DNA of 64,000 bases, from the NCBI GenBank assembly GCA_964587425.1, contig CAZPLB010000002.1, forward strand, positions 31,285 to 95,284, written 5' to 3'. Both the position numbers and the translations under genes were made by a program. Below are positions 1 through 64,000 of the stretch, piece by piece (the stretch's first letter is position 1; the number at the start of each line of letters is the position of its first letter). The notes below the pieces were generated by a model, which ran no database searches, had not been told where the DNA came from, and saw only the letters and a list, made by a program, of their open reading frames with translations. This DNA comes from an uncultured Gammaproteobacteria bacterium. GTDB lineage: Bacteria; Patescibacteriota; Microgenomatia; UBA8517.

Positions 1-36
1 CCATAGTGTGTATTTTAACAGACTGGCTTCAGTATC

Positions 37-3000
37 TCAAATCTTTGCCTCCTCCAAAATTTGTGCAATGGTGTGGGACAGTTCCTCACTCCATGAAATC
101 CCTTGTGGGAAAGTAACCTTTTCATCCTTCCCTTCAAAAAGGAGAGTCACTTTCTGTGTACCAGGATTCTCCAAAAATACCTTCTTAATTTCTTTTAATT
201 TATCAATGTCAGTATTCTTTGGTATTCTCACAAAAAATAGTGCATCTTTCTGTGAGGCATTTTCCTTGGTGAAAACATTCTCTACAATTAAATTAACCTC
301 CTCATCTCGAACATCCACTCTTCCGGATACTAGGATTGGTTTTGCCTCACTCCAAATCTCAAGTGTATCTTTGTAAATTTTGGGGAAAACCACGAGATTC
401 AGCGTTCCAGTCCCATCCTCCATTTTTACAAAAGCCATAGAGGCTCCGCTTTTCTTGGTTACAACGTTTCTAACTTCACTCACTAGCCCTGCAATCTTCA
501 CAGTGTCTTTGTATTCATTTTCTGTATTCAATTCATCAATCTTATGTGTTGCAAAATTAAGTAGGTTGCCAAGAGTTTCAGACATTGGTTTTGCCGAAAG
601 TGAAAGCCCAAGTAATTGTCTCTCAAGGTTTTCAATTTCACCCTCAGTAAATTCATCCATATCAATAATGAAAGTCTGTGAACTCTCGGTTAATTTTTCA
701 GAAAGTTCGCCAAATAAATCCTGTTGAGATGTAGCTTTCTTTGGTTTTACTCTTTCACGAATTTCATCAATAGAAGCCAAAATCGCAGCTCTTTTACCAA
801 ATGCCGAGAAAGCTCCAACTTTAATAAGGCTCTCCAATACCCTTTTATTAATTCTCCTGGCATCAGTTCTCGAAAGGAAATCAACCAGAGTCAAAAATCT
901 TCCCTCATTTCGAACAGTTAGTATTGCATCAATTGCAGCCTCTCCAACATTTTTAATAGCAGATAGTCCAAATCGAATTGCTTCGCCATTCAAAGATTTC
1001 TCATCCTTCACTATGGTAAAACCAACAACACTTTCATTAATATCAGGAGGTAAGACATTTATTCCCATTCTTCTGCATTCGCTAATTGCGGCCGAAATTT
1101 TGTCTGTGTCCCCACTTTCACAGGTCAAAAGTGCACACATATAGGGGACTGGGTAGTTGGCCTTCATATATGCAGTTTGGTATGAAACCATACCATATGA
1201 AGCTGCATGAGCCTTGTTAAATCCATATGCCTGAAATGGTTCAAATAATTTCCAAAGGGTATCTGCAAAATCCTGCGTCTGTCCATGAGCTACAATTCCA
1301 GTTGTGAATTTTTCCTTCTGTGCAGCCATCTCTTCAGGAATTTTCTTACCCACTGCTTTTCTGAATTTATCTGCTTCCTCCCAGGTATATCCTGCCAAAT
1401 CCAGTGCACAAAAAAGAAGATCATCCTGGTAAACAATAAGTCCATATGAAGCACCAAGAAACTTTTCCATTCTGGGATCTATATATTTAACCAAACTAGA
1501 ATCGTTTTTTCTTTTTATGTATTCAGGGATAACTGCAATTGGCCCAGGGCGGTATAAGGCTACCATTGCCATTAAGTCTTCAACCTTGTCAGGTTTCAAC
1601 TCTTTGATATACCTTGTCATCCCGGAGCTAGAGAGCTGGAACACTCCCATGGTTTCCCCACGAGAGAGCATCTCAAATGTTTTTTTGTTGTCGAGTGGAA
1701 TTTCATGTAAATCAACGGTCTTACCAGTTCTCTCCTTCACTATTTCAATGGCAAGCCCTAAAATTGATAAATTTCGAATTCCAAGAATATCAAATTTAAT
1801 TAGTCCAACATCTTCGCATGCATGCATTTCATATTGAGTAATAACTTTCTCTCCAGATGGTTCTTTTTGAATTGGACTAAAATCTGTCATTTCGGTTGGT
1901 GCAACAACAACACCAGCGGCATGCACCGAAATGTGCCGTGCAGAGCCTTCAACATGACGGGCTAAATCCAAGATTTTCTTGCTGTCTGGATCTGTGTCGT
2001 AAAGTTCCTGAAGTTGCGGCGTGATCGCAAGTGCCTTTTCAATAGTAATTGGAAATCCTTGTTTTGGTGGAGGGATAAGTTTTGATATCCTATCTCCAAC
2101 TGCATATTCATATCCCAATACTCTTGCAACATCCCTTACTGACCCTCTCGCAAGCATTCTTCCAAATGTACATACCTGGGCAACCTTCTCTTTCCCATAT
2201 GTGTCAGTGATATATCCGATAATTTTATCCCTTTTATCATCAGCCACATCAAAATCAATATCAGGGGGGGATGGTCTATATGGATTTAGAAATCTCTCAA
2301 ACGGTAAATAATATTTAATCGGATCAACCGTGGTAATTCCCAAAACATATGAAACCAAACTCCCAGCTGCTGACCCTCTCGTATTTGTAATAATCCCCTG
2401 TTTCTTTGTCCAACTAGCCAAATCCATATCAATTAAAAAATATGGGGCATAGCCCTTGGCATTAATAATCCCTAGTTCATGATCTAACCTGTCAGTTAAT
2501 TCTTTAGATGGCTTTGGGAACTTTACTCGAAGTTTTTCATTGGCGAGTCGAACAAGGTATTCATCAGCCTTCTCATCATTAGGAAGAGGAAACTTAGGAA
2601 AGAACCATTTACCCAAGGTTGTTATTTCCAAATTGCACTTTTCTCCAATTGCTACAGTATTTTTAATAGCATCGGGAAAGTCTGGAAAAAGACCAATCAT
2701 CTCCTCAGGACTTCTGGCATAATAAGTAGGGGTATCAACCATTCTTATTCTCTTGGTTTCCCTAACTTGTTTCCCAGTTGCAACACACACAAGAGCATCT
2801 TGTGCACTTGCATCCTCCTTATTTATATAGTGTGCATCGTTTGTGGCAACTAGTGGAATTCCAAGTTCTCGAGAAAGCTTCACTATCTCAGTATTTACCA
2901 AAGTCTCAATTTCAGCTTGACGAGCTAACTCTGCCTTCATCTCGAGAGGCGCATTCTCAAGGTGCTTTGCATATTCATGCCTTTGAATTTCAAGATAGTA

Positions 3001-3510
3001 ATCTTTACCAAAAACTTGATTGAACCATTGAGCTGTTTTTTTTGCAGTTCCCAAGTCTCCATCAATTATGGCTCTTGCCACCTCTCCATTAACACAAGCC
3101 GAAGTGCAAATTAGCCCCTTGGAATATTTTTCAAGAATTTCTCTTTGAAATCTTGGTCTAAAATAATAACCCTCCAAGTGAGCAATGGAGGTTAGCTTCA
3201 TCAGATTTTTATACCCTTCTTCATCCTTAGCAAGAAGAAGTAGATGGTTGTAGTTGTATCTTTCTTTCTCAGGTTTCTCTTTGTGATCGTATAAAACTGT
3301 GTAGGCTTCAACTCCAATGATTGGCTTCACATTTTCTTTTTTTGCTCCTTTATAGAATTCAACAGCACCATACATTGTTCCATGATCTGTAATAGCTACA
3401 GTATCCATCTCCATTTCTTTGACTCGGTTCATCAACTTTGAAACCTTAGAAAGTCCATCAAGAAGTGAGTATTCTGTGTGTAAATGAAGGTGAACAAATT
3501 TTCCAGCCAT
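37..3510 (-). CDS. dnaE: DNA polymerase III alpha subunit (PHP domain N-terminus, 1157 aa)
   Basis: N-terminal PHP motif HLHLHTEYSLLDG..ITDHG, length and overall DnaE-like layout; ATG verified at 3510. Confidence 0.9.
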   Translation of the reverse strand: MAGKFVHLHLHTEYSLLDGLSKVSKLMNRVKEMEMDTVAITDHGTMYGAVEFYKGAKKENVKPIIGVEAYTVLYDHKEKPEKERYNYNHLLLLAKDEEGYKNLMKLTSIAHLEGYYFRPRFQREILEKYSKGLICTSACVNGEVARAIIDGDLGTAKKTAQWFNQVFGKDYYLEIQRHEYAKHLENAPLEMKAELARQAEIETLVNTEIVKLSRELGIPLVATNDAHYINKEDASAQDALVCVATGKQVRETKRIRMVDTPTYYARSPEEMIGLFPDFPDAIKNTVAIGEKCNLEITTLGKWFFPKFPLPNDEKADEYLVRLANEKLRVKFPKPSKELTDRLDHELGIINAKGYAPYFLIDMDLASWTKKQGIITNTRGSAAGSLVSYVLGITTVDPIKYYLPFERFLNPYRPSPPDIDFDVADDKRDKIIGYITDTYGKEKVAQVCTFGRMLARGSVRDVARVLGYEYAVGDRISKLIPPPKQGFPITIEKALAITPQLQELYDTDPDSKKILDLARHVEGSARHISVHAAGVVVAPTEMTDFSPIQKEPSGEKVITQYEMHACEDVGLIKFDILGIRNLSILGLAIEIVKERTGKTVDLHEIPLDNKKTFEMLSRGETMGVFQLSSSGMTRYIKELKPDKVEDLMAMVALYRPGPIAVIPEYIKRKNDSSLVKYIDPRMEKFLGASYGLIVYQDDLLFCALDLAGYTWEEADKFRKAVGKKIPEEMAAQKEKFTTGIVAHGQTQDFADTLWKLFEPFQAYGFNKAHAASYGMVSYQTAYMKANYPVPYMCALLTCESGDTDKISAAISECRRMGINVLPPDINESVVGFTIVKDEKSLNGEAIRFGLSAIKNVGEAAIDAILTVRNEGRFLTLVDFLSRTDARRINKRVLESLIKVGAFSAFGKRAAILASIDEIRERVKPKKATSQQDLFGELSEKLTESSQTFIIDMDEFTEGEIENLERQLLGLSLSAKPMSETLGNLLNFATHKIDELNTENEYKDTVKIAGLVSEVRNVVTKKSGASMAFVKMEDGTGTLNLVVFPKIYKDTLEIWSEAKPILVSGRVDVRDEEVNLIVENVFTKENASQKDALFFVRIPKNTDIDKLKEIKKVFLENPGTQKVTLLFEGKDEKVTFPQGISWSEELSHTIAQILEEAKI

Positions 3511-3787
3511 GCCTTAGTATAATACACTTTCATTATCTTGAAATCCCAATAAACATGCATTACAGTAAATCATGCTATCTCCACAAGATTTAACATCGAT
3601 AAGAAAAATTTTCGACATAGAGTTGGAGAAAAAAATACCTGGTCTTGTCGAACCAATAATCACAAAAGCTCTTCTTCCTATTAAGAAAGATATTCGAAAA
3701 ATTCAAAAAGATTTGGCTAGAACTTCCGATTTTCTCGACAGAGAGATATTGACCGACAGGAAAAGAACTAAGAAACTAGAAGAACAA

Positions 3788-5086
3788 TCAACCCTCCATC
3801 AGACTTTTTAATAAAAATTGGTTAATTATTTTTGTATCTCCCTGCCCTTTTAATTCCTTTTGTACTTGTCCAATTAAAAATCCAATAACTTCACCTTTAC
3901 CTTCTCTGTAATCTTTCACCGCCTTTGGATTATCTTTCACTACTTTCTCAACAGCCTTCTTTGTATCATCTGTACTCGCAAAACTTTTTTGTGTAAGTTG
4001 ATAAATCTTTTTGATGAGTGCTGCAGGGTCATCAATATCTTTGTCCAAGTTCTGGTTCACCATAAGTCCTGCAATTATTTTTGCTGATATGTTTTCTTTT
4101 TTACCAAGTTCGACAGCTTCTTCAAAATATTCTGCCCTTTCTTTACTATCTATCAAAACATCAATATAGTTTGAAGGGAGATCAAGTTTCATATATTTTT
4201 CCCGCTTCTCACTTGGTAGTTCTGGAATCGAACCCTTTAATTTATTTATATCTTCATCCTTTAATTTCATTGGTGGAATGTCAGGCTCTGGAAAATATCT
4301 GTAGTCATTTGCCTCTTCCTTACTTCGCTGCAAGAGTGTTTTCCCACTCTTTTCGTCATATCCTCTTGTTTCTTGTCCTACTTTTTGGCTCTTTGATAAA
4401 ATTTCACTTTGCCTTTCGAATTCATATTGAAGTGCCTTCCTCAAAAATCTAAAGGAATTAATATTTTTAAGTTCTACTTTATACTTGGGAAATTCTCCTG
4501 TATCAGTTAGCGACACGTTTGCCTCGAGCCGCATTGAACCTTTCTCCATATCAGCTGTTGATATTCCAAGGTATCTCACAATCCTTTGTATCTCTTGGAG
4601 AAAATTAATTACTTCATCAACGTCTGAGAAATCAGGTTCAGTAACAAGCTCCATCAAAGGAACTCCGCTACGATTGAAATCAATTAATGATTTGCCCTCA
4701 GTATGTTGAAGTTTCCCAGTATCCTCTTCAATGTGAACTCTTCTGATTCGCACCTTTTCTTTTTCAAGGGTTAAATTCCCTTCAATGCAAAGAGGCAAAT
4801 CATACTGTGATATTTGATAGCCCTTTGGAAGATCTGGGTAAAAATAATGTTTGCGGTCAAATTTTGAAAATTTGTTTATTTTAGCCCCAAGTGCCAATCC
4901 AAATTTAACTGTTGAATTAATAGCTTCTTCGTTGGTAAATGGAAGTGCTCCAGGAAGTCCCAAACAAACTGGGCAAACCTGGGTATTAGCTTGTTTTCCA
5001 AAATGGTCTGCAGAACATCTGCAAAACATTTTGGATTTAGTTGAGAGCTCAATGTGCACTTCAAGTCCAATTACAAATTTATACAT
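3788..5086 (-). CDS. gatB: Asp/Glu-tRNA amidotransferase subunit B
   Basis: N-terminus VIGLEVHIEL..CRCS..VCPVCLGLPG is the canonical GatB signature; last gene of gatC-gatA-(MFS)-gatB string. Confidence 0.85.
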   Translation of the reverse strand: MYKFVIGLEVHIELSTKSKMFCRCSADHFGKQANTQVCPVCLGLPGALPFTNEEAINSTVKFGLALGAKINKFSKFDRKHYFYPDLPKGYQISQYDLPLCIEGNLTLEKEKVRIRRVHIEEDTGKLQHTEGKSLIDFNRSGVPLMELVTEPDFSDVDEVINFLQEIQRIVRYLGISTADMEKGSMRLEANVSLTDTGEFPKYKVELKNINSFRFLRKALQYEFERQSEILSKSQKVGQETRGYDEKSGKTLLQRSKEEANDYRYFPEPDIPPMKLKDEDINKLKGSIPELPSEKREKYMKLDLPSNYIDVLIDSKERAEYFEEAVELGKKENISAKIIAGLMVNQNLDKDIDDPAALIKKIYQLTQKSFASTDDTKKAVEKVVKDNPKAVKDYREGKGEVIGFLIGQVQKELKGQGDTKIINQFLLKSLMEG

Positions 5087-5088
5087 AC

Positions 5089-6342
5089 TTAAGATAATTT
5101 GAAATTTTTCCTATGAATCAAGGCAAAAACTCCAAAACACATGAGAGCTAAAATTATAAGTAAGAATTGAACACCCAAAATTTCAGATATTGTAGCTGAG
5201 AAAAGAACTGGCAGCATTGTTGCAAGTGTTGTAAGAAACCAGAAATTCCCAAAAACTCTCCCCAAAAATTCCTTTGGTGTATTTTCCTGTAGATATGTAA
5301 CTGATGGAACCAAAATAGAGACAACAAGAAAACCAACTATGCCAAAAAGGATTACTCCAACAAATGTTCTGACAGAAATTACTTCAATTAATGGAAGTCC
5401 TAAAGTAACAAGTAATATATCAACACCTAAAAAGGCTATCGCCCCAAAAACAAATCTATTTTTCAACATAAACCTGGCATATTTTTTAGAAAGAATTGAG
5501 GTTCCAATTACAGCCCCAATTCCAGCAGGCATAACAATAAACAGTCCAGAACTCCCTGCCTTTATGGAAAGAATGCTTGTGGCAATTCCTGGGAGGTTAG
5601 TAACTATAACGGCTAATATGACCTGAAGCCACAACAGCAAAAGAAATGGCAGAAGAATGGTTTTGCTGTCCCTAATGAATCTATATCCTTCCAATATTTC
5701 AGTGAAGAAATGATTCACTTTGTCCTCAAACTCACCTTTCAAATTAAATCTCATCTTTGGTCTGTCATTTGGTAAGGTAAAAGTTGAAAGGTAGGCAGAA
5801 AAAAGCATGAAAGCAGCAAGAACTGTAGTTGCCCTAAATCCTAAAATTTCAGTAAATATTCCACCAAGTCCAAACCCAACAACCAAGGCAGACTGCTGGG
5901 TAATGAAAAATATTCCATTTGCCTGAGGAAGCTTCTCTTTTGGAACAAGTAGGGGCAATGCCGATGCTTCAGCTGGAACATAGAACTGATTAAGAAATGA
6001 ATAAATGAAAACTATTGCAAACGGCAAAAATACTAAATGCCTGTAAAGAAGGAGTGCATAAATTGCGATAGTAACTGCCTGAAGAATATTTGCATACATC
6101 ATTACATTGCGCTTCCCCAAAAAGTCCACTGCAGCAGCAGCTATTGGGCCAACAATGATTGCAGGCAAGGCATATGAAATCCAAATAAATGAAGTAGCAA
6201 TACTTGAATTAGTCTGCTCAAAAACCATGATGAGGATTAAAAAGCTCATCACATTAACAGTTAGCTGCGACAAAACTTGAGATACAAGTATTGCAACAAA
6301 GTTCCTGTTACTAAAAACACTATTTCTTAAAATTTTATTCAT
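5089..6342 (-). CDS. MFS-type transporter (about 12 TM segments), embedded in gatCAB operon
   Basis: Highly hydrophobic multi-helix protein. Start moved to the ATG at 6342 because the track start is a GTG; this start overlaps the gatA stop in ATGAATAA (translational coupling). Confidence 0.65.
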   Translation of the reverse strand: MNKILRNSVFSNRNFVAILVSQVLSQLTVNVMSFLILIMVFEQTNSSIATSFIWISYALPAIIVGPIAAAAVDFLGKRNVMMYANILQAVTIAIYALLLYRHLVFLPFAIVFIYSFLNQFYVPAEASALPLLVPKEKLPQANGIFFITQQSALVVGFGLGGIFTEILGFRATTVLAAFMLFSAYLSTFTLPNDRPKMRFNLKGEFEDKVNHFFTEILEGYRFIRDSKTILLPFLLLLWLQVILAVIVTNLPGIATSILSIKAGSSGLFIVMPAGIGAVIGTSILSKKYARFMLKNRFVFGAIAFLGVDILLVTLGLPLIEVISVRTFVGVILFGIVGFLVVSILVPSVTYLQENTPKEFLGRVFGNFWFLTTLATMLPVLFSATISEILGVQFLLIILALMCFGVFALIHRKNFKLS

Positions 6343-7711
6343 GCTGAAACATTTTACCCAATTGAAAGAGAGTTTCTTCACTATTTCTTGCTCCCATCAA
6401 TTGAAAGCCTAACGGTAATCCTTTTTTTGTTACACCATTTGGTATTGCCAAACTTGGAATTCCAGAAAGATTAGCAGTTGCCGCATATATATCAGTCAAA
6501 TACATTTTCAAAGGATCATCTACTTTCTCACCCAATTTAAATGGAGGTGTCGGTGCAACAGGCGCCAAGATAGCATCAACATTCTCAAAAACTTTATCTA
6601 CTTCCTCTTTAATAATTGTTCTAACTTTCATTGCTCTCAAATAGTATTTATCATGATACCCCGCCGAAAGGACATATGTTCCAAGCATAATGCGCCGCTT
6701 TGCTTCATCCCCAAATGCATCTCGCGCCTTTCCAAAACGCACTCCATCATAGCGACCAAGATTTGACGAAACCTCAGCAGGTTGAATTATGTAGTAAGCA
6801 GAAACAGCGTATTTGGTATGAGAAAGGTTTACCTCAACAAACTTCACCCCAAGTTTCTCAAATCTTTTTTTAGCATCCATAACTGCTTCTTCAACTTCTT
6901 TGTCCAAACCTTCTCCAAAAAATTCCTTTGGTATTCCAATTTTGAAATTAGTTTTAACTTTACTACTATCACCTATATTTTTGACTGTGCTGTCGTGTCC
7001 ATCTTCACCTTTCATGACATTAAAAACTGTTTCAATGTCTTCAACATTTTTTGTTATAGCTCCAACTGAATCAAGTGAACTTGCCATAGCAATTACGCCG
7101 TATCTTGAGACTCTTCCATAGGTTGGCTTGAGTCCAACTACACCGCAGTAAGAGGCAGGGAGACGTGTTGATCCGCAGGTATCAGTAGCAGTTGCAATCA
7201 AAGAGAAGTCAGAGGCAACAGAGGCTCCAGAACCAGATGATGAACCGCCAGGAACATGTTCACTATTAATTGGATTCAGTGTCAGACCAAAGTCTGAATT
7301 CTCGCCAGAACTTCCATGCGCCCATGCATCACAGTTTGCCTTGCCAATCATAATACCTCCCGCCTCCTCAATTTTTTTGACTACAGTAGCACTATATGCC
7401 GGAACATAATCTTCAAGGAGTTTTGCACCAGCTGTAGTTCGAACACCTTTTGTTGAAATAATATCTTTATGAATTACAGTTACTCCCAACAGTGGATATT
7501 CTTCAAATGCTTTATCACCTAGTTGAGAAATTAAAGAATCGCACTTTTTGGCTTGTTCAAATGCCAAATCCTCAGAAATGGTTAAAACAGCATTCAATTT
7601 TTTGTTTTTGCTTTTTATGTTCCCCAAATATGAATTAACCAAGTCCACTGCTGTAAATTCTTTTTTCAAAAGCCCGTCCTGTGTTTCTTTAATTGATTTA
7701 GGTAAGTTCAT
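6335..7711 (-). CDS. gatA: Glutamyl-tRNA(Gln) amidotransferase subunit A (amidase signature family)
   Basis: Amidase signature GGSSSGSGASVA plus Ser-cisSer-Lys context; position between gatC and gatB. Confidence 0.85.
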   Translation of the reverse strand: MNLPKSIKETQDGLLKKEFTAVDLVNSYLGNIKSKNKKLNAVLTISEDLAFEQAKKCDSLISQLGDKAFEEYPLLGVTVIHKDIISTKGVRTTAGAKLLEDYVPAYSATVVKKIEEAGGIMIGKANCDAWAHGSSGENSDFGLTLNPINSEHVPGGSSSGSGASVASDFSLIATATDTCGSTRLPASYCGVVGLKPTYGRVSRYGVIAMASSLDSVGAITKNVEDIETVFNVMKGEDGHDSTVKNIGDSSKVKTNFKIGIPKEFFGEGLDKEVEEAVMDAKKRFEKLGVKFVEVNLSHTKYAVSAYYIIQPAEVSSNLGRYDGVRFGKARDAFGDEAKRRIMLGTYVLSAGYHDKYYLRAMKVRTIIKEEVDKVFENVDAILAPVAPTPPFKLGEKVDDPLKMYLTDIYAATANLSGIPSLAIPNGVTKKGLPLGFQLMGARNSEETLFQLGKMFQHE

Positions 7712-8013
7712 ATGTTTTTATCTAGTATTGCCTTCACACTAAAGTATCCATTCTGAGTATTCTCTGTCCCAGAAAGCGCTTCATCTTGTGTCAAACATTT
7801 TGTTGGATCAGTTGTATCCTCCCTCAAGACATTGGTTAACCCAGTAACTTGTGCAGTTGGTTCAACGCCTTTAACATCAACTGCCTCAAGTTCATCCATG
7901 TAACTTAGGACCGAAGTGAGTTGTTTTGTGAATTTATCAGTTTCTTCTTTCGTCAATTGAAGTTTGGCTAACTGTGCAACACGCTTAGTATCATCATTAC
8001 TCAATTTCCCCAT
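7708..8013 (-). CDS. gatC: Asp/Glu-tRNA amidotransferase subunit C
   Basis: About 100 aa, ...TKRVAQLAKLQLTKEE...ELEAVDVKGVEPT pattern typical of GatC; start moved to the ATG at 8013 (track start is TTG). Confidence 0.7.
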   Translation of the reverse strand: MGKLSNDDTKRVAQLAKLQLTKEETDKFTKQLTSVLSYMDELEAVDVKGVEPTAQVTGLTNVLREDTTDPTKCLTQDEALSGTENTQNGYFSVKAILDKNI

Positions 8014-8052
8014 GCCATATGATATCAACTTCAAGCCATCTTTTGTAGAGCT

Positions 8053-8202
8053 TCATCCTAAAAGAAGATCTAATGCCTCCTGAAGATTATCCAAGGCTTC
8101 TTTTCTAGTTTTGCCTTGACTAGCAAGCTCCAAACCAATAGTCTTGGCAACAAACAACTTACCTTCTTTCCAAACAACTGCATCAACTTTCTTTCTTGAC
8201 AT
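8053..8202 (-). CDS. Small HicB-like/UPF0150 (antitoxin-fold) domain protein, 49 aa, no partner toxin seen
   Basis: VVWKEGKLFVAKTIGLELASQGKTRKEALDNLQEALDLLL matches the HicB N-domain pattern (..GCFSQGDTLEEAL.N..EA..L.L); the upstream part of the track ORF overlaps htpX and was discarded. Confidence 0.35.
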   Translation of the reverse strand: MSRKKVDAVVWKEGKLFVAKTIGLELASQGKTRKEALDNLQEALDLLLG

Positions 8203-8209
8203 ATAAGAA

Positions 8210-9145
8210 TTATACCATTTTCTGCAAGGCCTTAACCCTTTCAGCAATTGGAGGGTGAGTATTAAAAAGATTTGCAAACCAGGCTTTCGACCCATGTCCC
8301 TCTCCTTTGAAAGGATTAACAATGTAAAGATGAGCTGTTGCTTTGTTAGCCACTTCCAATGGCTCACGATCTCGAGATATCTTCTCAAGAGCTGAAATTA
8401 AACCGCTTGGCTGACGGGTCAAACTAACGCTTCCCACATCTGCCAAGAATTCCCTACGCCTGGAAATTGCAAGTTGAATAAGAGTTGCAATAATTGGTGA
8501 AAGAAGTGCAAATATAAATCCAACAACTACCAAGAGTGCTCCAATCTGTCCTCCTTCATTATCCCTGCTTCTCCTGCCTGATCCAAAAAAACTCATTCTC
8601 AAAAACCAGTCTCCAAGAAGTGCAACAAGTCCAACTAAAACTGCAACGATTGAAAGAAGTCTAGTGTCATAATTTCGAATATGCGACATTTCGTGAGCAA
8701 TGACTCCTTCTAGTTCTGTTCTATTTAAATTATCAAGAAGTCCTCGAGTTGCACAAATTACAGCGTGCTTTGGGTCTCGTCCTGTTGCAAAAGCATTTGG
8801 AGCAGTGTCATCAATTACATATAACTTTGGTTTTGGAACCCCTGCTGCAATACTTAAGTTCTCAGCAACTGTATAGAATTGGAAATCTTTCTTGCGGTCA
8901 GCTTCCCTTGCTCCAGAAATTCCAAGAATAATTTTGTCGCTCGTATAATATCCAACAAAACTCATCGCGCCGGATATTACAAAAGCTATACCAATAAACC
9001 CAAGTCCGCCTGGTTCATATCCAAAGTAGTAAGACATTCCGTTTGCAATTGCCCAGATAGCAATTCCCACAAAAACAACAAATGCAATCATAACGATTGT
9101 ACTTTTTCTTTTGTTTACTGCAATAGCCTCATAAATATTCTGCAT
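8210..9145 (-). CDS. htpX: Zinc metalloprotease HtpX (M48 family)
   Basis: HEMSHIRNYD zinc-binding motif, TM segments, conserved pairing with adjacent lemA. Confidence 0.85.
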   Translation of the reverse strand: MQNIYEAIAVNKRKSTIVMIAFVVFVGIAIWAIANGMSYYFGYEPGGLGFIGIAFVISGAMSFVGYYTSDKIILGISGAREADRKKDFQFYTVAENLSIAAGVPKPKLYVIDDTAPNAFATGRDPKHAVICATRGLLDNLNRTELEGVIAHEMSHIRNYDTRLLSIVAVLVGLVALLGDWFLRMSFFGSGRRSRDNEGGQIGALLVVVGFIFALLSPIIATLIQLAISRRREFLADVGSVSLTRQPSGLISALEKISRDREPLEVANKATAHLYIVNPFKGEGHGSKAWFANLFNTHPPIAERVKALQKMV

Positions 9146-9150
9146 ATGGG

Positions 9151-9732
9151 CTATATATTAACCTTCGGGGTCTTCATTTCTTCAGTTGACACTTCCATAT
9201 GTTCTCCGTTTTGTGGAGTATTTAGTCCTGAAAGTTCTTCAAAATGAAATACGTTTGCAACAATGTTTGATGGAAAGCTCACTAGCTTCACATTATAGTC
9301 TGCTGTCAAATCAATCATTAATCGTCTTGCATACATTATTTTGTCAGCAGTATCGCGTAGCTCATCCATTAAGTTTGTAACAACTTCATTTCCTTTCAAA
9401 TCAGGGTTGCTCTCAACTGCAATCTGCAATTTTGGTAGTACCGCTGATAGTTTTGTACCAGCATCAGCCATTTTTTGAACGTTTCCGCTCTCAACAGCTC
9501 CAGCTACTGCTTTTCTGGCATCAGTTAACATTTCAAAAATACCTTTTTCGTGTTTCAAATAGCCTTTGACGCTCGCTTCCAAATTAGGAATCAAATCAGC
9601 CTGTCGTTTCAACTGATTTCCAATTTCCTGTATTGAAGCCTTTACTCTCGCCTTACTTGAAACAAAAAAATTATACGTACCAAGAACCCAAAGAACTATT
9701 ACAGCAAGTGGTATTATTAAAATCCAAATCAT
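9151..9732 (-). CDS. lemA: LemA family protein
   Basis: N-terminal TM plus LemA-like helical repeats (..VKASIQEIGNQLKRQADLIPNL..); start moved to the ATG at 9732 (track start GTG). Confidence 0.75.
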   Translation of the reverse strand: MIWILIIPLAVIVLWVLGTYNFFVSSKARVKASIQEIGNQLKRQADLIPNLEASVKGYLKHEKGIFEMLTDARKAVAGAVESGNVQKMADAGTKLSAVLPKLQIAVESNPDLKGNEVVTNLMDELRDTADKIMYARRLMIDLTADYNVKLVSFPSNIVANVFHFEELSGLNTPQNGEHMEVSTEEMKTPKVNI

Positions 9733-9778
9733 ATTTATAATCACCCTCTTTCTATCTATCTTAGATTATACATCAACT

Positions 9779-10186
9779 TCAAGAATGAAATTCCGACGCA
9801 GGGACACCAAAAACCCAGGCCAATACAGTAAAAATTATCAACCCAATCAAAAATGTAATAACTGCCGCAATCATACACGCTACTAAACCATTCAAAACAG
9901 AAAGAACCAGGCGCTTCTTAGATTTGTGAGGCAGGTTTTTATAGGTTAAGAACACAACAACAAAAAAATCATAAAAAGGTATCAAGAAAATAGAATACAA
10001 TATCGAATAGTATACAAATTCAATATTATCAACAACAGAATAAGTCTTAACTAAAGTTGAATAGTAATCGTAACCAACAGACTTTGCACCCTCTCCCCAC
10101 AGAATTTGAAAAAGAACAATTCGCAATATAAGTCCAGGTAATAAGAAGAATTTTACATATCTCCCTAAAATTTTATCTTGATTCAT
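9779..10186 (-). CDS. Small integral membrane protein, unknown function
   Basis: ORF with 3-4 predicted TM helices, ATG start verified. Confidence 0.4.
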   Translation of the reverse strand: MNQDKILGRYVKFFLLPGLILRIVLFQILWGEGAKSVGYDYYSTLVKTYSVVDNIEFVYYSILYSIFLIPFYDFFVVVFLTYKNLPHKSKKRLVLSVLNGLVACMIAAVITFLIGLIIFTVLAWVFGVPASEFHS

Positions 10187-11964
10187 TTCAGTAATTTCTC
10201 GAATTCTCTCAAACTCAAGGTATTAATTATATCATTCCCTGTTGCCCAACCTCGTCTTGCCACACTTATTCCCCACTTCATATTATCCATATTTTCAAGA
10301 TGATGAGTATCTGTATCTATTGTCATTTTAACTTTTCTTTTGACTGCGTCATGTACCAAGCTATCTGGCAAATCAAGGCGGGCGGGGTCTCCATTAATCT
10401 CAACCCAAATATTCTTTGCAAGACAAGCATCAAATATCTTCTCCCAATCAAGATCTACTCCCTCGCGTTCATTTAATTTGCGTGCTGTAGGGTGAGCAAA
10501 TATTCTCACTTTTGGATTATCAAAAGCTTTCAAAACCCGCTTCGTCATTTCATCACGACTCAAATCAAAACTAGAGTGAATCGAAACCAATGCAAAGTCC
10601 AAAGTTTCAAGACCTTCAGTAGGAACAGGCAAGCTTCCATCAGGCAAAATATCAATCTCGAGGCTATTGAATACTTTAAATCCTCGATTGTTTTTCTCTT
10701 TTGAAGTTGAGTAATTTAATTCGTCAACAATTTCACGCTTTCTCTTTAATAGTTTCACAATTTCACTCGCATTATGTTTTCCTTTGCTTGGATTGTGTTC
10801 AGAAAAGGAAATATATTCATAGTTGAGCTCAATTGCTCTTTTCACGATATCTTTCATGGAAGCTGATCCTATGTCATGACTTGTTTCAATATCAAAGTCA
10901 GAGTGGATATGAAAATCTCCTTTTATATCTTTCAATTCAACAAGTTTTGGAAGTTTACTTTCTAAAGCCAGTTCAATCTCGCCAGTATCCTCTCTCATCT
11001 CAGGTGGAATATAATCCATCCCTAAAAACCTGTAAAACTTTTCCTCATCAGAAAATTCAATTAGTTTTCTATTTTTATTGAGATCATATATTCCATAATC
11101 AGAGACACTAAGTTGGTGCTTCAATGCATACTCTCTCAAAGCAATGTTATGGTGTTTAGAACCTGTGAAATGCTGAAGTAAACTCCCATATGCCTGAGGT
11201 TTACACACCATCAAATCAATCTGGATGTTGCCAGGAATTATAATAGAGGTGCTGCGCTCACCCTTTTCTATAACTCTAGTTGCTCTTGGAAACTTCGTAA
11301 AGTGTTCAATTGTTTTATCAGGGTTAGTGGACAATGCCGATAAATCAATATCCCCTATCGTTGTCGCCTGACGCCGTAAGCTCCCAAGCATGTCAACTCT
11401 TTTGACTCCAGCATCTTTCCTTACCCACTCAGCAACTTCACTTGCAATTTCATATGCATACGGCAGGAGATGGCGGCTCGGTGGTTTCTTTTCATAGTCT
11501 GTAAGAGATTTTGATATCTTTTCTTGGGAATCAACTCCAAACCCTTCCATCTCTGCAATTCTCCCGTCAGTTATTGCTTTCCTTAAATCTTTCAAACTTT
11601 TCAACTTAAGTTCATTCACAAGTTTACTCGCAGTTTTCACACCAATCCCAGGTATTTTCATGAGTTCAAAAACTATTGGAGGAATCGTTTTGGTTAAATC
11701 ATCAAAGTGCTTTGACTTACCAGTCTTGAAAATATCACTAAGATGCTCTGCTATTGATGGCCCAATTCCAGGTACATCATCAAGCTTCCCTTCTTCCCAG
11801 AGATCCCTGAGTTCACTTGTTGCATGTTCTACAGCGTCCGCTGCTTTCTCATATGCAACTATCTTAAATTTGTTTAGCTTTTCATTCTGAAGTTTATATG
11901 CTGCAGCTACATCACGAAGAACTTCAGCAATCTCAACATTTCCCATTGTTTTTGAAGTCTTCAT
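10183..11964 (-). CDS. polX: DNA polymerase X family protein with C-terminal PHP phosphoesterase domain
   Basis: N-terminal Pol beta-like HhH/fingers region (GIGPSIAEHL, GIGVKTASKL) and C-terminal PHP motif DFHIHSDFD. Confidence 0.8.
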   Translation of the reverse strand: MKTSKTMGNVEIAEVLRDVAAAYKLQNEKLNKFKIVAYEKAADAVEHATSELRDLWEEGKLDDVPGIGPSIAEHLSDIFKTGKSKHFDDLTKTIPPIVFELMKIPGIGVKTASKLVNELKLKSLKDLRKAITDGRIAEMEGFGVDSQEKISKSLTDYEKKPPSRHLLPYAYEIASEVAEWVRKDAGVKRVDMLGSLRRQATTIGDIDLSALSTNPDKTIEHFTKFPRATRVIEKGERSTSIIIPGNIQIDLMVCKPQAYGSLLQHFTGSKHHNIALREYALKHQLSVSDYGIYDLNKNRKLIEFSDEEKFYRFLGMDYIPPEMREDTGEIELALESKLPKLVELKDIKGDFHIHSDFDIETSHDIGSASMKDIVKRAIELNYEYISFSEHNPSKGKHNASEIVKLLKRKREIVDELNYSTSKEKNNRGFKVFNSLEIDILPDGSLPVPTEGLETLDFALVSIHSSFDLSRDEMTKRVLKAFDNPKVRIFAHPTARKLNEREGVDLDWEKIFDACLAKNIWVEINGDPARLDLPDSLVHDAVKRKVKMTIDTDTHHLENMDNMKWGISVARRGWATGNDIINTLSLREFEKLLK

Positions 11965-11986
11965 CTAAATATATTATACCCAAATC

Positions 11987-12346
11987 CTACTTCGTCCGTG
12001 CATCAATAAAATCACAAACAATCTCCCTTATTTCCTCGGGCAAACCTCTCCAGTGAATAAGCATTATAACTTGTGCCTCACTTTTAACTCTAAGGTGAGG
12101 CATTTTCAAATCAAAAACATGAAGAACTTCTTCTGGAATCGGCATGTAAATAGATTTATCGCGATCGCTAATCACAACACATCCTGACTCCCTCTTAACT
12201 TCAATTATTCCCACGTATCCACTCGGCAAAAAATATTCTGTAAAAAATTCACTATCAGTTGAAGGACCAGAGTAAGCCAAAAATGTAGCAGATTCCTTTA
12301 ACTCAAATTCCCTTGGTCCAAATTCTGGCATAGTAACAATTAACAT
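11987..12346 (-). CDS. Hypothetical protein
   Basis: ORF only; track start is TTG, ATG candidates at 12346 or 12331. Confidence 0.35.
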   Translation of the reverse strand: MLIVTMPEFGPREFELKESATFLAYSGPSTDSEFFTEYFLPSGYVGIIEVKRESGCVVISDRDKSIYMPIPEEVLHVFDLKMPHLRVKSEAQVIMLIHWRGLPEEIREIVCDFIDARTK

Positions 12347-12400
12347 ATTAAACGAACTCAATTGGAGAATCAAATGAATTTATAGTAAAATACAGGTGTT

Positions 12401-12472
12401 GGCCTCGTAGTTCATCGGCTAGAACATACCCCTGTCACGGGTAAAAGGTGGGTTCGACTCCCATCGGGGCCG
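12401..12472 (+). tRNA. tRNA-Asp (anticodon GTC)
   Basis: Manual cloverleaf: acceptor GGCCTCG/CGGGGCC, D-arm GTTC..GAAC, anticodon stem TACCC/GGGTA with loop CTGTCAC, T-arm GTGGG-TTCGACT-CCCAT, discriminator G. Confidence 0.8.
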
Positions 12473-12477
12473 CATAG

Positions 12478-12897
12478 TCAAGTTTTTCTGAGGTAAAATT
12501 CGTTTTTCTTGAAGTTAAAAACAACTTCATCAAAGTAGTCAAAAAAACCTCGTCTTCCAAGTAGACCTTCTCCACTATTAGATACTTCATCGCTAAAAAT
12601 CACGGGTGCATTAAATTCAAAAGTATGCTTATCTTGAATCACTTTTAATTTTAATCCACAAACTTTTCCCTTCATTGGAGGTGCATCTTTTACTCCACCA
12701 AACGGAATTTCTTTTAGACGATTAAGATCTATTCCCAATAAACCCGCCAGTTCGGAGTGAAACACATTCGTAAATGCACCCGAGTCAAGCATCGCAGGAT
12801 AATTAAAAGCTACTCCTGTTGCTGGGTCTTCAACTCTAACCTCTAACATCGGAATTTTATCGTCTTTAATTTGAGTAAACTTGTATTTAAATTGCAT
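12478..12897 (-). CDS. Retropepsin-like aspartic protease domain protein
   Basis: MLDSGAFTNVF active-site D(S/T)G motif in a retroviral-type protease fold context, 139 aa. Confidence 0.6.
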   Translation of the reverse strand: MQFKYKFTQIKDDKIPMLEVRVEDPATGVAFNYPAMLDSGAFTNVFHSELAGLLGIDLNRLKEIPFGGVKDAPPMKGKVCGLKLKVIQDKHTFEFNAPVIFSDEVSNSGEGLLGRRGFFDYFDEVVFNFKKNEFYLRKT

Positions 12898-13084
12898 TAC
12901 CTACATTGGGGAGATACTTCGCGGGCACTTTATACAAAGTAGGAATTTTCACACCTTTCTTCACGGCAGAAGCATAAACTTGCTTTGCTGTTTTACCACT
13001 TGAAACAACAATCCTTTTATTCGGTTCTAATGCAACCCACTCACCTCCATATTTTTTAATTAGCAAAGATAAATTCTTAAACAT
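12887..13084 (-). CDS. DUF5678-like small protein (65 aa), upstream partner of the aspartic protease
   Basis: YGGEWVAL..VVSSGKTAKQVYASAVKKGVKIPTLYKVP pattern; 11-nt overlap with the protease start indicates co-translation. Confidence 0.45.
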   Translation of the reverse strand: MFKNLSLLIKKYGGEWVALEPNKRIVVSSGKTAKQVYASAVKKGVKIPTLYKVPAKYLPNVGNAI

Positions 13085-13162
13085 ATTCAGAAAAGCATGT
13101 GTATAGAATAATTATCACACAATTCAGTCAGCAAATCCACTACTTAGGTACAAATATCACAC

Positions 13163-14281
13163 TTACTTGTAAATAATCACCCCAGCTTGATTAAAAGTTG
13201 CCCACTTGTGATCAAATTGGCTTCTAGACCAATACACTTGCCCCACAAGTGAGTCATTCACAATTATCTGTGTTGGATTACTGGCTGACCCCACAAAGCC
13301 AACAGCAACGACTGTATGCTCCCCAGCAACCGCAAAAATATCTTTCCCACCAGATGTCTTCCAGTGTGTTGGTCTGCCGCTACTGCTATATACCCAAATA
13401 ATAACTGGGTTACCAGCAGAAATTGCTTTTGTTAATTTTTCAATATTTCCCCCTTGAAACGCTTCAGCCTTCCCATAATTTCTTGCAACCCTTTCAATCG
13501 GACCCCAGTAAACACCATATCCATCCCTCATTTGATTGCCATCCACATTTCCAACAAAGTGTTCATATGGATCTCCCCAGGTTCCGTCAATGTGAGGCGT
13601 ATTATCAACTCCAACCTGAGCCATTAGATCTTCTTCTGTTTTTGAAATACCTTTATAGGCAAGCGCCATACGGAGAGATGACACCTCACAGGAAAGTGTG
13701 TGCTGCTGCAAGTATGCAGGAACAGGGAGTTTGAAAGTTTGTGGTTTGGGGGCAACTGCAGCTACTGAATTCGAAGCAGTCAAAGCTTGAGCATTCTGTG
13801 TCTTGAAGGAAAACTGAACTTCATATGGTTTACTTTTCCGAATAGTATTTTCAATACCTACAATTTTGACAGTGTAGGTAGTATTTGCCTGAAAACCATC
13901 TTGGGGATAAAAAACTACTTTTCTATACAAATGTGTTAAGTAAACTGGATCTTCAAAAACCCATGTTCCAGGAACATCAGGGGTAATGCTTTTCTCCATA
14001 CTCCTGCGGCTAACTGGCCTGTCAAACTGCAAATATATTGGATCGGTTAAATTGATTTCGTCACCTTTTAAATTGCTTTTTGAAATTTCGGGAGAAGGAA
14101 GAAGCAGTAAACCAAGAAGTATAGCTGCCACTGCTACAATTGCCAAAGCTGCCAAGATAACTGGCTTCACCTTGCGTTTTGCCAAATAAACAGCAGCGAG
14201 TAAACCCAAAAAGACAGCAGTAAATGAAACTAAATAATCTGAAGGCAGAAGCGGGGTTCCCGCAACAGGATTGGTAAACAT
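13163..14281 (-). CDS. Membrane-anchored C39-like (BtrH-like) cysteine peptidase domain protein
   Basis: N-terminal TM helices, a beta-rich middle domain, and a C-terminal region with the Cys/His pattern of C39-like peptidases (..HTLSCEVSSLRMALAY.. / ..GEHTVVAVGF..). Confidence 0.5.
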   Translation of the reverse strand: MFTNPVAGTPLLPSDYLVSFTAVFLGLLAAVYLAKRKVKPVILAALAIVAVAAILLGLLLLPSPEISKSNLKGDEINLTDPIYLQFDRPVSRRSMEKSITPDVPGTWVFEDPVYLTHLYRKVVFYPQDGFQANTTYTVKIVGIENTIRKSKPYEVQFSFKTQNAQALTASNSVAAVAPKPQTFKLPVPAYLQQHTLSCEVSSLRMALAYKGISKTEEDLMAQVGVDNTPHIDGTWGDPYEHFVGNVDGNQMRDGYGVYWGPIERVARNYGKAEAFQGGNIEKLTKAISAGNPVIIWVYSSSGRPTHWKTSGGKDIFAVAGEHTVVAVGFVGSASNPTQIIVNDSLVGQVYWSRSQFDHKWATFNQAGVIIYK

Positions 14282-14305
14282 CTAACTGCTTTTATTTAAG
14301 CAGAT

Positions 14306-15391
14306 TTAAAGGCCGTGAAGCAAGTCTTTTGCCAAAGTAAAATCGGGGTTGTAACCAAGTGCAGCCTGAGCTTCAATTCTAGCCTTCTCAATTTCACCAA
14401 GTCCTTTATATGCCACAGCCTTCTCATAGTGTATTTCACCAAACGAATCGTTATACCAAAGGGCTAGATCAGCAGTTTCAAGGGCTAATTTGTACTCTCC
14501 AAGCTTATTGTATGTTTGAACTGGCTGGATTTGATACCAAAGCATGCGGTGTGGCCAACCCAAAGCCTTTGATTTTTCAAATGCTGTACGAGCCTGAGAA
14601 TACTCACCAAGTCCAAAATAGCTAGTACCTAAGTTAAACCAGGCATACATATCATTTGGGTTAGCCTCAGTTTCTCTCAAGTTTCGAAGAACTGAATTCT
14701 GGTACATAGTAGGCTCATCCCAGTTTTCTCCAACTATCGCTTTAACGATAGCTTCCTTGTCTGCTCTATATACAGACATAAATTCTCTGTTATATGGCTT
14801 CCACTGACCCTCATCCCACATTTCATATGGATATTTGATCCCAACACCAAAATACGAGTCATCTGCAATTAATACCCCCTCAGTATCATCAAACCCACGA
14901 ATAATGAGAACATGCCCAATATCCTCATTTGGGTGAAGAAAGTCTTCAACCACAACATACACCCCATTTGAGACTAATGTCTTTAGGGTCTTTAAATCTC
15001 CATTAAAAAGCACTTTGTTTTGAATACCATAATCGTTCTTTAGATAGGCTGAAATTTCACCAATAAACACATTTTTGTCATCTGAGCTTGTTCGAAGCTT
15101 AGCCTTGGTTTCCTCCTGGCTAACATTATAGCCAAAATACTGAAGGGTCATGGCAGTAGCTGCAGGTCCACAATTGTTAAAACTCTGTGGAATCCACTTG
15201 GCAGAAGGCAATTGGTAGGCACTTGGGGCTTCCTTAAATGGCACTGGAGTAAGGCTTAAACCTAAAACCTTGCCTAGAGTAGGCTTATTTTTAGCTTCAG
15301 GAGCACTTACATTTGAGGCCAATCCACTCAAAGCTAACCCAGAAATGAGTAAAATTGAGACCAAAAGCATGTATTTCTTTGTTTTTCTCAT
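14306..15391 (-). CDS. Secreted C39-like peptidase domain protein with C-terminal TPR repeats
   Basis: Signal peptide; NCGPAATAMTLQYFG catalytic Cys region and HVLIIRGFDD His region; TPR-like repeats (AWFNLGTSYFGLGEYSQA..). Confidence 0.55.
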   Translation of the reverse strand: MRKTKKYMLLVSILLISGLALSGLASNVSAPEAKNKPTLGKVLGLSLTPVPFKEAPSAYQLPSAKWIPQSFNNCGPAATAMTLQYFGYNVSQEETKAKLRTSSDDKNVFIGEISAYLKNDYGIQNKVLFNGDLKTLKTLVSNGVYVVVEDFLHPNEDIGHVLIIRGFDDTEGVLIADDSYFGVGIKYPYEMWDEGQWKPYNREFMSVYRADKEAIVKAIVGENWDEPTMYQNSVLRNLRETEANPNDMYAWFNLGTSYFGLGEYSQARTAFEKSKALGWPHRMLWYQIQPVQTYNKLGEYKLALETADLALWYNDSFGEIHYEKAVAYKGLGEIEKARIEAQAALGYNPDFTLAKDLLHGL

Positions 15392-15432
15392 ACCTATAGT
15401 TTACCAAGAACAGTCAAGTAGAATGAATTTAT

Positions 15433-16071
15433 TTACTTGAGCTCAACCACACTGACAGTTAATGCACCATCTTTGTAGTCAAAGATGAATTTAACAGGGT
15501 TTTCTTTGCTATTGGTAATATACAAATTAGACTGTCCGCTAGCCTCAACTGCACCAGGCAAGGCATAAATACCTACCCCATATTCCTTTGGAACCTCAGG
15601 AATTACAGCAAAATCGTGATTATGAGGGGCAATAGAAGTGAGCCCAGCATCTCTGGCTGCCCAGTTTATTAGTGAGGCCAAATGGCAAACTCCATCCCCC
15701 ATTAGGTATCCATCAGACTTAAATCCGTCAGAATAGTTAAAATGGGCATTAGTTGTTTTCACAACATTTCCATCATATTTAGCCGCAATCTGGTCATGGA
15801 AGGCAAATTCCTCTCCAGGCTTGAGCTCAAATTCATATGTAAAAGGCTTTTCAACCTCATCCCAAGCTATTTCACCACGGTTTTTGACGCTCCCACGCAT
15901 ATAGCTAAGGGTCAATAAGATGTTGTCCTTGAAAACAGTGTTTACAGAAGGAACCGCATACCTAGTCTCAAGAGACATGGTACGGCTAGCTATAGGCATG
16001 ACAGGTGACCCAGGTGTTATATTCACTGGGGTAAAAGCCAAGGCCATAAGTACTAAAAGTGTAGGTAACAT
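15433..16071 (-). CDS. VanW-like domain protein
   Basis: GDGVCHLASLINWAA resembles the VanW/YoaR GGGVCQ.S..LYNAA core motif; signal/TM N-terminus. Confidence 0.45.
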   Translation of the reverse strand: MLPTLLVLMALAFTPVNITPGSPVMPIASRTMSLETRYAVPSVNTVFKDNILLTLSYMRGSVKNRGEIAWDEVEKPFTYEFELKPGEEFAFHDQIAAKYDGNVVKTTNAHFNYSDGFKSDGYLMGDGVCHLASLINWAARDAGLTSIAPHNHDFAVIPEVPKEYGVGIYALPGAVEASGQSNLYITNSKENPVKFIFDYKDGALTVSVVELK

Positions 16072-16075
16072 AAAT

Positions 16076-16102
16076 GAAAAAAGGTTCCCCTTTAGAGGAA
16101 CC
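16076..16102 (-). terminator. Terminator-like 8-bp hairpin plus U6 located 7 nt upstream of the vanW-like start codon (possible attenuator)
   Basis: Minus-strand GGTTCCTC-TAAA-GGGGAACC followed by TTTTTT then CATTT-ATG. Confidence 0.4.
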
Positions 16103-16242
16103 GATTTGAGGCTATCTTAACACATTATAGGATGAAAAGTCAAGTTTGGAGACCTATTTAGACAAGGGTAAAAATGGGCTAACTATTGACATTCCAGGCT
16201 TCATGGTTTAAATTGCACATGACTTCTGCCTGAGGGCAAAAA

Positions 16243-16800
16243 ATGGACTTACAAAAAATTTTAAAAAACTTAAAACTCCAGGAGAATAACATCAGTATGA
16301 TATTGGGTGTTGTCATCCTCATTGTTTTATCTGTATTTGTATATAACTACTTCAAAACCAACAAAAATGACGGTCAGATTACAAATGGAGCTTCAACTGA
16401 GAATTCATCAGTTATCCATAAAGTTGTGAAAGGCGACACTCTCTGGAAAATAGCCCAAAACTACTACAAATCTGGTTTTGACTGGAAAAAGATTGCAGAG
16501 GCAAATAAGATAACAAATCCAGGCAATATTGAAGTAGGACAAGAGTTAACCATCCCAGAGGTAGCTGTAGCTAAAGCTGATACAGCCACAGTAAATCTTG
16601 GACAAAGTGAAAATGAGGCAATTTCAAACGCAGAAGCTATAAAAGGAGCAACTTACAAAGTGGTTAAAGGTGATAGTCTCTGGAAAATTGCAGTTAGGGC
16701 ATATGGAGATGGATACAAATGGGTAACCATAGCTAAAGAAAACAAACTCAGAAACCCCAATATTATCCACCCAGATAACGTCATTATCTTACCTCGCTAG
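16243..16800 (+). CDS. Tandem LysM domain protein (peptidoglycan binding)
   Basis: Two LysM repeats: VVKGDTLWKIAQNYY...IEVGQELTIP and VVKGDSLWKIAVRAYGDGYKW..., N-terminal TM anchor. Confidence 0.8.
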   Translation: MDLQKILKNLKLQENNISMILGVVILIVLSVFVYNYFKTNKNDGQITNGASTENSSVIHKVVKGDTLWKIAQNYYKSGFDWKKIAEANKITNPGNIEVGQELTIPEVAVAKADTATVNLGQSENEAISNAEAIKGATYKVVKGDSLWKIAVRAYGDGYKWVTIAKENKLRNPNIIHPDNVIILPR

Positions 16801-16838
16801 TGCCATTATCCCCAAAATACGTAGTATAATACCCTTGT

Positions 16839-16912
16839 GCGGGATTAGTTCACCGGTAGAATGCGTCCTTCCCAAGGATGAGAAGAGGGTTCGATTCCCT
16901 TATCCCGCTCCA
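16839..16912 (+). tRNA. tRNA-Gly (anticodon CCC), CCA encoded
   Basis: Acceptor GCGGGAT/ATCCCGC perfect, anticodon stem CGTCC/GGATG with loop TTCCCAA, T-arm GAGGG-TTCGATT-CCCTT, discriminator T then CCA. Confidence 0.8.
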
Positions 16913-16959
16913 AACCTTTCTTCATTAACAAACAATTTGTGCTAAAATACGCACATTAG

Positions 16960-18729
16960 ATGGCAAAGACAAACATAAATTGGGACTTAGGTGATTTTTA
17001 TTTAAGGATCACTGATCCAAAAATCGAAAAGGACAAAAAGGAGATAGGACTTTTAACCTCCAAATTAGTTAAAAAGCACAAAGGCAAATTAGCAAGCAAT
17101 TTGCCAATGGCATTAAGTGATTACGAGAAAATCCTTGAAAAACTATGTATACTTCTGAATTTTTCAAGCTATCTTTTCACAACTAATACCAAAGACGACA
17201 AAATCAAAAATTTATACCAGGAGGTCAGAGAATTTAACACAAAAATAAATTCTCAAATTCTCTGGTTCGAACTCGAATGGATAAATCTTGATGACAAAAA
17301 AGCAAACTCATTAATCAAAAACCCCCTGCTTTCCTCATACAAACATTATCTGACACAATTGAGAGCATTTAGACCATTTATGAAATCTGAATCTGAGGAG
17401 CAAGTACTAAACATTAAATCCCAAACCTCAGATAGTGCCTTTATTCGCCTCTTTGATCAAATCGAATCTAGTGAAAAATTTGAAATTGAAATAAAGGGTA
17501 AAAAGAAAATCCTAAATTCATCTGAAATTGGATCAATAATGAAAAATAACCCAGACAGAAACCTCAGAAAACATGCAATGGAGGTATATTCTCAAACCTA
17601 TTCCAAAAATACCGGTCTATATACTTATATTTTAAATACACTTCTTCTTGATAAGAAACTATTGGACGAAATTAGAAAATATAATTTTCCCCAAGAAAAG
17701 ACATTTTTGAATTATGAAGTTACCAAAGATAGCGTAGAAAACATGACTGAGACTGTTGTCAAAAACAGAAAAATTGTCGAGAAATTCTACCTTGCCAAAA
17801 GAAAAACAATGAAAGTACAAAAATTATATGAATGGGATAGATACTCAAATATTTTAAATACCAAGGCAGAAAAAACTTACTCCTGGATTGAGGCAGAGAA
17901 AATAATCCTTGACACTTTTCGTGAGAATTCAGAAAAGTTCTACGAAATTGCCAAACTATTTTTTGACAATAATTGGATAGATGCAGAAGTTAAAGATGGA
18001 AAAAGATCAGGTGCATATTGCAGCTACAATGTACCCGCTCTCCACCCTATGGTCTTTGTAAATTTCTCAGGGAAAATAGAGGACATAACTACCCTAGCTC
18101 ACGAACTAGGTCATGCCATACATGCATATTTATCCAGAAATCAGAAGCTATCTGAATTCTATCCATCAACTGCGATAGCAGAAATGGCAAGTACTTTTGC
18201 AGAGTGTATTGTTTTTGAGAAACTATACAATTCTACAACCGACAAAAAACAAAAAATAAATCTATTGGGAGGCAAAATCCAAAATAATTTCGCTACCATT
18301 TTCCGCCAAAATGACTTTTACCAATTCGAATCAAAACTGCACGAGTTAAGGCGCACAAAAGGAGAAATCAGAGATATCGAAATCAGTGAACTTTACCAGA
18401 AAACCCTCCAACAAACATTCGGTAAAGGTCTAACTCTCACTAAAATGCACAAAAACCTCTGGATGCCGATAACCCATTTCTATCACTACAACTTCTACGT
18501 ATTCACGTACGTTCTTGGAGAACTTTTATCTCTTTCAGTTTTTGCACAATATAAAAAAGAAGGATCTAAATTCATGGACAAATACATTGACGCTCTATCT
18601 CTTGGTGGTTCCTTAACTCCATATGAAATAACAAAAACAATGGGTATCAATATTGAAGATAATAACTTTTGGCAAAATGGTTTAAATATTGTCAAAGATG
18701 AGGTTGAAGAATTTGAAAAAATGGTTTGA
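16960..18729 (+). CDS. pepF: Oligoendopeptidase F (M3B family)
   Basis: HELGHAIHAY zinc motif (HEXXH), length 589 aa typical of PepF. Confidence 0.8.
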   Translation: MAKTNINWDLGDFYLRITDPKIEKDKKEIGLLTSKLVKKHKGKLASNLPMALSDYEKILEKLCILLNFSSYLFTTNTKDDKIKNLYQEVREFNTKINSQILWFELEWINLDDKKANSLIKNPLLSSYKHYLTQLRAFRPFMKSESEEQVLNIKSQTSDSAFIRLFDQIESSEKFEIEIKGKKKILNSSEIGSIMKNNPDRNLRKHAMEVYSQTYSKNTGLYTYILNTLLLDKKLLDEIRKYNFPQEKTFLNYEVTKDSVENMTETVVKNRKIVEKFYLAKRKTMKVQKLYEWDRYSNILNTKAEKTYSWIEAEKIILDTFRENSEKFYEIAKLFFDNNWIDAEVKDGKRSGAYCSYNVPALHPMVFVNFSGKIEDITTLAHELGHAIHAYLSRNQKLSEFYPSTAIAEMASTFAECIVFEKLYNSTTDKKQKINLLGGKIQNNFATIFRQNDFYQFESKLHELRRTKGEIRDIEISELYQKTLQQTFGKGLTLTKMHKNLWMPITHFYHYNFYVFTYVLGELLSLSVFAQYKKEGSKFMDKYIDALSLGGSLTPYEITKTMGINIEDNNFWQNGLNIVKDEVEEFEKMV

Positions 18730-18783
18730 GTTCTCAGTCGCACAAATGCATTTTTATATAGACTCTATTGAATATTGAAATTA

Positions 18784-20106
18784 CTACTTTCCGGTGATTC
18801 GATACCAATCTTGCGTAGTCTGGAGAACATATAAAACTGGAGGAAGGTTGTCGCGTACCCACTTATTTATTACATAGTTTTCATCTCTTTCTCTTTTTTC
18901 TGTGCTAACAAAAATTATATTTTTACCAAGGTTACAAAATACACTTCCTTCTGCTGCATTACATGCCCAAATATTTCTGGTAATTTCCAAAGATTTTTGT
19001 CTAATTTGGTTTTCGGGGAATAACTTTTTCTTTTTCTGACTTTCAGCAATCTTATCTACTGCTTCCTGAAACTTACGATTCCAATCTCTGTCAAAATCTG
19101 GATCTCTAAAACTAGTCAAATTTTTCACAATCTCTGATTTAATGTTTTTATATTGAGAGTCATCCTTAGATATTTCCGAAAAAGGTATAATTGTAATTTG
19201 ATCAGATAGGGTTTTGGAATAGTTAACCAAATTTTCCACATAAAGTTTTATATTTTCAAGATTCTCCGCTGTCACTGAACCATATCTACCAGTTTCTGTG
19301 TAATCTGTATCGGCCACAAAAATAGTCAAATTTGATTTTATGCTGTTAAACTGCAATAAATTAACTAAATTTAACATTTCTTGAATTATTTTGGGTACAG
19401 GTTTAAGCTTCAATTCTGGGTTTTTGGCATATGCAAACAGATCAGAAATCGACTCATAACCTCCTTTGTTATCATATTTATTGATTAAACAAAGCATTGT
19501 TATAAGATTGACAGATTCCCCACTTATTGCTCTTACTAGGATATCTTCAAACTTAATCTTGTTTTGCCTTATATCGTCTGTTTTTCTCTGATCCAATTCA
19601 AACATTATTGTGACAAATGTAATTGCATCATCAGGATTATTAATCTTTTCCAACCCCTTAGACAGAACTTTTTCCAGCCAAGTTTTCATACGTTTTTCGT
19701 TTTCCTCTGCCAAATATTCAACAACATCCTCGTCTGTTATGTTTCTTCTTAGCTCCTCCTGTATAACTTCTTGAGTAAAGGCAAGACGGCTTTTGTTATC
19801 AGGAAATTCGTAACCTTCTTCTTCAAGAAGATCAAGTCTTTTACACACCATTTCCTCAAAATAATCACTGTAATCCATACTAGGTAAATCTCTTAACGCT
19901 CGAATTTTATATGCTAGAACTTCGTTGCTTAAATTATTAAGGGCAATTCTAGCTTGTTTTTTTCTTTTGATGGCCACTTCTATTTTAGGAAATAGTATTT
20001 CGGTTATTTTGTTTAATTCGCTCTTTGATAATTCATCTTGAAACTCTTCAAGAGTTAAATTACCAAGAGCATTATATGGAGGAGCTCTTCGCCTTGAATA
20101 TTCCAT
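18784..20106 (-). CDS. Hypothetical protein (440 aa), no recognisable family
   Basis: Long ORF with a verified ATG start and no signal peptide; no motif recognised. Confidence 0.5.
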   Translation of the reverse strand: MEYSRRRAPPYNALGNLTLEEFQDELSKSELNKITEILFPKIEVAIKRKKQARIALNNLSNEVLAYKIRALRDLPSMDYSDYFEEMVCKRLDLLEEEGYEFPDNKSRLAFTQEVIQEELRRNITDEDVVEYLAEENEKRMKTWLEKVLSKGLEKINNPDDAITFVTIMFELDQRKTDDIRQNKIKFEDILVRAISGESVNLITMLCLINKYDNKGGYESISDLFAYAKNPELKLKPVPKIIQEMLNLVNLLQFNSIKSNLTIFVADTDYTETGRYGSVTAENLENIKLYVENLVNYSKTLSDQITIIPFSEISKDDSQYKNIKSEIVKNLTSFRDPDFDRDWNRKFQEAVDKIAESQKKKKLFPENQIRQKSLEITRNIWACNAAEGSVFCNLGKNIIFVSTEKRERDENYVINKWVRDNLPPVLYVLQTTQDWYRITGK

Positions 20107-20324
20107 GTACCAAACTTAGACTGACAACTTAGAAGAATATCAACTGGAGTAATATCTAAATCTGAATTCATTTGTCTTAATCTCTCAATAGCCCTTTCCT
20201 TAGAAATTCTATTTATATAATTTTCTGTTTTCTCACCACCAAAAAGTTGTCGATCCATTAATCGACTAAACAAATCCATTGAATTGTTTTCCATTTCTTT
20301 TTTCATATTATTTTTCTTTCTCAT
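20055..20324 (-). CDS. Small hypothetical protein (89 aa), begins 8 nt after the tRNA-His 3' end and overlaps the next ORF by 52 nt
   Basis: Track ORF 20055..20483 truncated to the internal Met because its N-terminal part runs across tRNA-His; could also be a frameshifted N-terminal piece of the 440-aa protein. Confidence 0.25.
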   Translation of the reverse strand: MRKKNNMKKEMENNSMDLFSRLMDRQLFGGEKTENYINRISKERAIERLRQMNSDLDITPVDILLSCQSKFGTWNIQGEELLHIMLLVI

Positions 20325-20331
20325 ATATATG

Positions 20332-20408
20332 GGTGGGTGAGGAGGATCGAACTCCCGATCTCTTGCTTCACAGGCAAGCGCTTTAAACCAAACTAAGCTA
20401 CACCCACC
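20332..20408 (-). tRNA. tRNA-His (anticodon GTG) with genome-encoded G-1
   Basis: Extra 5' G(-1) opposite discriminator C73; acceptor GTGGGTG/CACCCAC, anticodon stem CTTGC/GCAAG with loop CTGTGAA, T-arm GGGAG-TTCGATC-CTCCT. Confidence 0.8.
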
Positions 20409-20481
20409 AAAACAAAATAACCCCCGTTCACTAGCACCCACGTAAAATACGTGAATATTAGAGAACGAGGGTTTGTCCAAC

Positions 20482-20659
20482 AAAAAAGGACCCTCGCGGT
20501 CCCATCTCTATTCCATTTAGTTTTGAGCTAAATGACTTCTTGGTCCCAACTCCGCGAAAAAGCGACATTAGGTGAGTTTCTTTATACGGCAAACTACTTT
20601 CCGTCGAGTATTTGGCTCGCTGCTACCAGATCGTGACTCTGGTGACTGCATTTCTTAAC
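20482..20659 (-). ncRNA. Unclassified ~175-nt non-coding RNA candidate bounded by a consensus promoter and an intrinsic terminator
   Basis: Minus strand: TTGACT-17nt-TATAAT (20666-20694), then ~175 nt with no ORF longer than 17 codons, then hairpin GGGACC-GCGA-GGGTCC plus TTTTTT (20482-20503); sits between tRNA-His and tRNA-Thr. Confidence 0.35.
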
Positions 20660-20665
20660 AGCCTT

Positions 20666-20694
20666 ATTATAAAAGAAATAATAATCTAAGTCAA
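20666..20694 (-). promoter_or_regulatory. Sigma70-like promoter TTGACT-N17-TATAAT driving the ncRNA candidate
   Basis: Exact consensus -35 and -10 hexamers with 17-nt spacer, read from the sequence. Confidence 0.45.
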
Positions 20695-20729
20695 ATTTGA
20701 GAAGTGAAAATGATATAATTAAGCTTGCT

Positions 20730-20801
20730 GCCGGGGTAACTCAGTGGTAGAGTAGCGGTATCGTAAACCGCAAGTCGTGGGTTCAAATCCCACTCCCGGC
20801 T
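20730..20801 (+). tRNA. tRNA-Thr (anticodon CGT)
   Basis: Acceptor GCCGGGG/TCCCGGC, D-arm ACTC..GAGT, anticodon stem GCGGT/ACCGC with loop ATCGTAA, T-arm GTGGG-TTCAAAT-CCCAC. Confidence 0.8.
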
Positions 20802-20810
20802 CATACAAAA

Positions 20811-21518
20811 ATGGTACAAAATTATTCAAGATTAAATAGAGTTCAGGAATATCAAAACAAAAAAACTGCTATGATTTTTGGCGGTCTTACTCTTTTCATA
20901 ATTGTTTTTGGGTTCTTCTTTGGAATTCCTTTAATTTCAAAGTTTGTTGGGTTATTTTCAAAACCAAGCAAAACTCAAACTCAAAATTCAAATTCTCCAA
21001 TTATCGCTCCAACTCTCTCTGTTCCTCCACAATTCACAAACCAACAATCCATTATCCTAAAAGGTACCACAAGTCCAGGAAGCAAAGTAAAAATCTTTGT
21101 AAACAACAAAGAAAGTACTACCCAATCAGATAGTGATGGAGCCTTCACAGTAAGTGTAGGGCTTGATAAGGACGATAATATTATCTTTGCACAGACTGTT
21201 GATAAATCCGGTAATTTAAGTGATGATTCATCACATTACACTGTAGTTTTTGACAATAAGGCACCAGAGTTGACTGTAAACTCTCCCACTGATGGTCAAA
21301 CCTTTTTTGGCAGTAAACAAAAAACAATAACTATTACAGGAACTACTGATGCTGATGGCTCCCTTTCAATAAATGACAGAGTTGCAATAATTGATAACAC
21401 TGGAAAGTTTAATTTCAGTTATGAATTAGGCGATGGAGACAATGAACTAAAGATTGTTGCCAAGGATAAAGCAGATAACAAAAAAGAAATTGATCTAAAA
21501 GTAACATATAATCCCTAA
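20811..21518 (+). CDS. Membrane-anchored surface protein with Ig-like beta-rich repeats
   Basis: N-terminal TM helix, then two similar ~70-aa T/S/D-rich segments (..TSPGSKVKIFVNNKES.. / ..GTTDADGSLSINDRVA..) typical of bacterial Ig-like domains. Confidence 0.45.
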   Translation: MVQNYSRLNRVQEYQNKKTAMIFGGLTLFIIVFGFFFGIPLISKFVGLFSKPSKTQTQNSNSPIIAPTLSVPPQFTNQQSIILKGTTSPGSKVKIFVNNKESTTQSDSDGAFTVSVGLDKDDNIIFAQTVDKSGNLSDDSSHYTVVFDNKAPELTVNSPTDGQTFFGSKQKTITITGTTDADGSLSINDRVAIIDNTGKFNFSYELGDGDNELKIVAKDKADNKKEIDLKVTYNP

Positions 21519-21590
21519 ACCTAAAAGTTGACTGTCTACAAAAAAGGATATATCAAAAGCTTTTTAACTTCAGGGGATTTGTTGAGTAAT

Positions 21591-22010
21591 TCATTTAATT
21601 ATTTTAGTTTTAAAAAACTCAAACGCTTTCTTGTTGTTATCTCTCCCAAGTAATTTTACTACCTCATCGAAACTACACCATTTATATTCTGAATGCTCTG
21701 AAGGATTTAATTTAATTTGAGAATTAGAATCTATTTCAATTCCGAACACAAATTCAATTACTGTTTCATCTCTTTTGTTTTTCCAATCAAATCGCCATAT
21801 TTCATCAGTAAAGTTTATTGAGTTATCTATACCAGTTTCTTCTTTAAGTTCACGTTTGAGACAATCAATTAATTTTTCACCATCATTCACTGTTCCAGTC
21901 AAAGGTTGCCAAAAATCACCATCTTCTGGTGTGCGTTTAAGAATTAGAAACTTGTATTCATCTTCGACTTTGGAAAACAAAATACCTTCTAGTTTAATAG
22001 GAAGTTCCAT
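21591..22010 (-). CDS. NUDIX hydrolase
   Basis: Nudix box GTVNDGEKLIDCLKRELKEETGI (G-x5-E-x7-REUxEExGU). Confidence 0.7.
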   Translation of the reverse strand: MELPIKLEGILFSKVEDEYKFLILKRTPEDGDFWQPLTGTVNDGEKLIDCLKRELKEETGIDNSINFTDEIWRFDWKNKRDETVIEFVFGIEIDSNSQIKLNPSEHSEYKWCSFDEVVKLLGRDNNKKAFEFFKTKIIK

Positions 22011-22013
22011 AAA

Positions 22014-22565
22014 TTAAAATATTTCTTCCAAGCCTTTCAAAACTTGTGGCAATGTTTTCCATCCAGAAGATCCATTTAGATGTCCACCATCCTCTACAGC
22101 TACAAGTTCGCAAGCCAACTCTTTTGACAGTATCTGGGCATGTTCAAAAGGAACTCTATCATCATTATCTCCATGAATCACTAAAAAGTGATCAGCACTT
22201 TTCTTAATCTTTTCAAAATCAAAAGGTTTATCAAGAAAATTATTTATATTTCCGTTTCCAACTGATTTAATTGGTCCTGAAACTAAAACTACTCCCTTTA
22301 TATTCTTGGCTTCAGTTGTTTGCAAAAATCTAAGTATTGCAGTACTCCCCAAACTATGTCCAACCAAATAAATTTCATTATTTTTGTTTTGTTCTACAAC
22401 TCTTGCAATTTCTTCAATCCATTCCTCGCAAACAGGATCTTCGGTTTTTGGCATAGGTAAAGCGCATGCATAAATTTCTTTTTTCTCTAGCTCTCCCATC
22501 AACCAAGTTCGCCAACCACCGTTTGGCCATCCTTTATATCCATGCACAATAAATACTTCTTTCAT
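22014..22565 (-). CDS. Alpha/beta serine hydrolase of the RBBP9/YdeN family
   Basis: IVHGYKGWPNGGW...LVGHSLGS nucleophile elbow GxSxG and ~180 aa size typical of this family. Confidence 0.6.
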   Translation of the reverse strand: MKEVFIVHGYKGWPNGGWRTWLMGELEKKEIYACALPMPKTEDPVCEEWIEEIARVVEQNKNNEIYLVGHSLGSTAILRFLQTTEAKNIKGVVLVSGPIKSVGNGNINNFLDKPFDFEKIKKSADHFLVIHGDNDDRVPFEHAQILSKELACELVAVEDGGHLNGSSGWKTLPQVLKGLEEIF

Positions 22566-23140
22566 TTTACAAATGGATTTTCCATATCAAATAATATATC
22601 TGGAGTGTGGTTGTTTATCTTATCTTCTGAAATTCCATATTTTTCAGAATATAAAGTATCAACAGAACAAAATCTTGCTTTCAAATAATCAAGTCCGAGT
22701 TTATTTGCAACTTCTTTTACTTCTTCTTCGGATTTTCCTTCTATTTCCACATATGACTCAAGAAACGGCCATTCATCAATTGTTATTTCAACACCATTTA
22801 ATTCCCATAGTTCTCTTTTACTTTCTTGGTATGCTTTCTTTTTTGCCCCAGTTGCCTCTAAAAGTTCAACACCTTCATTGAAACTATTAATTTTTAATTG
22901 AATTTCTTTCTGATTTTCAATTTTATCCCCATCAACTATCTTTAAGCTCATTGTAATTTTATCTCCTTCATCACGAACGCGAAGCCAACCGCCTTTTATC
23001 TCATGACCTGAAGGAAGGTTAAACACTGCTCTTTTTTGCATAAATTCACTGCGAACCAATTTCGCACCAGCTTTTTTAAGTTTAGTTCTTGCACTGGTTT
23101 TGCTGATATTTGGAAATGTAGCTTCAAATTCTGTATACAT
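22562..23140 (-). CDS. CYTH (triphosphate tunnel metalloenzyme) domain protein
   Basis: N-terminal E-x-E-x-K-like signature (TEFEATF..), alternating charged beta-strand pattern, ~190 aa. Confidence 0.55.
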   Translation of the reverse strand: MYTEFEATFPNISKTSARTKLKKAGAKLVRSEFMQKRAVFNLPSGHEIKGGWLRVRDEGDKITMSLKIVDGDKIENQKEIQLKINSFNEGVELLEATGAKKKAYQESKRELWELNGVEITIDEWPFLESYVEIEGKSEEEVKEVANKLGLDYLKARFCSVDTLYSEKYGISEDKINNHTPDILFDMENPFVK

Positions 23141-23186
23141 ACAGGTATATTAACACAGCTTATAGGTTTAGAGATATAATTCGAAC

Positions 23187-23609
23187 ATGACAGATAAACA
23201 AATAATTCAGAAAATTGTTGTTGGAGGAGTGATAGTAAAAGATAATAAGATCTTAATTATCCAAAGATCTGCTGATGAAGACGCTTTTCCAAACCTCTGG
23301 GAACTTCCAAGTGGCAAAAGAGAGCTATTGGAAACTTCAGATGCTGCTGTTATTCGTGAAGTTAAAGAAGAAACAAACATAGATGTAAAAGTTGTAGCAC
23401 CAATCTCTGTTTTTGAATACAAAGTTGAGAAAGAAGACGAAATAAGAGATACTACTCAAATTAATTTTTTGGTTGAATACATTAGTGGTAAAGTTAAATT
23501 GAGTAATGAACATCGAACTTTTGCATGGATCACAAAAGAGGATCTGGATAAATACGAAGTCAGTCAAAAAACTAAGAAAGTTATCGAGAAAGCTTTTGAA
23601 ATAATTTAA
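23187..23609 (+). CDS. NUDIX hydrolase
   Basis: Nudix box SGKRELLETSDAAVIREVKEETNI. Confidence 0.75.
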   Translation: MTDKQIIQKIVVGGVIVKDNKILIIQRSADEDAFPNLWELPSGKRELLETSDAAVIREVKEETNIDVKVVAPISVFEYKVEKEDEIRDTTQINFLVEYISGKVKLSNEHRTFAWITKEDLDKYEVSQKTKKVIEKAFEII

Positions 23610-24589
23610 TCCTTCAAAATTTCTAATCTTACTTTGTTATCTTTTACACTAAGTTTTGCACTTCCTCCAATCGGGAAAGTAACTTTGGGATCAGTATGTC
23701 CAAAATCAACATTTGACGTAACGGGAATATTATCTAGCTCTCTTTTTGTTTTGATAATTTCATTAAGTAAGGTGTTGGATATCTCACTTGCCTTTTGGAA
23801 TCTACCAATCACAATCCCCTTTATGCCGTTGAAACCAGGTTGTTGGATTAGAGATTGCAAAACACGATCAAAATGATGAGGTTTAGATTCGTCGTCATCT
23901 TCAATAAAGAGAACCGAATTAGTTAAATTTGGCATGTATTGTGTTCCAAACAGCAGTTTAAATGTATCAAAGTTTCCCCCTAGAATTGTTCCTTGAGCCT
24001 CTCCTTCGTTTATTGCCAAAAAACCATTATTCTTTGTTTGTTTTCTATTGTCTTGATCTTCATACCAAGCATCGTCACTCCAGAATTTACTTGGTTTTAC
24101 TTCAAATTGTTTGTCTTCCATCAAACATTTCTTGAAATAGTCCAAAGTGTAATCAAAATACAATTTTTGTCCAAAACTTGAATAGTGTGGTCCTGAATAA
24201 GTAACAAGACCAGTCATTGCAAAAATAGCATTATTAAGAATTGTAATATCTGAATAACCACACAAAAGTTTAGGATTTTTTTTAATTAAATCCCAATCAA
24301 TATAATCAAGTAACTGATTAGAATTAAAACCCCCAATAACAGTTAAAATTGCTTTTATGCTCTTATCTGCAAACGCATCGTGTAGGTCATCAACTCTTGA
24401 CTTAACACTAGACGATGTAAAATCGTCAATCTCTTCAATATGTTTTCCAAAAGACAACTTAAACCCCATTTCCTGAAAACGCTTATTTGCGATTTCCCTA
24501 GTCTCTTTAGAAATGATAGACATAGACATAGAAGGAGCAATAATCCTGATTTCGTCTCCTTTAACTAACTTTTTTGGTATAACATTCAT
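23606..24589 (-). CDS. LD-carboxypeptidase (peptidase S66 family)
   Basis: S66 layout: ..IRIIAPSMS.. N-terminal region, GYSDIT(I/A)L nucleophile motif (LCGYSDITILNN), C-terminal His/Glu region; start moved to the ATG at 24589 (track start TTG). Confidence 0.7.
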   Translation of the reverse strand: MNVIPKKLVKGDEIRIIAPSMSMSIISKETREIANKRFQEMGFKLSFGKHIEEIDDFTSSSVKSRVDDLHDAFADKSIKAILTVIGGFNSNQLLDYIDWDLIKKNPKLLCGYSDITILNNAIFAMTGLVTYSGPHYSSFGQKLYFDYTLDYFKKCLMEDKQFEVKPSKFWSDDAWYEDQDNRKQTKNNGFLAINEGEAQGTILGGNFDTFKLLFGTQYMPNLTNSVLFIEDDDESKPHHFDRVLQSLIQQPGFNGIKGIVIGRFQKASEISNTLLNEIIKTKRELDNIPVTSNVDFGHTDPKVTFPIGGSAKLSVKDNKVRLEILKD

Positions 24590-24690
24590 ATCAGAAGTTG
24601 TCTGGTGGTTCCACAATAGCTCTCTTTACTAACTGAATTATTTGTCTAAACCAAATTTTTATCTCCATACAGCTATTATACTCTAGGCAA

Positions 24691-25590
24691 TTATAAATTT
24701 GGGTACTCAAAAGGTTTTTTGTCAGTTGACATATCTTTATGTTCAGAAATATAATCGTCAAAATATTTTGGTAGATGAAACAGAGACAAATGTTCACTAC
24801 CTGAATAAAAGGAGAGTTTAACCTTGTTTTTCTTTATATATCCATCAATTTGAACTGGAGTAGCCTTCAAAGGATTGCATGAATCACTTGCAAACAAAAA
24901 CCCCCAATCGTCACCAAAAATAGAAATTATTGCATGCATAGGAAAAACATTTTTAAATACTTGTTTCATTGAATGATATAGAGCTGATATACAAGTAAGA
25001 TTGTTTGGGTTTACGCTTTGAGATTGAACGGTAAGAATACCGTTTTTGTTTAAATGATTTTTAACAATTCTATAAAAATCTTTTGTAAAAAGTGGATGAG
25101 AAGCCCCGCCATGTATCGGTGCAGTTATATCAACAATTATTAAATCAAACTTTTCTTTAGAACTTGCGAGATATCCTCTTGCGTCTGCAAAAATTAATTT
25201 TACCTTCCGATTATTGTATGATCCTTCATGCCAACCAGGTAAATATTTATCAAATATTTCTATAGCTTCCTCGTCGATATCACATTGAACTATTTTTTCC
25301 ACACTGGGATGTTTTAAAATCTCTTTAAGCATCACACCTTCTCCTCCCCCCGCAATAAACACTTTCTTAACTTTTTTGTGAAGTATCATCGCTGGGTGTA
25401 CCAAAACTTCATGATATGCTGGATTATCTATGTCAGAAGATTCTGGACAATTATCCATGAAAACTGCTCTGCCAAAAGTTTTTGTTTGCAATATTTCTAA
25501 AAGTTGAATTTTAGTCTGTTTTTTTACTAAAACTTTATCATATTCAATACTTATCTTTTCAGAATCTTTTCTAAAATAAGTTTTCCACAT
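24691..25590 (-). CDS. speE: Spermidine synthase-like polyamine aminopropyltransferase
   Basis: KKVFIAGGGEGVMLKEILKH..IVQCDIDEEAI..ADARGYL matches the SpeE GGGDGG and D-x-D motifs. Confidence 0.7.
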   Translation of the reverse strand: MWKTYFRKDSEKISIEYDKVLVKKQTKIQLLEILQTKTFGRAVFMDNCPESSDIDNPAYHEVLVHPAMILHKKVKKVFIAGGGEGVMLKEILKHPSVEKIVQCDIDEEAIEIFDKYLPGWHEGSYNNRKVKLIFADARGYLASSKEKFDLIIVDITAPIHGGASHPLFTKDFYRIVKNHLNKNGILTVQSQSVNPNNLTCISALYHSMKQVFKNVFPMHAIISIFGDDWGFLFASDSCNPLKATPVQIDGYIKKNKVKLSFYSGSEHLSLFHLPKYFDDYISEHKDMSTDKKPFEYPNL

Positions 25591-25596
25591 ACTAAA

Positions 25597-26409
25597 TTAA
25601 AACAATGTTACTTCTGGAAAAGTTCTTTTTCTGAGAACAAAAACACCAAAAGCTAAATAGTTATGATTTTCGTTAAACAATCCCATTGTCTCTATTAATC
25701 TCGTAATTGCAGCATCGGTAACACCCTTACTCCACCCTTTTTGTATTGCAAGATATGAGCAGTAATCCTTTATTTTTTTATCTGACACTGCTTCAGCCAC
25801 ACTGTAAGTGGTATGATATATTTCCAAATCTGCTTTTCTGTAAATATTTAGCCAATATTCTTTATTCCACGGCTGGATTTGAATCCCTAATAATTTATTA
25901 AGTTTATTTAACATCTTCTTTGGAGGATCTGTATGATAATAAAAGTTTATATCTCCAATGAAACCCCAAGGTCTACATACTCTTTTATATTCATTCAAAG
26001 CTTTCTGTATATCGGGAATGAAAGCAGTTGATCCACCACTCATTACAAGATCAAAAGAATTATCTTCAAACGGAAGTTTCTCGCCATCTCCCTGCAAGAA
26101 GGAGATCTTATTTTTGAGGTTAGGATAGTATTGATCTCTTAATGAAGTTGCAGATTTGATCATGTTCTTGTTTATATCCAATCCAACAACTTTACATTTT
26201 GCCAAACTTGCAATTTCAAAACTGCAATAACCAGTATTACATCCCACATCCAAAACCTCGCTTTCAGAGCCAAGAAAAGTGTTTATTACCAGCTCACGTA
26301 TAGACTCTTTCCCCCCAGGCGGTCTATTTATTTCATCCAAGGTCGCCATTAAATCAACATAGCTCATTTTTTCGATATCACTTACAGTAAGTTTTTTTGC
26401 TTTATTCAT
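25597..26409 (-). CDS. Class I SAM-dependent methyltransferase
   Basis: Motif I VLDVGCNTGYCSFEIA, acidic loop VGLDINKNMI. Confidence 0.7.
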   Translation of the reverse strand: MNKAKKLTVSDIEKMSYVDLMATLDEINRPPGGKESIRELVINTFLGSESEVLDVGCNTGYCSFEIASLAKCKVVGLDINKNMIKSATSLRDQYYPNLKNKISFLQGDGEKLPFEDNSFDLVMSGGSTAFIPDIQKALNEYKRVCRPWGFIGDINFYYHTDPPKKMLNKLNKLLGIQIQPWNKEYWLNIYRKADLEIYHTTYSVAEAVSDKKIKDYCSYLAIQKGWSKGVTDAAITRLIETMGLFNENHNYLAFGVFVLRKRTFPEVTLF

Positions 26410-26411
26410 AT

Positions 26412-26795
26412 CTATTCAAAATACCTCCTAACTTTCTTAATTTTAGTTTTACCAGGTTTAAAAATATCTTTAATATCATCGAAAAGCAAAACTGTATTTT
26501 CTTCGTTGTCTTTCGAATAATTACAAACGAATACGTCTAAACTTACATAACCTTCTTTTGGCCATGTATGTATAGCAACATGTGATTCAGCAAGAGACAC
26601 AACACCTGTTAAACCCATATCAAACTGATGATAATACGAACCAAGTTCGTTAAAACCATGCTTTAGTATTAATTTTGATATTTCATTCCTTATGTGATTT
26701 GTGGTAAATCCTAATAATAAATTCGGGTCGCAACTTTGTAAGTCACCAATTACATGTAACCCTACAATATTTTTATTTCCTAGGTTGTCTGTCAT
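26412..26795 (-). CDS. speH: S-adenosylmethionine decarboxylase proenzyme (pyruvoyl-dependent, SpeH type)
   Basis: LAESHVAIHTWPKEGYVSLDVFVC matches the AdoMetDC (SpeH) self-processing and active-site signature. Confidence 0.8.
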   Translation of the reverse strand: MTDNLGNKNIVGLHVIGDLQSCDPNLLLGFTTNHIRNEISKLILKHGFNELGSYYHQFDMGLTGVVSLAESHVAIHTWPKEGYVSLDVFVCNYSKDNEENTVLLFDDIKDIFKPGKTKIKKVRRYFE

Positions 26796-27829
26796 ATCGT
26801 ATTAACGTGATCCTTCAAAACTGGATAAAGTATACAGTCAACGATAGATGGTAAACCTAACATCCAGGCAATAAGTCTTTCTATTCCCATTCCAAAACCA
26901 GCCGTCGATTTATACCCACTGTTCAAACGAAGATCCAAATACCAATCGTAATTACCGTTATTCCGAACATTTTGCCTCTTCATAGATGTTATTAATTCGT
27001 TTTTGTTATCTTGCCTTTGTCCACACCCTAAAATCTCACCACCAAAACCTCCGTTGATGGAAGGGAAGATTAAATCTGCATTCAAAACTTTATTTATGTT
27101 ATCAGGATCTGGTTTCTGATAAAAAGCAACAGTATCTCGATCGTATTTAATAACCCAGAAAGGAGTATTGTCCTTAGATAAAATCTCGGCTAATTTTATT
27201 TCACCTTCTCTTGTAAGAACCCGTCCAAAATCATGCTGTTCAATCAGTTTACCGAAACCTTTTTTCGTGAGAATATCTTCTGCTTCATCGAAAGTTACTA
27301 TCTTAAATTTTCTATTTAACCCCTTTTTTATTTCACCAAAATTATTCTTTTTAAAACTAAAAACATTCTTATCATAAGATTCCAACACTTTTCCGCAAAT
27401 ACTCTTCACTAATCCTTCAGCAATATTCATAGCATCTTCTAATTTTCCCCTTAACTCAGCTTCACAATGAAAGAATTGATTAAGGTGTCTGTCATCGGGA
27501 TCTTCACCTCTAAAAGAAGGTAAATAGCAGTAGACCATATCAAAAGACTTTTGTACAAGAGGTTCCATACCAAACTGTGCACTATCAACCAAATAAGCAT
27601 GCTTCGAACCAAATTCAAAAGGTATGGGAACTGAATCGGAACCTTTCCCGGTTGGAGATGAGACTCCCTGTGTAATCAAAAACAAATCTACCTTAGGTGA
27701 ATTTAGTTTTTGAAAATAAGCATCACATGACAAACTAACCAAATTCCTAAGTAATATGAGATTACGGTAAAAACTATCTTTAGTTAAATCTTTAATATGA
27801 TTGTCAGGATTGTAATATTTAGTTTTCAT
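26792..27829 (-). CDS. AsnA-like aspartate-ammonia ligase / class II aaRS catalytic-core paralog (no anticodon-binding domain)
   Basis: Class II aaRS motif 3-like GFGMGIERLIAWMLGL and motif 2-like FHCEAELRG region in a ~345-aa protein lacking N-terminal OB fold, as in archaeal-type asparagine synthetase A. Confidence 0.55.
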   Translation of the reverse strand: MKTKYYNPDNHIKDLTKDSFYRNLILLRNLVSLSCDAYFQKLNSPKVDLFLITQGVSSPTGKGSDSVPIPFEFGSKHAYLVDSAQFGMEPLVQKSFDMVYCYLPSFRGEDPDDRHLNQFFHCEAELRGKLEDAMNIAEGLVKSICGKVLESYDKNVFSFKKNNFGEIKKGLNRKFKIVTFDEAEDILTKKGFGKLIEQHDFGRVLTREGEIKLAEILSKDNTPFWVIKYDRDTVAFYQKPDPDNINKVLNADLIFPSINGGFGGEILGCGQRQDNKNELITSMKRQNVRNNGNYDWYLDLRLNSGYKSTAGFGMGIERLIAWMLGLPSIVDCILYPVLKDHVNTI

Positions 27830-27886
27830 AAAAATCCTATAAGTGTAGAAATTGTATCACAATTTTAGAAAAATGGCGTAAAATAG

Positions 27887-29179
27887 CTATTTTGTTGAAG
27901 TAGCCATCCTGTTTAAAAACTCATCTCTGTTTACCGTGGTAGGTTGTGTCTCTTCTCTACCTTTTATTTCAACAACACCTTTTTCTATTGTTTTACGACT
28001 CACGACTATCCTCGCCGGAATGCCCATTAAGTCCGCATCTGCAAACTTTTCTCCTGCTCTAACATCTTCTCTATCATCAACCAAAACAGAAACACCCCTG
28101 ACTGCTAACCCAGATCTTATATAGCTGACTTCCTGAACAACATCTTCTCTATCTCCATCTAATACAACCAGATGACACTGAAAAGGAGCCACCGAGTCAG
28201 GCCAAACAATACCCCTCTCATCATTGTGTAATTCGACAATAGAACCCATTAATCGAGTTGTACCTATTCCATAACAACCCATCAGAACTGGTTGTGAAAA
28301 ACCATCTTTGTTGGTGAACCTCAAACCAAAATCATCACTAAATTTAGTACCCAACTCGAAAATATGGCCAACCTCAATAGACTTACTTGTTGTCAGTTGA
28401 CCGTTACATTTCGGACATATCTCCCCATTATGATAATGTGATATTTCTACATTTTGAGCAAAAGTACAATCGACACAATGTACGATTGTATCCTCTCCAG
28501 CTTCAGATAAAGCCATAAACTCATGGGTCGACAACTTTGTGAACGCACCTCCTGATGCTTCTGTCACTTTGGCATTTATTCCACAAGCTGCAAATATACC
28601 AAGATATGTTTCTCTTGTTGCTTCATAAAATTGTCTAAAATCCTCATAGCTACCATGAAAACTGTACATATCATTCATACCAAACTCTCTCCCTCTAATT
28701 ATTCCCGACTTAGCTCTTTTCTCATCTCTATATTTCTTTTGCATTTGATATACCGCTAACGGTAAGTGCTTATATGACTTAATTCTCTCCTTAACAAGTG
28801 GTGTCACAATCTCTTCGTTAGTTGCACCAAGGGCATATTCTTTATCTCCCCATCTACTTTTTAACTTAAAAAGAACTTCAACCGTATTCCACCTTCCTGT
28901 CTGATCCCACACCGACTTTGGTTGTAAGGCTGGCATTATAATTTCCTCTGCCCCTAATCTATTCATTCCATTCCTGATTATTCCTTCAATGCTATCCATA
29001 ACCCTAACACCCAGTGGCAAAATTGAATAAATTCCCGCTGCTTCTTGATGAATATAACCTGCTCTTATGAGCAACTCTTGATTTCTTGAGGGGCTATCTT
29101 TGGGAATTTCCTTCCTTGTTTGAGATAATGAAGAAGAAAGTAAAAGTTGATCAGAACCATAACGCTCTCGTCTTTCCAC
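27887..29179 (-). CDS. proS: Prolyl-tRNA synthetase (short bacterial form without editing insertion)
   Basis: LLIRAGYIHQEAAGIYSILPLG N-terminus, class II motifs (RGREF; GCYGIGTTR), C-terminal anticodon-binding domain; GTG start in track. Confidence 0.8.
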   Translation of the reverse strand: MERRERYGSDQLLLSSSLSQTRKEIPKDSPSRNQELLIRAGYIHQEAAGIYSILPLGVRVMDSIEGIIRNGMNRLGAEEIIMPALQPKSVWDQTGRWNTVEVLFKLKSRWGDKEYALGATNEEIVTPLVKERIKSYKHLPLAVYQMQKKYRDEKRAKSGIIRGREFGMNDMYSFHGSYEDFRQFYEATRETYLGIFAACGINAKVTEASGGAFTKLSTHEFMALSEAGEDTIVHCVDCTFAQNVEISHYHNGEICPKCNGQLTTSKSIEVGHIFELGTKFSDDFGLRFTNKDGFSQPVLMGCYGIGTTRLMGSIVELHNDERGIVWPDSVAPFQCHLVVLDGDREDVVQEVSYIRSGLAVRGVSVLVDDREDVRAGEKFADADLMGIPARIVVSRKTIEKGVVEIKGREETQPTTVNRDEFLNRMATSTK

Positions 29180-29223
29180 AATAAAACAAGTATATCAGGA
29201 GAGTCAAATAACTATAAGAAACT

Positions 29224-30282
29224 TTATTCGTTAATATCTTTTTGCACTAACTTTCTTGCAAGTAATTCAGTACCAAAACCAGAAACAACAGTTTTTTCTT
29301 TATTATTTGAAGTTAAATAATTTAACCATTTAACTTCACCGCCATCAACTACATCCACATCTCCCCAATATATAGCAAACACAATTCCTGAATAATGTCC
29401 CATACCATAAGCTCTGTCTAATTGTACTGTACAAGCTATATCAGGTCGTCCTTTAAATAAAGTCGATAATTTATCAATCTCAGAAACTTCATTTTTTAAT
29501 TCAACAGAATCCACATAAGAAAGAAATGCATTGTCAGATAAAATATCTTCTGCAGAAAGTCTGCCACGTAAACCAGTTGGTAGTTTTTGCGATAAAGCCA
29601 ACTCCTTATCGTCCGCCTTCATACCAGCATCATGAATTAATAGGTTGGTAGCTATATTCACATTTCCAATAGAAATCTCAAACTTAGTATTCGGAATCAA
29701 ATCATTAAGCACAGACAGGTAATAATCAACAAGCGAGACTATTGTCTGATGAGAAAAACGATACCCCAAATCTTTATTTGGAAGATAGGAATCAATCGTC
29801 CCGAACATATCGAAAGTAGTTTTATAATTCGGATCGTCATATCTTTGGAGTCTGGTGCATCTATGAAATGTAGATAAAGATACTCTTTCGTTTTGACCAG
29901 AAAACCTTCTTCTGTAAACTTCAATAGCTAGTTGAGTTGTTGGATCAGCCACCACATCTGCAGGTCTCCCAGTAGTATGCGAGATCTTTAACGCAGAAGT
30001 TTGAGCTAATATAGAATCTAATCCAAAAGGACCCAAAGGCGAAAGAAAAATAAAGTCTCGTCCTCCTTTTCTTTGGACAAGTAACTCGTGAATATGATGT
30101 AAAAACAATGAAGTATCCGAATCAAGTGGCAATGTAAATTCATCTCGGGACAAATCCTTTACTCTTTTAACACCGTAATCCTGAACAGAACTACTAATCT
30201 TTTTATGGACAGCGGCCCTAAAATCAGTATTTACTGAACTATTGTTTAAATCAACACCATCTATCCTTTTTTCTATTGACAT
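29224..30282 (-). CDS. HisRS-like class II aaRS paralog (HisZ-like, catalytic core only), divergent
   Basis: Alignable blocks to HisRS: FEISIGNV vs LELNSIGS, RAYGMGHYSGIVFAI vs RGLDYYTGTVFE, DGGEVKWL vs GGRYDGL, SGFGTELLARKL vs GFAMGLERL; no anticodon-binding domain; key HisRS residues not conserved. Confidence 0.4.
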   Translation of the reverse strand: MSIEKRIDGVDLNNSSVNTDFRAAVHKKISSSVQDYGVKRVKDLSRDEFTLPLDSDTSLFLHHIHELLVQRKGGRDFIFLSPLGPFGLDSILAQTSALKISHTTGRPADVVADPTTQLAIEVYRRRFSGQNERVSLSTFHRCTRLQRYDDPNYKTTFDMFGTIDSYLPNKDLGYRFSHQTIVSLVDYYLSVLNDLIPNTKFEISIGNVNIATNLLIHDAGMKADDKELALSQKLPTGLRGRLSAEDILSDNAFLSYVDSVELKNEVSEIDKLSTLFKGRPDIACTVQLDRAYGMGHYSGIVFAIYWGDVDVVDGGEVKWLNYLTSNNKEKTVVSGFGTELLARKLVQKDINE

Positions 30283-30326
30283 AATGAGCTATATTAGGCT
30301 CAACTCAAGAAGAAATCAAATTTTGT

Positions 30327-30548
30327 TTAAGAATTACCATGCAAATGTCCTTTTATATATTGTGCAATAGATACTACAACTGGGTCGGTATTATCAACAA
30401 CCATCTCAGAAGAAGACTTTTGTGCAACATCAATAACTCCAGTTTCTTTAATAACCAACTCTTTACCAACATCCTTTAAATGATCCTTTATGTACTGCTC
30501 AATAGATGCTGCAATAATTGCATCATCTGGTCTATTTTCTATTTCCAT
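30327..30548 (-). CDS. Small acidic protein with an internal tandem repeat (73 aa), first gene of the aaRS-paralog/polyamine operon
   Basis: Two copies of I(E/A)QYIK(D/G)HL; preceded on the minus strand by TTGACA-16-TAAAAT only ~6 nt before the ATG (near-leaderless). Confidence 0.35.
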   Translation of the reverse strand: MEIENRPDDAIIAASIEQYIKDHLKDVGKELVIKETGVIDVAQKSSSEMVVDNTDPVVVSIAQYIKGHLHGNS

Positions 30549-30627
30549 AACACTATTTTACTACTTTGTTCTAGTTTGTCAAAAAAGTTATTACGCAACA
30601 CTAATCCCCTTTTACGGAATAAATCTA

Positions 30628-31761
30628 CTAAGTAACATCTCTTTTTCTTGTTACTCCAATCAGAATTGCAATCCACCCCAGTACAAAACTATAGAAAAAT
30701 GTATTTGTGAAGCTTCCATGTACTAGTACTGCGGCTAGTATTACTAGAAGTGCAAAACCCATTTCATCTTTCGATGTTTGAGAAATGATGCTTTTTATAC
30801 AAAATAAAAAAACGGTTGTTCCAGCTATTCCTGTTGTCACAAGCAGAAAAAATAGACTATTATCAAGTCCGCTGCACGCATGCGATGCAGAGTTCGTATC
30901 ATTCAAAAACTTTTGCCGTCCAGCACATACATTATCAAATCCAATTCCAAAGATGGGGGATTTGGAAAAAAGAACAATGCTCTCTTTGTAATTCTTGAAT
31001 TTCTCATTAACTGAATATGTTCGAGTCAAGTTAACTCCCTCCCCCGCAGGCCTTGGCAAAATTGGAATAATTAATAGAAAAAACAGGCCCAAGTATATTA
31101 AAAACTTTTTCTTGTATTTTAAAAATACAATTAGGATTGACCCCAGAAGTGCAATATAGCTCGACCTTGAATAAGTGAAAGCAATAGTAGTAATTAAAAA
31201 AATATTTAAGAGGATATTTGTCAAAGATTTCTTACCAGCTGTTTTAACCAAAACCAATATTTCAGTTAGAACTAATATTATTCCAGTAAATGCAGGATCT
31301 AAAAATGTTGAAGCTAACCTGAAATAATGATCATCCCAACCCAAATCTTTCAACTCGCGAAGATCTGGATATATAAAATACTGTAGCCATCCAAGAATGG
31401 CTACAAAAATTCCTACAACCAGTAAGCTTCCAAGTATTAACTTTTTCTTCTTTAAGGTTCCGCTAAACCTCATCCAAATTACCTGGGAAAAGATTACATA
31501 TGAAAAAAAACGAAGAGCATAGAGGCTTCCTCTCAAAACAACCTCTGGGGGAAAAAAGATTGTTGAAAAAACTAATGAGAATAATAAAACAACAAAAAAA
31601 TTCTTGAAGTAATTTGGTATTGGAGTTAAGTTTCTCTTTTTGTAAAAAAAGAAAACAAGGCAAATAATGCCAACCACAATATCAGTTAAATTAAAAATTT
31701 TATATTTCAGCAATTGCCCTAAAGGGAAAATTGCGAGGTATGTAAATATTAATGTGTCCAT
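30628..31761 (-). CDS. O-antigen ligase-like (Wzy_C family) polytopic membrane protein
   Basis: About 10 TM segments with a ..FAYSRSSYIALLGSILIVF.. loop region typical of O-antigen polymerase/ligase family. Confidence 0.55.
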   Translation of the reverse strand: MDTLIFTYLAIFPLGQLLKYKIFNLTDIVVGIICLVFFFYKKRNLTPIPNYFKNFFVVLLFSLVFSTIFFPPEVVLRGSLYALRFFSYVIFSQVIWMRFSGTLKKKKLILGSLLVVGIFVAILGWLQYFIYPDLRELKDLGWDDHYFRLASTFLDPAFTGIILVLTEILVLVKTAGKKSLTNILLNIFLITTIAFTYSRSSYIALLGSILIVFLKYKKKFLIYLGLFFLLIIPILPRPAGEGVNLTRTYSVNEKFKNYKESIVLFSKSPIFGIGFDNVCAGRQKFLNDTNSASHACSGLDNSLFFLLVTTGIAGTTVFLFCIKSIISQTSKDEMGFALLVILAAVLVHGSFTNTFFYSFVLGWIAILIGVTRKRDVT

Positions 31762-32501
31762 TGTTTACTTAAACTAAGATATGAATGAAAGCTCATAAAT
31801 GCTGCTTGAACAAAACCATGTGTACCATCTAAAAATCCAAGCCTCAAAATGTAGTTAACAAAAAATTTTCCCACTGGATGGAAAATGACAAATAAAAAAT
31901 TAAACCTCTTTTTTTCTTTTATATTTTCCTCTGCATGATGTGTTGAATAGTTATTTAAATCAGTTAAAAATTCTTTTATTGAGTTATGTGGATAATGTAA
32001 AATTGGATTATTTAATTCACCAATTTCCCCTTTTACCCGCCATTCCTCATGGACAGCTCTGTTCCATTTGCCGCTTCCTTTTCTAGCAAGTCTTAATAGT
32101 TTGGCATTTGCAGTTTCCCCATGCCTCAATTCCTTTCCCATCCAGTAATCTCTCCTTCTTATGCAGTACCCAGAAATATTTGTTGTTTGTAGTTTATTTA
32201 CAATTTCCTCTGCAAGTTCCTTTGGAACAACCTCATCTGCATCTAAAAATAATACCCATTCATTTTTTGCTTTTTTGAGACCAAAATTTCTTTGTTCTGC
32301 AAAGTTGTTGTCGAGCTTGTGTCTAAATACTTTTACTTTTTTTGATTTAAATAATTTTACAATACGAAGTGTGCCGTCAGTTGAATAATCATCAACAACA
32401 ATAATCTCACTGCACCACATGAGGCTTGCCATACACTTTTTTATATTCCTCTCTTCATTTTTTGTAAGTACGACAGCAGAAATTGAAGTTATATTATGCA
32501 T
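31749..32501 (-). CDS. Family 2 glycosyltransferase
   Basis: GT2 N-terminus VVLTKNEERNIKKCMASL..IIVVDDYSTDGT and DxD (LFLDADE). Confidence 0.75.
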   Translation of the reverse strand: MHNITSISAVVLTKNEERNIKKCMASLMWCSEIIVVDDYSTDGTLRIVKLFKSKKVKVFRHKLDNNFAEQRNFGLKKAKNEWVLFLDADEVVPKELAEEIVNKLQTTNISGYCIRRRDYWMGKELRHGETANAKLLRLARKGSGKWNRAVHEEWRVKGEIGELNNPILHYPHNSIKEFLTDLNNYSTHHAEENIKEKKRFNFLFVIFHPVGKFFVNYILRLGFLDGTHGFVQAAFMSFHSYLSLSKQWTH

Positions 32502-33717
32502 TTCTTAAAGTCTTTTGAAAAAGGTAGAAGGCAACAGGAAGTCCTACAATTGAACCAATCAAAGCCGAGAATGCAGCTCCAGTAATTCCAAACATATTAG
32601 TCAAAGGAAAAATAAATATAGCAAGCGTTAAAATACTAACCAAAGTTACAATTGAAACATAATTCTGTTTCTTGTATGCCAAAAAGACAGAATAAAAAAG
32701 ACTTGTAATTGATCTAATTACGCCAAAAAGAGAAAGAACACGAAGAACTGGTATGGCAAGTAGCCACTTCTCACCCAACACTAGTCTCACTGCAATATCA
32801 GACAAAAGAAAAAGAGCAATTCCAAATGGAGCCACTGTGACAAATGTATATCCTAAAGTTTTATAAAATGCTCTCTTAATTCTTTCCTTGTCTTCTGTAA
32901 ATTTGACGTAAATTGGGAAGGTAACTCTTCCAAGTTGTTTCGCTAAAACATTTAATGGAACTATTGAAAGAGCATATGCCTGCTGATAAATTCCAAGTGA
33001 GAATGCATTCAAAAGGCGCCCTATGGCAAGGTCATCCAAATGTTCAAAGAAATAATCAAAAAGATAAGCAGCTGTTACCCATTTACCGCGGTGAATAATC
33101 CTTAGTAATTGTTCTTTTTCAAACTTCAATTTTGGCCTCTCTTTCACAATGATAAATGTAATAATAATTTCAAGGATTGCAGAAACAATCATTCCTAAAA
33201 CAAAGCTGAAAACAGAATGTGTAGTTAATGCAAAAATGACAACTGAAATATCTCCAATCAAAGATATTGCAAATCTATAAATTGCATCCTCCTTGAACCT
33301 AAGACTTTTTTGCAGAGTTACAATGGCAGGATTAATAAAGCCGCGGATAAATGGCACCAGACTTACTGCAAGAATTACATTGTGCGCTTGAGGTGTTTTG
33401 AAAAATAAGGCAATTGGGTATGAGAAAATTGCTAAAACAAGAGAAATTAAAACTCCCCTTGCAATAGATACCACCCAAGCAGTATCTAAAAACTTTTTTA
33501 CTTCGTCTTTCTCTTGAACTAAAAAGACATTAATCCCTGTTTCAGTTAGAAGTTCCAAAAAACCAAGTATTAAAATTGCTATTCCAAAGACACCAAATTC
33601 AGTTGGAGAAAATATCCTGGAAAGAATTGCAATTTTAATAATGCTCGTTCCTTTCCCAGCCAAATCAAGGAAACTCCCCCAAGAAATCCCTTTTATAACA
33701 TCTCGAGAATACCCCAT
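32494..33717 (-). CDS. Polysaccharide flippase (Wzx/MOP superfamily)
   Basis: 12-TM-like hydrophobicity pattern, gene context between glycosyltransferases. Confidence 0.6.
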   Translation of the reverse strand: MGYSRDVIKGISWGSFLDLAGKGTSIIKIAILSRIFSPTEFGVFGIAILILGFLELLTETGINVFLVQEKDEVKKFLDTAWVVSIARGVLISLVLAIFSYPIALFFKTPQAHNVILAVSLVPFIRGFINPAIVTLQKSLRFKEDAIYRFAISLIGDISVVIFALTTHSVFSFVLGMIVSAILEIIITFIIVKERPKLKFEKEQLLRIIHRGKWVTAAYLFDYFFEHLDDLAIGRLLNAFSLGIYQQAYALSIVPLNVLAKQLGRVTFPIYVKFTEDKERIKRAFYKTLGYTFVTVAPFGIALFLLSDIAVRLVLGEKWLLAIPVLRVLSLFGVIRSITSLFYSVFLAYKKQNYVSIVTLVSILTLAIFIFPLTNMFGITGAAFSALIGSIVGLPVAFYLFQKTLRNA

Positions 33718-34640
33718 ATAAATCCAAGCATTATAGCTATATCGCTTGTTACCTGAAGTATAATTACAAATAGCCCGCTCCGCCAGTCGAGATGCTTATT
33801 TCTAAATTTAAAAATAGAAAAAGCAAAATAAATTAAAACACAAAAAAGTAAGTAAACAGAAGGTAACTCAAAAAACAAAACAAAGGAAAGAAGAGCTAGA
33901 CCAATCAAATACCTCAAAAAAATTGTAAGTGTGTGTATATTGTGCGACCAAAGACCTTTGCTTGGATGAACTATAACTTTTGTTAATACATCACCTTTTG
34001 AATATCCAAAAACTTTTTTACCAAATTCAAAAATATCTTTTGGCATCCCCCACTCTACAATTGCATTTTTCACGACAACAATTTTCACACCGTTTTTCAA
34101 AAGTTTTACGTTAAACAGTGTGTCCTCAGCTGCATCTCTCAGTTTTTCATCAAATCCATGAACCTTTTTCCAAACACTCTTTCTGAAGGCAATAGAGCGA
34201 GTAGAAGGTAAAAAATCATCACCAACTTCATCAGGCATTACCCCCAAATATGGAATCATTGCTCTTTGAAGATATGAGTCTCCAACCATCTTATAAAATC
34301 CAGCTACGACTTCATTTTTCCCACTAACAAATGGTTTCGTTAATTTTGAAAGCCAATCTCTCTGTGGAGTACACCCTGCATCAGTCATTGCAATAATTTC
34401 ATACTTAGAAAGCTTTACACCAAGGTTTCTTCCTTTTGATCTACTAGTTCCTTTTTTTACAATTAATTTTAAGTTTGAAGAAGATTTAAAACTATTAATT
34501 ATTGAAATTGTGTCATCAGTTGATCCAGCATCAACAATAATTATCTCGTCAGGCTTTTTACTTTGTTTTGAAAGTGAAACAAGAAGCTTTTGAATTGATC
34601 CCTCTTCATTTAAAATTGTTACTACTACTGAAACTTTCAC
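33693..34640 (-). CDS. Family 2 glycosyltransferase with C-terminal TM segments
   Basis: VSVVVTILNEEGSIQKLL..IIIVDAGSTDDT GT2 signature, DAG..D motifs, TM tail. Confidence 0.75.
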   Translation of the reverse strand: MKVSVVVTILNEEGSIQKLLVSLSKQSKKPDEIIIVDAGSTDDTISIINSFKSSSNLKLIVKKGTSRSKGRNLGVKLSKYEIIAMTDAGCTPQRDWLSKLTKPFVSGKNEVVAGFYKMVGDSYLQRAMIPYLGVMPDEVGDDFLPSTRSIAFRKSVWKKVHGFDEKLRDAAEDTLFNVKLLKNGVKIVVVKNAIVEWGMPKDIFEFGKKVFGYSKGDVLTKVIVHPSKGLWSHNIHTLTIFLRYLIGLALLSFVLFFELPSVYLLFCVLIYFAFSIFKFRNKHLDWRSGLFVIILQVTSDIAIMLGFIWGILEML

Positions 34641-34943
34641 TTACCCTCTATGTTCTTTTAATCTTAGTTTTACGGTCTTTCTATCCTCAGATTTTTCAGC
34701 CTCCAACTCCGCATCGTCAAAACCAACTTTCAAGAAATAAACAAAAGAATCAGCATCCTTCTTACGCCAATGCCCACTCAGTAATATATTATCTGGATGG
34801 CTATTTAAATTATCTGACTTACCATTAATTAATCTCTTTTTACTAGTACCAAACTCTCCTTTATCTTTCCCTTCCTTTCCCAACTGCACATTATGAACAG
34901 TGTGAACATAATCTGTAATTCTATTTCCTCTTTCTTCGCCCAT
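34641..34943 (-). CDS. Hypothetical basic protein (100 aa)
   Basis: ORF only, abuts the GT2 start; lies between the glycan genes and the RM gene. Confidence 0.3.
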   Translation of the reverse strand: MGEERGNRITDYVHTVHNVQLGKEGKDKGEFGTSKKRLINGKSDNLNSHPDNILLSGHWRKKDADSFVYFLKVGFDDAELEAEKSEDRKTVKLRLKEHRG

Positions 34944-35153
34944 CAGAGAGAGATTAATTCATCTATATATTTTTGCAAGAAGTCAAAGTGGTACATATCC
35001 CATCATTACACGTTAAAAATCTACTTTTTGTTCTTTTTAAGTATTTTTGGATTAATAGCTCGTTTAAGAAGTTCTTCGAAGGTTATCTTTTGTTTTTTCT
35101 TTTTCTTAATCACAAGTTCAATATAACACGAGAAAAACCATAGAAACTTACAC

Positions 35154-37484
35154 TTGTGTTTCTTTAGCAATATAGTTATTATTGTTTACATGAACAACCA
35201 AACGTATAATCTACCTTTGGAAAGAGATACAGAAACCCTCATTGATAGAACTCTTGAAAACCTTGGCTGGATTGATGACCCTAAAAGTAATGCTAGAAAT
35301 GTATACAAGCAACAACCCAAAACCAGCGATCAAAAACGAGCATTGAATGGTCTTTTCCCTGATTACGTACTATATAAAACTGGCTCAGATAAACCAATTA
35401 TTGTGATTGAAGCCAAAAAGCCAAGAAAAAATATTCACGAAGCACTAAAACAAGGATTAGATTACGCACAAAAGATTGGAGCTCCCATTGTTTTTGCCAC
35501 TGACGGAATTTTTACTAAAACACTGCATATTAAAACAAAGAAACCACTCACTCTTAACGGTGAAGAACTTGATGAACTTATTAGGGAGTATATCGCCTTA
35601 CAATATATAGATACTAGCGATTTAACCACTAAAGACAAAAAAGTAATCGAGTCTCGAAAAGAGCTAATCGGTATATTTGATCATGCCAATGACATATTGC
35701 GTGGTGAAGGACTCCATGCAGGAGTTGATAGATTTAGTGAATTTGCCAATATTCTTTTTTTGAAGATAATATCTGAGCGAGAGGATATTAACGAACAAAA
35801 TGGGGATGCTAACGTAATACCAAGAGAATACCGCTGGAACTTCTTTAAGAATAAGAGGGATAACGAGTTGAGACAATATATCAACTCGATTGTCCTTAGA
35901 TATTTCAGGGAAAGATATAACGATTCAAATATATTCACAGATCTTCGGATTAAAAACCCGAATCGATTAAAGAAAATAATAGAAATGCTCGATCCTCTTT
36001 ATCTGATAGATACTAAAGCAGATATAAAAGGTGATGCTTTTGAGTACTTCTTAAAGTCGTATAGCTCGGGAAATAGTAATGATCTTGGGCAATATTTCAC
36101 ACCTAGACACATCGCTAAAACTTTAGTTAAGCTACTGAACCCCCAACTTGGTGAAAAGATCTATGATCCCTTCTGTGGAACAGGTGGGATGTTGACAGAA
36201 TCTTTCAAATATATTTTCAATCGAATGCCACAGAATAGAAATTCTGAAGATATTTTGAAAACTAGTACAGTATACGGACGAGAGTTAACTAGCATCGCCA
36301 GAATCGCCAAAATGAATATGATATTGATAGGTGATGGCCATAGTAATATTGAGCAGACAGACAGTCTTGAGCACCCATTATCAAATGAATATGATGTGGT
36401 AATAACAAACATCCCATTTGCACAAGAAACTGAGTGGGGAAACCTTTATGACCTACCAAGCAGAAATGGTGACAGTATATGCCTACAGCACTGCCTTAAA
36501 TCTCTAAACTCTAATAATCCAAATAGTCGAGCTGGAATTATTGTACCAGAAGGTTTCTTGTTTGATTCAAGATTTGAGAAAGAAAGAGAGTGGTTAGTTG
36601 AAAAATTTGACTTACAAACTGTTATTTCTCTACCTTCTGGCGTTTTCCTACCATATACTCCACAAAAGGCTAGTATTTTGCATGTAAAACTAAGAGATAA
36701 AGCTAAGAAGAAGAAAAATGTTTGGTTTTTTGACGTAAAGTCAGATGGTTACACCTTAGATAATTACAGGAAACCAACTGATAAAAATGACTTAGACAAT
36801 CTACTGGACGGCATACATTTTGATTCACTGGAAATAAGCGAACTAAGAAAAAGAAAATATGAATTAGTTAGATCACTCTATATTAAAGGTGGAATAATTG
36901 GAGGGAAACATAAAACAGTAGATCTAAAGTCGATAGCAACCGTTGCGTTTGGTAATTCGGCACCACAAGACCTTGATAGTTTCATAGACGGAACCCACCC
37001 TTTCGTTAGAGTCTCCGATCTCGCAAAGAAACATATAGCATTTAATTTAACAGATACTAGAGATTTGCTTAACGACAAAGCAGTAAAAAATATGCGACTT
37101 TTTCCTAAGGGAACGATACTTTTTCCTAAAAGTGGTAAATCAGCTCTGAAAAACCATAGAGGTATATTAGGCCGTGACGCTTATCTGGTAAGTCACTTCG
37201 CTTGTATTATCCCTAATGTTGACATAGTTGATCCCTACTACCTGTTTAAATGTTTAATAAATATTAAAGCTCAGGACATCATAGTGAACGAAGGCTATCC
37301 TTCAATCAGGAAGGAGACGTTTGAAAATCTACAGATTCCACTACCACCAATAGAGAAACAAGAGGAATTAGTTAAAGAAATGAAAGAAATAGTAGATTTA
37401 GAGTATAGAGTTAACGAGCTTATGAGTAATATGGATATACGATTTGAATCTGAAAATGCTACTTTAGAGAACAATGACAAATAA
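35154..37484 (+). CDS. Single-polypeptide Type IIG-like restriction-modification enzyme (HSDR_N/Mrr-like PD-(D/E)xK nuclease domain + gamma-class N6-adenine MTase + one HsdS-like target recognition domain)
   Basis: N-terminus PDYVLYKTGSDKPIIVIEAKKP (HSDR_N motif); MTase motifs GQYFTPRHIAK (X), DPFCGTGGML (I), VVITNIPFAQ (IV, NPPF-type); C-terminal ~300 aa with HsdS-like TRD features (..KIGDLFE-like block, IPLPPIEKQEELV conserved HsdS repeat motif). Confidence 0.75.
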   Translation: MCFFSNIVIIVYMNNQTYNLPLERDTETLIDRTLENLGWIDDPKSNARNVYKQQPKTSDQKRALNGLFPDYVLYKTGSDKPIIVIEAKKPRKNIHEALKQGLDYAQKIGAPIVFATDGIFTKTLHIKTKKPLTLNGEELDELIREYIALQYIDTSDLTTKDKKVIESRKELIGIFDHANDILRGEGLHAGVDRFSEFANILFLKIISEREDINEQNGDANVIPREYRWNFFKNKRDNELRQYINSIVLRYFRERYNDSNIFTDLRIKNPNRLKKIIEMLDPLYLIDTKADIKGDAFEYFLKSYSSGNSNDLGQYFTPRHIAKTLVKLLNPQLGEKIYDPFCGTGGMLTESFKYIFNRMPQNRNSEDILKTSTVYGRELTSIARIAKMNMILIGDGHSNIEQTDSLEHPLSNEYDVVITNIPFAQETEWGNLYDLPSRNGDSICLQHCLKSLNSNNPNSRAGIIVPEGFLFDSRFEKEREWLVEKFDLQTVISLPSGVFLPYTPQKASILHVKLRDKAKKKKNVWFFDVKSDGYTLDNYRKPTDKNDLDNLLDGIHFDSLEISELRKRKYELVRSLYIKGGIIGGKHKTVDLKSIATVAFGNSAPQDLDSFIDGTHPFVRVSDLAKKHIAFNLTDTRDLLNDKAVKNMRLFPKGTILFPKSGKSALKNHRGILGRDAYLVSHFACIIPNVDIVDPYYLFKCLINIKAQDIIVNEGYPSIRKETFENLQIPLPPIEKQEELVKEMKEIVDLEYRVNELMSNMDIRFESENATLENNDK

Positions 37485-37507
37485 AAAAGATTTCGACAAA
37501 TTGCTTA

Positions 37508-37738
37508 AAAAGGTAAAATTATTATATGGAGCAACTCTAAAAAGAAGTTCTTTAAAAATCCCTTCTTTTCTGTAGTTATATCTGAAAGCATATTCATCGC
37601 ATAAGTTTGAAGATATTTGGGATCAACGTGCACATAAAACCCCGTTATTCCTCTTTTTACTTGTCCCCAAAACCCTTCAATTGTATTAGTGTGTATTTCA
37701 GGATTATCAACCTTCGATAACCTCTTATCTAGAAGTAT
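37508..37738 (-). pseudogene. IS1595-family (ISXO2-like) transposase, C-terminal remnant only (~77 codons)
   Basis: Minus-strand translation ..DNPEIHTNTIEGFWGQVKRGITGFYVHVDPKYLQTYAMNM.. matches the conserved IS1595 C-terminal block (HTNTIEGFWS.LKRGI.GVYHHVS.KHLQRY); no upstream DDE part remains, frame closed by a stop at 37739-37741. Confidence 0.6.
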
Positions 37739-38600
37739 TTACCTTCCAAAGTTTCAAATATAACTGGGCGACTTTGTCCCAAGTTTGTTGTCTTGCCCAA
37801 CTATTTGCATCCTCATCTAAAAATGGAGATAGCTTCCAATAATCTTTTTTCAAAGTATTATCCCAACCAACCATTAGCTTGCATCCACTACTCAAAGCTT
37901 CAAGAGCTACAAGGTATCCTCCTGCAAAACAAATTTGTGATTTCTTGTAATAAAGATGTGGGTCAGTAAATCCATGAACTGTTCCATATTTTTCACAAGT
38001 TTCACGCAACCGTCCATCACCACAAAATTCAACTGAGTAACTTTTGTGTGTATCTAAAAATTTGAACAGTTTTTTTATCCCAGTATCCCACTCTAATCTT
38101 CCAACATACAAAATACTATTTCTTTTTCTTTTACTATTTGTTCTTTTCATAGTTTCAATTCCGCCATACGTAATATAATCAGCTTTTACTCCATACCACT
38201 TCTCTATATATTCCCCAACTGCAATACTCCCCCAGGAAAGTTTGCATGCAAGTCTTTTCAAAAAAATATTTTTGAATGGAATTGGAAACTTTCCTTCCCA
38301 ACCATGAAATGTTGTGTAAACAGGTTTATGTAGAAAAAGAAATCGGAAAGGTAAGTACCAAACAAAAACATCATGACAGTGGACAATATCAACACCTAAA
38401 ATTAATTTTCTGTTTTTGAACAGCCAGAACCATATATAAATAAGTCCAAGAATTTTAATGTTGGGGTATTTAATATCTTCAGTAGAAATCGTCTTGACTT
38501 TATGACCTTTTAAATTTAACCTGCTACTTAAACTATATATGTGTCTTTCAACACCACCTCTGTGTGGCCAAGAATATCTAGCTAAAAAGAGTACTCTCAT
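37725..38600 (-). CDS. Glycosyltransferase (GT-B, group 1-like, short)
   Basis: N-terminus MRVLFLARYSWPHRGGVERHI typical of GT4-type N-domain; C-terminal FAGGYLVALEALSSGCKLM helix. Confidence 0.55.
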   Translation of the reverse strand: MRVLFLARYSWPHRGGVERHIYSLSSRLNLKGHKVKTISTEDIKYPNIKILGLIYIWFWLFKNRKLILGVDIVHCHDVFVWYLPFRFLFLHKPVYTTFHGWEGKFPIPFKNIFLKRLACKLSWGSIAVGEYIEKWYGVKADYITYGGIETMKRTNSKRKRNSILYVGRLEWDTGIKKLFKFLDTHKSYSVEFCGDGRLRETCEKYGTVHGFTDPHLYYKKSQICFAGGYLVALEALSSGCKLMVGWDNTLKKDYWKLSPFLDEDANSWARQQTWDKVAQLYLKLWKVNTSR

Positions 38601-39334
38601 TTTTTTGAAGAAAGGATGTAAATTTGAGATTCTCCAAATAGAGGTATCGTAAGCGTGTCAATAAATGCAAAAGTGTCAGAAAGAGATCCTTTGAGAAATC
38701 TAATAATATTTCCAGCAAAACGATTGGTAAATAAAAAATTCCTTAGAATACCTTCAGTTTTGTAAGTACGTAAAATATTCATCTTTCGATCCAGTAACAA
38801 TTCACTCAAGTCTCCCAAAGTATATCGTCTTAGATGTCCCACTCTTTCGTCAAAACCCTTAAGCATATTTAATCTATAAAGAGGGGCGTTTTTTGAAGGA
38901 ACAGATAATAATAGCAAACCATCATCTTTTAAATAATTCTTTACATAATTTAGAACCTTCCGATCGTCCTTTAGGTGTTCTAATACCTCTGTCATCAAAA
39001 TTAAATCGTATTTACCCTTAACCTTAATTGTTTGAAACTTACCAGAAACAAACCTAGCGTTATTGTTCAAAGACAAAAACTCTGCACTTGAAATTGCTGT
39101 ATCAATTGCTCGTTTGGAGATATCAACACCAAGGACTTTACTGCCTTTTGAAGCTAAATATAAACTTACTGTACCAACACCACATCCAATGTCCAAAACT
39201 TTCTTATCCCCGTTAAGAAGAGAATTTTCATTAAGTATCCAGAATAGATTCCTATAAGTAAAATTATTTTTAGCTATAATCTTTTTCTGAATTCTTGTGA
39301 CACTGTGGTATTTTTCGTATAACAAATTACTCAC
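38597..39334 (-). CDS. Class I SAM-dependent methyltransferase
   Basis: VLDIGCGVGTVSLYLASKGSKVLGVDISKRAI motif I and post-I. Confidence 0.7.
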   Translation of the reverse strand: MSNLLYEKYHSVTRIQKKIIAKNNFTYRNLFWILNENSLLNGDKKVLDIGCGVGTVSLYLASKGSKVLGVDISKRAIDTAISSAEFLSLNNNARFVSGKFQTIKVKGKYDLILMTEVLEHLKDDRKVLNYVKNYLKDDGLLLLSVPSKNAPLYRLNMLKGFDERVGHLRRYTLGDLSELLLDRKMNILRTYKTEGILRNFLFTNRFAGNIIRFLKGSLSDTFAFIDTLTIPLFGESQIYILSSKK

Positions 39335-39521
39335 AATGGAAGTCTAACAATAAAGTTTCCACTTGACAAATATTGCGATTTCATACTTTACTGAAACAGG
39401 TGAACAAATTGAAATCCAAGATAGGATTAACTTTAACCCTTGCAATAACACTGTTGTCTGTCTCTCTCAAAAATAAAGGAGGTTGTGGAATCAACTCCCC
39501 ATATCTCTGGAGATTTGCTAT

Positions 39522-40100
39522 ATGAGAGAGGATCCACCTCTCGTAGACCTCAAAGTCACAAATCCTATTACTTACATCAAAAAATGGTGGGGTAAAATAA
39601 TTGGAAATGAAGGTATAGACTTCAGGTTTCGTGTTCACCCCTTAACTGCCCTTGCAATCGCAATAGTTATAGCCAGTATTGGTTTTGGAGTAGGAAGATT
39701 CATCTTACCTTTCCCAATCCCCTTCTTTCAGTACAATAATGAAACTGGACAAGTAGATAAAGTATCTCCAACCGCAAACCCGTGGAGGGAAACTGCATAT
39801 ACTGGAACTCTTCAATTTTCAAAAGCAACAAGCCTCTACTATCTTCAAGTTACATCATCCTCTGAAGCAATAACCCTTCAAACTCCATCAAATATTGATT
39901 TCGAACCCCTGATTGGGAAAAGAATACTTGCTATAGGAAGTTACAACAAGGGAACCAGAACCCTAGTTGTAGCCGATGCCAAAGACCTAGAAATCCTTCC
40001 AAAATCACCTATTCCAATACCAACAATCGAGCCAACAAACACCACAGCACCAACTGCAACACAAACTCCATTATCTGAGCCTACGAACCAGCCATATTAG
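39522..40100 (+). CDS. Membrane-anchored extracytoplasmic protein with Pro/Thr-rich C-terminus, unknown function
   Basis: One TM helix (LTALAIAIVIASIGFGVG) then a beta-rich region and a PT-rich tail; start taken at the internal ATG (MREDPP..); the overlapping minus-strand 85-aa ORF was rejected. Confidence 0.4.
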   Translation: MREDPPLVDLKVTNPITYIKKWWGKIIGNEGIDFRFRVHPLTALAIAIVIASIGFGVGRFILPFPIPFFQYNNETGQVDKVSPTANPWRETAYTGTLQFSKATSLYYLQVTSSSEAITLQTPSNIDFEPLIGKRILAIGSYNKGTRTLVVADAKDLEILPKSPIPIPTIEPTNTTAPTATQTPLSEPTNQPY

Positions 40101-40135
40101 CCAAAATTGCACCAATTTAACCCACTTTGAACATC

Positions 40136-40164
40136 TTGACAAAGACCAAATATACTATTAATAT
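40136..40164 (+). promoter_or_regulatory. Sigma70-like promoter TTGACA-N17-TAATAT
   Basis: Read directly: cTTGACAaagaccaaatatactatTAATAT. Confidence 0.4.
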
Positions 40165-40235
40165 GTAAAAAGTTAAATGTACGGGACCAAAAACAGATTG
40201 ATGTTTTTGTTGCCCCTTGCAAAAAGGGTATATGA

Positions 40236-40262
40236 CCTCGACCAAAAGTCGGGGCTTTTTAT
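40236..40262 (+). terminator. Intrinsic terminator-like hairpin (CCUCGAC-CAAAA-GUCGGGG) followed by CUUUUUAUU
   Basis: 7-bp stem with one G-U pair and a U-tract, ~70 nt downstream of the promoter above and ~55 nt upstream of the secreted-protein operon. Confidence 0.4.
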
Positions 40263-40318
40263 TGTCCAAAACTTGACTTTTAGTATTATAGGATTATAAT
40301 ACGGACGATTAGATAAAT

Positions 40319-42310
40319 ATGGCAAACAGAGAAGCATTGTTAGTCGCCACAGTTTTAACAGCAGCTGTCACCACAGGCAGTATTGCATCAGCCTCCCAAA
40401 ATAACACCGATCTCGAAGGAAAAGATAAAGACAAAACCTTTTGTTCACCCGATAGTCTAAACATTCTAACAAAACAAGCAGATCAAAAATGTGCACAATG
40501 GTCACTTTCCACTGCCGCTCCTTTGGTTAACACTGTCCCAAGTACTTTTAATGATTTAGAAGCTCAGGCTGAACATATGCGTAGAATTGAGGTATCAGGT
40601 GAAGCAAATACACAAGCTGAAGATACGAGATTTTCACGAGTCGAGAGACAAAATGTCATTGGAAACCCTAATATTGCAGCCATAGCACTAGATTCCTTTC
40701 CACTTGGAGACTTAACTTCACCTGACAATGCCCAGAATATTTCTACTGCTACAAATCCCGGGATTATTCCAATGGATACTTTCTATAGTGCCCTAGAAGC
40801 AGACTTGAATGCACATTTTCAAGGAGATGAACTGCAAAATGAACTAAGTAAGTTTCAAGAAGTAAAAGTTAAATATGACAGCGAAAGAGCTTTTGTGGCT
40901 CAATGGTTGGGAACAGATGTGGAAAATATAGATGCAGAATTAGTGATTCTATCTAGCACATATCAAGGGGTAGCTGATACAGGAATACTTCTTCATCCTA
41001 CAATAGGCCAAGGAGTACTTGACACAGGAGTACCTGCTTACTTTTTAGATGCAGATGGAATTGTTGGTCCAGATGGACAAGAGATTCCAAGAGGATCATT
41101 CTTAACTACTTTTAACAATCATGGAATTGCAGATGTTGCTGTAATGAGATATGACACAAGTGGAAGCAGTTCACTTAATTTAATCACGCTTGAAGAACCA
41201 GGAGGCACTACAGTTATACCAGCCAGATACAATACTGATGGGCAGCTTGTTTCTATCTTAATGAAAGGCCAAGAACAATATGATTATGCCCAAGAAATGG
41301 CAGTCCATTTTGGCAAAATAAATACCACAGCGTCTTATGTAAATGTACGAGATGATGTGACAGGTCAACCACTAAAAACACCAAACGGTGCGCCTTTTGT
41401 GTTCAACGATGGGTTTGACGTAATAGTTTTTGATAATAGTAAAGGAATGATACCTAACACAAATATAGAAGGTGAGCGTGTTCTTCTTCCAGCAGGTACT
41501 ACGGCTCTTGTTGCATCAAGTTTAATTGAGGATTCTCAAAACATACCATTACTAGGAGCGGGTATACCTCTTACCCCCGTTTCACCCACAATTGTAGATA
41601 ATCAGAATCAAACTCAAAACCAAGAAAACGCAGGTGTAGAAGTTGTTGTGGTACCGGCATTTGATCCAGAAAATTCAATTTTCGAAAATGCCAGTTTTTC
41701 ACCACAGGCAGAATTAAGTTCAACAACAGGAAATTACACTGTTGCATACAGTAATGGAGTTATGGAACTCGCTGGAAAATCGTCTATTTCTTCGCCTGCA
41801 AATGTCATGGATCAGGCATACCAAACCATACTTAATTTAGCTCTAAATCTTTCAGGAACTCCCACCCCCGAAGATGTTGAAATGCGAGGGGTAACTAATG
41901 GTGCACACGACGCAAACCCAGGTCACATTAGCGGTTCATTGAGTGGAATAGAACAATACATTGTAACTACACAAGAATTTATAAGTATCAAGGCAAATTT
42001 TGAGTCTCAAACAGAAATTGAATATGTCGAAATAGTTCCACCTCAACAATATTTGGTAGGAGCCATCATCTATCGAGACGCAGCAGGAAAATATATCCTT
42101 ATTAACTCTGAAACATTTTCAGGACTAAGACGTCGTTTTAACGCCCAGGAGGCAATCAAAAACGGACCAGCTCTTGCTGAATTTTATTTTATTGATGGAA
42201 TGGCCGCAGGGAAAGGAACCTCTCCTGCAATCAATGTAACAAATATGTACGAAATATTTGGTTGGACAGAGGCTTTGGGATGTCAAAACTGTTCACTTGT
42301 ACTCCAATAG
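40319..42310 (+). CDS. Large secreted protein (663 aa), unknown function
   Basis: Signal peptide MANREALLVATVLTAAVTTGSIASA; no recognisable catalytic motifs. Confidence 0.55.
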   Translation: MANREALLVATVLTAAVTTGSIASASQNNTDLEGKDKDKTFCSPDSLNILTKQADQKCAQWSLSTAAPLVNTVPSTFNDLEAQAEHMRRIEVSGEANTQAEDTRFSRVERQNVIGNPNIAAIALDSFPLGDLTSPDNAQNISTATNPGIIPMDTFYSALEADLNAHFQGDELQNELSKFQEVKVKYDSERAFVAQWLGTDVENIDAELVILSSTYQGVADTGILLHPTIGQGVLDTGVPAYFLDADGIVGPDGQEIPRGSFLTTFNNHGIADVAVMRYDTSGSSSLNLITLEEPGGTTVIPARYNTDGQLVSILMKGQEQYDYAQEMAVHFGKINTTASYVNVRDDVTGQPLKTPNGAPFVFNDGFDVIVFDNSKGMIPNTNIEGERVLLPAGTTALVASSLIEDSQNIPLLGAGIPLTPVSPTIVDNQNQTQNQENAGVEVVVVPAFDPENSIFENASFSPQAELSSTTGNYTVAYSNGVMELAGKSSISSPANVMDQAYQTILNLALNLSGTPTPEDVEMRGVTNGAHDANPGHISGSLSGIEQYIVTTQEFISIKANFESQTEIEYVEIVPPQQYLVGAIIYRDAAGKYILINSETFSGLRRRFNAQEAIKNGPALAEFYFIDGMAAGKGTSPAINVTNMYEIFGWTEALGCQNCSLVLQ

Positions 42311-42332
42311 GATTTAATTGTATTATTGATTA

Positions 42333-42896
42333 GTGTCTAATAAGAAAATAATCGCCCTAATTTTTGTTTTTTGTGTAATTCTTCTTTTTGTTGCGCTTAA
42401 ATTAATAACAGCCAATCAATTCAAGTCCACACTATCCTCTCAACAAATTTATTTTGAATCCAACATACCCGATTTCAAGGTATCTCTAAAAAACGAGATA
42501 GATCTTAAAAATGCTCTGGAAAATTCAGGTCTTTGGGAGAAAGATAGAGTGAACAATTCCATTAATCCCGGTACTAAAATTACAGCGAATAATTTATTTA
42601 TTAATGTGTCATTAAAGACAGTCCACCCTTTTTATATACAAAATGATAAAGATGGTCACATGATAATCGAAGTAGAGTCTTTCACTGACACATCCAATAA
42701 CTTACATATAAACATAGGTATCGGCAATTACCTATTAAATAACCCCAAAAATGATACAGCAACATGGATTGATGCAGCTTTCTGGTCCGCAGTGAGATTT
42801 TCCATCAAAGATCCGACTATCATAGAAGAAGTGGCTTATGGAAGTACAAAAGGTATAAAATTATCTACATTCAAAATAACACCAATAAATAAATGA
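42333..42896 (+). CDS. N-terminally anchored extracytoplasmic protein (187 aa)
   Basis: TM helix IIALIFVFCVILLFVALKLI; overlaps the next gene by 4 nt (operonic). Confidence 0.5.
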   Translation: MSNKKIIALIFVFCVILLFVALKLITANQFKSTLSSQQIYFESNIPDFKVSLKNEIDLKNALENSGLWEKDRVNNSINPGTKITANNLFINVSLKTVHPFYIQNDKDGHMIIEVESFTDTSNNLHINIGIGNYLLNNPKNDTATWIDAAFWSAVRFSIKDPTIIEEVAYGSTKGIKLSTFKITPINK

Positions 42897-44599
42897 AAAT
42901 AAAATTATCCATAATATTATTTTTTGTTGGTTTTATGTTCTTTAACCCCAGTTCAGTAAATGCTCAACTTTCATGTCAAGGAAATACACCAAAAGCTGGT
43001 ACCCAAGAAAGACAAGTCTGTACAGATTCAGGCGGTAATCCATGTAGTTTTGGTGACCCCGGCTGTACCTGTTCAACAGTATGTGATGGCACAATATGGA
43101 CTTGTAACAGTTGCAGTAGCGGTCCAGGAGCAGGCGGATGCGGTGACGACTACTCATGCATCGGAATTACTAACTGGGTATGCGTTGTTCCTGGTACAGG
43201 GGGTTGTCATTGGGTAAACACGAGTACCCCAGCCCCAACAACTGGACCAACTGCATCTCCAGCCCCAGGTTCTTGTACCTCAGGTGATCCTTTCTATGGA
43301 CTCAGTAACTGTGGAGAAGTAGGAAGAGTAAATGGCTCAGGTAACTGTGGCGCTGGTTGTCTTTGCTGTGCAACTACTGGATCATTTAGTCCTCCTACCT
43401 GCAGTTTAGGTGTCCATAGTGGCTCTCTTGCAACAGGTCCCCTTTTAAGTAATGGGCAAAATTATAATATCCCCCTTAACGTCAATAAATTAACAGAATC
43501 TCGTACAAGCACAAACGGATGGGTACGAACCATATCCTATTTTGTTTCAGATACCTCAAAAGCATTCTTAAGTCCAGGTGGTCCCCAAAGAATAGTTCGT
43601 TTCTGTGATTGTAATACATTACCATGCACTAATTCATACACAGGTGGTACATGTGGTAGTACAAACCCCCAATCTGTCACAAATCAGTTTGTCCACGGCC
43701 TTTCAACTCTTACACCCTACTCTACTCTAACTGTTGCAACAACATGCCAGGGTCCTGGGGGAAGCGTTCAGAGAAGCCAAACCTTCCATTTGGTCGTAGT
43801 TGATACCCCTGCTTGGTGGCAGACAAAAGGTGGAGATGTAATGTCTGGTGACAATCTAGTATCAAAAATTCCTGCAACATGTACAGGGGCTTGTATCCCC
43901 GATCTCATTCTTGATGCTCCATCCCCACAAGGAAGCGGTTACCCCGGAGTGGCAGTGTATGGCACCGGCTACGATTTTTCAGACGGCAGTGGAGTTGGCA
44001 TTACCTCAACCAAAAATTGGTTAGCTCAATCAACGTATACAGGTAAAACATATAATTACAATTATTTTGATACTCTTGTACCAAGCGACGTCACTTTTGT
44101 AAATGTATCAGGGTCAGTAGGTGGTGGAACCTTTGTCTCACAGGGAACTCCAAACAAAGGATATGTATGGTTCAAATCTACTGGTGATTTAACAATCAAC
44201 AGTAATATTAACTTGAGTGCAAGAAAAGTAATTCTTCTGGTTAATGGAAACTTAACCATTCAGGGGCCAATTAATGTAACTGATGGTCAGGGCTTTTTCT
44301 TAACTGTTGTTTCTGGAACAACATCATTTGACCCAAGCTTAGGAGGATCAAGCGGAAGTCCATCTATTGAAGGTATGTTCCTCTCAGATGGAGGAATTTC
44401 AACGGGTGGTGGAAATGTTGCCTTTTACGAACGTGGCTCGATAGTTGCAAACGGAGGGTTAAATCTGCAAAGGAATCTGGGAACAACCAATAACAAAACC
44501 AATCCAGCAGAAGTTTTTGAATACGCCCCAGATATGATACTTAACTTTCCAAGATCTCTTGCAAGATCCAAAATAATCTGGCAGGAAGTAGCGCCGTAA
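42893..44599 (+). CDS. Secreted Cys-rich protein with a C-terminal beta-helix-like repeat region
   Basis: Signal peptide, then ~150 aa with >25 Cys (CQGNTPKAG..CTDSGGNPCSFGDPGCTCSTVCDG..), then Gly/Asn/Thr-rich repeats (..NINLSARKVILLVNGNLTIQGPINVTDG..) reminiscent of right-handed beta-helix adhesins. Confidence 0.5.
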   Translation: MKIKLSIILFFVGFMFFNPSSVNAQLSCQGNTPKAGTQERQVCTDSGGNPCSFGDPGCTCSTVCDGTIWTCNSCSSGPGAGGCGDDYSCIGITNWVCVVPGTGGCHWVNTSTPAPTTGPTASPAPGSCTSGDPFYGLSNCGEVGRVNGSGNCGAGCLCCATTGSFSPPTCSLGVHSGSLATGPLLSNGQNYNIPLNVNKLTESRTSTNGWVRTISYFVSDTSKAFLSPGGPQRIVRFCDCNTLPCTNSYTGGTCGSTNPQSVTNQFVHGLSTLTPYSTLTVATTCQGPGGSVQRSQTFHLVVVDTPAWWQTKGGDVMSGDNLVSKIPATCTGACIPDLILDAPSPQGSGYPGVAVYGTGYDFSDGSGVGITSTKNWLAQSTYTGKTYNYNYFDTLVPSDVTFVNVSGSVGGGTFVSQGTPNKGYVWFKSTGDLTINSNINLSARKVILLVNGNLTIQGPINVTDGQGFFLTVVSGTTSFDPSLGGSSGSPSIEGMFLSDGGISTGGGNVAFYERGSIVANGGLNLQRNLGTTNNKTNPAEVFEYAPDMILNFPRSLARSKIIWQEVAP

Positions 44600-44618
44600 G
44601 TCTTTGGGTTAACAATCT

Positions 44619-45011
44619 ATGATTCAAAAATCAAATGATGAGTGGAAAAAGAAACTAACTCCAGAAAGCTATAAAGTTACTTGTGAAGGCTCAACAGAAG
44701 CTCCATTCACAGGTAAATACTTACACAACAAGGATACTGGGATGTACAACTGTATCCGCTGTGGAGCTACGCTATTCTCATCAGATACAAAATTCGATAG
44801 TGGAACAGGCTGGCCGAGCTTCTATGATGTAGCCAAAACAGGAACAGTAAAAATCAAAAAAGATTTAAGTTTGGGAATGGTAAGGGATGAAGCAGTCTGC
44901 AGCAATTGCGGAGCCCATCTTGGTCACCTTTTTGATGATGGTCCAAAAGAAAAAACAGGTTTAAGATATTGCATCAATTCAGCTGCACTTGACTTCAAAA
45001 AAGAAAAGTAA
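44619..45011 (+). CDS. msrB: Peptide-methionine (R)-S-oxide reductase
   Basis: Two CxxC zinc knuckles (CIRCGA.., CSNCGAHLGHLF) and GTGWPSF catalytic region typical of MsrB/SelR. Confidence 0.85.
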   Translation: MIQKSNDEWKKKLTPESYKVTCEGSTEAPFTGKYLHNKDTGMYNCIRCGATLFSSDTKFDSGTGWPSFYDVAKTGTVKIKKDLSLGMVRDEAVCSNCGAHLGHLFDDGPKEKTGLRYCINSAALDFKKEK

Positions 45012-45025
45012 GAAAATAAATCTCC

Positions 45026-45241
45026 ATGCCGGAGTTCGAAAGTATACATTTACAAGAGATATTTGATACTGCTAAAAGTATCACCCAAAACAATGGTAAA
45101 GTTAGACAGTTTGACAGGACAGGCGCACTCAAGACAATAGCAATGCACCAAAAGATGGCACTAGAGTCAAACATAAACCCCTTTGAAGTAAGCACGGCAA
45201 TATCTAGAGGATTTAGAGCCGGTACTGAAAAAATAAATTAG
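45026..45241 (+). CDS. Small hypothetical protein (71 aa)
   Basis: ORF only; ends 1 nt before the tRNA-Val 3' end on the opposite strand. Confidence 0.3.
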   Translation: MPEFESIHLQEIFDTAKSITQNNGKVRQFDRTGALKTIAMHQKMALESNINPFEVSTAISRGFRAGTEKIN

Positions 45242-45313
45242 TGGATCCGGATGGGATCGAACCATCGACCTTACCGATGTGAACGGTACGCTCTACCACT
45301 GAGCCACGGATCC
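45242..45313 (-). tRNA. tRNA-Val (anticodon CAC)
   Basis: Acceptor GGATCCG/CGGATCC perfect, D-arm GCTC-AGTGGTA-GAGC, anticodon stem TACCG/CGGTA with loop TTCACAT, T-arm GATGG-TTCGATC-CCATC, discriminator A. Confidence 0.8.
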
Positions 45314-45397
45314 GAGACATCATATTTTAACACGAAGTTATAAATTTCATCACACTCCACTTGCCTTTCACCAACCAAAACTACATAATTAAAAGGT

Positions 45398-45952
45398 ATG
45401 ATGCAGCGAATCGGAAGCTTCCTCCTAGATACAATTCAAGTAGTTGTATTTGCAGTCTCAATTTTTCTCTTTCTCTACCTAATTGTTGCCCAACCCCATA
45501 AGATCAAAGGTCACTCTATGGAATCAAACTTCCATGATGGACAATATATACTAACTGACAAACTCTCATATCGCTTTGGGAACCCCAAGAGAGGCGATGT
45601 AATAGTTTTCAAAGCCCCTCCAGATGGCCATGATGAATTCATCAAGAGAATAATTGGAATAGCTGGAGATACTGTCATGGTACAAAATGGAAAGGTTTTC
45701 TTGAATGGAAAGCAGTTAAATGAAACATATCTGCCGTCAGACCTATACACCAGTCCAGGGTCATTTCTAACAGAGGGAAACACTATTACTGTCGCCAACA
45801 ATTCATATCTTGTTATGGGAGATAATAGACCAAATTCATTCGATGGAAGAAACTTTGGACTAATTACAAGGGATAAGATAACTGGACGTGGTTGGCTTGT
45901 TTACTGGCCGCCACAGGATGCAAAAATAGTTAAAAATCCATTCGGAAATTAA
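45398..45952 (+). CDS. lepB: Signal peptidase I (S26 family)
   Basis: Catalytic Ser region KGHSMESNF, GDVIVFK, Lys box FIKRIIGIAGD, C-terminal GDNRPNSFDGR. Confidence 0.8.
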   Translation: MMQRIGSFLLDTIQVVVFAVSIFLFLYLIVAQPHKIKGHSMESNFHDGQYILTDKLSYRFGNPKRGDVIVFKAPPDGHDEFIKRIIGIAGDTVMVQNGKVFLNGKQLNETYLPSDLYTSPGSFLTEGNTITVANNSYLVMGDNRPNSFDGRNFGLITRDKITGRGWLVYWPPQDAKIVKNPFGN

Positions 45953-45968
45953 ACAAGAGAAGAATATA

Positions 45969-46805
45969 TTAGGAAGCCAAAGCCTTGTGAATTTTCTCCA
46001 ACCTTCCTTGAGTTTCCTCCAAGGTTCCGCGAAGTACAAAAGTAAGTCTCGTCTGGCTTCTTGACCTAACCAACTTTACTGCAGTTGATTTATCATCATT
46101 TGATAATGCAAGTCCTCTCTGCATATCCCCCTGCAGTTTATCAATCTCTTCAGAAATTATTCTCATGTCAGAAATTCTGGCTTTTGGCTTTGGAGCTTGA
46201 TTATTATCAGCCTTCATACGTCGGGCCAACTCTTCTGCTCGCCTTACTGATCCACTCTCACGAAGAATTATCTTGTAGGCATCAATGACTAAGCTCTGGT
46301 CATCAATAGACGAAAGCGCTCTAGCATGTCCCTCAGAAATAAGTCCTGAAAGTAGTCCATCTTTAAGGGCATCAGGAAGAGTAAGGAGTCTCATTGAGTT
46401 AGATACATAGGCTACACTTTTTCCAATTTTTACTGCCACTTCACTTGTAGTTAATCCAAACTCATTCATTAATCTTTCAAAACCTTTTGCACGATCAAGT
46501 GGATTAAGATCAACTCTTTGCACATTTTCAACCAAGGCCATTTCAAGCATTCCTTTGGGAGAAGTTTCACGAACTACAGCTGGAACATGAGTAAGCCCTG
46601 CAAGTCTCGAAGCTCTCCATCGCCTTTCTCCTGCAATAATTTGATACCCAGCCGGAGTCTTGGCAATAACCAAAGGTTCAAGTACTCCATGTTCTTTAAT
46701 GGAATCAACTAAATCGACTAAACTTTCTGGGGTGATAACGCCGCGAGGCTGCAAAGGATTACTTTGAAGTTCATCTACTGCAATCTGGATTATTGAGTCT
46801 GCCAT
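45969..46805 (-). CDS. parB: ParB/Spo0J-family chromosome partitioning protein
   Basis: ParB box GERRWRAS..(CTPase motif), HTH region, N-terminal ..[10 protein letters not shown].. Confidence 0.8.
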
Positions 46806-47044
46806 ACTGAAACTGTTTTCTTGCCTAATTTTTGTCCAAATTTAACTATTCCGGCAGCTTTTGCAAAAAGAGTGAAGTCGCGTCCCACCTTTACACCTTT
46901 TCCAGGTGAAAATTTTGTTCCAACCTGGCGAACCAAAACTGATCCAGCATTCACAGTCTCTCCATTATTAACTTTAACCCCGCGCCTCTTACCGGCTGGG
47001 CTTGTATGCTGTTTGGCTTTTCCTGCTGCTTTATGCGTTGACAT
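46790..47044 (-). CDS. rpmA: 50S ribosomal protein L27
   Basis: [18 protein letters not shown].. canonical L27 N-terminus, 84 aa. Confidence 0.9.
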
Positions 47045-47095
47045 ATCTTGTAGTTATCAAATAGTATGGATTAAATTTTCACGGATGTCAAGATA

Positions 47096-47404
47096 TCACA
47101 AAGATATCTTCTGAACTAGAAGTTTACTGTATTTTGGCCTAAAACCAGTCTTTCTCCTATATCTGCTTTTCGCCTTAAATTTCTTGATATATAGCTTTTC
47201 ACCCTTAACTTCTTCAGCCACCAACTTCAAATCAACTTCAGCACCCTTTACAGTTGGCTTTCCCACTTTCACTTTACCCTCATCAGAGACAAGTAATACA
47301 TCAGCCTCAATTTTCTTTGGATCCTTGAGTCTATCAACCAAAATCTCCTCTTTTTCCTCTACTTTATACTGGTGTCCCTGCAACCTAATTACTGCGTATT
47401 TCAT
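47096..47404 (-). CDS. rplU: 50S ribosomal protein L21
   Basis: MKYAVIRLQGHQYKVEE.. canonical L21 start; start placed at that internal Met rather than the track upstream start. Confidence 0.85.
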   Translation of the reverse strand: MKYAVIRLQGHQYKVEEKEEILVDRLKDPKKIEADVLLVSDEGKVKVGKPTVKGAEVDLKLVAEEVKGEKLYIKKFKAKSRYRRKTGFRPKYSKLLVQKISL

Positions 47405-47417
47405 ACTCGATATAATA

Positions 47418-48443
47418 TCATTTCTTCGCTCCAATTACCATCCCAAGGGTAATCATAGTGGCAATTAACGAAGAACCTCCTGCAGAAACTAGTGGAAGAG
47501 TTAACCCAGTAATAGGCAATACTCCCATATTCATCCCTACATGAATAAATATCTGGAATAAAAAGGAAAAAAATATTCCTCCAATAAAAGTCCTGACTGG
47601 TCCCTTTTGTGCCATTTTCAATATTTGAATAATGCGATAGCAAAGAAGACAAAGTACCAAGAGTACTATCCCGCCGCCCAAAAATCCCATCTCCTCAGAA
47701 ATTGCTGCAAACACGAAATCTGTTTGTTTCTCAGGTAAAAATGCAAGTTGGGTTTCTGTTCCCTTACCAAGTCCTTGTCCAAAAATTTTCCCTGACCCCA
47801 CCGAGATTGTTGCCTGAATGCTGTTGTAGTTGTCAAAAGAAACTATTCTTGCCTTTTGGTATGGAGCAAGGAAGTTCCAAAAAAGAGGAAGTAAAATTAA
47901 ACAAATCCCTGCAAAAAGAAACAGAAGTTTCTTACTGAACGAACTCCCAAATAATATTCCAATATATCCAATCAAAGTAACAATCCCAACCCCAAGTGAA
48001 GGCTGAACTAAAATGAGGATGAAGGGAATTAAAAATAATATTCCAGAGATTAAAAAAAGTTTCAGAGTCACTTTCTGCCTCCATAATAATTTTGCAAAGA
48101 AAACAAAAAGAAATGGTCGAACAAGCTCTGCTGGGAGAACGCTAATAGGGCCAATCGGAATCCATCTAACAACCCCTCTTGTCACCTGCCCTATAATCAA
48201 AGGTAAAACAAGAAGGATAATGGATATTACATAAAAATGTTTGTAGAAGTAAGTTAAAACCTCAAACTCAATTTGTGAAAAAACAAAAAAAAGAATTACT
48301 CCAACAATAATGTAGACAAAATATAATGGAAAAAGGCCAGGTGCAATTGAATGAAGAACAAGTATGCTTGTCCCAATTAGGAAGACTACACAGATACTTA
48401 TCCACGCATCAAGTGTTATGCCAGTACCACGAACATTATTCAT
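47418..48443 (-). CDS. rodA: SEDS-family peptidoglycan glycosyltransferase (RodA/FtsW-like)
   Basis: 10-TM SEDS pattern with conserved ..KIFGQGLGKGTETQLAFLPE.QTDFVFAAISEEMGF.. block. Confidence 0.7.
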   Translation of the reverse strand: MNNVRGTGITLDAWISICVVFLIGTSILVLHSIAPGLFPLYFVYIIVGVILFFVFSQIEFEVLTYFYKHFYVISIILLVLPLIIGQVTRGVVRWIPIGPISVLPAELVRPFLFVFFAKLLWRQKVTLKLFLISGILFLIPFILILVQPSLGVGIVTLIGYIGILFGSSFSKKLLFLFAGICLILLPLFWNFLAPYQKARIVSFDNYNSIQATISVGSGKIFGQGLGKGTETQLAFLPEKQTDFVFAAISEEMGFLGGGIVLLVLCLLCYRIIQILKMAQKGPVRTFIGGIFFSFLFQIFIHVGMNMGVLPITGLTLPLVSAGGSSLIATMITLGMVIGAKK

Positions 48444-51218
48444 TTACTTTCTAGTTACCTTAAACTCACCAGTCTTAATTGAGGAAACGAGTGCACGTCT
48501 TTTAATCTCACCCTCAAATTCTTTTGGCCAAGCAGGTAAGGTCGCTTCAACCAACTCATCCAGTTTGGTTCCCAAGTTTTTGCGCTCTTCCTGAATTTTC
48601 CTCACAATATCTCGCATTTCCCCTTCTGCTTTAAGTTCTGGAGTAATAGTTGTATCAAGCTCCGCAATTAGATCTCCCAAAGTAACTCTTTTCACATTAA
48701 TCTCATCTTTTAAAACATTTTGGAATTCGACTGGAAAACGATATGTCGTTGCTAGTGAATTTAGTGGTTGTCGTAAAACAATACTACTTTCCTTTCTTAT
48801 TGCATGTGTTTTTTCAGAGACCTCTCTGACATCAATCATATTTTTCAATATATCTTTTTCATCCTTTGTTAACGATTTAGATTTAGGCCAATCTAAAAGA
48901 TGAACAGATTCCTCTTTTGTAAGATTTTTGTAAACATAATCAGCAACAAAAGGTGCAAATGGAGCAATCAGTTTACAAACTGTTGTTAAAACTTCAAAAC
49001 TGGTTTCAAAAAACCCATCATCAGTCCTACCTCTAGACCTTCTTATGTACCACTGTGAAAAATCCTTCGATACAAAGTCTTCAATTAAGTGTGTCGCGTT
49101 ATATAAGTCATAGCTATCCAAACACTCAGTGGCTTTATTCACAACATCTTGTAGATTAGTTAATATCCATCTATCTAAAACATTTTCACTTTTCTTATTT
49201 TTATTTGTTGGTTCCCAACCATTCAAATTTGCGTAAGTTACAAAATAGTTATAGCTATTCCAAAGAATTAAAAGGAATCTTTTTGTTACATCCTTCACTA
49301 GATTAGTTGAGAACTTAAAGCTAGGTCCCGGGGCTATTGTTGAAAACATGTACCATCTTGTTGCATCTGCTCCAACTTCATTTAAATGAATCCATGGATC
49401 AATAACATTACCCTTAGACTTACTCATCTTATTTCCCTTCTCATCAAGCAAGTGCCCCAAGCAAATTACATTTTTGTATGCTGTTCCCTTTTCAAGAAGT
49501 GCAGAAACTCCTTGCAGTGTATAAAACCAGCCGCGGGTTTGATCAATTGCCTCAGCTATGTAATCAGCTGGAAAATTAGCTTTAAATTTATCTTCATTTT
49601 CAAATGGATAATGCCATTGGGCAATCGGCATGGCGCCACTGTCAAACCAGCAATCAAGAACAAAGTTAACTCTCAACATCTCTCCTTCGCACTTTTTACA
49701 TTTAAATTTAACTTCATCAATAAACGGTCTATGTAAATCAAGTTCTTTCAAATCCTTGTTTGCTAAATCCGACAGTTCTTTCACACTTCCTACTAATATT
49801 GTTTCAGAGCATGAATTACATCTCCAAATAGGGAGTGGTGTTCCCCAGTATCTGCTTCTTGATAGTGCCCAATCACGATTATTCTTGAGCCACTCTCCCA
49901 TCCTTCCTTCTTTAATATGTTCAGGTACCCAATTAACAGAATTATTGTTTTCAATTAATTCTTTTTTAACTGCAGTAGTTTTTAGATACCAAGAAATCAT
50001 TGCATAATAAAGAAGTGGGGTTCCACACCTCCAGCAAAATGGGTATGTGTGTTTTATTCTCTCACTTTTAAATAAATTTCCATTTTCTTGGAGTGCCTCA
50101 ATAATTTCTTTATCAACGCTTTTTACAAATTTTCCAGCCCAAGGTTCAACTTCCCCAACAAACTCACCCTTTTCATTAACTACATGCTTCATTGGAAGGT
50201 CATACTTTTTCCCCAATTTGAAATCGTCTTCACCATACATGACTGCAGTGTGCACGATCCCTGTTCCTTCATCCATAGAAACAAAGTCCCCACTCACAAC
50301 AAAATGAGACTTCCTGTCGTAAGATATAAAATTAAAAACAGGATGATACTCCAATCCTTCAAGTTCTTTGCCCTTGTATTTTTTGACAACCTTTCCTTTT
50401 AAATCTAAATCCTTGACTCTTTTTTCAGCCAAGATTAAAAATTCATCGTGAACTTTAACTTTTACATATGATTCCTTTGAGTCAACTGCCAAAGCAACGT
50501 TTCCAGGAAGTGTCCAAGGTGTTGTCGTCCAAACAAGAAAGTAAGTATCATCCTCATTTTTCAACTTGAACTTAACAAAAATAGATGGGTCTTCAACATC
50601 ATCTTTATAGCCGAGTGCTAGTTCATGAGACGAAAGAGATGTTCCACATCTACTGCAATATGGAACAACTTTGTAATCTTCATAGAGCCACCCCTTCTCC
50701 CAAATTTGTTTTAAAATCCACCATTCACTTTCTATGTAATTGTTGTCCATAGTTTCATATGGATTAGTAAGGTCAGACCAATATCCGATACGTTTTGTCA
50801 ATTTTGTCCATTCGTCAACATACTCATAGACGCTCTTGCGGCAAAGAGCATTAAACTCCTCAATTCCATATTCCTCAATTTGTGGTTTACCAGAAATTCC
50901 TAATTGCTTTTCAACTTGAAGCTCGACAGGCAGTCCGTGACAATCCCAACCGGCTTTACGCGGAACATAATATCCTCTCATCGTTTTATATCTCGGAATT
51001 ATATCTTTGAAGGCACGCGCCTCAATGTGGTGAACTCCTGGCTTTCCGTTTGCAGTTGGTGGTCCCTCGTAAAAAACAAAATGTTTGCCGTCTTTGTTTT
51101 TTTCAACTGACTTTTCAAAAACTTTGTTCTTTTCCCATGAAGCCAAGACCTCCTCTTCCAACTTTGGAAAGTTTACTCTTGGGTCAACTGGTTCAAAATA
51201 ATTTTTTGTCTTTGCCAT
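48444..51218 (-). CDS. ileS: Isoleucyl-tRNA synthetase
   Basis: Class I HIGH region (PPTANGKPGVHH), KMSKS loop, DWALSRSRYWGTPLPIW editing/CP1-proximal block typical of IleRS; 924 aa. Confidence 0.8.
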   Translation of the reverse strand: MAKTKNYFEPVDPRVNFPKLEEEVLASWEKNKVFEKSVEKNKDGKHFVFYEGPPTANGKPGVHHIEARAFKDIIPRYKTMRGYYVPRKAGWDCHGLPVELQVEKQLGISGKPQIEEYGIEEFNALCRKSVYEYVDEWTKLTKRIGYWSDLTNPYETMDNNYIESEWWILKQIWEKGWLYEDYKVVPYCSRCGTSLSSHELALGYKDDVEDPSIFVKFKLKNEDDTYFLVWTTTPWTLPGNVALAVDSKESYVKVKVHDEFLILAEKRVKDLDLKGKVVKKYKGKELEGLEYHPVFNFISYDRKSHFVVSGDFVSMDEGTGIVHTAVMYGEDDFKLGKKYDLPMKHVVNEKGEFVGEVEPWAGKFVKSVDKEIIEALQENGNLFKSERIKHTYPFCWRCGTPLLYYAMISWYLKTTAVKKELIENNNSVNWVPEHIKEGRMGEWLKNNRDWALSRSRYWGTPLPIWRCNSCSETILVGSVKELSDLANKDLKELDLHRPFIDEVKFKCKKCEGEMLRVNFVLDCWFDSGAMPIAQWHYPFENEDKFKANFPADYIAEAIDQTRGWFYTLQGVSALLEKGTAYKNVICLGHLLDEKGNKMSKSKGNVIDPWIHLNEVGADATRWYMFSTIAPGPSFKFSTNLVKDVTKRFLLILWNSYNYFVTYANLNGWEPTNKNKKSENVLDRWILTNLQDVVNKATECLDSYDLYNATHLIEDFVSKDFSQWYIRRSRGRTDDGFFETSFEVLTTVCKLIAPFAPFVADYVYKNLTKEESVHLLDWPKSKSLTKDEKDILKNMIDVREVSEKTHAIRKESSIVLRQPLNSLATTYRFPVEFQNVLKDEINVKRVTLGDLIAELDTTITPELKAEGEMRDIVRKIQEERKNLGTKLDELVEATLPAWPKEFEGEIKRRALVSSIKTGEFKVTRK

Positions 51219-51365
51219 TAAAAAATCCGTCCTTAATCATTATACAAGGACGGACAATGCCGTGGTACCACCTTATTTTGTTCTCTTTACTGCTGTTACG
51301 GGCTTACCCGGAAAGTTCTACTTTATTCCTCTTCCAGCTCGGGATTGATAGTCCCTCAAACGCTT
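51219..51365 (-). promoter_or_regulatory. T-box riboswitch leader of ileS (antiterminator/terminator switch)
   Basis: Minus-strand RNA contains AAUAAGGUGGUACCACGG (T-box consensus AAUUAGGGUGGNACCGCGG) arranged as helix-7nt bulge UGGUACC-helix, mutually exclusive with terminator GUCCGUCCUU-loop-AAGGACGGAU plus UUUUUU directly before the AUG; bulge UGGU matches discriminator A of tRNA-Ile. Confidence 0.7.
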
Positions 51366-51371
51366 TGAAAC

Positions 51372-51400
51372 ATTATATCACCCGCAAGCGACATTGACAA
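51372..51400 (-). promoter_or_regulatory. Sigma70-like promoter TTGTCA-N17-TATAAT for the ileS leader
   Basis: Read directly from reverse complement. Confidence 0.5.
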
Positions 51401-51431
51401 AGAATCCTTTAAGAATAAAATAACCACACAC

Positions 51432-51791
51432 ATGCCAGAATTTGATCAGATAGACGAACGTGTATCACCTAGTAAATTTGCAAAACAAGAATGTAGCCTG
51501 AGATTTATATGTAATATATTAGCGAGAGGAACACTAAAAAACATATTAAATTTACCAGATAGAGACATTAAATACCTAGCGACATACACAATTCAAACAT
51601 TAGCACTCGACTATCCAGAAATTGATCTCAAGATAAAAGAACCTGAGCAACTAATAAAAATAACACTTTCCCTGCTTCCGGCTATCAAGGATAGGTTTCA
51701 AAATTGCTTCCTGGATAATAATGTTGTCGGAGAATATCATGAAACACTTCTGGAATTAAGGAAAATACAGAACCGACTTAGTAAAATGTAA
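51432..51791 (+). CDS. Hypothetical protein (119 aa)
   Basis: ORF only. Confidence 0.35.
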   Translation: MPEFDQIDERVSPSKFAKQECSLRFICNILARGTLKNILNLPDRDIKYLATYTIQTLALDYPEIDLKIKEPEQLIKITLSLLPAIKDRFQNCFLDNNVVGEYHETLLELRKIQNRLSKM

Positions 51792-51810
51792 AATAAAAAC
51801 GCCTCCCAAA

Positions 51811-52206
51811 TCACATCACAACTAATTCAGCTAATGCACATAGTACAAGATCAATTTGTGATGATGTCAGTGGTTTAAAACCAAATTGTAATAAAAACAC
51901 TCTAGAAACCTCATGGTAATTAACTTCCGCTGATATCCGTCCATTTTCCTGGCATATTTTAACTAAACTCAAATTTTCAAGTTCTCCACCCTTCTTTTGA
52001 TATCCAATACTTTGCTCCATACCCTTCTCCAAAACTGACATACCTATCCATTTCCTCTCCGAATGAAAATAGGGATCATCACACCAACTACGAAAAGTAC
52101 TCTCATAAGCCTTAAAAGTTTTTTCTTGTGAAGGAAGCAATCCACTTAAAATATTAGCTCTTATATAGTTAGCAAGCTCCTTTGGCGTATTTCCCTCAAT
52201 ACTCAT
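51811..52206 (-). CDS. Hypothetical protein (131 aa)
   Basis: ORF only. Confidence 0.35.
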   Translation of the reverse strand: MSIEGNTPKELANYIRANILSGLLPSQEKTFKAYESTFRSWCDDPYFHSERKWIGMSVLEKGMEQSIGYQKKGGELENLSLVKICQENGRISAEVNYHEVSRVFLLQFGFKPLTSSQIDLVLCALAELVVM

Positions 52207-52256
52207 AACACCGAACTAATAATGCAGTAAAGAAAACATTTTTACAAGATTGAATT

Positions 52257-52838
52257 ATGTATTTGCACAACAAAAATTTGTGTGCTACATTTGGCAGCAT
52301 GGGAATATCAAAAGAAATTGAAAACGAACGTTTACAATTTGGAACAAGACCAAAAACTTTCACACAAGCATTGGTTCGTTTGCCTGACCATGGAGTATTT
52401 GTGAGAGGTGACACGGAACTTGAATCGCTCATGTCTCTCCGGTTTCAATTAACCTACGCTTTAAAAATGGGTTGCTCGGCAGACTCTCTAACCGAAAGAA
52501 TGTACCCACTAGAACCAAAAGAAATGGCTCTTCTCGAAAAGTTTTCTTTCAAAAGAAATGAAGTAATCGCAACTGGTAAATGGATCGCCCTAGGGAGAAA
52601 TAAAGTATGGAATACAATGTTTGGATCCGAAGATGACGATTACAGACACTACAATGTAACATCGATTACTCCAACCCTCGACAGGAAACGACCACAGATG
52701 ATTTGCATACAAGAACACGATGATTATTCCAAAACAAGCTGGGATTGGGAAACAGACGCTATTTCAACATTCTATATTGGGATTATCACAAGCAAAGAGC
52801 TTAGTGAACTTAAGAAAGCACTCCAGGAAGAAATTTAA
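52257..52838 (+). CDS. Hypothetical protein (193 aa)
   Basis: ORF only; 4-nt tail-to-tail overlap with the ftsZ stop region. Confidence 0.35.
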   Translation: MYLHNKNLCATFGSMGISKEIENERLQFGTRPKTFTQALVRLPDHGVFVRGDTELESLMSLRFQLTYALKMGCSADSLTERMYPLEPKEMALLEKFSFKRNEVIATGKWIALGRNKVWNTMFGSEDDDYRHYNVTSITPTLDRKRPQMICIQEHDDYSKTSWDWETDAISTFYIGIITSKELSELKKALQEEI

Positions 52839-55117
52839 TTTATCTTTCGGCGAAGAAATGCTGGAATCTCAAGATCCTCTTCAACCTGAGGCTCATCTTG
52901 TGAATTATTGTTGTCATCCCCATTACTATCATCGTTTGTGTTCTGTTGGTTTTGCTGTGTTTCTCCAATCATCCCCTGTACAGGAGGCGGTTGTGTACGT
53001 GTTGTTACCCCCCTATCAATTTGTGCCATTCTGCTCCTGGTTTCATCAAATCCAGTTGCAATAACTGTAATCCTCACTTGATCTGCATAACTATCCTTTA
53101 TAACGTTTCCGTAAATAATATTTGCATCGGGGTCCGCAGCTGAAGTAATAATACGCGCTGCCTCATCAACTTCAAACATAGTTAGATCCGGTCCTCCAGC
53201 AATATTGAATAAGACTCCTCGAGCTCCTTCAATTGATAGATCTAGAAGAGGGGATGAAACTGCAGATCTTGCTGCCATCTGAGCCCTATTTTCCCCAACT
53301 CCAGTTCCAATTCCCAAAAGTGCTGTTCCAGCGTCACTCATAATGGTCTTTACATCAGCAAAGTCAACGTTAACTAGTCCTGGCACAGTTATAATTTCAG
53401 CTATACCAGCTACAGCCTGCCCTAACACTGAATCTGCTACCTTGAAAGCTTCAAGAAGTGTAACTTTACGGTCAACAACATCCATTATTCGCTGATTTGG
53501 AATAACAATAAGGGTATCAACTTCTTTCTTTAAGTTTTCAATTCCCTCTTCAGCAAGGATTGTTCTCCTAGCCCCCTCAAAACTAAATGGTTTTGTAACT
53601 ACTCCAACAGTCAATGCCCCAGACTCTTTTGCAAGCCGAGCTACAACCGGTGCAGCTCCCGTTCCAGTATTGTGTACCAAAAATCCTTCACTCACGAAAT
53701 TATGGCTTCCCTCTACTGTGATATCATAAACATCCTCTTCACCAAGATTAGTTACAGATTTGACAGCTGAAAAACCAAAGTTCTTGAAAAACTCATCATC
53801 TGTCGCTCCTCTATATCCATAAGTAAAGCCGCTCCAATGTCTTGTTCTCGTTTTTTCTTCCAAGCTTCTGTCCAGTTGATATAGTTTATACACTCTAAGA
53901 CTCCATGAGACCGCCTGAATCGGTTTTGGTGAGTTAGGAGCTTGAATAGTTCTAGTTCTCGTAGAAACATTGCCAGTCCTTAAACCCAAAACATTGCAAA
54001 GAACCTTTAATTGTTTAATGAGGTTCTCACTTGACATCTCAAACCGCAATTCAAGCTTGTCTTTACCACTATGGTTTTTTTGCTTTAGATAACTTCCATC
54101 AGCATCAGCCAATCCCAAAATAAATTGTTTTTTGTGATCATCTGAAAGCTTGAATATCCAGTTTGGAACTTCTTTCTCTTTTGCATGTTTATCTAAACCA
54201 AGTTCATAAAGTATTTCATAAACTTTCTTGGAGTTTCCATAATACCAACTAGTCGTACTTTTCTTCATTTCAATTCCAAATATGTCCTTTATTAACTTTA
54301 GATATTTACTATTTAGATCTTCTTTTACAGATGGAGAGAAATGGATTTTCCAGCTATCTTTACTTCTTGAGATCCATCCATCACCCAATAAAAATCCATA
54401 TAGTCTACAAAATTCGGGTGTAAAAGAAACTTTAGATTTAAGATTAATTTCTTCTGTGATCTCAGGAGTACTTTTTAAAATAACCACCAAATCATCTGGC
54501 TGAAGATTTTGTGCTTCCTCCCATTTAAACTTGAATTCACTAAACCTATTTTTCTTATCTGGATTTACCGGTTCAACCTTCATAAAAGGGTGATCATATG
54601 AAGCAACAAGTGCGTTGTTGTTTGTTTTCACTTCGTAAACCTTTTTTATTCCAGTTCTCATTGAAGCTAAAACTTTTCTTTTAGCTAGCTTTCCTTCATC
54701 AAGAGTGTAAACATGCGAACCTTTCTTTATTGTGTCTATTCTCACCGGTCCTTCGGGGTTTGTGTAAACCAAGGAGCTACCCCTAAGACAGCCTCCACCC
54801 ATGCCTGCAGTCACGAATATCATGTCAGATCCAACTAATAACTCCTTGATTTTTTCAACAGACTCTTCAGCTGCCATTTTACCAACTTCAGGATTTCCAC
54901 CAACTCCAAGACCTTTAGTCAGTTTCTCACCAATTTGAACTTTAGTAGGAATGCTATTTGAAAGAAGAACTTGAGCATCTGTATTAACTGCAATAAATTC
55001 AACCCCGCTAATGAGTCCACCATCAACCATGGATTCAACAGCATTGCCGCCGCCGCCGCCAACACCAATAACTTTAATTTTTGCAATTCTCGCCGAATCA
55101 GGTTTAACTAGCGCCAT
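52835..55117 (-). CDS. ftsZ: Cell division GTPase FtsZ, interrupted by an in-frame intein (760-aa precursor)
   Basis: N-extein KVIGVGGGGGNAVESM..FVTAGMGGG and C-extein TGTGAAPVVARLAKE..GARR.. reconstitute the tubulin signature GGGTGTG; acidic C-terminal tail with conserved ..DLEIPAFLRR.. FtsA-binding peptide. Confidence 0.85.
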   Translation of the reverse strand: MALVKPDSARIAKIKVIGVGGGGGNAVESMVDGGLISGVEFIAVNTDAQVLLSNSIPTKVQIGEKLTKGLGVGGNPEVGKMAAEESVEKIKELLVGSDMIFVTAGMGGGCLRGSSLVYTNPEGPVRIDTIKKGSHVYTLDEGKLAKRKVLASMRTGIKKVYEVKTNNNALVASYDHPFMKVEPVNPDKKNRFSEFKFKWEEAQNLQPDDLVVILKSTPEITEEINLKSKVSFTPEFCRLYGFLLGDGWISRSKDSWKIHFSPSVKEDLNSKYLKLIKDIFGIEMKKSTTSWYYGNSKKVYEILYELGLDKHAKEKEVPNWIFKLSDDHKKQFILGLADADGSYLKQKNHSGKDKLELRFEMSSENLIKQLKVLCNVLGLRTGNVSTRTRTIQAPNSPKPIQAVSWSLRVYKLYQLDRSLEEKTRTRHWSGFTYGYRGATDDEFFKNFGFSAVKSVTNLGEEDVYDITVEGSHNFVSEGFLVHNTGTGAAPVVARLAKESGALTVGVVTKPFSFEGARRTILAEEGIENLKKEVDTLIVIPNQRIMDVVDRKVTLLEAFKVADSVLGQAVAGIAEIITVPGLVNVDFADVKTIMSDAGTALLGIGTGVGENRAQMAARSAVSSPLLDLSIEGARGVLFNIAGGPDLTMFEVDEAARIITSAADPDANIIYGNVIKDSYADQVRITVIATGFDETRSRMAQIDRGVTTRTQPPPVQGMIGETQQNQQNTNDDSNGDDNNNSQDEPQVEEDLEIPAFLRRKIN
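53669..54790 (-). mobile_element. Intein (374 aa) with LAGLIDADG homing-endonuclease domain, inserted in the FtsZ G-box
   Basis: Starts with Cys (CLRGSSLVYT, block A) immediately after GMGGG and ends ..FLVHN before the +1 Thr; two LAGLIDADG-type motifs (YGFLLGDGWI, ILGLADADGSY). Confidence 0.75.
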
Positions 55118-55148
55118 TTATTTTGTTTGTATTTTTGAGGCAGGCTTT

Positions 55149-56408
55149 CTAGGGCAGAAGATCTTTAATACTTTCTATGACTTTACCAAGAATTCCCGAA
55201 TTTGGCAACCGCATCTTCTGACCAATACCACCCTGCGGTTGCACTATACTCTGTCGGCTGCCGTAAAGCAAAAGACCAACACAAACAGAATATGGTGGAT
55301 CCATTATTTCATCTACTAGTCCTCCAACTCCACCTGGCTTTCCAAGTCGAACAGGAAGCTGCATGCTGCGCTTAGCCGAATCAATTACTCCAACAGTCAT
55401 TGCCCCTCCTCCAGTTACAACAGCTCCTGATGGAATTTTATTAATAAGGTTCGCCTTCTCCAAGTCGAGTTTCACCATAGTAAAAATTTCATTCAACCTC
55501 GGTCTTATAATCCCTTCCACCAAAGTTCTTCTTGAAACTTTCTTTACTTCCTTAGTATCAGGATCTGTTATCTCAATACTATCCTTAGATTCCTTTTGTT
55601 TGAAGTCCTCAGAAAGCGACAATTTAATGCGCTCTGCAGCTTCAAGTGAAACCCTGAGTCCAATCGCCAAATCATTTGTAACGTTACGAGCTCCAATCGG
55701 AAGCGAGCCGGAATACGAAAGGCTTCCATCAACATAAGCTGCAATGGTAGTAGTTCCAGCCCCAATATCAATTAGTACACACCCTAATTCTTTTTCAGTC
55801 TCAGACAAAACTGAGTAGGATGCAGCAAGGCCTGAAAACACAATTCCTTCAATCGCAATCCCAACCTCATTTGTAGTTTTTGAAAGGTTTTTCAAAGCTG
55901 GAGATGAAGCCGTAATAAGATGGGTGAGGACTTCAAGCCTGACTCCAGTCATTCCAACTGGATCTTTGACTCCAGCCTCGCCGTCAACTATAAATTCCTG
56001 TGGAATAACATGAATTATCCCCCGAGATGCCGGTTGTGGAAAAGCTCGAGCCGCCTCAATCACACGCTCTATATCATTTTGCGTAACTTCCCCCTGAGGA
56101 TCTGAAACTGCAACAACTCCTGTTGAGTTTTGGGATGAAATATGTCCGCCACCAACAGAAACAAATGCGCTGCTCAGACTATACCCAGCCATCCGCTCTG
56201 CAGCTTCAACTGATGAAATAGTTGCTTCAACCGCCTCTTCAATGTCAACTATCTGTCCCTTCTTCACTCCTCGCGATGGGGTAGTGGCCGCGCCAACTAC
56301 ATTAATGGAAGTTTCAAAAGAAATAGAATCAACAATGACTTGACCAATTATGGTCGTTATTTTTGAAGACCCAATATCTATTCCAGCTATAATTTTGTTT
56401 TTACCCAT
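55149..56408 (-). CDS. ftsA: Cell division protein FtsA (actin-like ATPase)
   Basis: N-terminus IAGIDIGSSKITTIIGQ phosphate-1 motif and overall actin fold signatures (VLIDIGAGTTTIA). Confidence 0.85.
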   Translation of the reverse strand: MGKNKIIAGIDIGSSKITTIIGQVIVDSISFETSINVVGAATTPSRGVKKGQIVDIEEAVEATISSVEAAERMAGYSLSSAFVSVGGGHISSQNSTGVVAVSDPQGEVTQNDIERVIEAARAFPQPASRGIIHVIPQEFIVDGEAGVKDPVGMTGVRLEVLTHLITASSPALKNLSKTTNEVGIAIEGIVFSGLAASYSVLSETEKELGCVLIDIGAGTTTIAAYVDGSLSYSGSLPIGARNVTNDLAIGLRVSLEAAERIKLSLSEDFKQKESKDSIEITDPDTKEVKKVSRRTLVEGIIRPRLNEIFTMVKLDLEKANLINKIPSGAVVTGGGAMTVGVIDSAKRSMQLPVRLGKPGGVGGLVDEIMDPPYSVCVGLLLYGSRQSIVQPQGGIGQKMRLPNSGILGKVIESIKDLLP

Positions 56409-56441
56409 TACATCCTTACTTAAAAAGTGGCAGGCTCTGTT

Positions 56442-57080
56442 TCACCTCAAAACAGGGTTTTTAAACCGTAGATCAATTGTAGAGACTTCCTTCACACTTG
56501 GCAACCGTGAAAGAATGAGGTTTAGTGCCCCAAAAAGATAATCCCTATCCCCCTCCAAGGGAAATATAACAGTCTTTCCTTCTATTCCGCCAACTATCAT
56601 ATGATCGCCTGCAATCTTTACTTGTCTACCTCCGTAGAAAGTATTTATATCAGAAAAGGTAAGAATAACAAAATTCAAATATTTTGAATCAATCTTTCCA
56701 CTCACTCGGGGGAGCTGTGAACTAGTAGCTTCTCCAACTAAAAATCCACTTTTGTCATATAGCTTTAACTTTCCATCTCCCTGATCCCAAGCAATAATTG
56801 CTTTTCTTTCAATTAAATTGACAGAAAGTTCATTAAGAAGCTTAAACCTAATTGAAAATTTAATAATTCGCTGATCACTTTTCAGAACTGCCTCAACACT
56901 TCTGAAACTATCAAGCAATCCTTTCCCTTCAGCCTTTGAAAGTTTGTCCACCAAATAGCTTTGGCAGTTTCCAAATTGACTAACACAAACAACTTTTCGA
57001 ATCTGGAAGAATTTGAGAAAACAAACTATGGCTAAAAAAAGAAAGCCAAGTGCAAAAACCGCGATTAATACCTTTTTCAT
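56442..57080 (-). CDS. ftsQ: FtsQ/DivIB-like protein (TM anchor + POTRA)
   Basis: Single N-terminal TM, ~210 aa, position between murG and ftsA. Confidence 0.5.
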   Translation of the reverse strand: MKKVLIAVFALGFLFLAIVCFLKFFQIRKVVCVSQFGNCQSYLVDKLSKAEGKGLLDSFRSVEAVLKSDQRIIKFSIRFKLLNELSVNLIERKAIIAWDQGDGKLKLYDKSGFLVGEATSSQLPRVSGKIDSKYLNFVILTFSDINTFYGGRQVKIAGDHMIVGGIEGKTVIFPLEGDRDYLFGALNLILSRLPSVKEVSTIDLRFKNPVLR

Positions 57081-58252
57081 GACTCAAGAAGCGAAACCAC
57101 CCCATCAACAAATTTTTGAGCTGCATTTTTATCCAAGGCATAATCTCCCATGTTTACATTAGTAACCATATGGCTCCAATTTTTTCTAACTTTTTCAATA
57201 TCAAGAAGCAGGGACTCAGAGGTCAATTTTTCTTGCTCCAAGATAACAGCAATTCCGGCAACAACTGCCTTCTTTGCATTTTTCATCTGTTCATTTCCAA
57301 TAGCCCATGGAATGGGGATTAATATTGCAGGTCTATGTGCTACCACAATATCAGCTATGGTATTAGCTCCAGCTCTTGAAACAATAATGTCCGCCTTCTC
57401 GAAACACTTGGAAAAATCTTCAGGATTGGTATATCCAAAAACTGTGTAACGGCTTTTTAAGTTAGCTTCTAACTTTTCTTTGCGTTCGATGAAATACTCT
57501 GCATTCTTTTCTCCAGTTTGATGTATTACAAAATAATCTTTGAGAAGTGTTTCCAAAATTGAGTCAACAACGCCGTTAATAATAACTGACCCCGATGATC
57601 CTCCTGTGATAAATAATGTAGAAGGGTTTCCAATTTTATTTTTTGCCTTCACTGAAAAAAAGTCTGATACTTGAGGGTTGCCAATTAATGTTGTTTTTTT
57701 CTTTGGAAAGACTTCCAAACTTTCGCTTCTTGCGATGAAAATTTTATTTGCAAAAGGGGATGAGAGTTTATTTGCAAGTCCGGCTCCTGTAATTTGTTCC
57801 TGAATTACTATTTTCTTTCCCATTAGCCAAGCATTGAATACAACAGGGAGTGCTGCAAAACCACCGAATGAGATAACTATATCGGGATTAAGTTTCCTCA
57901 AGTGAAAATATGCTTGGAAAAAACCTATTGGGATTTTAAAGTAAGCCCGCAGCAAAACAAGTGGGCTGCCTCTTCTCAAAGCTCTGCCTGCTACAATTTT
58001 TTTAATGTTAACGCCGTACTTTGTTAATATTTTTTCAGCAGCAGTTGGAACATTCCCTGCCTCCATTGCAGATACTGGTCCAACCCAGTATAGTTTCCAA
58101 TTAAGTTTTCGCGCTGCAATTTCCTCAACAACCCCAAGAGCTGGTGTTGCAGCGTGTCCTCCAGTTAAAACTATTTTAGTGTCTTCTTCTTTTTGGTTTT
58201 GCATATTGATGACTAACAGCACTATCAGACTCGCCAAGCTTGGCCTGACCAT
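57077..58252 (-). CDS. murG: UDP-GlcNAc:lipid I N-acetylglucosaminyltransferase
   Basis: G-loop LTGGHAATPALGVVEE (cf. GGTGGHVFPALA), GT-B two-domain layout, dcw context. Confidence 0.75.
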   Translation of the reverse strand: MVRPSLASLIVLLVINMQNQKEEDTKIVLTGGHAATPALGVVEEIAARKLNWKLYWVGPVSAMEAGNVPTAAEKILTKYGVNIKKIVAGRALRRGSPLVLLRAYFKIPIGFFQAYFHLRKLNPDIVISFGGFAALPVVFNAWLMGKKIVIQEQITGAGLANKLSSPFANKIFIARSESLEVFPKKKTTLIGNPQVSDFFSVKAKNKIGNPSTLFITGGSSGSVIINGVVDSILETLLKDYFVIHQTGEKNAEYFIERKEKLEANLKSRYTVFGYTNPEDFSKCFEKADIIVSRAGANTIADIVVAHRPAILIPIPWAIGNEQMKNAKKAVVAGIAVILEQEKLTSESLLLDIEKVRKNWSHMVTNVNMGDYALDKNAAQKFVDGVVSLLES

Positions 58253-59306
58253 GCTTGCCTATGTTTAATAATACTCCCACAGCAAAAAGTATTATAGTCA
58301 AACTGCTTCCTCCGTATGAAAAGAATGGCAGTGGAACTCCTGTTAATGGGATGAGGGCAACCATTGAGGCTATATTTAAAAATATTTGTGCCACAAACCA
58401 AGCAATAATCCCAGTTCCCAAAATTAATGAAAATCTGTCAGGTGCATTCATCACAATACGAATTGCCTTGTAAACAAAAAATCCAAGGAGAACAAGTACA
58501 AAGATGGCTCCAACGAAACCCAGTTCCTCAGCAATGTTGGCAAACACTGAATCAGTTGCAACCTCAGGCAAAAAAAGATATTTCTGTCTCCCCTGACCTA
58601 AACCTACTCCAAATAATCCTCCAGACCCCAATGCAATTAAAACTTGGCGAATATGGTACGAGGAAGTTAAAGGGTGACTAGAAGACTCAAGAAATGTAAG
58701 AAGTCTTTGTTTGCGGTATGGGGAGACAATAGTCAGTAAGAATCCAGCAAGAAGCCCTCCAAGTCCTGTTAAGCCAAAAGAAATAAGTGGAACCTTTGCA
58801 ACAAAAAGTTCTGCAAAACAAATTATAATCACAACTATTGTTGTACCAAGATCCGGTTGCAGCATAATTAATCCTCCAATAAGAACCATTGGAATAATTA
58901 GTTTTAAATACGGCTTCTCTAAATCAATTAACTTTGCCATGTAGGCCGCAATACTAAATTTGACTAATTCCGAGGGCTGCAAACTAAAAAAACCAAATGA
59001 AATCCAACGCCTTGCTCCAAGCACCTGAGTACTAAGTCCTGGTATTAAAACAACAACCAATAAAACTAGATTAATTAAAAAAAAGAGAGATGCAAATTTC
59101 CTCCAGAAAGTAAAAGGTACAAGGTAGGCTCCAATCAAGGCAGCAAAACCCACTCCTCCCCAAATTAGCTGTTGTTTTAAAAAGTAAAAGCTATCTCCGA
59201 AATAGTTCTGAGCTTGAGGAGCAGATGCATCAGCAACAGCAACAAACCCCAAAAGAAGAAGAACAATTGTAAGAATGAAGAAGGTTCTTAAATCTTTGCG
59301 AGCCAT
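58176..59306 (-). CDS. ftsW: SEDS-family cell division protein FtsW
   Basis: SEDS motifs (..LQPDLGTT.., ..FLPE.ATDSVFA.IAEELGF..); start placed at the internal ATG (MARKDLR..) to remove a 150-nt overlap with mraY. Confidence 0.75.
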   Translation of the reverse strand: MARKDLRTFFILTIVLLLLGFVAVADASAPQAQNYFGDSFYFLKQQLIWGGVGFAALIGAYLVPFTFWRKFASLFFLINLVLLVVVLIPGLSTQVLGARRWISFGFFSLQPSELVKFSIAAYMAKLIDLEKPYLKLIIPMVLIGGLIMLQPDLGTTIVVIIICFAELFVAKVPLISFGLTGLGGLLAGFLLTIVSPYRKQRLLTFLESSSHPLTSSYHIRQVLIALGSGGLFGVGLGQGRQKYLFLPEVATDSVFANIAEELGFVGAIFVLVLLGFFVYKAIRIVMNAPDRFSLILGTGIIAWFVAQIFLNIASMVALIPLTGVPLPFFSYGGSSLTIILFAVGVLLNIGKHGQAKLGESDSAVSHQYAKPKRRRH

Positions 59307-60343
59307 AACCCAAGTATAGCGAGCATCAGCCCAACTAGCCATGCTCTCATGACTATCTTTGGCTCCTCCCAACCAAGAGCTAAGAATGTGTGATGAATTG
59401 GGGCAAGTGGAAATATTCTTCTTTTCATTAGTTTCCAACCCAAAATTTGAATTGTAGACGAAGCAGCCTCAATAACGAAAACTCCACCAATAATAAATAG
59501 TGGTGCAATATTTCCTGTAATTAACCCTACAACTGCAATCATAGCTCCAAATGAAAGTGCTCCTGTGTCCCCAAGCCAAATACGGGCTGGCCAAACATTA
59601 AAGTAAAGAAATGCCATCACTGCCCCAATCCAAAGTGTCATAAAAATAGAAAGAGGGGTATCCAAGTTGCTTGCAGCAATTATAGTAAAAGCAAAAAGAT
59701 AAATAACAAGAAGACCGCTAGCGAGACCATCCAAACCATCAGTGAAATTAAATGCGTTAGTAAAAAAAACAATTATGGCTGCAGCAAAAGGAACATAAAA
59801 AATACCCAAGTAGATGTTAGCCTCAAGAAGTGGAATATGTACAAAGTTTATACCCAAGAAATAATACAGAACAAAGGCTACAACAAAAGCCAAAAGAAAC
59901 TGCATTAATAACTTAACCTTCCTACTTAAACCAAACACCACTCCCAAATTCCCAGCTCTACCTTTACCAACAATCTTTACAAAATCGTCCAGTAGTCCAA
60001 GTAATCCAAATGCAATAAATGTAAAGAAAATTATGAAGAGCTCATATTTAAGGTCATGGGCAGTGTGTACAAATATCCCAAGTCTTGAAACCATCGGAAA
60101 TAAAATCGCAAAAAGTATACCAACAGTTACAACAAGGAGTATCCCTCCTCCAGTTGGAGTACCAGCCTTCTTATCATGTAATTCATCAAAAAGAGATTTC
60201 TTTTTTCCACCGATACCCTCAACTCGTCTTGTAAATTTAAATTTATATAAAAGGTCTATGAAGGGAACAACAAGAACTGCGTTAATTAGGAATGAAAAAA
60301 TAAGGAGTCCAAGAGTTAGAGGTAGAAGACTTGGAAAATTCAT
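59288..60343 (-). CDS. mraY: Phospho-N-acetylmuramoyl-pentapeptide transferase
   Basis: NAFNFTDGLDGLASG signature; start moved to the ATG at 60343 (track start TTG). Confidence 0.85.
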   Translation of the reverse strand: MNFPSLLPLTLGLLIFSFLINAVLVVPFIDLLYKFKFTRRVEGIGGKKKSLFDELHDKKAGTPTGGGILLVVTVGILFAILFPMVSRLGIFVHTAHDLKYELFIIFFTFIAFGLLGLLDDFVKIVGKGRAGNLGVVFGLSRKVKLLMQFLLAFVVAFVLYYFLGINFVHIPLLEANIYLGIFYVPFAAAIIVFFTNAFNFTDGLDGLASGLLVIYLFAFTIIAASNLDTPLSIFMTLWIGAVMAFLYFNVWPARIWLGDTGALSFGAMIAVVGLITGNIAPLFIIGGVFVIEAASSTIQILGWKLMKRRIFPLAPIHHTFLALGWEEPKIVMRAWLVGLMLAILGLWLAKI

Positions 60344-60369
60344 ATCTGGTTTATTATATAATACAACTA

Positions 60370-61101
60370 ATGCAAACAATAATCGACAACATACTGATAA
60401 ACTATGAACTTTTTGGTGCCGAAAACAAAAGAACAATACTTATTCTCCATGGTTGGAAGAATAGTTTAAAAAACTGGGAAAATATAGCAATAAGTCTAGC
60501 AAAAGAAAACAAAGTAGTTATCATAGACCTACCTGGTTTTGGCAACAGCTCACTTCCAATAAAAAGACCATTTGACACATATGACTATGCAGAATTAGTC
60601 AATAAACTTGTTGAAAAACTAGATTTAAAAAATGTGATATTGGCCGGGCACTCATTTGGTGGAAAAATATCTGTCATCGTGGCATCAAATAATACCAATA
60701 TCAGAAAGCTAGTTTTAATTGACATATCAGGCATAAACGAAAAAAGTTCAATGCTTAGTGTAAAAAAATACTTATTCAAACTAGGTAAGATATTCCTACC
60801 CAAAAATATTGCTGAAAAACTTTCAAAATCACTATCTTCTGACGATTACAAATCAGCAGGAAACTTAAGAGAATCATTTAAAAAAATTATAACCCAAGAT
60901 ATATCGCAGGAAGCAAGTCTAATCAAAATCCCCACACTAATAATTTGGGGTGAAAAAGATAGCGAAGTACCCCTTTCTTCAGCAAGGATACTAAAGAACC
61001 TAATCAAAAATTCAACACTTAGGATTGTGTGGAACACAAATCATCATCCACACCTTGAGAAGCCAGAAAAGTTTTTAGAGATATTAAAAGAATTTATATG
61101 A
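60370..61101 (+). CDS. Alpha/beta-fold hydrolase
   Basis: ILILHGW..LPGFGNS..LAGHSFGG nucleophile elbow; start moved to the ATG at 60370 (track start TTG overlapped mraY). Confidence 0.6.
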   Translation: MQTIIDNILINYELFGAENKRTILILHGWKNSLKNWENIAISLAKENKVVIIDLPGFGNSSLPIKRPFDTYDYAELVNKLVEKLDLKNVILAGHSFGGKISVIVASNNTNIRKLVLIDISGINEKSSMLSVKKYLFKLGKIFLPKNIAEKLSKSLSSDDYKSAGNLRESFKKIITQDISQEASLIKIPTLIIWGEKDSEVPLSSARILKNLIKNSTLRIVWNTNHHPHLEKPEKFLEILKEFI

Positions 61102-62450
61102 TCAAAATTTTAAACATAATTTGCCCAATAAAACTACAGTTAAATATTCTTCAACTTGAAGAATATAAACCTTTAAGATTTTTAAATTGGATTTTAAAGA
61201 ATTTTCTAAAAAGAGAGATTCAAACAAAAAAACCGATCGTATACACTGTCAAAATAAAAAACATAATACTTATTTACACATGCCTATGTCTTCTCTCTTT
61301 TTTTATAACACCATTCATTTCTGTAATACTAATAACACAACCTTATATTGGTTTAATTATCGCATTACTAATACTTAAACCATATGAGATTTACAATAGA
61401 TATAAAACCATCGAAAATAGTAGAAAAAAAATCCTATCTCTCAGAAATTTAAATGTGATCGGGGTAACAGGCAGCTTTGGAAAGACTTCAACAAAAGAAA
61501 TCTTATATCAAATACTCAAAAATAAACACAAAACACTCCGAACTCCCGAAAGTTTCAATACAATTTTCGGAGTTGCAAAAGTTGTAGATCTAGAACTCGA
61601 CAACTCCTATGAATACTTCATTTGTGAAATGGCAGCATATAAAATTGGAGAAATAAAAATACTTTGTTATATGGTTCCACCACAGTACGCCATCCTAACA
61701 GGAATTACCACACAGCATTTCGAACGATTTGGAAGTCTCGAAAATACCGTAAAAGCAAAATTTGAATTAATAAACGCCATAATGAATAAAAATAATATTG
61801 TTTATAATTTAGATGATGACAATGTTCTAAATGAGTTAAAAAGAATAAAAACAAAAATCTCAAACAACATATTATCTGCAAAAAATATAACTTTCGATAA
61901 AAATGGTTCAAACTTCGATTTAGTGATAAATAAAAATACCTATAAAATAAAAACTTCTCTTTTTGGGTCAGCAAATATTAAAAATATAATAATTGCAGCA
62001 AATCTTGCAACCAAATTAGGGTTTTCAAATACAGAATTAGTTGAGGCAATCAAAAATCTAAAACCTTTCGATAACAGAAATGTATTAGTAAACGACAAAA
62101 GAACAACAATTGTAAATAATACCTACAGCAGCAATATTCAGAGTTTTAGGGAAACTTTAAAAACAGCCAAAAAAATAAATGGTAAAAAGGTTTTGGTAAC
62201 TCCAGGGATTGTTGAATTAGGAAGTCTAGAGAAAATAACTCACGAGAATTTAGGAAAGGAAGCACAAGGTGTATTCGATAAGATCATCCTAGTTGGAAAA
62301 AATGATCGAACTAACTCATTTGCAAGTGGGTTAGACAATAATTATAAATTTATAGAGGATACAAGAGCCCAATACTCTGAAACAATAGAAAAACTAAAGA
62401 AGGATTACGAATGGATTTTCCTGGAAAACGACCTAACCCAAAACTATTAA
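61098..62450 (+). CDS. Mur ligase family protein (MurF-like) with an N-terminal two-TM membrane anchor
   Basis: Mur ligase P-loop VIGVTGSFGKTSTKE, central and C-terminal Mur domains; first ~100 aa strongly hydrophobic. Confidence 0.6.
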   Translation: MIKILNIICPIKLQLNILQLEEYKPLRFLNWILKNFLKREIQTKKPIVYTVKIKNIILIYTCLCLLSFFITPFISVILITQPYIGLIIALLILKPYEIYNRYKTIENSRKKILSLRNLNVIGVTGSFGKTSTKEILYQILKNKHKTLRTPESFNTIFGVAKVVDLELDNSYEYFICEMAAYKIGEIKILCYMVPPQYAILTGITTQHFERFGSLENTVKAKFELINAIMNKNNIVYNLDDDNVLNELKRIKTKISNNILSAKNITFDKNGSNFDLVINKNTYKIKTSLFGSANIKNIIIAANLATKLGFSNTELVEAIKNLKPFDNRNVLVNDKRTTIVNNTYSSNIQSFRETLKTAKKINGKKVLVTPGIVELGSLEKITHENLGKEAQGVFDKIILVGKNDRTNSFASGLDNNYKFIEDTRAQYSETIEKLKKDYEWIFLENDLTQNY

Positions 62451-63601
62451 CTTTTTGAACCTTTCGATCCATTGAAATTTTCCAGAATATTACTTTCGAA
62501 GGTCGCATTTAATTTTTCTTTCTTAGCTTTTTTTTCTATGGCCAAATCAATTAATTTATCAAGCAATTTTGTAAAAGATATTCCTTTCTCCTTCCAGAGA
62601 TAAAAAGACAGTGACCCAGGCATGGTGTTAATTTCATTTAGATAAACTTCCTTCTCATCTTTGGAAAGAAGAAAATCCATTCGCACAATCCCTTCACCTC
62701 CAATTTCTGAAAAGAATTTAATGGCATACTCCTCAATTTTTTTATCAGTACTACTTTTAATTGGAGCAGGGATTATCCTTTTTAGAGATGCCATACCCTG
62801 TGATTTTCCTTTCTCTGAGAGATATTTATCTTTAAAACTCAAAACTTCACTTGACGCAATTGGCATTTCAGTAGGCGAAACTTCGTATGGATTATTTCCC
62901 AAAAGAGATATGTTAACTTCCTTTGCACTACTTACACCTTGTTCCACTAAAACTTTGTTATCATAGAAAAATGCTATATTTAATGCTTCATCAAGCTCTT
63001 TTTTATTTTCTACTCTCTTTATACCTATCGACGACCCTAAATGTACTGGTTTTACATAAACAGGATATTTTAAGCCATCCATTGCCATCTTTCGCTCACT
63101 ATCACTTACCCAATTCCCTGGCAAAACAGGTATGTCAATTGCCTGTGCTACTCTTTTGCTAAGCATTTTATCCATCCCAATTCCAGATGCAGTAACCCCA
63201 CACCCGACATAGGCCAAATTAGACACTTCCAATAATCCTTGAATACTTCCATCTTCTCCGAAACGCCCATGAAAAACTGGAAAAACAACATCTATTTCTT
63301 CTTTTACAAGCGGTTTAAAAAAAGTATAAGTACTGGGAGGCTCAACCAAATAATTAATAGCTGTATCTGGAGTTATAAAAGCGTAATCTTTATTCTTAAT
63401 TGACCTATCAAAATTTCTAAATATCGATACGTCAAAGAACCTCTCGTCCCCCTTTACCCATCTACCTTCTTTAGTAATATAAACAGGTATAACATCATAT
63501 TTATCTTTATCTAGTGCATTTAAAACTTGAATTCCACTAATAATAGATACCTCGTGTTCAGTAGAAACCCCACCAAACAAAACCACTACTTGTTTCTTCA
63601 T
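62447..63601 (-). CDS. ddl: D-alanine--D-alanine ligase
   Basis: N-terminus VVVLFGGVSTEHEVSIISG, ATP-grasp core, C-terminal ..EINTMPG.. motif. Confidence 0.8.
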   Translation of the reverse strand: MKKQVVVLFGGVSTEHEVSIISGIQVLNALDKDKYDVIPVYITKEGRWVKGDERFFDVSIFRNFDRSIKNKDYAFITPDTAINYLVEPPSTYTFFKPLVKEEIDVVFPVFHGRFGEDGSIQGLLEVSNLAYVGCGVTASGIGMDKMLSKRVAQAIDIPVLPGNWVSDSERKMAMDGLKYPVYVKPVHLGSSIGIKRVENKKELDEALNIAFFYDNKVLVEQGVSSAKEVNISLLGNNPYEVSPTEMPIASSEVLSFKDKYLSEKGKSQGMASLKRIIPAPIKSSTDKKIEEYAIKFFSEIGGEGIVRMDFLLSKDEKEVYLNEINTMPGSLSFYLWKEKGISFTKLLDKLIDLAIEKKAKKEKLNATFESNILENFNGSKGSKS

Positions 63602-63640
63602 AGAAATTAATTATATACCAACACAATAATATTGTTTAAC

Positions 63641-64000
63641 TTACACGCTTTCAACATCTGGAGATATACATACATGAAAACAAGTGGGAGTACATTGATC
63701 ATCTTCAATAAAATTCTCTACTATTAGATTGCAAAAACCTGAATTGGCATAAGAAGATAAAATTGAACCCAAACTTTCAAATATTAACGGCTGATAACCC
63801 AAAGATAATTTATCATTCCAAACATTTACTCCCGAAATTTGACCAGCACTATCAACCAAATAATGGCTTCGCAAACTTATATCAAACGCTGCCCCAGCAG
63901 CATGAGCACTCGTTCCAACACGAGCGGCACGATACCATTCCGAACTATTTACGATTTCATCTTGAAGTGTGTCGCTCCTATATAAACTGGTAACCGCTAA
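63641..64000 (-). CDS. Partial CDS (3' end only; gene continues beyond the window end), unknown function
   Basis: Open frame continuous from the window edge to the stop at 63641. Confidence 0.3.
   Translation of the reverse strand, partial: LAVTSLYRSDTLQDEIVNSSEWYRAARVGTSAHAAGAAFDISLRSHYLVDSAGQISGVNVWNDKLSLGYQPLIFESLGSILSSYANSGFCNLIVENFIEDDQCTPTCFHVCISPDVESV

What the first reader, a model, noticed from the sequence alone, without database searches (positions are those of the whole stretch)
35154..37484. Single-chain Type IIG-like R-M-S enzyme inserted into a surface-glycan gene cluster
One 776-aa ORF combines an HSDR_N/Mrr-type nuclease motif (IVIEAKKP), the gamma-class N6-adenine MTase motifs (FTP, DPFCGTGG, NIPF) and a single HsdS-like TRD. 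That is a complete restriction-modification system in one polypeptide. The next gene is an IS1595 transposase remnant, and together they interrupt a run of glycosyltransferase, flippase and O-antigen-ligase genes (30628-34640 and 37725-39334), so this looks like a horizontally acquired defence insertion. At 776 aa it is shorter than the characterised Type IIG enzymes I know, so specificity and cleavage geometry are unknown. The 100-aa ORF 34641-34943 immediately upstream could be part of the same insertion.
Basis: partly seen in the sequence, partly recalled or inferred. Interest (0 to 1): 0.65.

Follow-up and report, generated by a model that had tools for sequence, protein, structure and literature searches.

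The report
Single-chain restriction-modification enzyme inserted in glycan operon
One intact 764-residue gene fuses a DNA-cutting domain, a DNA adenine methylase and a single DNA-recognition domain; it sits in a 3-kb piece of foreign DNA that split a cell-surface sugar operon of a Patescibacteria bacterium, and it is a clear but ordinary example of a known enzyme class (combined Type IIG/IIB, HaeIV-like layout).

Summary
The ORF is real. Its true start is most likely ATG 35190 (764 aa), not TTG 35154. It contains an HsdR-type PD-(D/E)xK nuclease domain, an HsdM-type gamma-class N6-adenine methyltransferase, one HsdS-type TRD and a C-terminal conserved helix.

The insertion claim is also supported. 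In four related genomes the two flanking glycosyltransferase genes overlap directly. In the window, 3.08 kb lies between them: an orphan 100-aa ORF, the RMS gene and the IS1595 transposase tail. Two Woesebacteria carry a split nuclease-methylase gene plus a separate S gene at the same junction.

The architecture is known: HaeIV is written 2R~gammaM~[TRD], with a symmetric bipartite site cut on both sides. Homologues number at least hundreds and include temperate Acinetobacter phages and plasmids. Most are annotated only as "N-6 DNA methylase".

Verdict: new member of a known kind. Activity, recognition site and cleavage geometry are untested. Interest is low to moderate.

The parts
35190..37484 (+). 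RMS gene: 764-aa single-chain nuclease-methyltransferase-specificity protein (stop codon included).
   Evidence: ORF. The start is set by alignment with homologues and by the exact database entry P0001. Domains by Pfam. AlphaFold model: pLDDT 82, pTM 0.77.
35190..35684 (+). N-terminal PD-(D/E)xK nuclease domain (aa 1-165), HsdR N-terminal type.
35358..35417 (+). Catalytic motif P57-D58-Y59 ... I73-E74-A75-K76 (PD-x15-ExK).
   Evidence: Coordinates. D58, E74 and K76 are invariant in 49/49 homologues and in 56/56 when two-TRD homologues are included.
35685..35999 (+). Helical HsdM_N-like domain (aa 166-270).
   Evidence: Weak HsdM_N hit. It aligns with the N-terminal helical part of the HsdM structures 2okc and 5ybb. 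The model is helical here.
36000..36824 (+). Gamma-class N6-adenine methyltransferase catalytic domain (aa 271-545). Motif X FTP at 36096-36104, motif I DPFCGTGG at 36165-36188, motif IV NIPF at 36408-36419.
   Evidence: N6_Mtase E 3.6e-46. PDB sequence hits to HsdM 2okc (2e-40) and 5ybb (4e-37). Foldseek top hits are HsdM structures. The motifs are invariant.
36912..37343 (+). Single HsdS-type target recognition domain (aa 575-718).
   Evidence: Methylase_S E 4.8e-11. HsdS 1yf2, E 3.8e-9. PADLOC Specificity_I, E 2.6e-16. Identity to homologues is bimodal, 45-81% or 10-22%, which indicates TRD swapping.
37344..37481 (+). C-terminal conserved-region helix (PLPPIEKQ..., aa 719-764). It is the predicted dimerisation helix, equivalent to an HsdS CR.
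   Evidence: The model shows a continuous helix over aa 729-763. The PLPP..Q motif is shared with CR1 and CR2 of two-TRD homologues. The dimerisation role is inferred.
34944..35189 (.). Intergenic region upstream of the RMS gene. It contains one weak promoter-like match at 35147-35176 (CTTACA-18-TATAGT).
   Evidence: The number of promoter-like matches in the region does not exceed that of shuffled sequence, so this is only a candidate.
34641..34943 (-). Orphan 100-aa ORF inside the insert. Its stop codon abuts the GTG start of the GT2b gene.
   Evidence: ORF. No Pfam, NCBIfam or PADLOC hit. No homologue except itself. Not related to the IS remnant.
37518..37714 (-). Remnant of an IS1595-family transposase gene: C-terminal about 65 codons with one frameshift. 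The 5' two-thirds are missing.
   Evidence: Six-frame translation. PF12762 E 3.4e-13, covering profile positions 111-153 of 153. tblastn coordinates.
34641..37724 (.). Inserted segment of about 3.08 kb between the GT2b start and the GT4 stop. It is absent from related genomes.
   Evidence: In L005 and L009 the GT2b start lies 32-35 nt inside the 3' end of GT4. L010 has a 4-nt overlap and L011 has the two genes adjacent.
37725..38600 (-). GT4 glycosyltransferase gene, the upstream half of the split operon junction.
   Evidence: Glyco_transf_4. Homologues of 44-58% identity in the syntenic operons of L005-L009.
33693..34640 (-). GT2 glycosyltransferase gene (GT2b), the downstream half of the split junction. 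It is followed by flippase, GT2 and Wzy genes.
   Evidence: Glycos_transf_2. Syntenic homologues.

Best explanation
The gene encodes a self-contained, motor-less restriction-modification enzyme of the combined Type IIG/IIC kind. In effect it is the HsdR nuclease head fused to an HsdM methylase and half of an HsdS subunit.

**Shown**
- All three modules are present and intact.
- The catalytic residues are invariant and under purifying selection.
- There is no ATPase motor.
- No partner R or S gene lies next to it, here or in four homologue contexts.
- The gene travels on its own between genomes, phages and plasmids.

**Inferred mechanism**
- Two chains pair through the C-terminal conserved helix. 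This rebuilds a TRD-CR/TRD-CR specificity unit, as half-size HsdS proteins and HaeIV do.
- The dimer reads a symmetric bipartite sequence: a half-site of about 3-4 bp, a spacer of about 5-7 bp, then the inverted half-site.
- With AdoMet it methylates one adenine in each strand of the host's sites.
- At unmethylated sites on incoming DNA, the two PD-(D/E)xK domains cut at fixed short distances, probably on both sides of the site (Type IIB behaviour). Cutting possibly needs two sites or higher-order assembly, as for BcgI and TstI.

**Origin of the locus**
The gene arrived in this Patescibacteria (Woesebacteria-like) chromosome inside a 3.08-kb insertion. The insertion carries an IS1595 relic and split the tightly coupled GT4-GT2b junction of a surface-glycan operon.
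For: **Architecture and folds**
- Pfam domains.
- HsdM and HsdS hits in PDB sequences.
- Full-length model with pLDDT 82; Foldseek hits HsdM structures, BpuSI over the full length (891 columns) and the BsaXI RM subunit.

**Catalytic integrity**
- D58, E74, K76, DPFCGTGG and N407-x-P409 are invariant in 49/49 sequences. The nuclease triad holds in 56/56 with two-TRD homologues added.
- Mean identity is 57% for the nuclease domain and 60% for the methylase domain.
- dN is 0.10-0.15 in the nuclease domain while synonymous sites are saturated.

**R-M-like evolutionary behaviour**
- TRD identity is bimodal, which indicates TRD swapping.
- One-TRD P0017 and two-TRD P0018 are 75% identical up to the start of CR1. 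The tail of P0017 matches the end of CR2, so the one-TRD form is a half of the two-TRD form.

**Autonomy and mobility**
- No HsdR or HsdS gene is adjacent in the window, L002, L004 or phage JX403940.
- Only the coding sequence is shared between loci.
- Full-length homologues occur in 35 phage records, the listed ones mostly temperate Acinetobacter phages, and on plasmids.

**Insertion**
- Empty sites in L005, L009, L010 and L011.
- IS1595 relic.

**Precedent**
- HaeIV is described as 2R~gammaM~[GAY], site 7/13 GAY N5 RTC 14/9, a dimer in solution (PMC3874165, PMC4081073, PMC3177199).
- An engineered HsdM-half-HsdS fusion dimerises and is active (PMC6158711).
Against: - No activity, methylation motif or oligomeric state was measured.
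- Dimerisation could not be modelled.
- The gene shows no compositional anomaly.
- No promoter or terminator signal stands above background.
- No target-site duplication or terminal inverted repeats flank the insert.
- A search for depleted symmetric bipartite motifs in the 64-kb window found nothing significant. This test has little power and is not expected to work for such enzymes.
- PADLOC's Type IIG profiles match only the methylase core. The best PADLOC label is "Type I methyltransferase".
Confidence: 0.7

Rival explanations
1. The same single-chain R-M-S enzyme acts like MmeI or BpuSI (Type IIG/IIL). A monomer reads a contiguous asymmetric site with its single TRD, methylates one strand only and cuts on one side. 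Cleavage is completed by transient dimers formed between neighbouring sites.
Against: The TRD is a sequence-detectable HsdS TRD followed by the PLPP..Q conserved-region helix. That helix pairs TRDs in HsdS. Close relatives carry the complete TRD1-CR1-TRD2-CR2 unit. The methylase is far closer to HsdM (E 2e-40) than to MmeI-type methylases.
Confidence: 0.18
2. It is functionally a solitary methyltransferase-specificity fusion, with an epigenetic role or a role in protecting DNA. The N-terminal nuclease-like domain would no longer cut DNA and would serve binding or regulation instead.
For: Sources annotate family members only as "N-6 DNA methylase". PADLOC's best label is MTase_I. Phage-borne copies could serve self-protection.
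Against: The catalytic D, E and K residues are invariant in all 49-56 homologues. The nuclease domain is as conserved as the methylase. dN is low while dS is saturated. TRD swapping is typical of arms-race R-M enzymes. In phage JX403940 the gene sits beside the repressor gene, the usual place for lysogen-expressed defence genes.
Confidence: 0.08
3. It is the M-S part of a Type I system. Restriction would depend on a separately encoded HsdR motor subunit elsewhere in the genome.
For: The methylase and TRD are HsdM-like and HsdS-like. Engineered HsdM-half-HsdS fusions restrict when HsdR is supplied (PMC6158711).
Against: No HsdR gene lies near the gene in the window or in L002, L004 or the phage. 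The protein already carries the nuclease head that HsdR would supply. Only 64 kb of this genome was examined.
Confidence: 0.03
4. It is the MAD2 methyltransferase of a methylation-associated defence system (MADS).
For: NCBIfam MAD2 gives E 3.6e-33. The PADLOC mad2 profile gives E 6.7e-48 over aa 61-552.
Against: The NCBIfam score of 114.8 bits is far below the 720-bit cut-off. No other mad genes are adjacent; the neighbours are glycan genes and an IS relic. The match is explained by shared HsdM-type domains.
Confidence: 0.01

Closest known systems
HaeIV (Haemophilus aegyptius), single-chain Type IIB/IIG/IIC enzyme
   Same: One polypeptide carries the nuclease, a gamma-class m6A methylase and a single specificity domain. 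No separate methylase is needed. HaeIV is described as 2R~gammaM~[GAY]: a homodimer that reads the symmetric bipartite site GAY N5 RTC and cuts on both sides (PMC3874165, PMC4081073, PMC3177199, PMC3039593).
   Different: Sequence relatedness to HaeIV was not tested. The recognition site, dimer state and cleavage positions of the window protein are unknown.
BcgI and BsaXI, two-subunit Type IIB systems ((RM)2S)
   Same: They combine an N-terminal PD-(D/E)xK nuclease, an HsdM-like methylase and an HsdS-like specificity unit, and they have no motor. The BsaXI RM subunit is a structural match (Foldseek E 2e-17). Two Woesebacteria carry a split nuclease-methylase gene plus a separate S gene at the same junction.
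   Different: There the S unit is a separate two-TRD subunit. BsaXI RM has 916 aa with extra knob and paddle elements (PMC11997821). In the window protein one TRD is fused to the chain.
AloI, PpiI, TstI and CjeI, single-chain Type IIB enzymes
   Same: They have the same R-M-S order in one chain, with HsdS-type TRDs.
   Different: They are about 1250 aa with two TRDs (TRD1-CR1-TRD2-CR2), read asymmetric bipartite sites and form tetramers (PMC3874165, PMC4027205). The two-TRD members of the present family are only about 940-976 aa.
BpuSI, MmeI and DrdV, Type IIG/IIL enzymes with solved structures
   Different: Their specificity domains are not detectable as HsdS TRDs by sequence. They read contiguous asymmetric sites and cut on one side. 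They are larger: 870 residues in the solved BpuSI chain and 1016 in the DrdV chain.
Type I R-M systems (HsdR, HsdM, HsdS), including half-size HsdS and engineered HsdM-half-HsdS fusions
   Different: The protein has no SF2 translocase and no separate subunits. Cleavage is therefore expected near the site rather than at distant collision points.

Membership tests
Type IIG/IIC combined restriction-modification enzymes | The DNA-cleavage domain (PD-(D/E)xK) lies in the same chain as the methylase. | tested here: met
Type IIG/IIC combined restriction-modification enzymes | Gamma-class N6-adenine methyltransferase: motif order X, I, IV, with the specificity module C-terminal. | tested here: met
   FTP at aa 303, DPFCGTGG at aa 326, NIPF at aa 407, then the TRD at aa 575-718. 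HsdM structures are the top hits.
Type IIG/IIC combined restriction-modification enzymes | No ATP-dependent translocase. | tested here: met
   The four mapped modules fill the 764 aa. There is no helicase or ATPase hit in Pfam, NCBIfam or PADLOC.
Type IIG/IIC combined restriction-modification enzymes | Cleavage at fixed positions near the site, stimulated by or requiring AdoMet. | not testable with these tools
   This needs biochemistry.
Type IIB, HaeIV-like (homodimer of R~M~one-TRD chains) | A single chain with exactly one TRD. | tested here: met
   One Methylase_S stretch is found. Long-form homologues have two.
Type IIB, HaeIV-like (homodimer of R~M~one-TRD chains) | Homodimerisation that pairs two identical TRDs. 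| not tested
   This is only inferred, from the C-terminal CR helix and from the half/full relation of P0017 and P0018.
Type IIB, HaeIV-like (homodimer of R~M~one-TRD chains) | A symmetric bipartite recognition site with double-strand cuts on both sides. | not testable with these tools
   No methylome or cleavage data exist. The motif-depletion scan was uninformative.
Type IIB, HaeIV-like (homodimer of R~M~one-TRD chains) | Sequence homology to HaeIV. | not tested
Type I restriction-modification system | An HsdR subunit with an SF2 motor, acting with separate or fused M and S. | tested here: not met
   There is no motor domain in the chain. No HsdR gene is adjacent in the window, L002, L004 or phage JX403940.
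Type ISP (LlaGI-like) | A helicase-like ATPase between the nuclease and the methylase in one chain. | tested here: not met
   Only a helical HsdM_N-like segment of about 105 aa lies between them.
MADS (MAD2 methyltransferase) | NCBIfam equivalog score at or above the cut-off, plus neighbouring mad genes. | tested here: not met
   The score is 114.8 bits against a cut-off of 720. The neighbours are glycan genes.
IS1595 element or composite transposon | An intact DDE transposase with terminal inverted repeats and a target-site duplication. | tested here: not met
   Only the last 43 profile positions remain, with a frameshift. No flanking inverted or direct repeats were found. There is no second copy in the window.

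The most novel reading that the evidence does not exclude
Two linked readings are not excluded by the evidence.

1. The 750-800-aa family may be the minimal natural "HsdR nuclease head + HsdM + half HsdS" enzyme, working as a homodimeric Type IIB cutter. It is widespread in Patescibacteria, Firmicutes, Acinetobacter phages and plasmids. It is effectively invisible to annotation, being called "N-6 DNA methylase" by sources and "MTase_I" by PADLOC.

2. The GT4|GT2b junction of the Woesebacteria surface-glycan operon may be a recurrent landing site for such motor-less R-M modules. The window holds the fused RMS gene there. Two other genomes hold a LexA-like gene, a nuclease-methylase fusion, an S gene and in one case an ATPase. 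This would physically couple two anti-phage layers: a variable surface glycan and restriction.
Probability: 0.35. Interest if true: 0.45.

Novelty: new member of a known kind. Interest (0 to 1): 0.3.

Why it matters
- **Defence in a reduced genome.** It adds a well-supported, compact, self-sufficient restriction-modification gene to a Patescibacteria (CPR) genome. Defence systems in such reduced genomes are of interest.

- **A rare empty-site demonstration in CPR.** Related genomes show the uninterrupted junction, so the defence gene can be seen to have been dropped into a surface-glycan operon.

- **An annotation gap.** At least hundreds of full-length homologues, including copies in temperate Acinetobacter baumannii phages, are labelled only as methylases. 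Counts of complete R-M systems probably miss them.

- **A possible reagent source.** If the predicted homodimeric cutting on both sides holds, the family could supply small Type IIB enzymes.

None of this changes current understanding of how such enzymes work.

Tried and rejected
1. **Depleted symmetric bipartite motifs.** I scanned the 64-kb window with half-sites of 3-4 nt and spacers of 4-8 nt (1060 tests). The best p was 0.0013, which is not significant after correction. This gives no clue to specificity.

2. **Repeats flanking the insert.** I searched for a target-site duplication or terminal inverted repeats. Only short chance-level repeats turned up. A 20-nt repeat shared by the 100-aa ORF and the IS relic suggested that the ORF might be a second IS1595 relic. 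BLASTP and Pfam at E up to 10 found no relation, so the idea was rejected.

3. **The 100-aa ORF.** It has no Pfam, NCBIfam or PADLOC hit and no homologue in two very large protein searches. It cannot be assigned a role. A controller-protein role was considered, but nothing supports it.

4. **Promoter and terminator scan.** Counts did not exceed those from shuffled sequence. There is one weak candidate promoter upstream of ATG 35190 and no terminator between the RMS gene and GT4.

5. **Boundaries of the mobile unit.** blastn against L002, L003 and L004 showed that only the coding region 35205-37414 is shared (72-74% identity). The flanks are unrelated.

6. **MADS membership.** Rejected on score and on gene context.

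7. **Literature on family members.** I looked for a determined methylation motif, for example in Acinetobacter prophage carriers. None was found.

8. **Phase variation.** The gene has no homopolymer of 8 or more bases.

9. **Fold search against afdb50.** The library was not available.
Full report

Yes. The ORF 35154..37484 (+) exists. Every close homologue starts at the position of the ATG at 35190. The exact 764-aa product is a database entry (P0001), found on a 13-kb Logan contig and a 195-kb NCBI contig. I therefore take 35190..37484 as the gene.

- IVIEAKKP at aa 71-78
- FTP at aa 303-305
- DPFCGTGG at aa 326-333
- NIPF at aa 407-410

Pfam finds HSDR_N and HSDR_N_2, a weak HsdM_N, N6_Mtase (E 3.6e-46) and one Methylase_S domain (E 4.8e-11). 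The flanking genes are a Wzy-type polymerase/ligase, two GT2 glycosyltransferases, a flippase, a GT4 glycosyltransferase and a SAM-methyltransferase, all on the minus strand.

The "IS1595 remnant" is real. A frameshift-corrected minus-strand reading of about 37518-37714 hits DDE_Tnp_IS1595 at E 3.4e-13, but it covers only the last 43 of 153 profile positions.

**2. Are the three modules credible?**

*Methylase and TRD.* The methylase is a close relative of Type I HsdM subunits (2okc E 2e-40, 5ybb E 4e-37). The TRD is related to HsdS (1yf2 E 3.8e-9).

*Full-length model.* An AlphaFold model built from 49 homologues has pLDDT 82 and pTM 0.77. Foldseek returns HsdM structures first. It then returns the Type IIG enzyme BpuSI aligned over its whole length, and the RM subunit of the Type IIB enzyme BsaXI.

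- lower scores to restriction-endonuclease-like proteins, DrdV, Cas4, EcoR124I HsdR and Hjc

*Conservation.* In an alignment of 49 one-TRD homologues (43-83% identity), D58, E74, K76, DPFCGTGG and N407-x-P409 are invariant. The nuclease triad stays invariant when two-TRD homologues are added. Mean identity to the window protein is 57% for the nuclease domain and 60% for the methylase domain.

The TRD behaves differently. Its identity is either 45-81% or only 10-22%, which is the signature of TRD swapping on a conserved catalytic scaffold. Between the three closest genes, dN is 0.10-0.15 in the nuclease domain while synonymous sites are saturated. The nuclease is therefore maintained by selection and is not a relic.

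**3. One TRD or two?**

The family has two length classes: about 750-800 aa with one Methylase_S stretch, and about 940-976 aa with two.

P0017 (776 aa) and P0018 (955 aa) are 75% identical through R, M, TRD1 and the start of the first conserved region. The C-terminal tail of P0017 then matches the very end of P0018. The short form is thus the long form minus the distal part of CR1, TRD2 and the proximal part of CR2. This is the relation known for half-size and full-size HsdS subunits.

The window protein ends in a 35-residue helix that begins with the PLPPxxxQ motif. By analogy, two chains should pair through this helix. A dimer of this kind has two nucleases, two methylases and two identical TRDs. 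That matches what the literature writes for HaeIV: 2R~gammaM~[GAY], site 7/13 GAY N5 RTC 14/9, a dimer in solution that cuts on both sides (PMC3874165, PMC4081073, PMC3177199). An engineered HsdM-half-HsdS fusion also dimerises and is active (PMC6158711).

The dimer, the symmetric site and the two-sided cut are inference. None of them was tested here.

**4. Is it an insertion?**

Yes, on good evidence. I fetched loci around homologues of the GT4 gene from species-representative genomes and mapped the window's genes onto them.

*Empty sites.* Two Patescibacteria MAGs (L005, L009) carry the operon SAM-MTase-GT4-GT2b-flippase without interruption; L009 also shows the downstream GT2 and Wzy genes, while the short L005 contig ends within the flippase gene. 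In both, the GT2b start codon lies 32-35 nt inside the end of GT4. Two more distant genomes show the same GT4-GT2b adjacency: L010 has a 4-nt overlap and L011 has the genes directly adjacent.

*The window.* Here 3.08 kb lies between the GT4 stop (37725) and the GT2b start (34640). The order is the IS1595 tail, starting about 10 nt after the GT4 stop, then the antisense RMS gene, a 246-bp spacer and the 100-aa ORF. An overlapping junction shared by several lineages is unlikely to be recreated by precise deletion, so insertion is the parsimonious reading.

*Mobility of the gene.*
- The 83%-identical copy lies after unrelated Polysacc_synt and Wzy genes and before an MFS transporter gene (L002).
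- The 79%-identical copy abuts a large serine recombinase gene and phage-like genes (L004).
- Only the coding sequence is shared between these loci.
- Full-length homologues (38-45% identity) occur in 35 phage records. The listed ones are mostly temperate Acinetobacter phages; in JX403940 the gene sits beside the repressor gene. Others lie on plasmids of Clostridium kluyveri, A. baumannii and Geobacillus.

*Missing signals.* There is no GC anomaly, which is compatible with a low-GC Patescibacteria donor. No repeats flank the insert.

**5. The same junction elsewhere**

In two Woesebacteria genomes (L007, L008) the GT4|GT2b interval holds a different set of genes:
- a LexA-like gene;
- a 649-aa HSDR_N_2 + N6_Mtase fusion, which has an AADIIIY...VVEVK motif and is 25% identical to the window protein;
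- a separate two-TRD S gene;
- an AAA_21 ATPase gene in L007;
- in L008 only, several further genes lying between GT4 and the LexA-like gene, including Ldh_2, short-chain dehydrogenase and ATP-grasp genes.

This is the split RM + S layout of BcgI and BsaXI. A third genome (L006) has a 380-aa membrane protein gene there. The junction therefore looks like a variable spot that has taken up motor-less R-M modules more than once. Three cases are not enough for statistics.

**6. The 100-aa ORF**

It lies inside the insert, and its stop codon abuts the GTG start of GT2b. It has no family hit and no homologue other than itself in 5.8 billion clustered proteins or in 1.84 billion representatives scanned with HMMER. 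It may be a chance ORF in inserted DNA. It could also be a young sequence that now supplies translation or transcription signals for the cut-off downstream half of the operon. That second idea is speculation.

**7. Comparison with known systems and novelty**

The protein works like, and fits the definition of, a combined Type IIG/IIC enzyme. The three sequence-level criteria are met; the biochemical criterion cannot be tested here. Its layout is that of HaeIV.

It is not any of the following:
- a Type I system or a Type ISP enzyme, because it has no motor;
- a MADS component (115 bits against a 720-bit cut-off, and no mad neighbours);
- part of an active IS1595 element.

Its length is normal for its family. 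It is nevertheless shorter than the characterised examples I could document: BpuSI (870 residues in the solved chain), DrdV (1016 in the solved chain), AloI (about 1250 aa), and BsaXI (916 + 476 aa).

It is a new member of a known kind. The modestly useful points are three: the empty-site proof in a CPR genome, the recurrent junction, and the fact that annotation pipelines and PADLOC label the family only as a methylase.

**8. Limits**

- No enzymatic, methylome or oligomer data exist.
- HaeIV homology was not tested.
- Only 64 kb of the genome was inspected for partner genes.
- The motif-depletion scan was negative and has low power.

Noticed in passing
window 52835-55117 (-): A 760-aa FtsZ is interrupted by an intein. 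The Tubulin GTPase and FtsZ_C domains are split by Intein_splicing (aa 132-483, E 1.8e-15), which carries LAGLIDADG homing-endonuclease motifs. An intein in the cell-division protein of a Patescibacteria genome may deserve its own look.
   Followed up: no
L007 10917-16598 and L008 15380-19292 (Candidatus Woesebacteria GWB1_33_22 and GWB1_33_38): At the same GT4|GT2b junction these genomes carry a LexA-like gene (LexA_DNA_bind + Peptidase_S24). It lies directly upstream of a 649-aa nuclease-methylase fusion and a two-TRD S gene. L007 also has an AAA_21 ATPase gene (weak mad3, AriA and PtuA matches) between them. A LexA-type repressor attached to an R-M cassette is unusual.
   Followed up: partly
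L006 10854-11996 (Candidatus Woesebacteria GWF1_31_35, CP011214): A 380-aa multi-pass membrane protein gene occupies the GT4|GT2b junction in this complete genome. This is a third different content at the same spot.
   Followed up: no
phage records, e.g. JX403940.1 587-2854 (L012 3992-6259): Full-length homologues (37.6% identity, 96% coverage) occur in many temperate Acinetobacter baumannii phages (Vieuvirus and relatives); 35 phage records in all hold a full-length match. In JX403940 the gene lies next to the repressor gene. The annotations vary: hypothetical protein, N-6 DNA methylase, "putative restriction-modification protein".
   Followed up: partly
plasmids CP000054.1, CP000055.1 and NC_019229.1 (Rickettsia felis pRF), 5754-7185: The homologous region is annotated as two adjacent genes: "HsdR N-terminal domain-containing protein" and "N-6 DNA methylase". 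It matches only aa 8-461 in two pieces. It may be a split or decayed copy of the same family.
   Followed up: no
window 39483-44599 (+): Four consecutive ORFs lie just beyond the glycan operon (205, 663, 187 and 568 aa). The three that were scanned (205, 663 and 568 aa) have no Pfam hit. The 663-aa and 205-aa products look secreted or low-complexity.
   Followed up: no
window 10183-11964 (-) and 13163-15391 (-): There is a PolX-type polymerase with a PHP domain, and two adjacent Peptidase_C39_2 proteins, one with Big_5 and one with TPR repeats. These are ordinary, and are recorded only for context.
   Followed up: no
L004 2457-3809 (-) and 5101-7608 (-): The 79%-identical RMS homologue is convergent with a large serine recombinase gene and overlaps it by 4 nt. 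Nearby lie a terminase-like gene and two N6_N4_Mtase genes, one fused to ParB_N. The homologue therefore sits in a prophage or integrative element.
   Followed up: no

Follow-up and report, generated by a model that had tools for sequence, protein, structure and literature searches.

The question raised by this locus is whether a very short leader in front of ileS can be a functional T-box riboswitch and, if so, at which level it controls the gene. The leader lies at 51219-51400 on the minus strand of the window, by which we mean the whole 64-kb stretch of DNA that was analysed. The regulated gene, ileS (48444..51218, minus strand), encodes an isoleucine--tRNA ligase of 924 aa that scores 935.6 bits against TIGR00392 (cutoff 621). 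The best-named homologs of this IleS come from Patescibacteria/Microgenomates, and the host can be assigned to the CPR/Patescibacteria bacteria. The preliminary description had proposed a leader of about 147 nt behind a TTGTCA-N17-TATAAT promoter, and both claims were borne out: the -35 hexamer TTGTCA (51400-51395, minus strand), found in a promoter scan and verified in the sequence, is followed after a 17-nt spacer by an extended -10 element TGaTATAAT (51372..51380, minus strand; TG at 51380-51379 and TATAAT at 51377-51372), the promoter scores 11/12, and the distance from the predicted start to the AUG is 147 nt. Transcription is predicted to begin at ~51365, which would be the first nucleotide of Stem I. 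All 45 leaders of the family described below likewise have a -10-like TANNNT, with a distance of 3-11 nt (median 6) between its end and the K-turn stem, a pattern of limited weight because TANNNT is common by chance where DNA is AT-rich.

At the Rfam gathering threshold, no T-box is reported in the region (45.4 versus 93 bits). In a permissive Infernal scan, the T-box model RF00230 aligned end to end with the leader at 45.4 bits, with E=5.6e-9 locally and E=8.9e-7 for the whole window against all 4227 Rfam families. The expectation that this model would recognise the leader thus held at the permissive threshold and failed at gathering; the low score is explained by the deletion of the distal Stem I positions and of Stem III. 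A composite pattern of 25.5 bases derived from the element matched the window once and was found in 0 of 100 shuffles, and the window leader reaches 89.5 bits with the family model R1. A second R1 match in the window, at 55460-55594, was rejected as noise (17.3 bits, E=0.51, within the ftsA ORF).

The leader apparently belongs to a large, undescribed T-box family of ultra-small CPR bacteria, and our search for published reports of T-boxes in CPR found none. We identified 50 further instances, four of them (L057, L059, L002 and L014) via the IleS protein and 46 as metagenome stretches via the composite pattern; counting that of the window, there are 45 distinct leaders. Essentially all instances are upstream of ileS, nearly all of the 46 pattern-matched stretches immediately so, and in 337 kb of family contigs no gene other than ileS follows the element. 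The hosts are low-GC CPR contigs (29-53% GC), Microgenomates-like and Parcubacteria, and the names attached to the family and its IleS homologs are Patescibacteria, Microgenomates, Paceibacterota and Nomurabacteria. The search pattern itself prescribed AUCA, AGCU, UAGAA and the T-box core, so that their invariance in the metagenome matches is not independent evidence. The scan of genome contigs with the IleS protein returned mostly distant or irrelevant IleS, and the leader was present there in L002 and L014 only; before ileS of the named Woesebacteria, Levybacteria, Saccharibacteria, Kaiserbacteria, Yanofskybacteria, Berkelbacteria and DPANN loci, neither the loose T-box motif nor R1 gave a match. 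Two kinds of match were set aside: an apparent second T-box in L106 is an inverted-duplication assembly artefact, and the matches of R1 in Bacilli-like MAGs of low GC (L046 among them) belong to another T-box, of the terminator type, that precedes a membrane-protein-ileS operon.

Rfam alignment and covariation define an ultrashort Stem I at 51336..51364 (minus strand), consisting of the basal helix AGC/GCU, a K-turn, the 4-bp helix GGGA/UCCC and the 7-nt apical loop CUAUCAA; in most family members the loop has 6 nt, e.g. AUAUCA. Judged by its sequence pattern, the K-turn is a GA motif with the bulge GUUU and GA opposite GA; it reads AGC-GUUU-GA...GA-GCU in the window and AGC-GUU-GA-A/G-GA-GCU in the family consensus. 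According to the Rfam alignment, the AG bulge, the distal loop and the double T-loop (IDTM) are all absent from the window Stem I, and 78 Stem I positions of the model are reduced to 7 nt in the Infernal alignment, as anticipated by the earlier argument that Stem I must be minimal. With a transcript predicted to start at the K-turn, a longer Stem I would not fit.

The small hairpin GGGACUAUCAAUCCC (51355-51341, minus strand) had been singled out as the site of a candidate AUC-A specifier. The codon AUC (51349-51347, minus strand), followed by a conserved 3' purine, A at 51346, lies in the apical loop and agrees with the downstream ileS. AUC-A is kept in L057, L059, L002 and L014, the leaders that were found via the IleS protein alone and in which the motif was not forced. 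In the ileS-leader homologs the AUC-A loop is constant while the 3-5 bp helix beneath it varies by compensatory substitution (GGGA/UCCC, GAAAG/CUUUC, AGAG/CUCU, GGGG/CCCC and GAGG/CCUC), and compensatory changes occur at 4/4 pairs of the upper Stem I helix across 45 leaders.

Beyond Stem I, the Rfam alignment identifies a truncated Stem II (51310..51335, minus strand), in which the basal helix GGAAG/CUUUCC encloses the strands AGAGGAA, a purine run, and AGUAGAA, joined by UAA only. By their sequence motif, these strands would form the Stem II S-turn. The basal helix covaries at 4/4 pairs in the family, and GAA...AGUAGAA is near-invariant, UAGAA itself being part of the search pattern. A Stem IIA hairpin, CGGG-UAAG-CCCG, with an F-box-like CCGUAA (51296..51310, minus strand), aligns with high posterior probability; its closing pair changes from C-G to G-C in L071 and L086, and the hairpin is missing in about two-thirds of the family members. 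In the 13 leaders that have this hairpin, inspection by eye gave no convincing covarying candidate for the IIB pseudoknot partner. The adjoining CAGCAGUAAAGAGAACAAAAU (51275..51295, minus strand) is a purine-rich single-stranded linker in which the fold centroid shows no hairpin. The window leader lacks Stem III, the usual buttress of the tRNA 3'-end helix: 19 model positions correspond to 4 nt here. About a dozen other family members have this stem, and many do not.

The near-consensus T-box sequence noticed at the outset, AAUAAGGUGGUACCACGG (51277-51260, minus strand), aligns to the Rfam model with high posterior probability. Alignment, energy and sequence support the antiterminator at 51246..51274 (minus strand), which is formed by the outer helix A1 (AAGG/CCUU), a 7-nt bulge UGGUACC (51270-51264) on the 5' side, the inner helix A2 (ACGG/CCGU) and the loop CAUUGU; UGGU of the bulge is complementary to the tRNA 3' ACCA. 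The competing structure is the hairpin UCCGUCCUUG-UAUAAUGAU-UAAGGACGGA (51226..51254, minus strand), a predicted terminator and SD sequestrator with a 10-bp stem and a 9-nt loop whose helix is supported by folding, RNAeval and covariation. Its 5' arm UCCGUCCUUG doubles as the 3' strand of the antiterminator, and the strand common to the two mutually exclusive folds is UCCGUCCUU. The energies calculated with RNAeval are -4.4 kcal/mol for the antiterminator and -14.7 kcal/mol for the terminator, values that fit a default-OFF switch, so that folding and energies uphold the originally proposed alternative between the two structures. A simple terminator scanner gave no match, its loop limit being 8 nt against the 9-nt loop here; folding and RNAeval show the hairpin.

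Directly after the hairpin follows a U6 tract (51220..51225, minus strand), which a single A separates from the ileS AUG at 51218; L057 has U7 in the same place. The only SD-like sequence in the window leader, UAAGGA (51230..51235, minus strand), is a putative ribosome-binding site that lies within the terminator 3' arm, and its spacing of 11 nt to the AUG is long. The same hairpin probably also blocks translation, since its 3' arm holds UAAGGA. In dual-acting riboswitches one helix terminates transcription and hides the ribosome-binding site, and the window leader would resemble these in having UAAGGA in the terminator 3' arm and a U tract abutting the AUG. An SD-like sequence in the terminator 3' arm together with a U tract abutting the AUG is also present in L057, L077 and L083; in most family members the AUG is 5-130 nt past the terminator.

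Covariation, analysed in a MAFFT alignment of the 45 distinct leaders with slid-helix and shuffle controls, supports both of these competing folds. The 19-pair aptamer/antiterminator structure is paired in 92.8% of cells, compared with 34-57% in the slid controls, and shows compensatory changes at 10 pairs, with 60 double-change cells versus 16.9+-3.2 in shuffled alignments (0/500). Likewise, the basal helix of the terminator is paired in 92.4% (31-46% in the slid controls), with 20 double-change cells versus 4.6+-1.8 shuffled (0/500). Within A2 one R-Y position covaries as AU in 33 leaders, GC in 11 and GU in 1, and the 3' strand of A1, CCUU, is invariant in all 45, having lain outside the search pattern. 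Covariation extends to three strands at once: the T-box R, the shared-strand Y and the terminator partner occur as A/U/A in 33 leaders and as G/C/G in 7. In L057, whose IleS is ~80% identical to that of the window, hairpin, U7 and AUG are kept while Stem I and Stem II show compensatory changes.

A hairpin before a U-run was found in 39 leaders, in most of them with 17-22 bp and -20 to -29 kcal/mol and followed by U5-7; in the 38 leaders other than that of the window the U-runs comprise 4-7 U, mostly U5-7. The window terminator is weaker than this family norm (10 bp versus 17-22 bp). In the closest relatives, the partner of the CCUU strand is AAGG(A/G) at a distance of 2-5 nt from the AUG, and pairing of the SD with this strand is found in 7/7 members of the window's subclade. 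As judged from these arrangements, the window leader and L057, with UAAGGA in the terminator 3' arm, would be compact intermediates.

Combining these data, we suggest that the leader is likely a functional T-box that senses uncharged tRNA-Ile(GAU) and controls ileS with an ultrashort-Stem-I (class III-like) architecture. In this model, (i) transcription begins at ~51365 and would proceed straight into Stem I, (ii) AUC in the 7-nt loop of the 4-bp Stem I would pair with the GAU anticodon, and (iii) the neighbouring Stem II S-turn would clamp the codon-anticodon helix; we propose that the missing elbow-binding platform is compensated because of this clamp. When uncharged tRNA is present, its 3' ACCA would pair with UGGU of the bulge, stabilise the weak antiterminator and tie up UCCGUCCUU. 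When uncharged tRNA is not present, UCCGUCCUU would join the 10-bp terminator and transcription would stop at the U6 that ends 1 nt before the AUG. In any full-length mRNA, the same hairpin would hide UAAGGA and block ribosome binding. The hairpin holds the only SD-like sequence, and we therefore propose that one switch acts at both levels. The check on the pairing of specifier and bulge used only the universal GAU anticodon and the A73-CCA end, and no tRNA-Ile(GAU) gene is present in the window or in 40 fetched loci. L094 carries a tRNA-Ile(UAU), the sole tRNA-Ile seen in the window and these loci.

Alternatively, the T-box may act on translation only, with the hairpin functioning as an SD sequestrator and U6 being an incidental A/U-rich spacer in a genome of 36% GC. 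The position of UAAGGA within the 3' arm of the hairpin is in agreement with this possibility, as is the description of the published ultrashort class as translational, and in the five closest terminator-less relatives of the window (L002, L014, L059, L085 and L098) CCUU pairs with the AAGG SD and there is no U tract. However, CCG/CGG pairs extend the hairpin in the window to 10 bp and U6 comes immediately after it, as does U7 in L057, and T6 at a fixed position has a chance probability of ~0.001, as estimated from a T frequency of ~0.32. Moreover, the U tract displaces the SD to a suboptimal 11 nt, an arrangement that is sensible only if the tract itself is selected, and ~38 other family members have unmistakable terminators. 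We consider a purely translational output unlikely and favor the model in which the hairpin would also terminate transcription.

It could also be argued that the leader is a T-box derivative that is decaying or has become constitutive, having lost tRNA binding along with the Stem I platform and Stem III, and that the hairpin is a fixed attenuator or does nothing. The sub-threshold Rfam score, the loss of the distal Stem I elements and of Stem III and the truncation of Stem II could all be accommodated in this way, and the close relatives L001, L058 and L060 have no such leader before ileS, so that it is dispensable in some lineages. Decay is nevertheless very improbable given that every functional core element is intact, that experiments have shown actinobacterial T-boxes with an equally reduced Stem I to be functional, and that compensatory substitutions, both in the comparison of the window with L057 and among the 45 leaders, spanning two CPR superphyla, indicate purifying selection on structure. 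Finally, a chance resemblance, i.e. an ordinary promoter-proximal hairpin or terminator next to a T-box-like 14-mer, has the missed gathering score as the sole point in its favor and is effectively refuted by E=8.9e-7 window-wide, the agreement of the specifier with the gene and the 50 homologous ileS leaders with covariation. The window leader appears to be a real, unusually small T-box in which a stripped-down tRNA-binding arm joined to a transcription terminator would be the new combination.

The view of the leader as a compact T-box has stood. Its architecture corresponds not to a shortened Firmicute type but to the actinobacterial ultrashort or class III ileS T-boxes, reportedly described by Sherwood, Grundy & Henkin in 2015. 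Such ultrashort (US) T-boxes occur in Mycobacterium tuberculosis, M. smegmatis and Nocardia farcinica, have been visualised in the structures 6UFG and 6UFM, are described as translational in output and are experimentally functional (PMC7583486, PMC10482949, bioRxiv 10.1101/2023.02.28.530422). The likeness, which rests on published descriptions and is compatible with homology or convergence, comprises a short Stem I lacking an IDTM, AUC plus a purine in a small apical loop, a Stem II S-turn beside the specifier, the IIA hairpin, the T-box bulge with helices A1 and A2, and exclusive occurrence upstream of ileS. In contrast to this class, the hosts are CPR/Patescibacteria of 29-53% GC rather than Actinobacteria, a hairpin of terminator form with a U tract is present in the window and most of the family, the apical loop has 7 nt rather than the reported 5-6 nt, and the window leader, like many members, has no Stem III.

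With Firmicute class I T-boxes (RF00230; Bacillus subtilis tyrS) the leader shares the Stem I K-turn, the specifier plus purine, the Stem II S-turn, IIA with F-box-like CCGUAA, the T-box, an antiterminator/terminator pair with a U tract and the default-OFF energetics. It differs from them in missing Stem III and ~78 Stem I positions, including the AG bulge and the distal loop that form the tRNA-elbow platform, in having an aptamer plus antiterminator of 120 nt compared with 219 model positions, and in scoring half of gathering. The glyQS-type ('class II') T-boxes are also naturally reduced and, in glyQS, act by transcription attenuation, but glyQS keeps the long Stem I with the IDTM and drops Stem II, the opposite of the window element, and responds to Gly rather than Ile.

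Transcriptional T-boxes in general need a long Stem I with the IDTM, and this elbow platform has been explained by the capture of tRNA while RNA polymerase is still short of the terminator; for the ultrashort Stem I of the actinobacterial ileS T-boxes, the explanation given is a relaxed, equilibrium-driven translational mode (PMC7583486). A wider proposal, to which we give even odds of being right, is that the leaders constitute a CPR-wide undescribed lineage (Microgenomates-like and Parcubacteria) that terminates transcription without an elbow platform and often without Stem III or IIA, at sizes down to 84-120 nt, and that in the window's clade the same helix has been evolving between terminator, dual element (window, L057) and pure SD-sequestrator. 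If this is true, the lineage contradicts the rule that co-transcriptional T-boxes need a long Stem I/IDTM for fast tRNA capture, and ~40 platform-less leaders with strong intrinsic terminators would provide a direct test of the kinetic argument. The window's clade would then document a transition between transcriptional and translational output that reuses one helix.

Although largely unable to synthesise amino acids, CPR/Patescibacteria apparently still set their IleRS levels according to the charging of tRNA-Ile. The whole family represents an annotation gap: the Rfam gathering score excludes it, and the TBDB short-Stem-I model was applied only to Actinobacteria. At a natural size of 84-128 nt, the leaders of the family are among the smallest natural T-box scaffolds and as such are useful for structural and engineering work.

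The sequence, conservation and folding data indicate that the leader of ileS (isoleucine--tRNA ligase, 924 aa; window 48444-51218, minus strand; TIGR00392, 935.6 bits) is a compact T-box riboswitch, as the preliminary description had proposed, and every feature which it had listed was located on the minus strand in 51219-51400. A promoter scan identified TTGTCA, a 17-nt spacer and TGaTATAAT (11/12, with the extended -10 TG), which predicts a transcription start at approximately 51365 and, in agreement with the earlier estimate, a leader of 147 nt. From 5' to 3', the leader comprises (i) Stem I, with an AGC/GCU basal helix and a K-turn-like GA motif below the upper helix GGGA/UCCC and a 7-nt loop, CUAUCAA, (ii) Stem II, a short GGAAG/CUUUCC helix around a purine run and AGUAGAA, (iii) Stem IIA, the hairpin CGGG-UAAG-CCCG with an F-box-like CCGUAA, (iv) a purine-rich, hairpin-free linker, (v) the near-consensus T-box sequence AAUAAGGUGGUACCACGG and the antiterminator AAGG-[UGGUACC]-ACGG-CAUUGU-CCGU-CCUU, in which two helices flank the bulge UGGUACC, and (vi) the terminator UCCGUCCUUG-UAUAAUGAU-UAAGGACGGA, with U6, a single A and the AUG after it. 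The anticipated minimal Stem I is indeed present, its upper helix having 4 bp, and the proposed specifier AUC (51349-51347), followed by A, lies in its apical loop and is retained as AUC-A in those relatives found by IleS that carry the leader. Computed energies of -4.4 kcal/mol for the antiterminator alone and -14.7 kcal/mol for the terminator support the postulated competition between the two structures; such a default-OFF asymmetry is usual for T-boxes.

The scan with the Rfam T-box model RF00230, proposed as a check, bore out the T-box reading in part. At the curated threshold, Rfam reported five tRNAs and no T-box in the whole window. With permissive filters, the leader aligned over model positions 1 to 219 with 45.4 bits against a gathering threshold of 93 (E=5.6e-9 for a 401-nt region; E=8.9e-7 when the whole window was searched with all families), and the K-turn, Stem II, Stem IIA and the T-box/antiterminator had high posterior probability. 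The sub-gathering score is explained by the reduction of 78 Stem I positions to 7 nt and of 19 Stem III positions to 4 nt. A separate 'Plastid-ycf2' match at window 45241-45313 (38.3 bits, gathering 65.7), on the opposite strand of tRNA-Val(CAC), is almost certainly spurious, caused by tRNA-like structure.

Based on the nearest named IleS proteins, the host is most likely a candidate phyla radiation (CPR)/Patescibacteria bacterium related to Microgenomates: two from 'Patescibacteria group bacterium' are 73% and 67% identical, followed by 'Candidatus Microgenomates bacterium' (64%), Amesbacteria (59%) and Woykebacteria (55%). The GC content of the window is 32-40%. Eight close IleS relatives (~72-80% identity) were picked by protein and are therefore unbiased with respect to the leader. 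A homologous leader is present in the loci L057, L059, L002 and L014 and in the later-found L098, which holds the IleS relative P0007, and a T-box upstream of ileS is absent in three of the eight (L001, L058 and L060), indicating that the riboswitch was gained or lost repeatedly within this clade. The three loci have an ordinary promoter only (L001, 2650-3010; L058; L060, upstream of position 1501), and their IleS proteins are 72-75% identical. All carriers retain the AUC-A loop, and the helix below it varies by compensation (GGGA/UCCC, GAAAG/CUUUC, AGAG/CUCU, GGA/UCC).

A composite pattern built from five leaders, ATCA-N6-AGCT-N7-37-TAGAA-N12-42-AAGGTGGTACCRCG, matched once in the window, never in 100 shuffles, and in 46 stretches of a metagenome collection; by a rough estimate, less than one chance match is expected for its 25.5 specified bases. 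Where the downstream sequence suffices, the next gene is ileS, directly or past a gap. The matching contigs have a GC content of 29-53%, and the IleS proteins behind these leaders (L061-L106; e.g. L088 4546-8073 and L070 288-3869) have 1130-1190 aa with an extra fused PF00300 (histidine phosphatase) domain, some homologs also containing a PF01966 HD domain. Given that their named relatives are Candidatus Paceibacterota, Pacebacteria and Nomurabacteria, i.e. Parcubacteria, the leader family spans at least two major CPR lineages. Its distribution among CPR is patchy: with neither a loose motif nor R1, a covariance model of the family, did the element turn up ahead of ileS in the named genomes examined, which were of Woesebacteria, Levybacteria, Saccharibacteria, Kaiserbacteria, Yanofskybacteria and Berkelbacteria. 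In L106, two mirrored T-box copies (1291-1443, plus strand; 5295-5444, minus strand) on a 6.7-kb contig with fragmented ORFs are most likely an inverted-duplication assembly artefact and not two riboswitches.

The usual Stem I of the family, AGC-GUU-GA-A-[GGGG]-AUAUCA-[CCCC]-G-GA-GCU, consists of a textbook K-turn, a helix of 3-5 bp and a loop of 6-9 nt; an additional distal hairpin makes Stem I 'intermediate' in three leaders (L072, L093, L061). In all 45 distinct leaders, a -10-like hexamer ends 3-11 nt before the K-turn, suggesting that Stem I is no longer than it appears, an argument that is supporting only, as TANNNT is frequent by chance in AT-rich DNA. The base of Stem II covaries, and the stem further contains the purine string AAGAAA, a distal hairpin that varies between members, and (G)AGUAGAA; the interval from there to the T-box holds a IIA hairpin in 13 leaders, including that of the window, a Stem III hairpin in ~12, or neither. 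Aptamer and antiterminator together have a median length of 128 nt (window, 120 nt; shortest, L014, 84 nt), compared to 219 positions in the Rfam model. The ~84-nt element of L014 (2897-2982) is an extreme minimal T-box in which a K-turn and a Stem I of 2-3 bp with the loop UUAUCAA are followed by a 24-nt linker that lacks Stem II, IIA and Stem III, and then by an antisequestrator and an SD-pairing helix; its sequence is identical in L014, a GTDB genome contig, and L074, a JGI metagenome contig. L085 (1899-2049) has a leader much like that of the window, with the same Stem II and IIA, followed by an IleS of only ~34% identity over the first 450 residues; the same leader could here precede a different type of IleS, or the contig could be of poor quality.

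Covariation was analyzed for both states. Because AUCA, AGCU, UAGAA and AAGGUGGUACCRCG were set by the search pattern, their invariance in the metagenome matches does not count as independent evidence; the pattern placed no constraint on the partner strands or on any helix counted here. In a structure-agnostic MAFFT alignment of the 45 leaders (alignment A2, distinct from helix A2), the 19-pair aptamer/antiterminator structure was 92.8% paired compared to 34-57% with the 3' partners slid by 1-3 columns. Ten of the 19 pairs changed on both sides; all four pairs of the Stem I upper helix and all four of the Stem II base covary, and the 60 double-change cells compare with 16.9+-3.2 after shuffling (0/500 shuffles reached the observed value). 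Similarly, seven basal terminator pairs (alignment A1) were 92.4% paired compared to 31-46% when slid, with 20 double-change cells compared to 4.6+-1.8 (0/500). At the R-Y pair in helix A2, 33 leaders have A-U, 11 have G-C and one has G-U. Including the terminator partner of Y, the T-box R, the shared-strand Y and this partner read A/U/A in 33 leaders and G/C/G in seven, the exceptions being L002, L014, L059 and L085, which belong to the window's subclade and lack a U tract, and L096 with the G-U wobble. This three-way covariation is the signature expected of a strand predicted to alternate between two helices.

A hairpin precedes a U-run in 39/51 stretches scanned. Most of these hairpins have 17-22 bp and -20 to -29 kcal/mol and are followed by U5-7, with the ileS AUG 5-130 nt further on; judged by sequence, they are transcription terminators in form. 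The hairpin of the window is shorter (10 bp, -14.1 to -14.7 kcal/mol, U6, AUG 1 nt away), and the U tract also adjoins the AUG in L057, L077 and L083. The window leader has a single SD-like sequence, UAAGGA (51235-51230), which forms part of the hairpin's 3' arm at a distance of 11 nt from the AUG. For each platform of the window's subclade, the MFE fold contains a pairing between ...CGYCCUU and the AAGG region. L057 shares the architecture of the window, including the hairpin, U7 and AUG, and in both the CCUU/AAGG helix is lengthened by CCG/CGG pairs before U6-7. In the other carriers a U tract is missing, and the partner of the CCUU strand is an AAGG Shine-Dalgarno located 2-5 nt upstream of the AUG. 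In our reading, these platforms share one helix, used for termination in Parcubacteria, for SD sequestration in most of the closest relatives of the window, and for both purposes in the window and in L057. In L063, L073 and L083 (with a variant in L082), a conserved ~30-nt insertion hairpin, GUUCGACAAGCUCACCGUAAACGNGCUUGAGA, occupies the loop of antiterminator helix A2 and recalls the helix-A2 insertions noted for translational T-boxes (PMC7583486).

Combining the sequence, conservation and alternative folds with published T-box biology (PMC7583486, PMC10482949), we suggest that AUC in the Stem I apical loop would pair with the anticodon of uncharged tRNA-Ile(GAU), and that the S-turn of Stem II would dock on this short codon-anticodon helix, providing affinity that otherwise comes from the elbow platform. 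Pairing of the free 3' ACCA of the tRNA with UGGU in the bulge would then stabilize the antiterminator, allowing readthrough by RNA polymerase and leaving the SD arm single-stranded; with charged or absent tRNA the terminator would form. No tRNA-Ile(GAU) gene was found in the window or the fetched loci. The sole tRNA-Ile found (L094 12731-12805, minus strand) has a UAU anticodon, does not encode CCA, and has A73, which is compatible with the UGGU bulge; L094 is a Parcubacterial contig that also has an ileS T-box.

The ultrashort (US) class of Henkin and co-workers, 'class III' in a four-class scheme, has a short Stem I without the IDTM, the double T-loop platform that binds the tRNA elbow, displays its specifier in an apical loop of 5-6 nt and needs Stem II; its members all lie upstream of ileS, and are described as actinobacterial and translational (PMC10482949, bioRxiv 10.1101/2023.02.28.530422). 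The wording there, 'mostly regulate translation initiation', allows for transcriptional cases that went unreported or were mentioned only briefly. Compared by published description, the window aptamer matches the US class; the resemblance may reflect homology or convergence. The CPR family differs from the US class in host phylum, in its terminator-type rather than translational platform and in often lacking Stem III and/or Stem IIA. According to a review, transcriptional T-boxes generally require a long Stem I with an IDTM on kinetic grounds (PMC7583486). By all defining features visible in its sequence, save the Rfam cutoff and those of a long Stem I, the window element is a T-box and is best described as a class III-like ileS T-box of a CPR bacterium with a terminator doubling as a probable SD sequestrator. 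We have very little doubt that the leader is a functional tRNA-Ile T-box; that termination is a real output of this particular leader we consider probable, with distinctly more reserve. The combined reading, a functional class III-like tRNA-Ile T-box controlling ileS through a terminator and probable SD sequestrator, is well favored. Although T-boxes of this kind are familiar, specialists in the field would find a platform-less transcriptional lineage in CPR new, and its existence is readily testable. The Rfam threshold leaves out the CPR leaders, and TBDB ran its short-Stem-I model on Actinobacteria only. Full-text searches, covering the subscription literature in part, returned no paper joining T-boxes with Patescibacteria, Parcubacteria or the candidate phyla radiation, and an earlier mention is possible.

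A different arrangement is found in low-GC MAGs labelled 'Bacilli'/Erysipelotrichaceae, in which a terminator-type T-box (L046 1810-1930; also L009, L011, L012 and L048, ~1800-1990; R1 scores of 29-41 bits) lies ~1 kb upstream of ileS and precedes a gene for a 319-aa multi-pass membrane protein, the stop of which overlaps the ileS start. In the window itself, a near-consensus divergent promoter on the plus strand (51394-51421; TTGACA, 16 nt, TAAAAT; 11/12) precedes an unannotated ORF (51432-51791, 119 aa) without a Pfam match; its -35 is the reverse complement of the ileS -35 (TTGACAA/TTGTCAA), so that 7 bp are common to both promoters. The ftsZ gene (52835-55117, minus strand) encodes 760 aa, in which, according to Pfam, an intein splicing domain with a LAGLIDADG homing endonuclease splits the GTPase and C-terminal domains, in the gene neighbourhood ftsA-ftsZ ... 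ileS-ftsW.

Follow-up and report, generated by a model that had tools for sequence, protein, structure and literature searches.

The preference of inteins for ATPase P-loops has long been noted. Among the described systems, the Thermococcales VMA inteins (TliVMA and PhoVMA; PDB 7qsu, 7qss and 7qst) are the closest structural matches to the predicted model of the FtsZ intein reported here. Like it, they combine a Hint domain and, nested in it, a two-motif LAGLIDADG endonuclease, and are inserted in the nucleotide-binding loop of an essential NTPase; unlike it, they reside in the catalytic subunit of the A/V-ATPase and at another homing site, with an identity of 16-20%. Other examples are PI-SceI, from yeast VMA1, and PI-PfuI and PI-TkoII, from archaeal RNR and PolB, textbook bifunctional inteins that were also recovered as fold matches. 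These share class-1 splicing and LAGLIDADG with the FtsZ intein, but they are about 454-537 aa long, have extra DNA-recognition regions, occupy unrelated hosts and show an identity of 12-16%. Among solved structures, only the DnaB/DnaX mini-inteins (Npu DnaB, 4o1r; Ssp DnaB, 1mi8; Spl DnaX, 7cfv) can be detected by sequence. A PDB sequence search matched only their blocks F and G, over residues 338-374 of the FtsZ intein, where the alignment is close (VYDITVEGSHNFV..VHN). However, these mini-inteins are without an endonuclease, have replication proteins as hosts, and resemble the FtsZ intein over about 35 residues only.

The ftsZ precursor and its predicted splicing

In the window (the whole 64-kb stretch of DNA that was analysed), ftsZ belongs to a mraY-ftsW-murG-ftsQ-ftsA-ftsZ cluster, with murG, ftsW and mraY farther upstream of ftsA, and genes for DnaE and ParB are also present. 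The identity of ftsA is supported by its orthologous neighbour at another locus (L007), which has the Pfam domains SHS2_FTSA and FtsA. The features of the locus are the following:

55149..56408, minus strand: ftsA, directly upstream of ftsZ; bacterial division cluster context
52835..55117, minus strand: ftsZ precursor ORF, 760 aa plus stop codon
54791..55117, minus strand: N-extein, FtsZ residues 1-109, ending in ...FVTAGMGGG, the first half of the T4 loop/tubulin signature
53669..54790, minus strand: intein, 374 aa (Cys1 ... His373-Asn374), precursor residues 110-483
54461..54790, minus strand: N-terminal splicing (Hint) region, intein aa 1-110; intein_Nterm covers 1-70
54752-54790, minus strand: block A (CLRGSSLVYTNPE), in the N-terminal Hint region
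54575-54619, minus strand: block B (NNALVASYDHPFMKV; S64-x-x-H67), in the N-terminal Hint region
53831..54460, minus strand: LAGLIDADG homing-endonuclease domain, intein aa about 111-320 (Pfam LAGLIDADG_3, LAGLIDADG_1, LAGLIDADG_2)
54377-54406, minus strand: LAGLIDADG motif 1, RLYGFLLGDG, predicted catalytic Asp137
54095-54124, minus strand: LAGLIDADG motif 2, FILGLADADG, predicted catalytic Asp231
53669..53830, minus strand: C-terminal splicing region, intein aa 321-374; intein_Cterm covers 353-374
53690-53737, minus strand: block F (EDVYDITVEGSHNFVS; D356, H363)
53669-53689, minus strand: block G (EGFLVHN)
52835..53668, minus strand: C-extein, beginning with the +1 nucleophile Thr of TGTGAAP, the second half of the T4 loop

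The Pfam families Tubulin, FtsZ_C, Intein_splicing and LAGLIDADG_3 all match one polypeptide, the ftsZ precursor, with the Tubulin stretch of the N-extein at 13-109. The intein lies between ...TAGMGGG and TGTGAAP, giving the arrangement GMGGG/C...HN/TGTG; in precursor numbering, Cys1 is 110 (codon 54788-54790) and the last intein residue, Asn, is 483 (codon 53669-53671). The insertion site, GGG/TGTG in the T4-loop tubulin signature, equals G108/T109 of Bacillus subtilis FtsZ in the alignment with 2vam. After splicing in silico, a 386-aa FtsZ with the junction peptide ...FVTAGMGGGTGTGAAPVVAR is obtained. It matches TIGR00065 as one continuous stretch with 418.7 bits (cut-off 295.2), extends unbroken over positions 1-189 of the 190 in Pfam Tubulin, and runs collinear with B. 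subtilis FtsZ (2vam) across GMGGGTGTG, the C-extein being gap-free at the junction. The remainder of the C-extein comprises FtsZ_C, a linker and the C-terminal tail EIPAFLRRKIN before the stop codon. The protein is thus of the bacterial type by its TIGR00065 equivalog match, the signature GGGTGTG restored on splicing, a tail that was assessed as FtsA-binding peptide, and the adjacent ftsA; the best match of the extein is B. subtilis FtsZ, with 403 bits. By these sequence characters the host is a bacterium and, judging from its nearest relatives, probably a patescibacterium.

All the elements of a class-1 intein are present: Cys1 in block A, block B, the Asp and His of block F, the His-Asn of block G, and Thr at +1. 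Block B reads S64-Y-D-H67, in agreement with T/S-x-x-H. Residues C1, H67, H363, H373 and N374 are invariant in 82/82 relatives, D356 is present in 81/82, at position 64 there are 81 Ser and one Thr, and the +1 extein residue, Thr in the window, is Thr or Ser across all relatives. Profile scores above the curated cut-offs indicate that the intein is not a chance feature: 60.6 bits for Pfam Intein_splicing PF14890 (cut-off 35.8), 25.8 for NCBIfam intein_Nterm TIGR01445 (24.5) and 35.2 for intein_Cterm TIGR01443 (15.6). Its sequence marks the insert as an intein of canonical class-1 type, which nests a single-chain, two-motif LAGLIDADG homing endonuclease and is predicted to splice. The original prediction, which had placed such a two-motif insert inside the tubulin signature, agrees to the base in its coordinates (53669-54790) and residue numbers, and the refuting tests it had named, one on blocks A, B, F and G of the intein and one on the joined exteins, came out in its favour, as did the Pfam matches.

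In the proposed reaction, the 760-aa precursor would be unable to form the nucleotide pocket. Cys1 would form a thioester with Gly109, which Thr+1 would attack to give a branched ester; cyclisation of Asn374, aided by His373 and by Asp356 and His363 of block F, would release the intein, and an O-to-N shift would leave an ordinary Gly-Thr peptide bond in a 386-aa FtsZ with intact signature. Thr at +1 is used by only a minority of natural inteins, and for this reason splicing could be slow. No second ftsZ and no second intein were found within the 64-kb window, and we infer that division depends on protein splicing: with the only visible division GTPase made as a presumably inactive precursor, this dependence would be at least kinetic.

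The endonuclease and the proposed homing cycle

The endonuclease domain scores 33.5 bits with LAGLIDADG_3 PF14528 (cut-off 22.5) and 25.5 bits with PF00961 (cut-off 23.1), and both of its LAGLIDADG motifs have an acidic residue, Asp, at motif position 8. D137 is retained in 73 of the 76 sequences aligned at this column and D231 in 74 of 75, and both are invariant in alignment A1. Among the relatives, the mean pairwise identity of the domain is 60%, in comparison with 64-68% for the splicing regions. The AlphaFold2 model of the intein (pLDDT 91.1, pTM 0.89) places beta strands over residues 7-105, in the Hint region, and two alpha-beta-beta-alpha-beta-beta units over residues 125-301, a secondary-structure pattern that fits the pseudo-dimeric alpha-beta-beta-alpha-beta-beta-alpha fold of LAGLIDADG endonucleases. 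Through a Foldseek search with this model, the best PDB matches were endonuclease-bearing inteins (7qsu, 7qst, PI-SceI, PI-PfuI and PI-TkoII), with TliVMA and PhoVMA on top (7qsu, TM 0.73/0.75) and E values down to 8e-22; I-DmoI, I-OnuI and I-AniI were also matched. Model and matches together point to a Hint fold in which the N- and C-terminal halves pack against each other. The homing endonuclease is plausibly still active, given that its catalytic Asp residues are kept and that conservation of the domain comes close to that of the splicing domain.

Once freed, the intein would act as a site-specific DNA endonuclease cutting intein-less ftsZ at the DNA for ...TAGMGGG/TGTGAAPV, and would be copied into the cut allele through double-strand-break repair. 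The reconstructed homing target is a 48-bp sequence, GTGACTGCAGGCATGGGTGGAGGC before and ACTGGAACGGGAGCTGCACCGGTT after the insertion point, and its first and second codon positions are conserved across 16 bacterial and 23 archaeal distinct sites. Among the exteins nearest to that of the window, P0013 (78%) has a mini-intein, P0080 and P0086 (72%) are without an intein, and P0002 (71%) has a full intein. Locus L007 likewise has a natural empty ftsZ allele. In seven mini-intein relatives the endonuclease region is deleted with different end-points, and these are read as products of independent deletion. Such empty alleles and mini-inteins are compatible with a homing cycle.

Distribution and passage between domains

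When proteins are clustered at 90% identity, a homologous intein is present at the same site in at least 87 clusters, and FtsZ inteins occur at roughly 40-50 metagenome loci, partly overlapping these clusters; among the matches of the homologue search, the position is identical in 82/82 intein-bearing FtsZ. FtsZ had been regarded in the original prediction as a very unusual host, which holds for the intein-focused papers in the searched literature, where FtsZ is absent, but not for the databases, as these numbers show. The hosts are bacterial FtsZ and archaeal FtsZ1. Where carriers are named, the bacteria belong to Patescibacteria/CPR and the archaea to DPANN; the bacterial hosts as a group are probably Patescibacteria/CPR. 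CPR bacteria and DPANN archaea co-occur in groundwater, and both are ultra-small radiations.

Within this family, any two members share at least 52% identity, whereas identity to inteins outside it does not exceed about 40%. A word-indexed search with the intein alone as query returned 17 matches, all FtsZ, and missed the full-length precursors; an exhaustive HMMER scan of 1.84 billion representatives was needed to expose the gap, with a drop from 540 bits and 64% identity (FtsZ) to 227 bits and 33% (other hosts). In the metagenome scan, the FtsZ inteins (at least 52%) were likewise separated from the others (at most 34%), and a scan of GTDB species representatives with the single intein as query gave 4 loci. 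The FtsZ inteins form, therefore, a closed, FtsZ-specific allele family at one site. As for a viral vector, IMG/VR was scanned with the intein profile and no FtsZ intein was found. One IMG/VR match alone exceeded 50%: L018, a phage portal protein whose mini-intein is unrelated and has only blocks F and G in common.

For each carrier, the host domain was assigned from the extein fused in the same ORF and from the flanking genes on the same contig, and taxon labels were left unused. The archaeal carriers L001 and L011 have L7Ae, S28e, L24e, Spt5-L11 and TFIIS as neighbours, and the spliced extein of P0009 finds its best match in Methanocaldococcus jannaschii FtsZ1 (423 bits). In neighbour-joining trees built from corrected p-distances, the exteins split into bacteria and archaea with 100% bootstrap, whereas among the inteins a split of equal support (100%) leaves bacterial and archaeal hosts on each side. 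In all of the 1071 bacterium-archaeon pairs the intein identity is higher than the extein identity (means of 61.5% and 45.2%), the best pair having 80.4% for the intein and 45.9% for the extein; at the DNA level, identity between the bacterial L009 and the archaeal L011 is 73.9% for the intein and 59.4% for the extein. The window itself repeats the conflict, since its intein is on average nearer to archaeal-host inteins (63.5%) than to those of the other bacterial carrier lineage (55.5%), and its extein gives the reverse (43.4% and 49.6%). The tree conflict and the 1071 pairs imply that the FtsZ intein crossed between bacteria and archaea at least twice, and "at least two" is as far as number and direction of transfers are resolved by trees in which many internal nodes are weakly supported. 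A near-identical cross-domain pair was not found (best 80% aa, and 73% inside one metagenome), which indicates that the transfers are not recent. L009 and L011 have an intein GC3 of about 26%, far under the 42-50% of their exteins. In the window, GC and GC3 of the intein gave no signal of compositional foreignness against the extein and the window (GC3 28.9% in the intein and 26.4% in the extein; GC 35.2% in the intein and 36.3% in the whole window): it is a long-resident element without a compositional trace of its arrival.

The reading preferred here, which we hold to be highly probable, is that of a class-1 FtsZ intein with a LAGLIDADG endonuclease, predicted to splice and to home, from a same-site family that crossed between domains. 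An ancient vertical inheritance, in which the intein entered FtsZ before bacteria and archaea split and was lost nearly everywhere without any transfer, would account for the identical insertion site in both domains and for a family without close relatives elsewhere. It is already contradicted, and we give it a very slight chance, because across domains the intein is in every pair more conserved than the highly constrained FtsZ extein, the intein tree mixes the domains that the extein tree separates, the affinities of the window intein and extein are opposed, and the GC3 of L009 and L011 sets intein and extein apart. An assembly or binning artefact, with chimeric contigs or mislabelled MAGs behind the sharing between bacteria and archaea, seems even less credible. 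Every carrier is indeed an uncultured MAG or a metagenome contig, and several taxon labels are as general as "archaeon" or "Patescibacteria group bacterium", but the host domain is read from an extein translationally fused to the intein; moreover, flanking genes on the same contig differ accordingly (ftsA, YbeY, ComEC and SecDF on one side, L7Ae, S28e, Spt5 and TFIIS on the other), contigs reach 246 kb, and the architecture recurs in dozens of independent assemblies (NCBI, ENA, JGI, Logan).

The state of the endonuclease leaves more room for doubt. Inactive endonucleases are common among natural inteins, and this one may likewise be decaying, still able to splice but with a dead endonuclease and immobile in this genome; its composition is fully ameliorated to the host, the mini-inteins demonstrate repeated endonuclease loss in the family, and the LAGLIDADG_3 score is modest. 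Decay is a possibility to be kept in mind, albeit an unlikely one in view of both motifs being intact, the catalytic Asp residues conserved in about 97% of full-length relatives, an identity close to that of the splicing regions, and an endonuclease fold predicted with high confidence. The intein could also be useful rather than just a selfish passenger, serving as a conditional post-translational switch of division that responds to redox state, metals, temperature or host contact. Conditional splicing is known for other inteins, the insertion would keep the GTP pocket out of use until splicing takes place, the residues needed for splicing are invariant over 82 relatives, the archaeal hosts have a Cys at -6 (CGLGGG/C) that could in principle pair with Cys1, and endonuclease-less mini-inteins are kept in frame in bacteria and in archaea, a persistence without mobility. 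However, an essential gene does not easily lose an intein by precise deletion, so that such persistence is expected for a selfish element too; the distribution is patchy, and the closest relatives without the intein evidently divide; the conserved catalytic residues of the endonuclease point to selection for mobility, and no sensor feature was identified in the intein. A switch is accordingly doubtful. Equally speculative, and improbable in our estimation, is the broader idea that the intein gates division in ultra-small episymbionts in response to redox, metals or host cues, with its repeated CPR-DPANN passage marking direct DNA exchange. The preferred reading, a mobile same-site intein, treats division as dependent on splicing and the element as an allele common to CPR and DPANN whose conflicting phylogeny makes it an easily traced marker of gene flow.

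Comparison with known inteins and homing elements

In the literature searched, no description of a natural FtsZ intein was found, the papers on FtsZ plus intein all concerning engineered tags, and FtsZ as an intein host is absent from the main text of a large 2016 survey (PMC4760082). From a practical point of view, the family could offer natural full-length and mini-inteins for a Gly/Thr junction, with predicted splicing, and a putative meganuclease whose target is among the most conserved stretches of prokaryotic DNA.

The nearest inteins outside FtsZ are found in SufB, subtilase, terminase and Mrp/ParA ATPase. They are full-length, with LAGLIDADG_3, and can be aligned over residues 1-374; nevertheless, at an identity of at most about 40%, a score of at most 227 bits in comparison with 540 inside the FtsZ family, and with other hosts and sites, they are not the same intein allele. 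In the CPR, insertion sequences (introns) of rRNA genes encode LAGLIDADG homing endonucleases (PMC11270868), which have in common with the FtsZ intein the superfamily, the homing mobility, the bacterial radiation and the ultra-conserved targets. Those elements are removed at the RNA level, whereas the FtsZ intein lies in a protein-coding gene, is translated and would be removed at the protein level. With it, the tubulin/FtsZ GTPase joins the NTPases in which inteins occupy the nucleotide-binding loop.

The split ftsZ gene and its surroundings

The original prediction, that an intein splits FtsZ, is confirmed, and its coordinates and junctions were identical to those recomputed. The gene is a single long ORF with FtsZ at both ends, in which the insert opens with Cys directly after ...FVTAGMGGG and closes with His-Asn directly before TGTGAAP.

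52835..55117, minus strand: ftsZ precursor ORF, 760 aa
53669..54790, minus strand: insert, precursor residues 110-483
56442-57080, minus strand: small gene between murG and ftsA, in the place of ftsQ; product of 212 aa with a hydrophobic segment near the N terminus

The precursor carries the Pfam domains Tubulin (in two pieces), FtsZ_C, Intein_splicing and LAGLIDADG_3. All splicing and LAGLIDADG_3 cut-offs were exceeded in the profile search that had been proposed: Intein_splicing scored 60.6 bits with the insert alone (cut-off 35.8) and LAGLIDADG_3 33.5 bits (22.5) in Pfam, while in NCBIfam intein_Nterm reached 25.8 (24.5) and intein_Cterm 35.2 (15.6). Removal of the insert in silico left a 386-aa protein in which a complete FtsZ is regained, as had been anticipated. 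This spliced protein matches TIGR00065 (FtsZ equivalog) in one stretch with 418.7 bits, spans Pfam Tubulin positions 1-189 of 190, and aligns with Bacillus subtilis FtsZ (2vam) gaplessly through GMGGGTGTG, with the insertion point after G108 and before T109 (B. subtilis numbering).

The genes upstream of ftsZ are ftsA, the ftsQ-position gene, murG, ftsW and mraY, and DnaE, IleRS, ParB and five tRNAs are found elsewhere in the window; this is a standard division cluster and marks the host as a bacterium. The closest relatives that bear the intein go by the label Patescibacteria group bacterium, which suggests that the window comes from a CPR bacterium. The ftsQ-position product had no Pfam match at E<=0.001, and neither had its 226-aa counterpart at locus L007. 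GC content is 36.3% in the window, 35.2% in the intein and 42.7% in the extein; the two are close in GC3 (intein 28.9%, extein 26.4%), and the element blends in with its host in composition. Neither a second ftsZ nor a second intein was found within the window. Just downstream of ftsZ are two ORFs that lack Pfam matches, at 51811-52206 (minus, 131 aa) and 52257-52838 (plus, 193 aa), the latter overlapping the ftsZ stop codon by 4 nt at its end. A 776-aa single ORF at 35154-37484 (plus) encodes a fused restriction-modification-like protein with HsdR_N, N6_Mtase (HsdM-like) and Methylase_S specificity domains.

A family of FtsZ inteins in two domains

The FtsZ intein is a family and not a singleton. 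When 5.8 billion proteins were searched with the precursor, at least 82 intein-bearing FtsZ clusters were present among the best 120 matches, and a separate search contributed 5 more; the position is identical in every member, GGG^C...HN^(T/S)G (^ marks a junction). Sorted by the FtsZ C-terminal tail, the hosts form three groups: bacterial FtsZ that have an IPAFLR tail (11), short bacterial-type FtsZ that end in ..VTVIATGF (12), and archaeal FtsZ that have a LGIDFVE-type tail (57). An exhaustive HMMER search of 1.84 billion cluster representatives gave 540 bits and 64% identity for FtsZ inteins and 227 bits and 33% for the next best intein, and the same gap was seen in a metagenome scan (FtsZ inteins >=52%, others <=34% identity). 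The nearest non-FtsZ inteins reside in SufB, subtilases, terminase and an Mrp/ParA ATPase, and on these identities the family is sharply bounded. Among viral sequences, the top hit of the FtsZ-intein profile lies in a phage portal-like protein (L018 5101-6879, plus, on a 122-kb IMG/VR contig); this mini-intein, CLPSY...VVHN^S, is roughly 150 aa long, is related via blocks F and G only and was rejected as a viral FtsZ intein.

Several carriers are peculiar in themselves. One bacterial lineage (L009 6170-8221 and relatives, among them clusters P0027, P0031, P0032, P0035 and P0042) has a short FtsZ with an extein of about 305 aa ending ..VTVIATGF, lacking the linker and the IPAFLR FtsA-binding tail, though ftsA is directly upstream. 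In P0050, P0067, P0071, P0072 and P0073 (loci L022, L035, L044-L047 and L065) the T4-loop half after the intein is degenerate, with SGSASLP, TCSGAAP, TGTPTTP, SGTAGIS or TGSSCLP in place of TGTGAAP; the +1 nucleophile is retained. On a bacterial contig of CPR type, the ftsZ with the intein is directly followed by a gene (L010 10423-13755, plus) for an 1110-aa anaerobic ribonucleotide reductase, NrdD, that also has an intein with a LAGLIDADG domain; two adjoining essential genes are therefore intein-invaded.

These proteins are labelled in public records as 'hypothetical protein', 'LAGLIDADG family homing endonuclease' or plain 'cell division protein FtsZ'. In the literature searched, the 61 papers mentioning both FtsZ and intein describe no natural FtsZ intein, and the word 'intein' stands in none of their titles; phrase searches of the literature likewise returned none, and FtsZ and tubulin are absent from the main text of a large 2016 intein survey. 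This is an ordinary intein, but its host and site are undescribed, and its distribution across CPR bacteria and DPANN archaea is notable.

Transfer between bacteria and archaea

Vertical inheritance from a common ancestor of both domains is contradicted by the identities and by the trees. The window's intein shares 53-66% identity with inteins of archaeal FtsZ, where the corresponding exteins share 43-47%; against its closest bacterial relatives the values are 63-70% and 60-71%. Among full-length sequences, intein identity exceeded extein identity in 1071/1071 bacterium-archaeon pairs (means 61.5% and 45.2%; best pair 80.4% and 45.9%). Inteins of the window's clade resemble those of one archaeal-host clade (63.5%) more than those of the other bacterial carriers (55.5%), whereas their exteins reverse this order (43.4% vs 49.6%). 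At the DNA level, bacterial L009 and archaeal L011 share 73.9% in the intein and 59.4% in the extein, and for the archaeal pair L001 and L011 the values are 60.7% and 66.6%; GC3 of the intein in L009 and L011 is about 26%, far under that of the extein (42% and 50%). In neighbour-joining trees (200 bootstraps), the exteins separate 21 bacterial from 51 archaeal sequences with a 100% split, in conflict with the intein tree, in which a 100% split leaves both host domains on each side and the window's clade of eight members is supported at 92%. The intein topology requires two or more switches of host domain.

Errors of assembly or binning are excluded as the source of this sharing, since hosts were assigned from the fused extein and neighbours on the same contig and since many assemblies made independently show the same architecture. 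Checked without taxon labels, P0009 and P0056 (contigs of 246 and 55 kb) are flanked by L7Ae, S28e, L24e, Spt5-L11 and a TFIIS-type gene, and P0031 and P0034 follow ftsA, with YbeY, HisRS, LepB, ComEC, SecDF and a sigma-70 factor nearby. For P0009 the top match of the spliced extein is M. jannaschii FtsZ1 (423 bits), and for the window it is B. subtilis FtsZ (403 bits). Inteins of both host domains co-occur in three metagenomes:

Hainich H51 (Hain-H51): loci L019/L026/L027
Ga0210057: loci L029/L033/L049
Ga0209542: loci L021/L025/L039

Within one sample the best cross-domain intein identity is 73.4%; by such values the transfers are much younger than the domains, yet not recent.

Predicted splicing, homing and fold

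Blocks A, B, F and G were all found with their catalytic residues, and the two LAGLIDADG-like motifs originally reported are present.

Block A: CLRGSSLVYTNPE
Block B: NNALVASYDHPFMKV, containing S64-x-x-H67
Endonuclease motif 1: RLYGFLLGD137G
Endonuclease motif 2: FILGLADAD231G
Block F: EDVYDITVEGSHNFVS, containing D356 and H363
Block G: EGFLVHN, then Thr+1

Among 82 homologous inteins, C1, H67, H363, H373 and N374 are invariant, position 64 is occupied by Ser or Thr, and 81 of them retain D356. The T4 loop is split by an intein that is in frame and has every catalytic residue, and on paper its exteins rejoin to a complete FtsZ. Established intein chemistry and LAGLIDADG biology are the basis for the steps proposed: an N-S acyl shift at Cys1, trans-esterification to Thr+1, cyclisation of Asn374 and an O-N shift would yield GGGTGTG, and the freed intein would cut empty ftsZ alleles, into which repair would copy it. 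The unspliced precursor is presumably inactive, and division would therefore depend on splicing if no further ftsZ is encoded beyond the window.

The states seen in close relatives may point to a homing cycle: P0013 (extein 78% identical to the window's) has a 171-aa mini-intein, P0080 and P0086 (72%) have no intein, P0080 in the same mraY..ftsA-ftsZ context, and P0002 (71%) has a full intein. Seven mini-inteins, from both domains, have lost the endonuclease by deletions with differing end-points. That the endonuclease is dead is the less likely reading, its Asp residues being retained in 73/76 and 74/75 homologues still carrying the domain; at a mean pairwise identity of 60%, the domain is only slightly less conserved than the splicing regions (64% and 68%). 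Domestication of the intein for a conditional-splicing role is improbable. An active homing element remains the preferred reading. Its presumed target, the joined extein flanks, was compared across 16 bacterial and 23 archaeal distinct sites and is conserved at all first and second codon positions (ACn nnn GGn nTn GGn GGn GGn ^ ACn GGn ACn GGa GCn gcn CCn GTn), which plausibly explains how one endonuclease could home into both domains.

An AlphaFold2 model of the intein (25-sequence alignment; pLDDT 91.1, pTM 0.89) predicts a beta-rich Hint domain from residues 1-105 and 338-374, with a double alpha-beta-beta-alpha-beta-beta unit between its halves. By all sequence and predicted-structure criteria, the insert is a putative class-1 intein with a LAGLIDADG homing endonuclease. 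In Foldseek searches of the PDB, mini-inteins and free LAGLIDADG enzymes rank below endonuclease-bearing inteins, and it is these that the predicted fold resembles: TliVMA (7qsu; E 8e-22, TM 0.73/0.75), followed by PhoVMA, PI-SceI, PI-PfuI and PI-TkoII.
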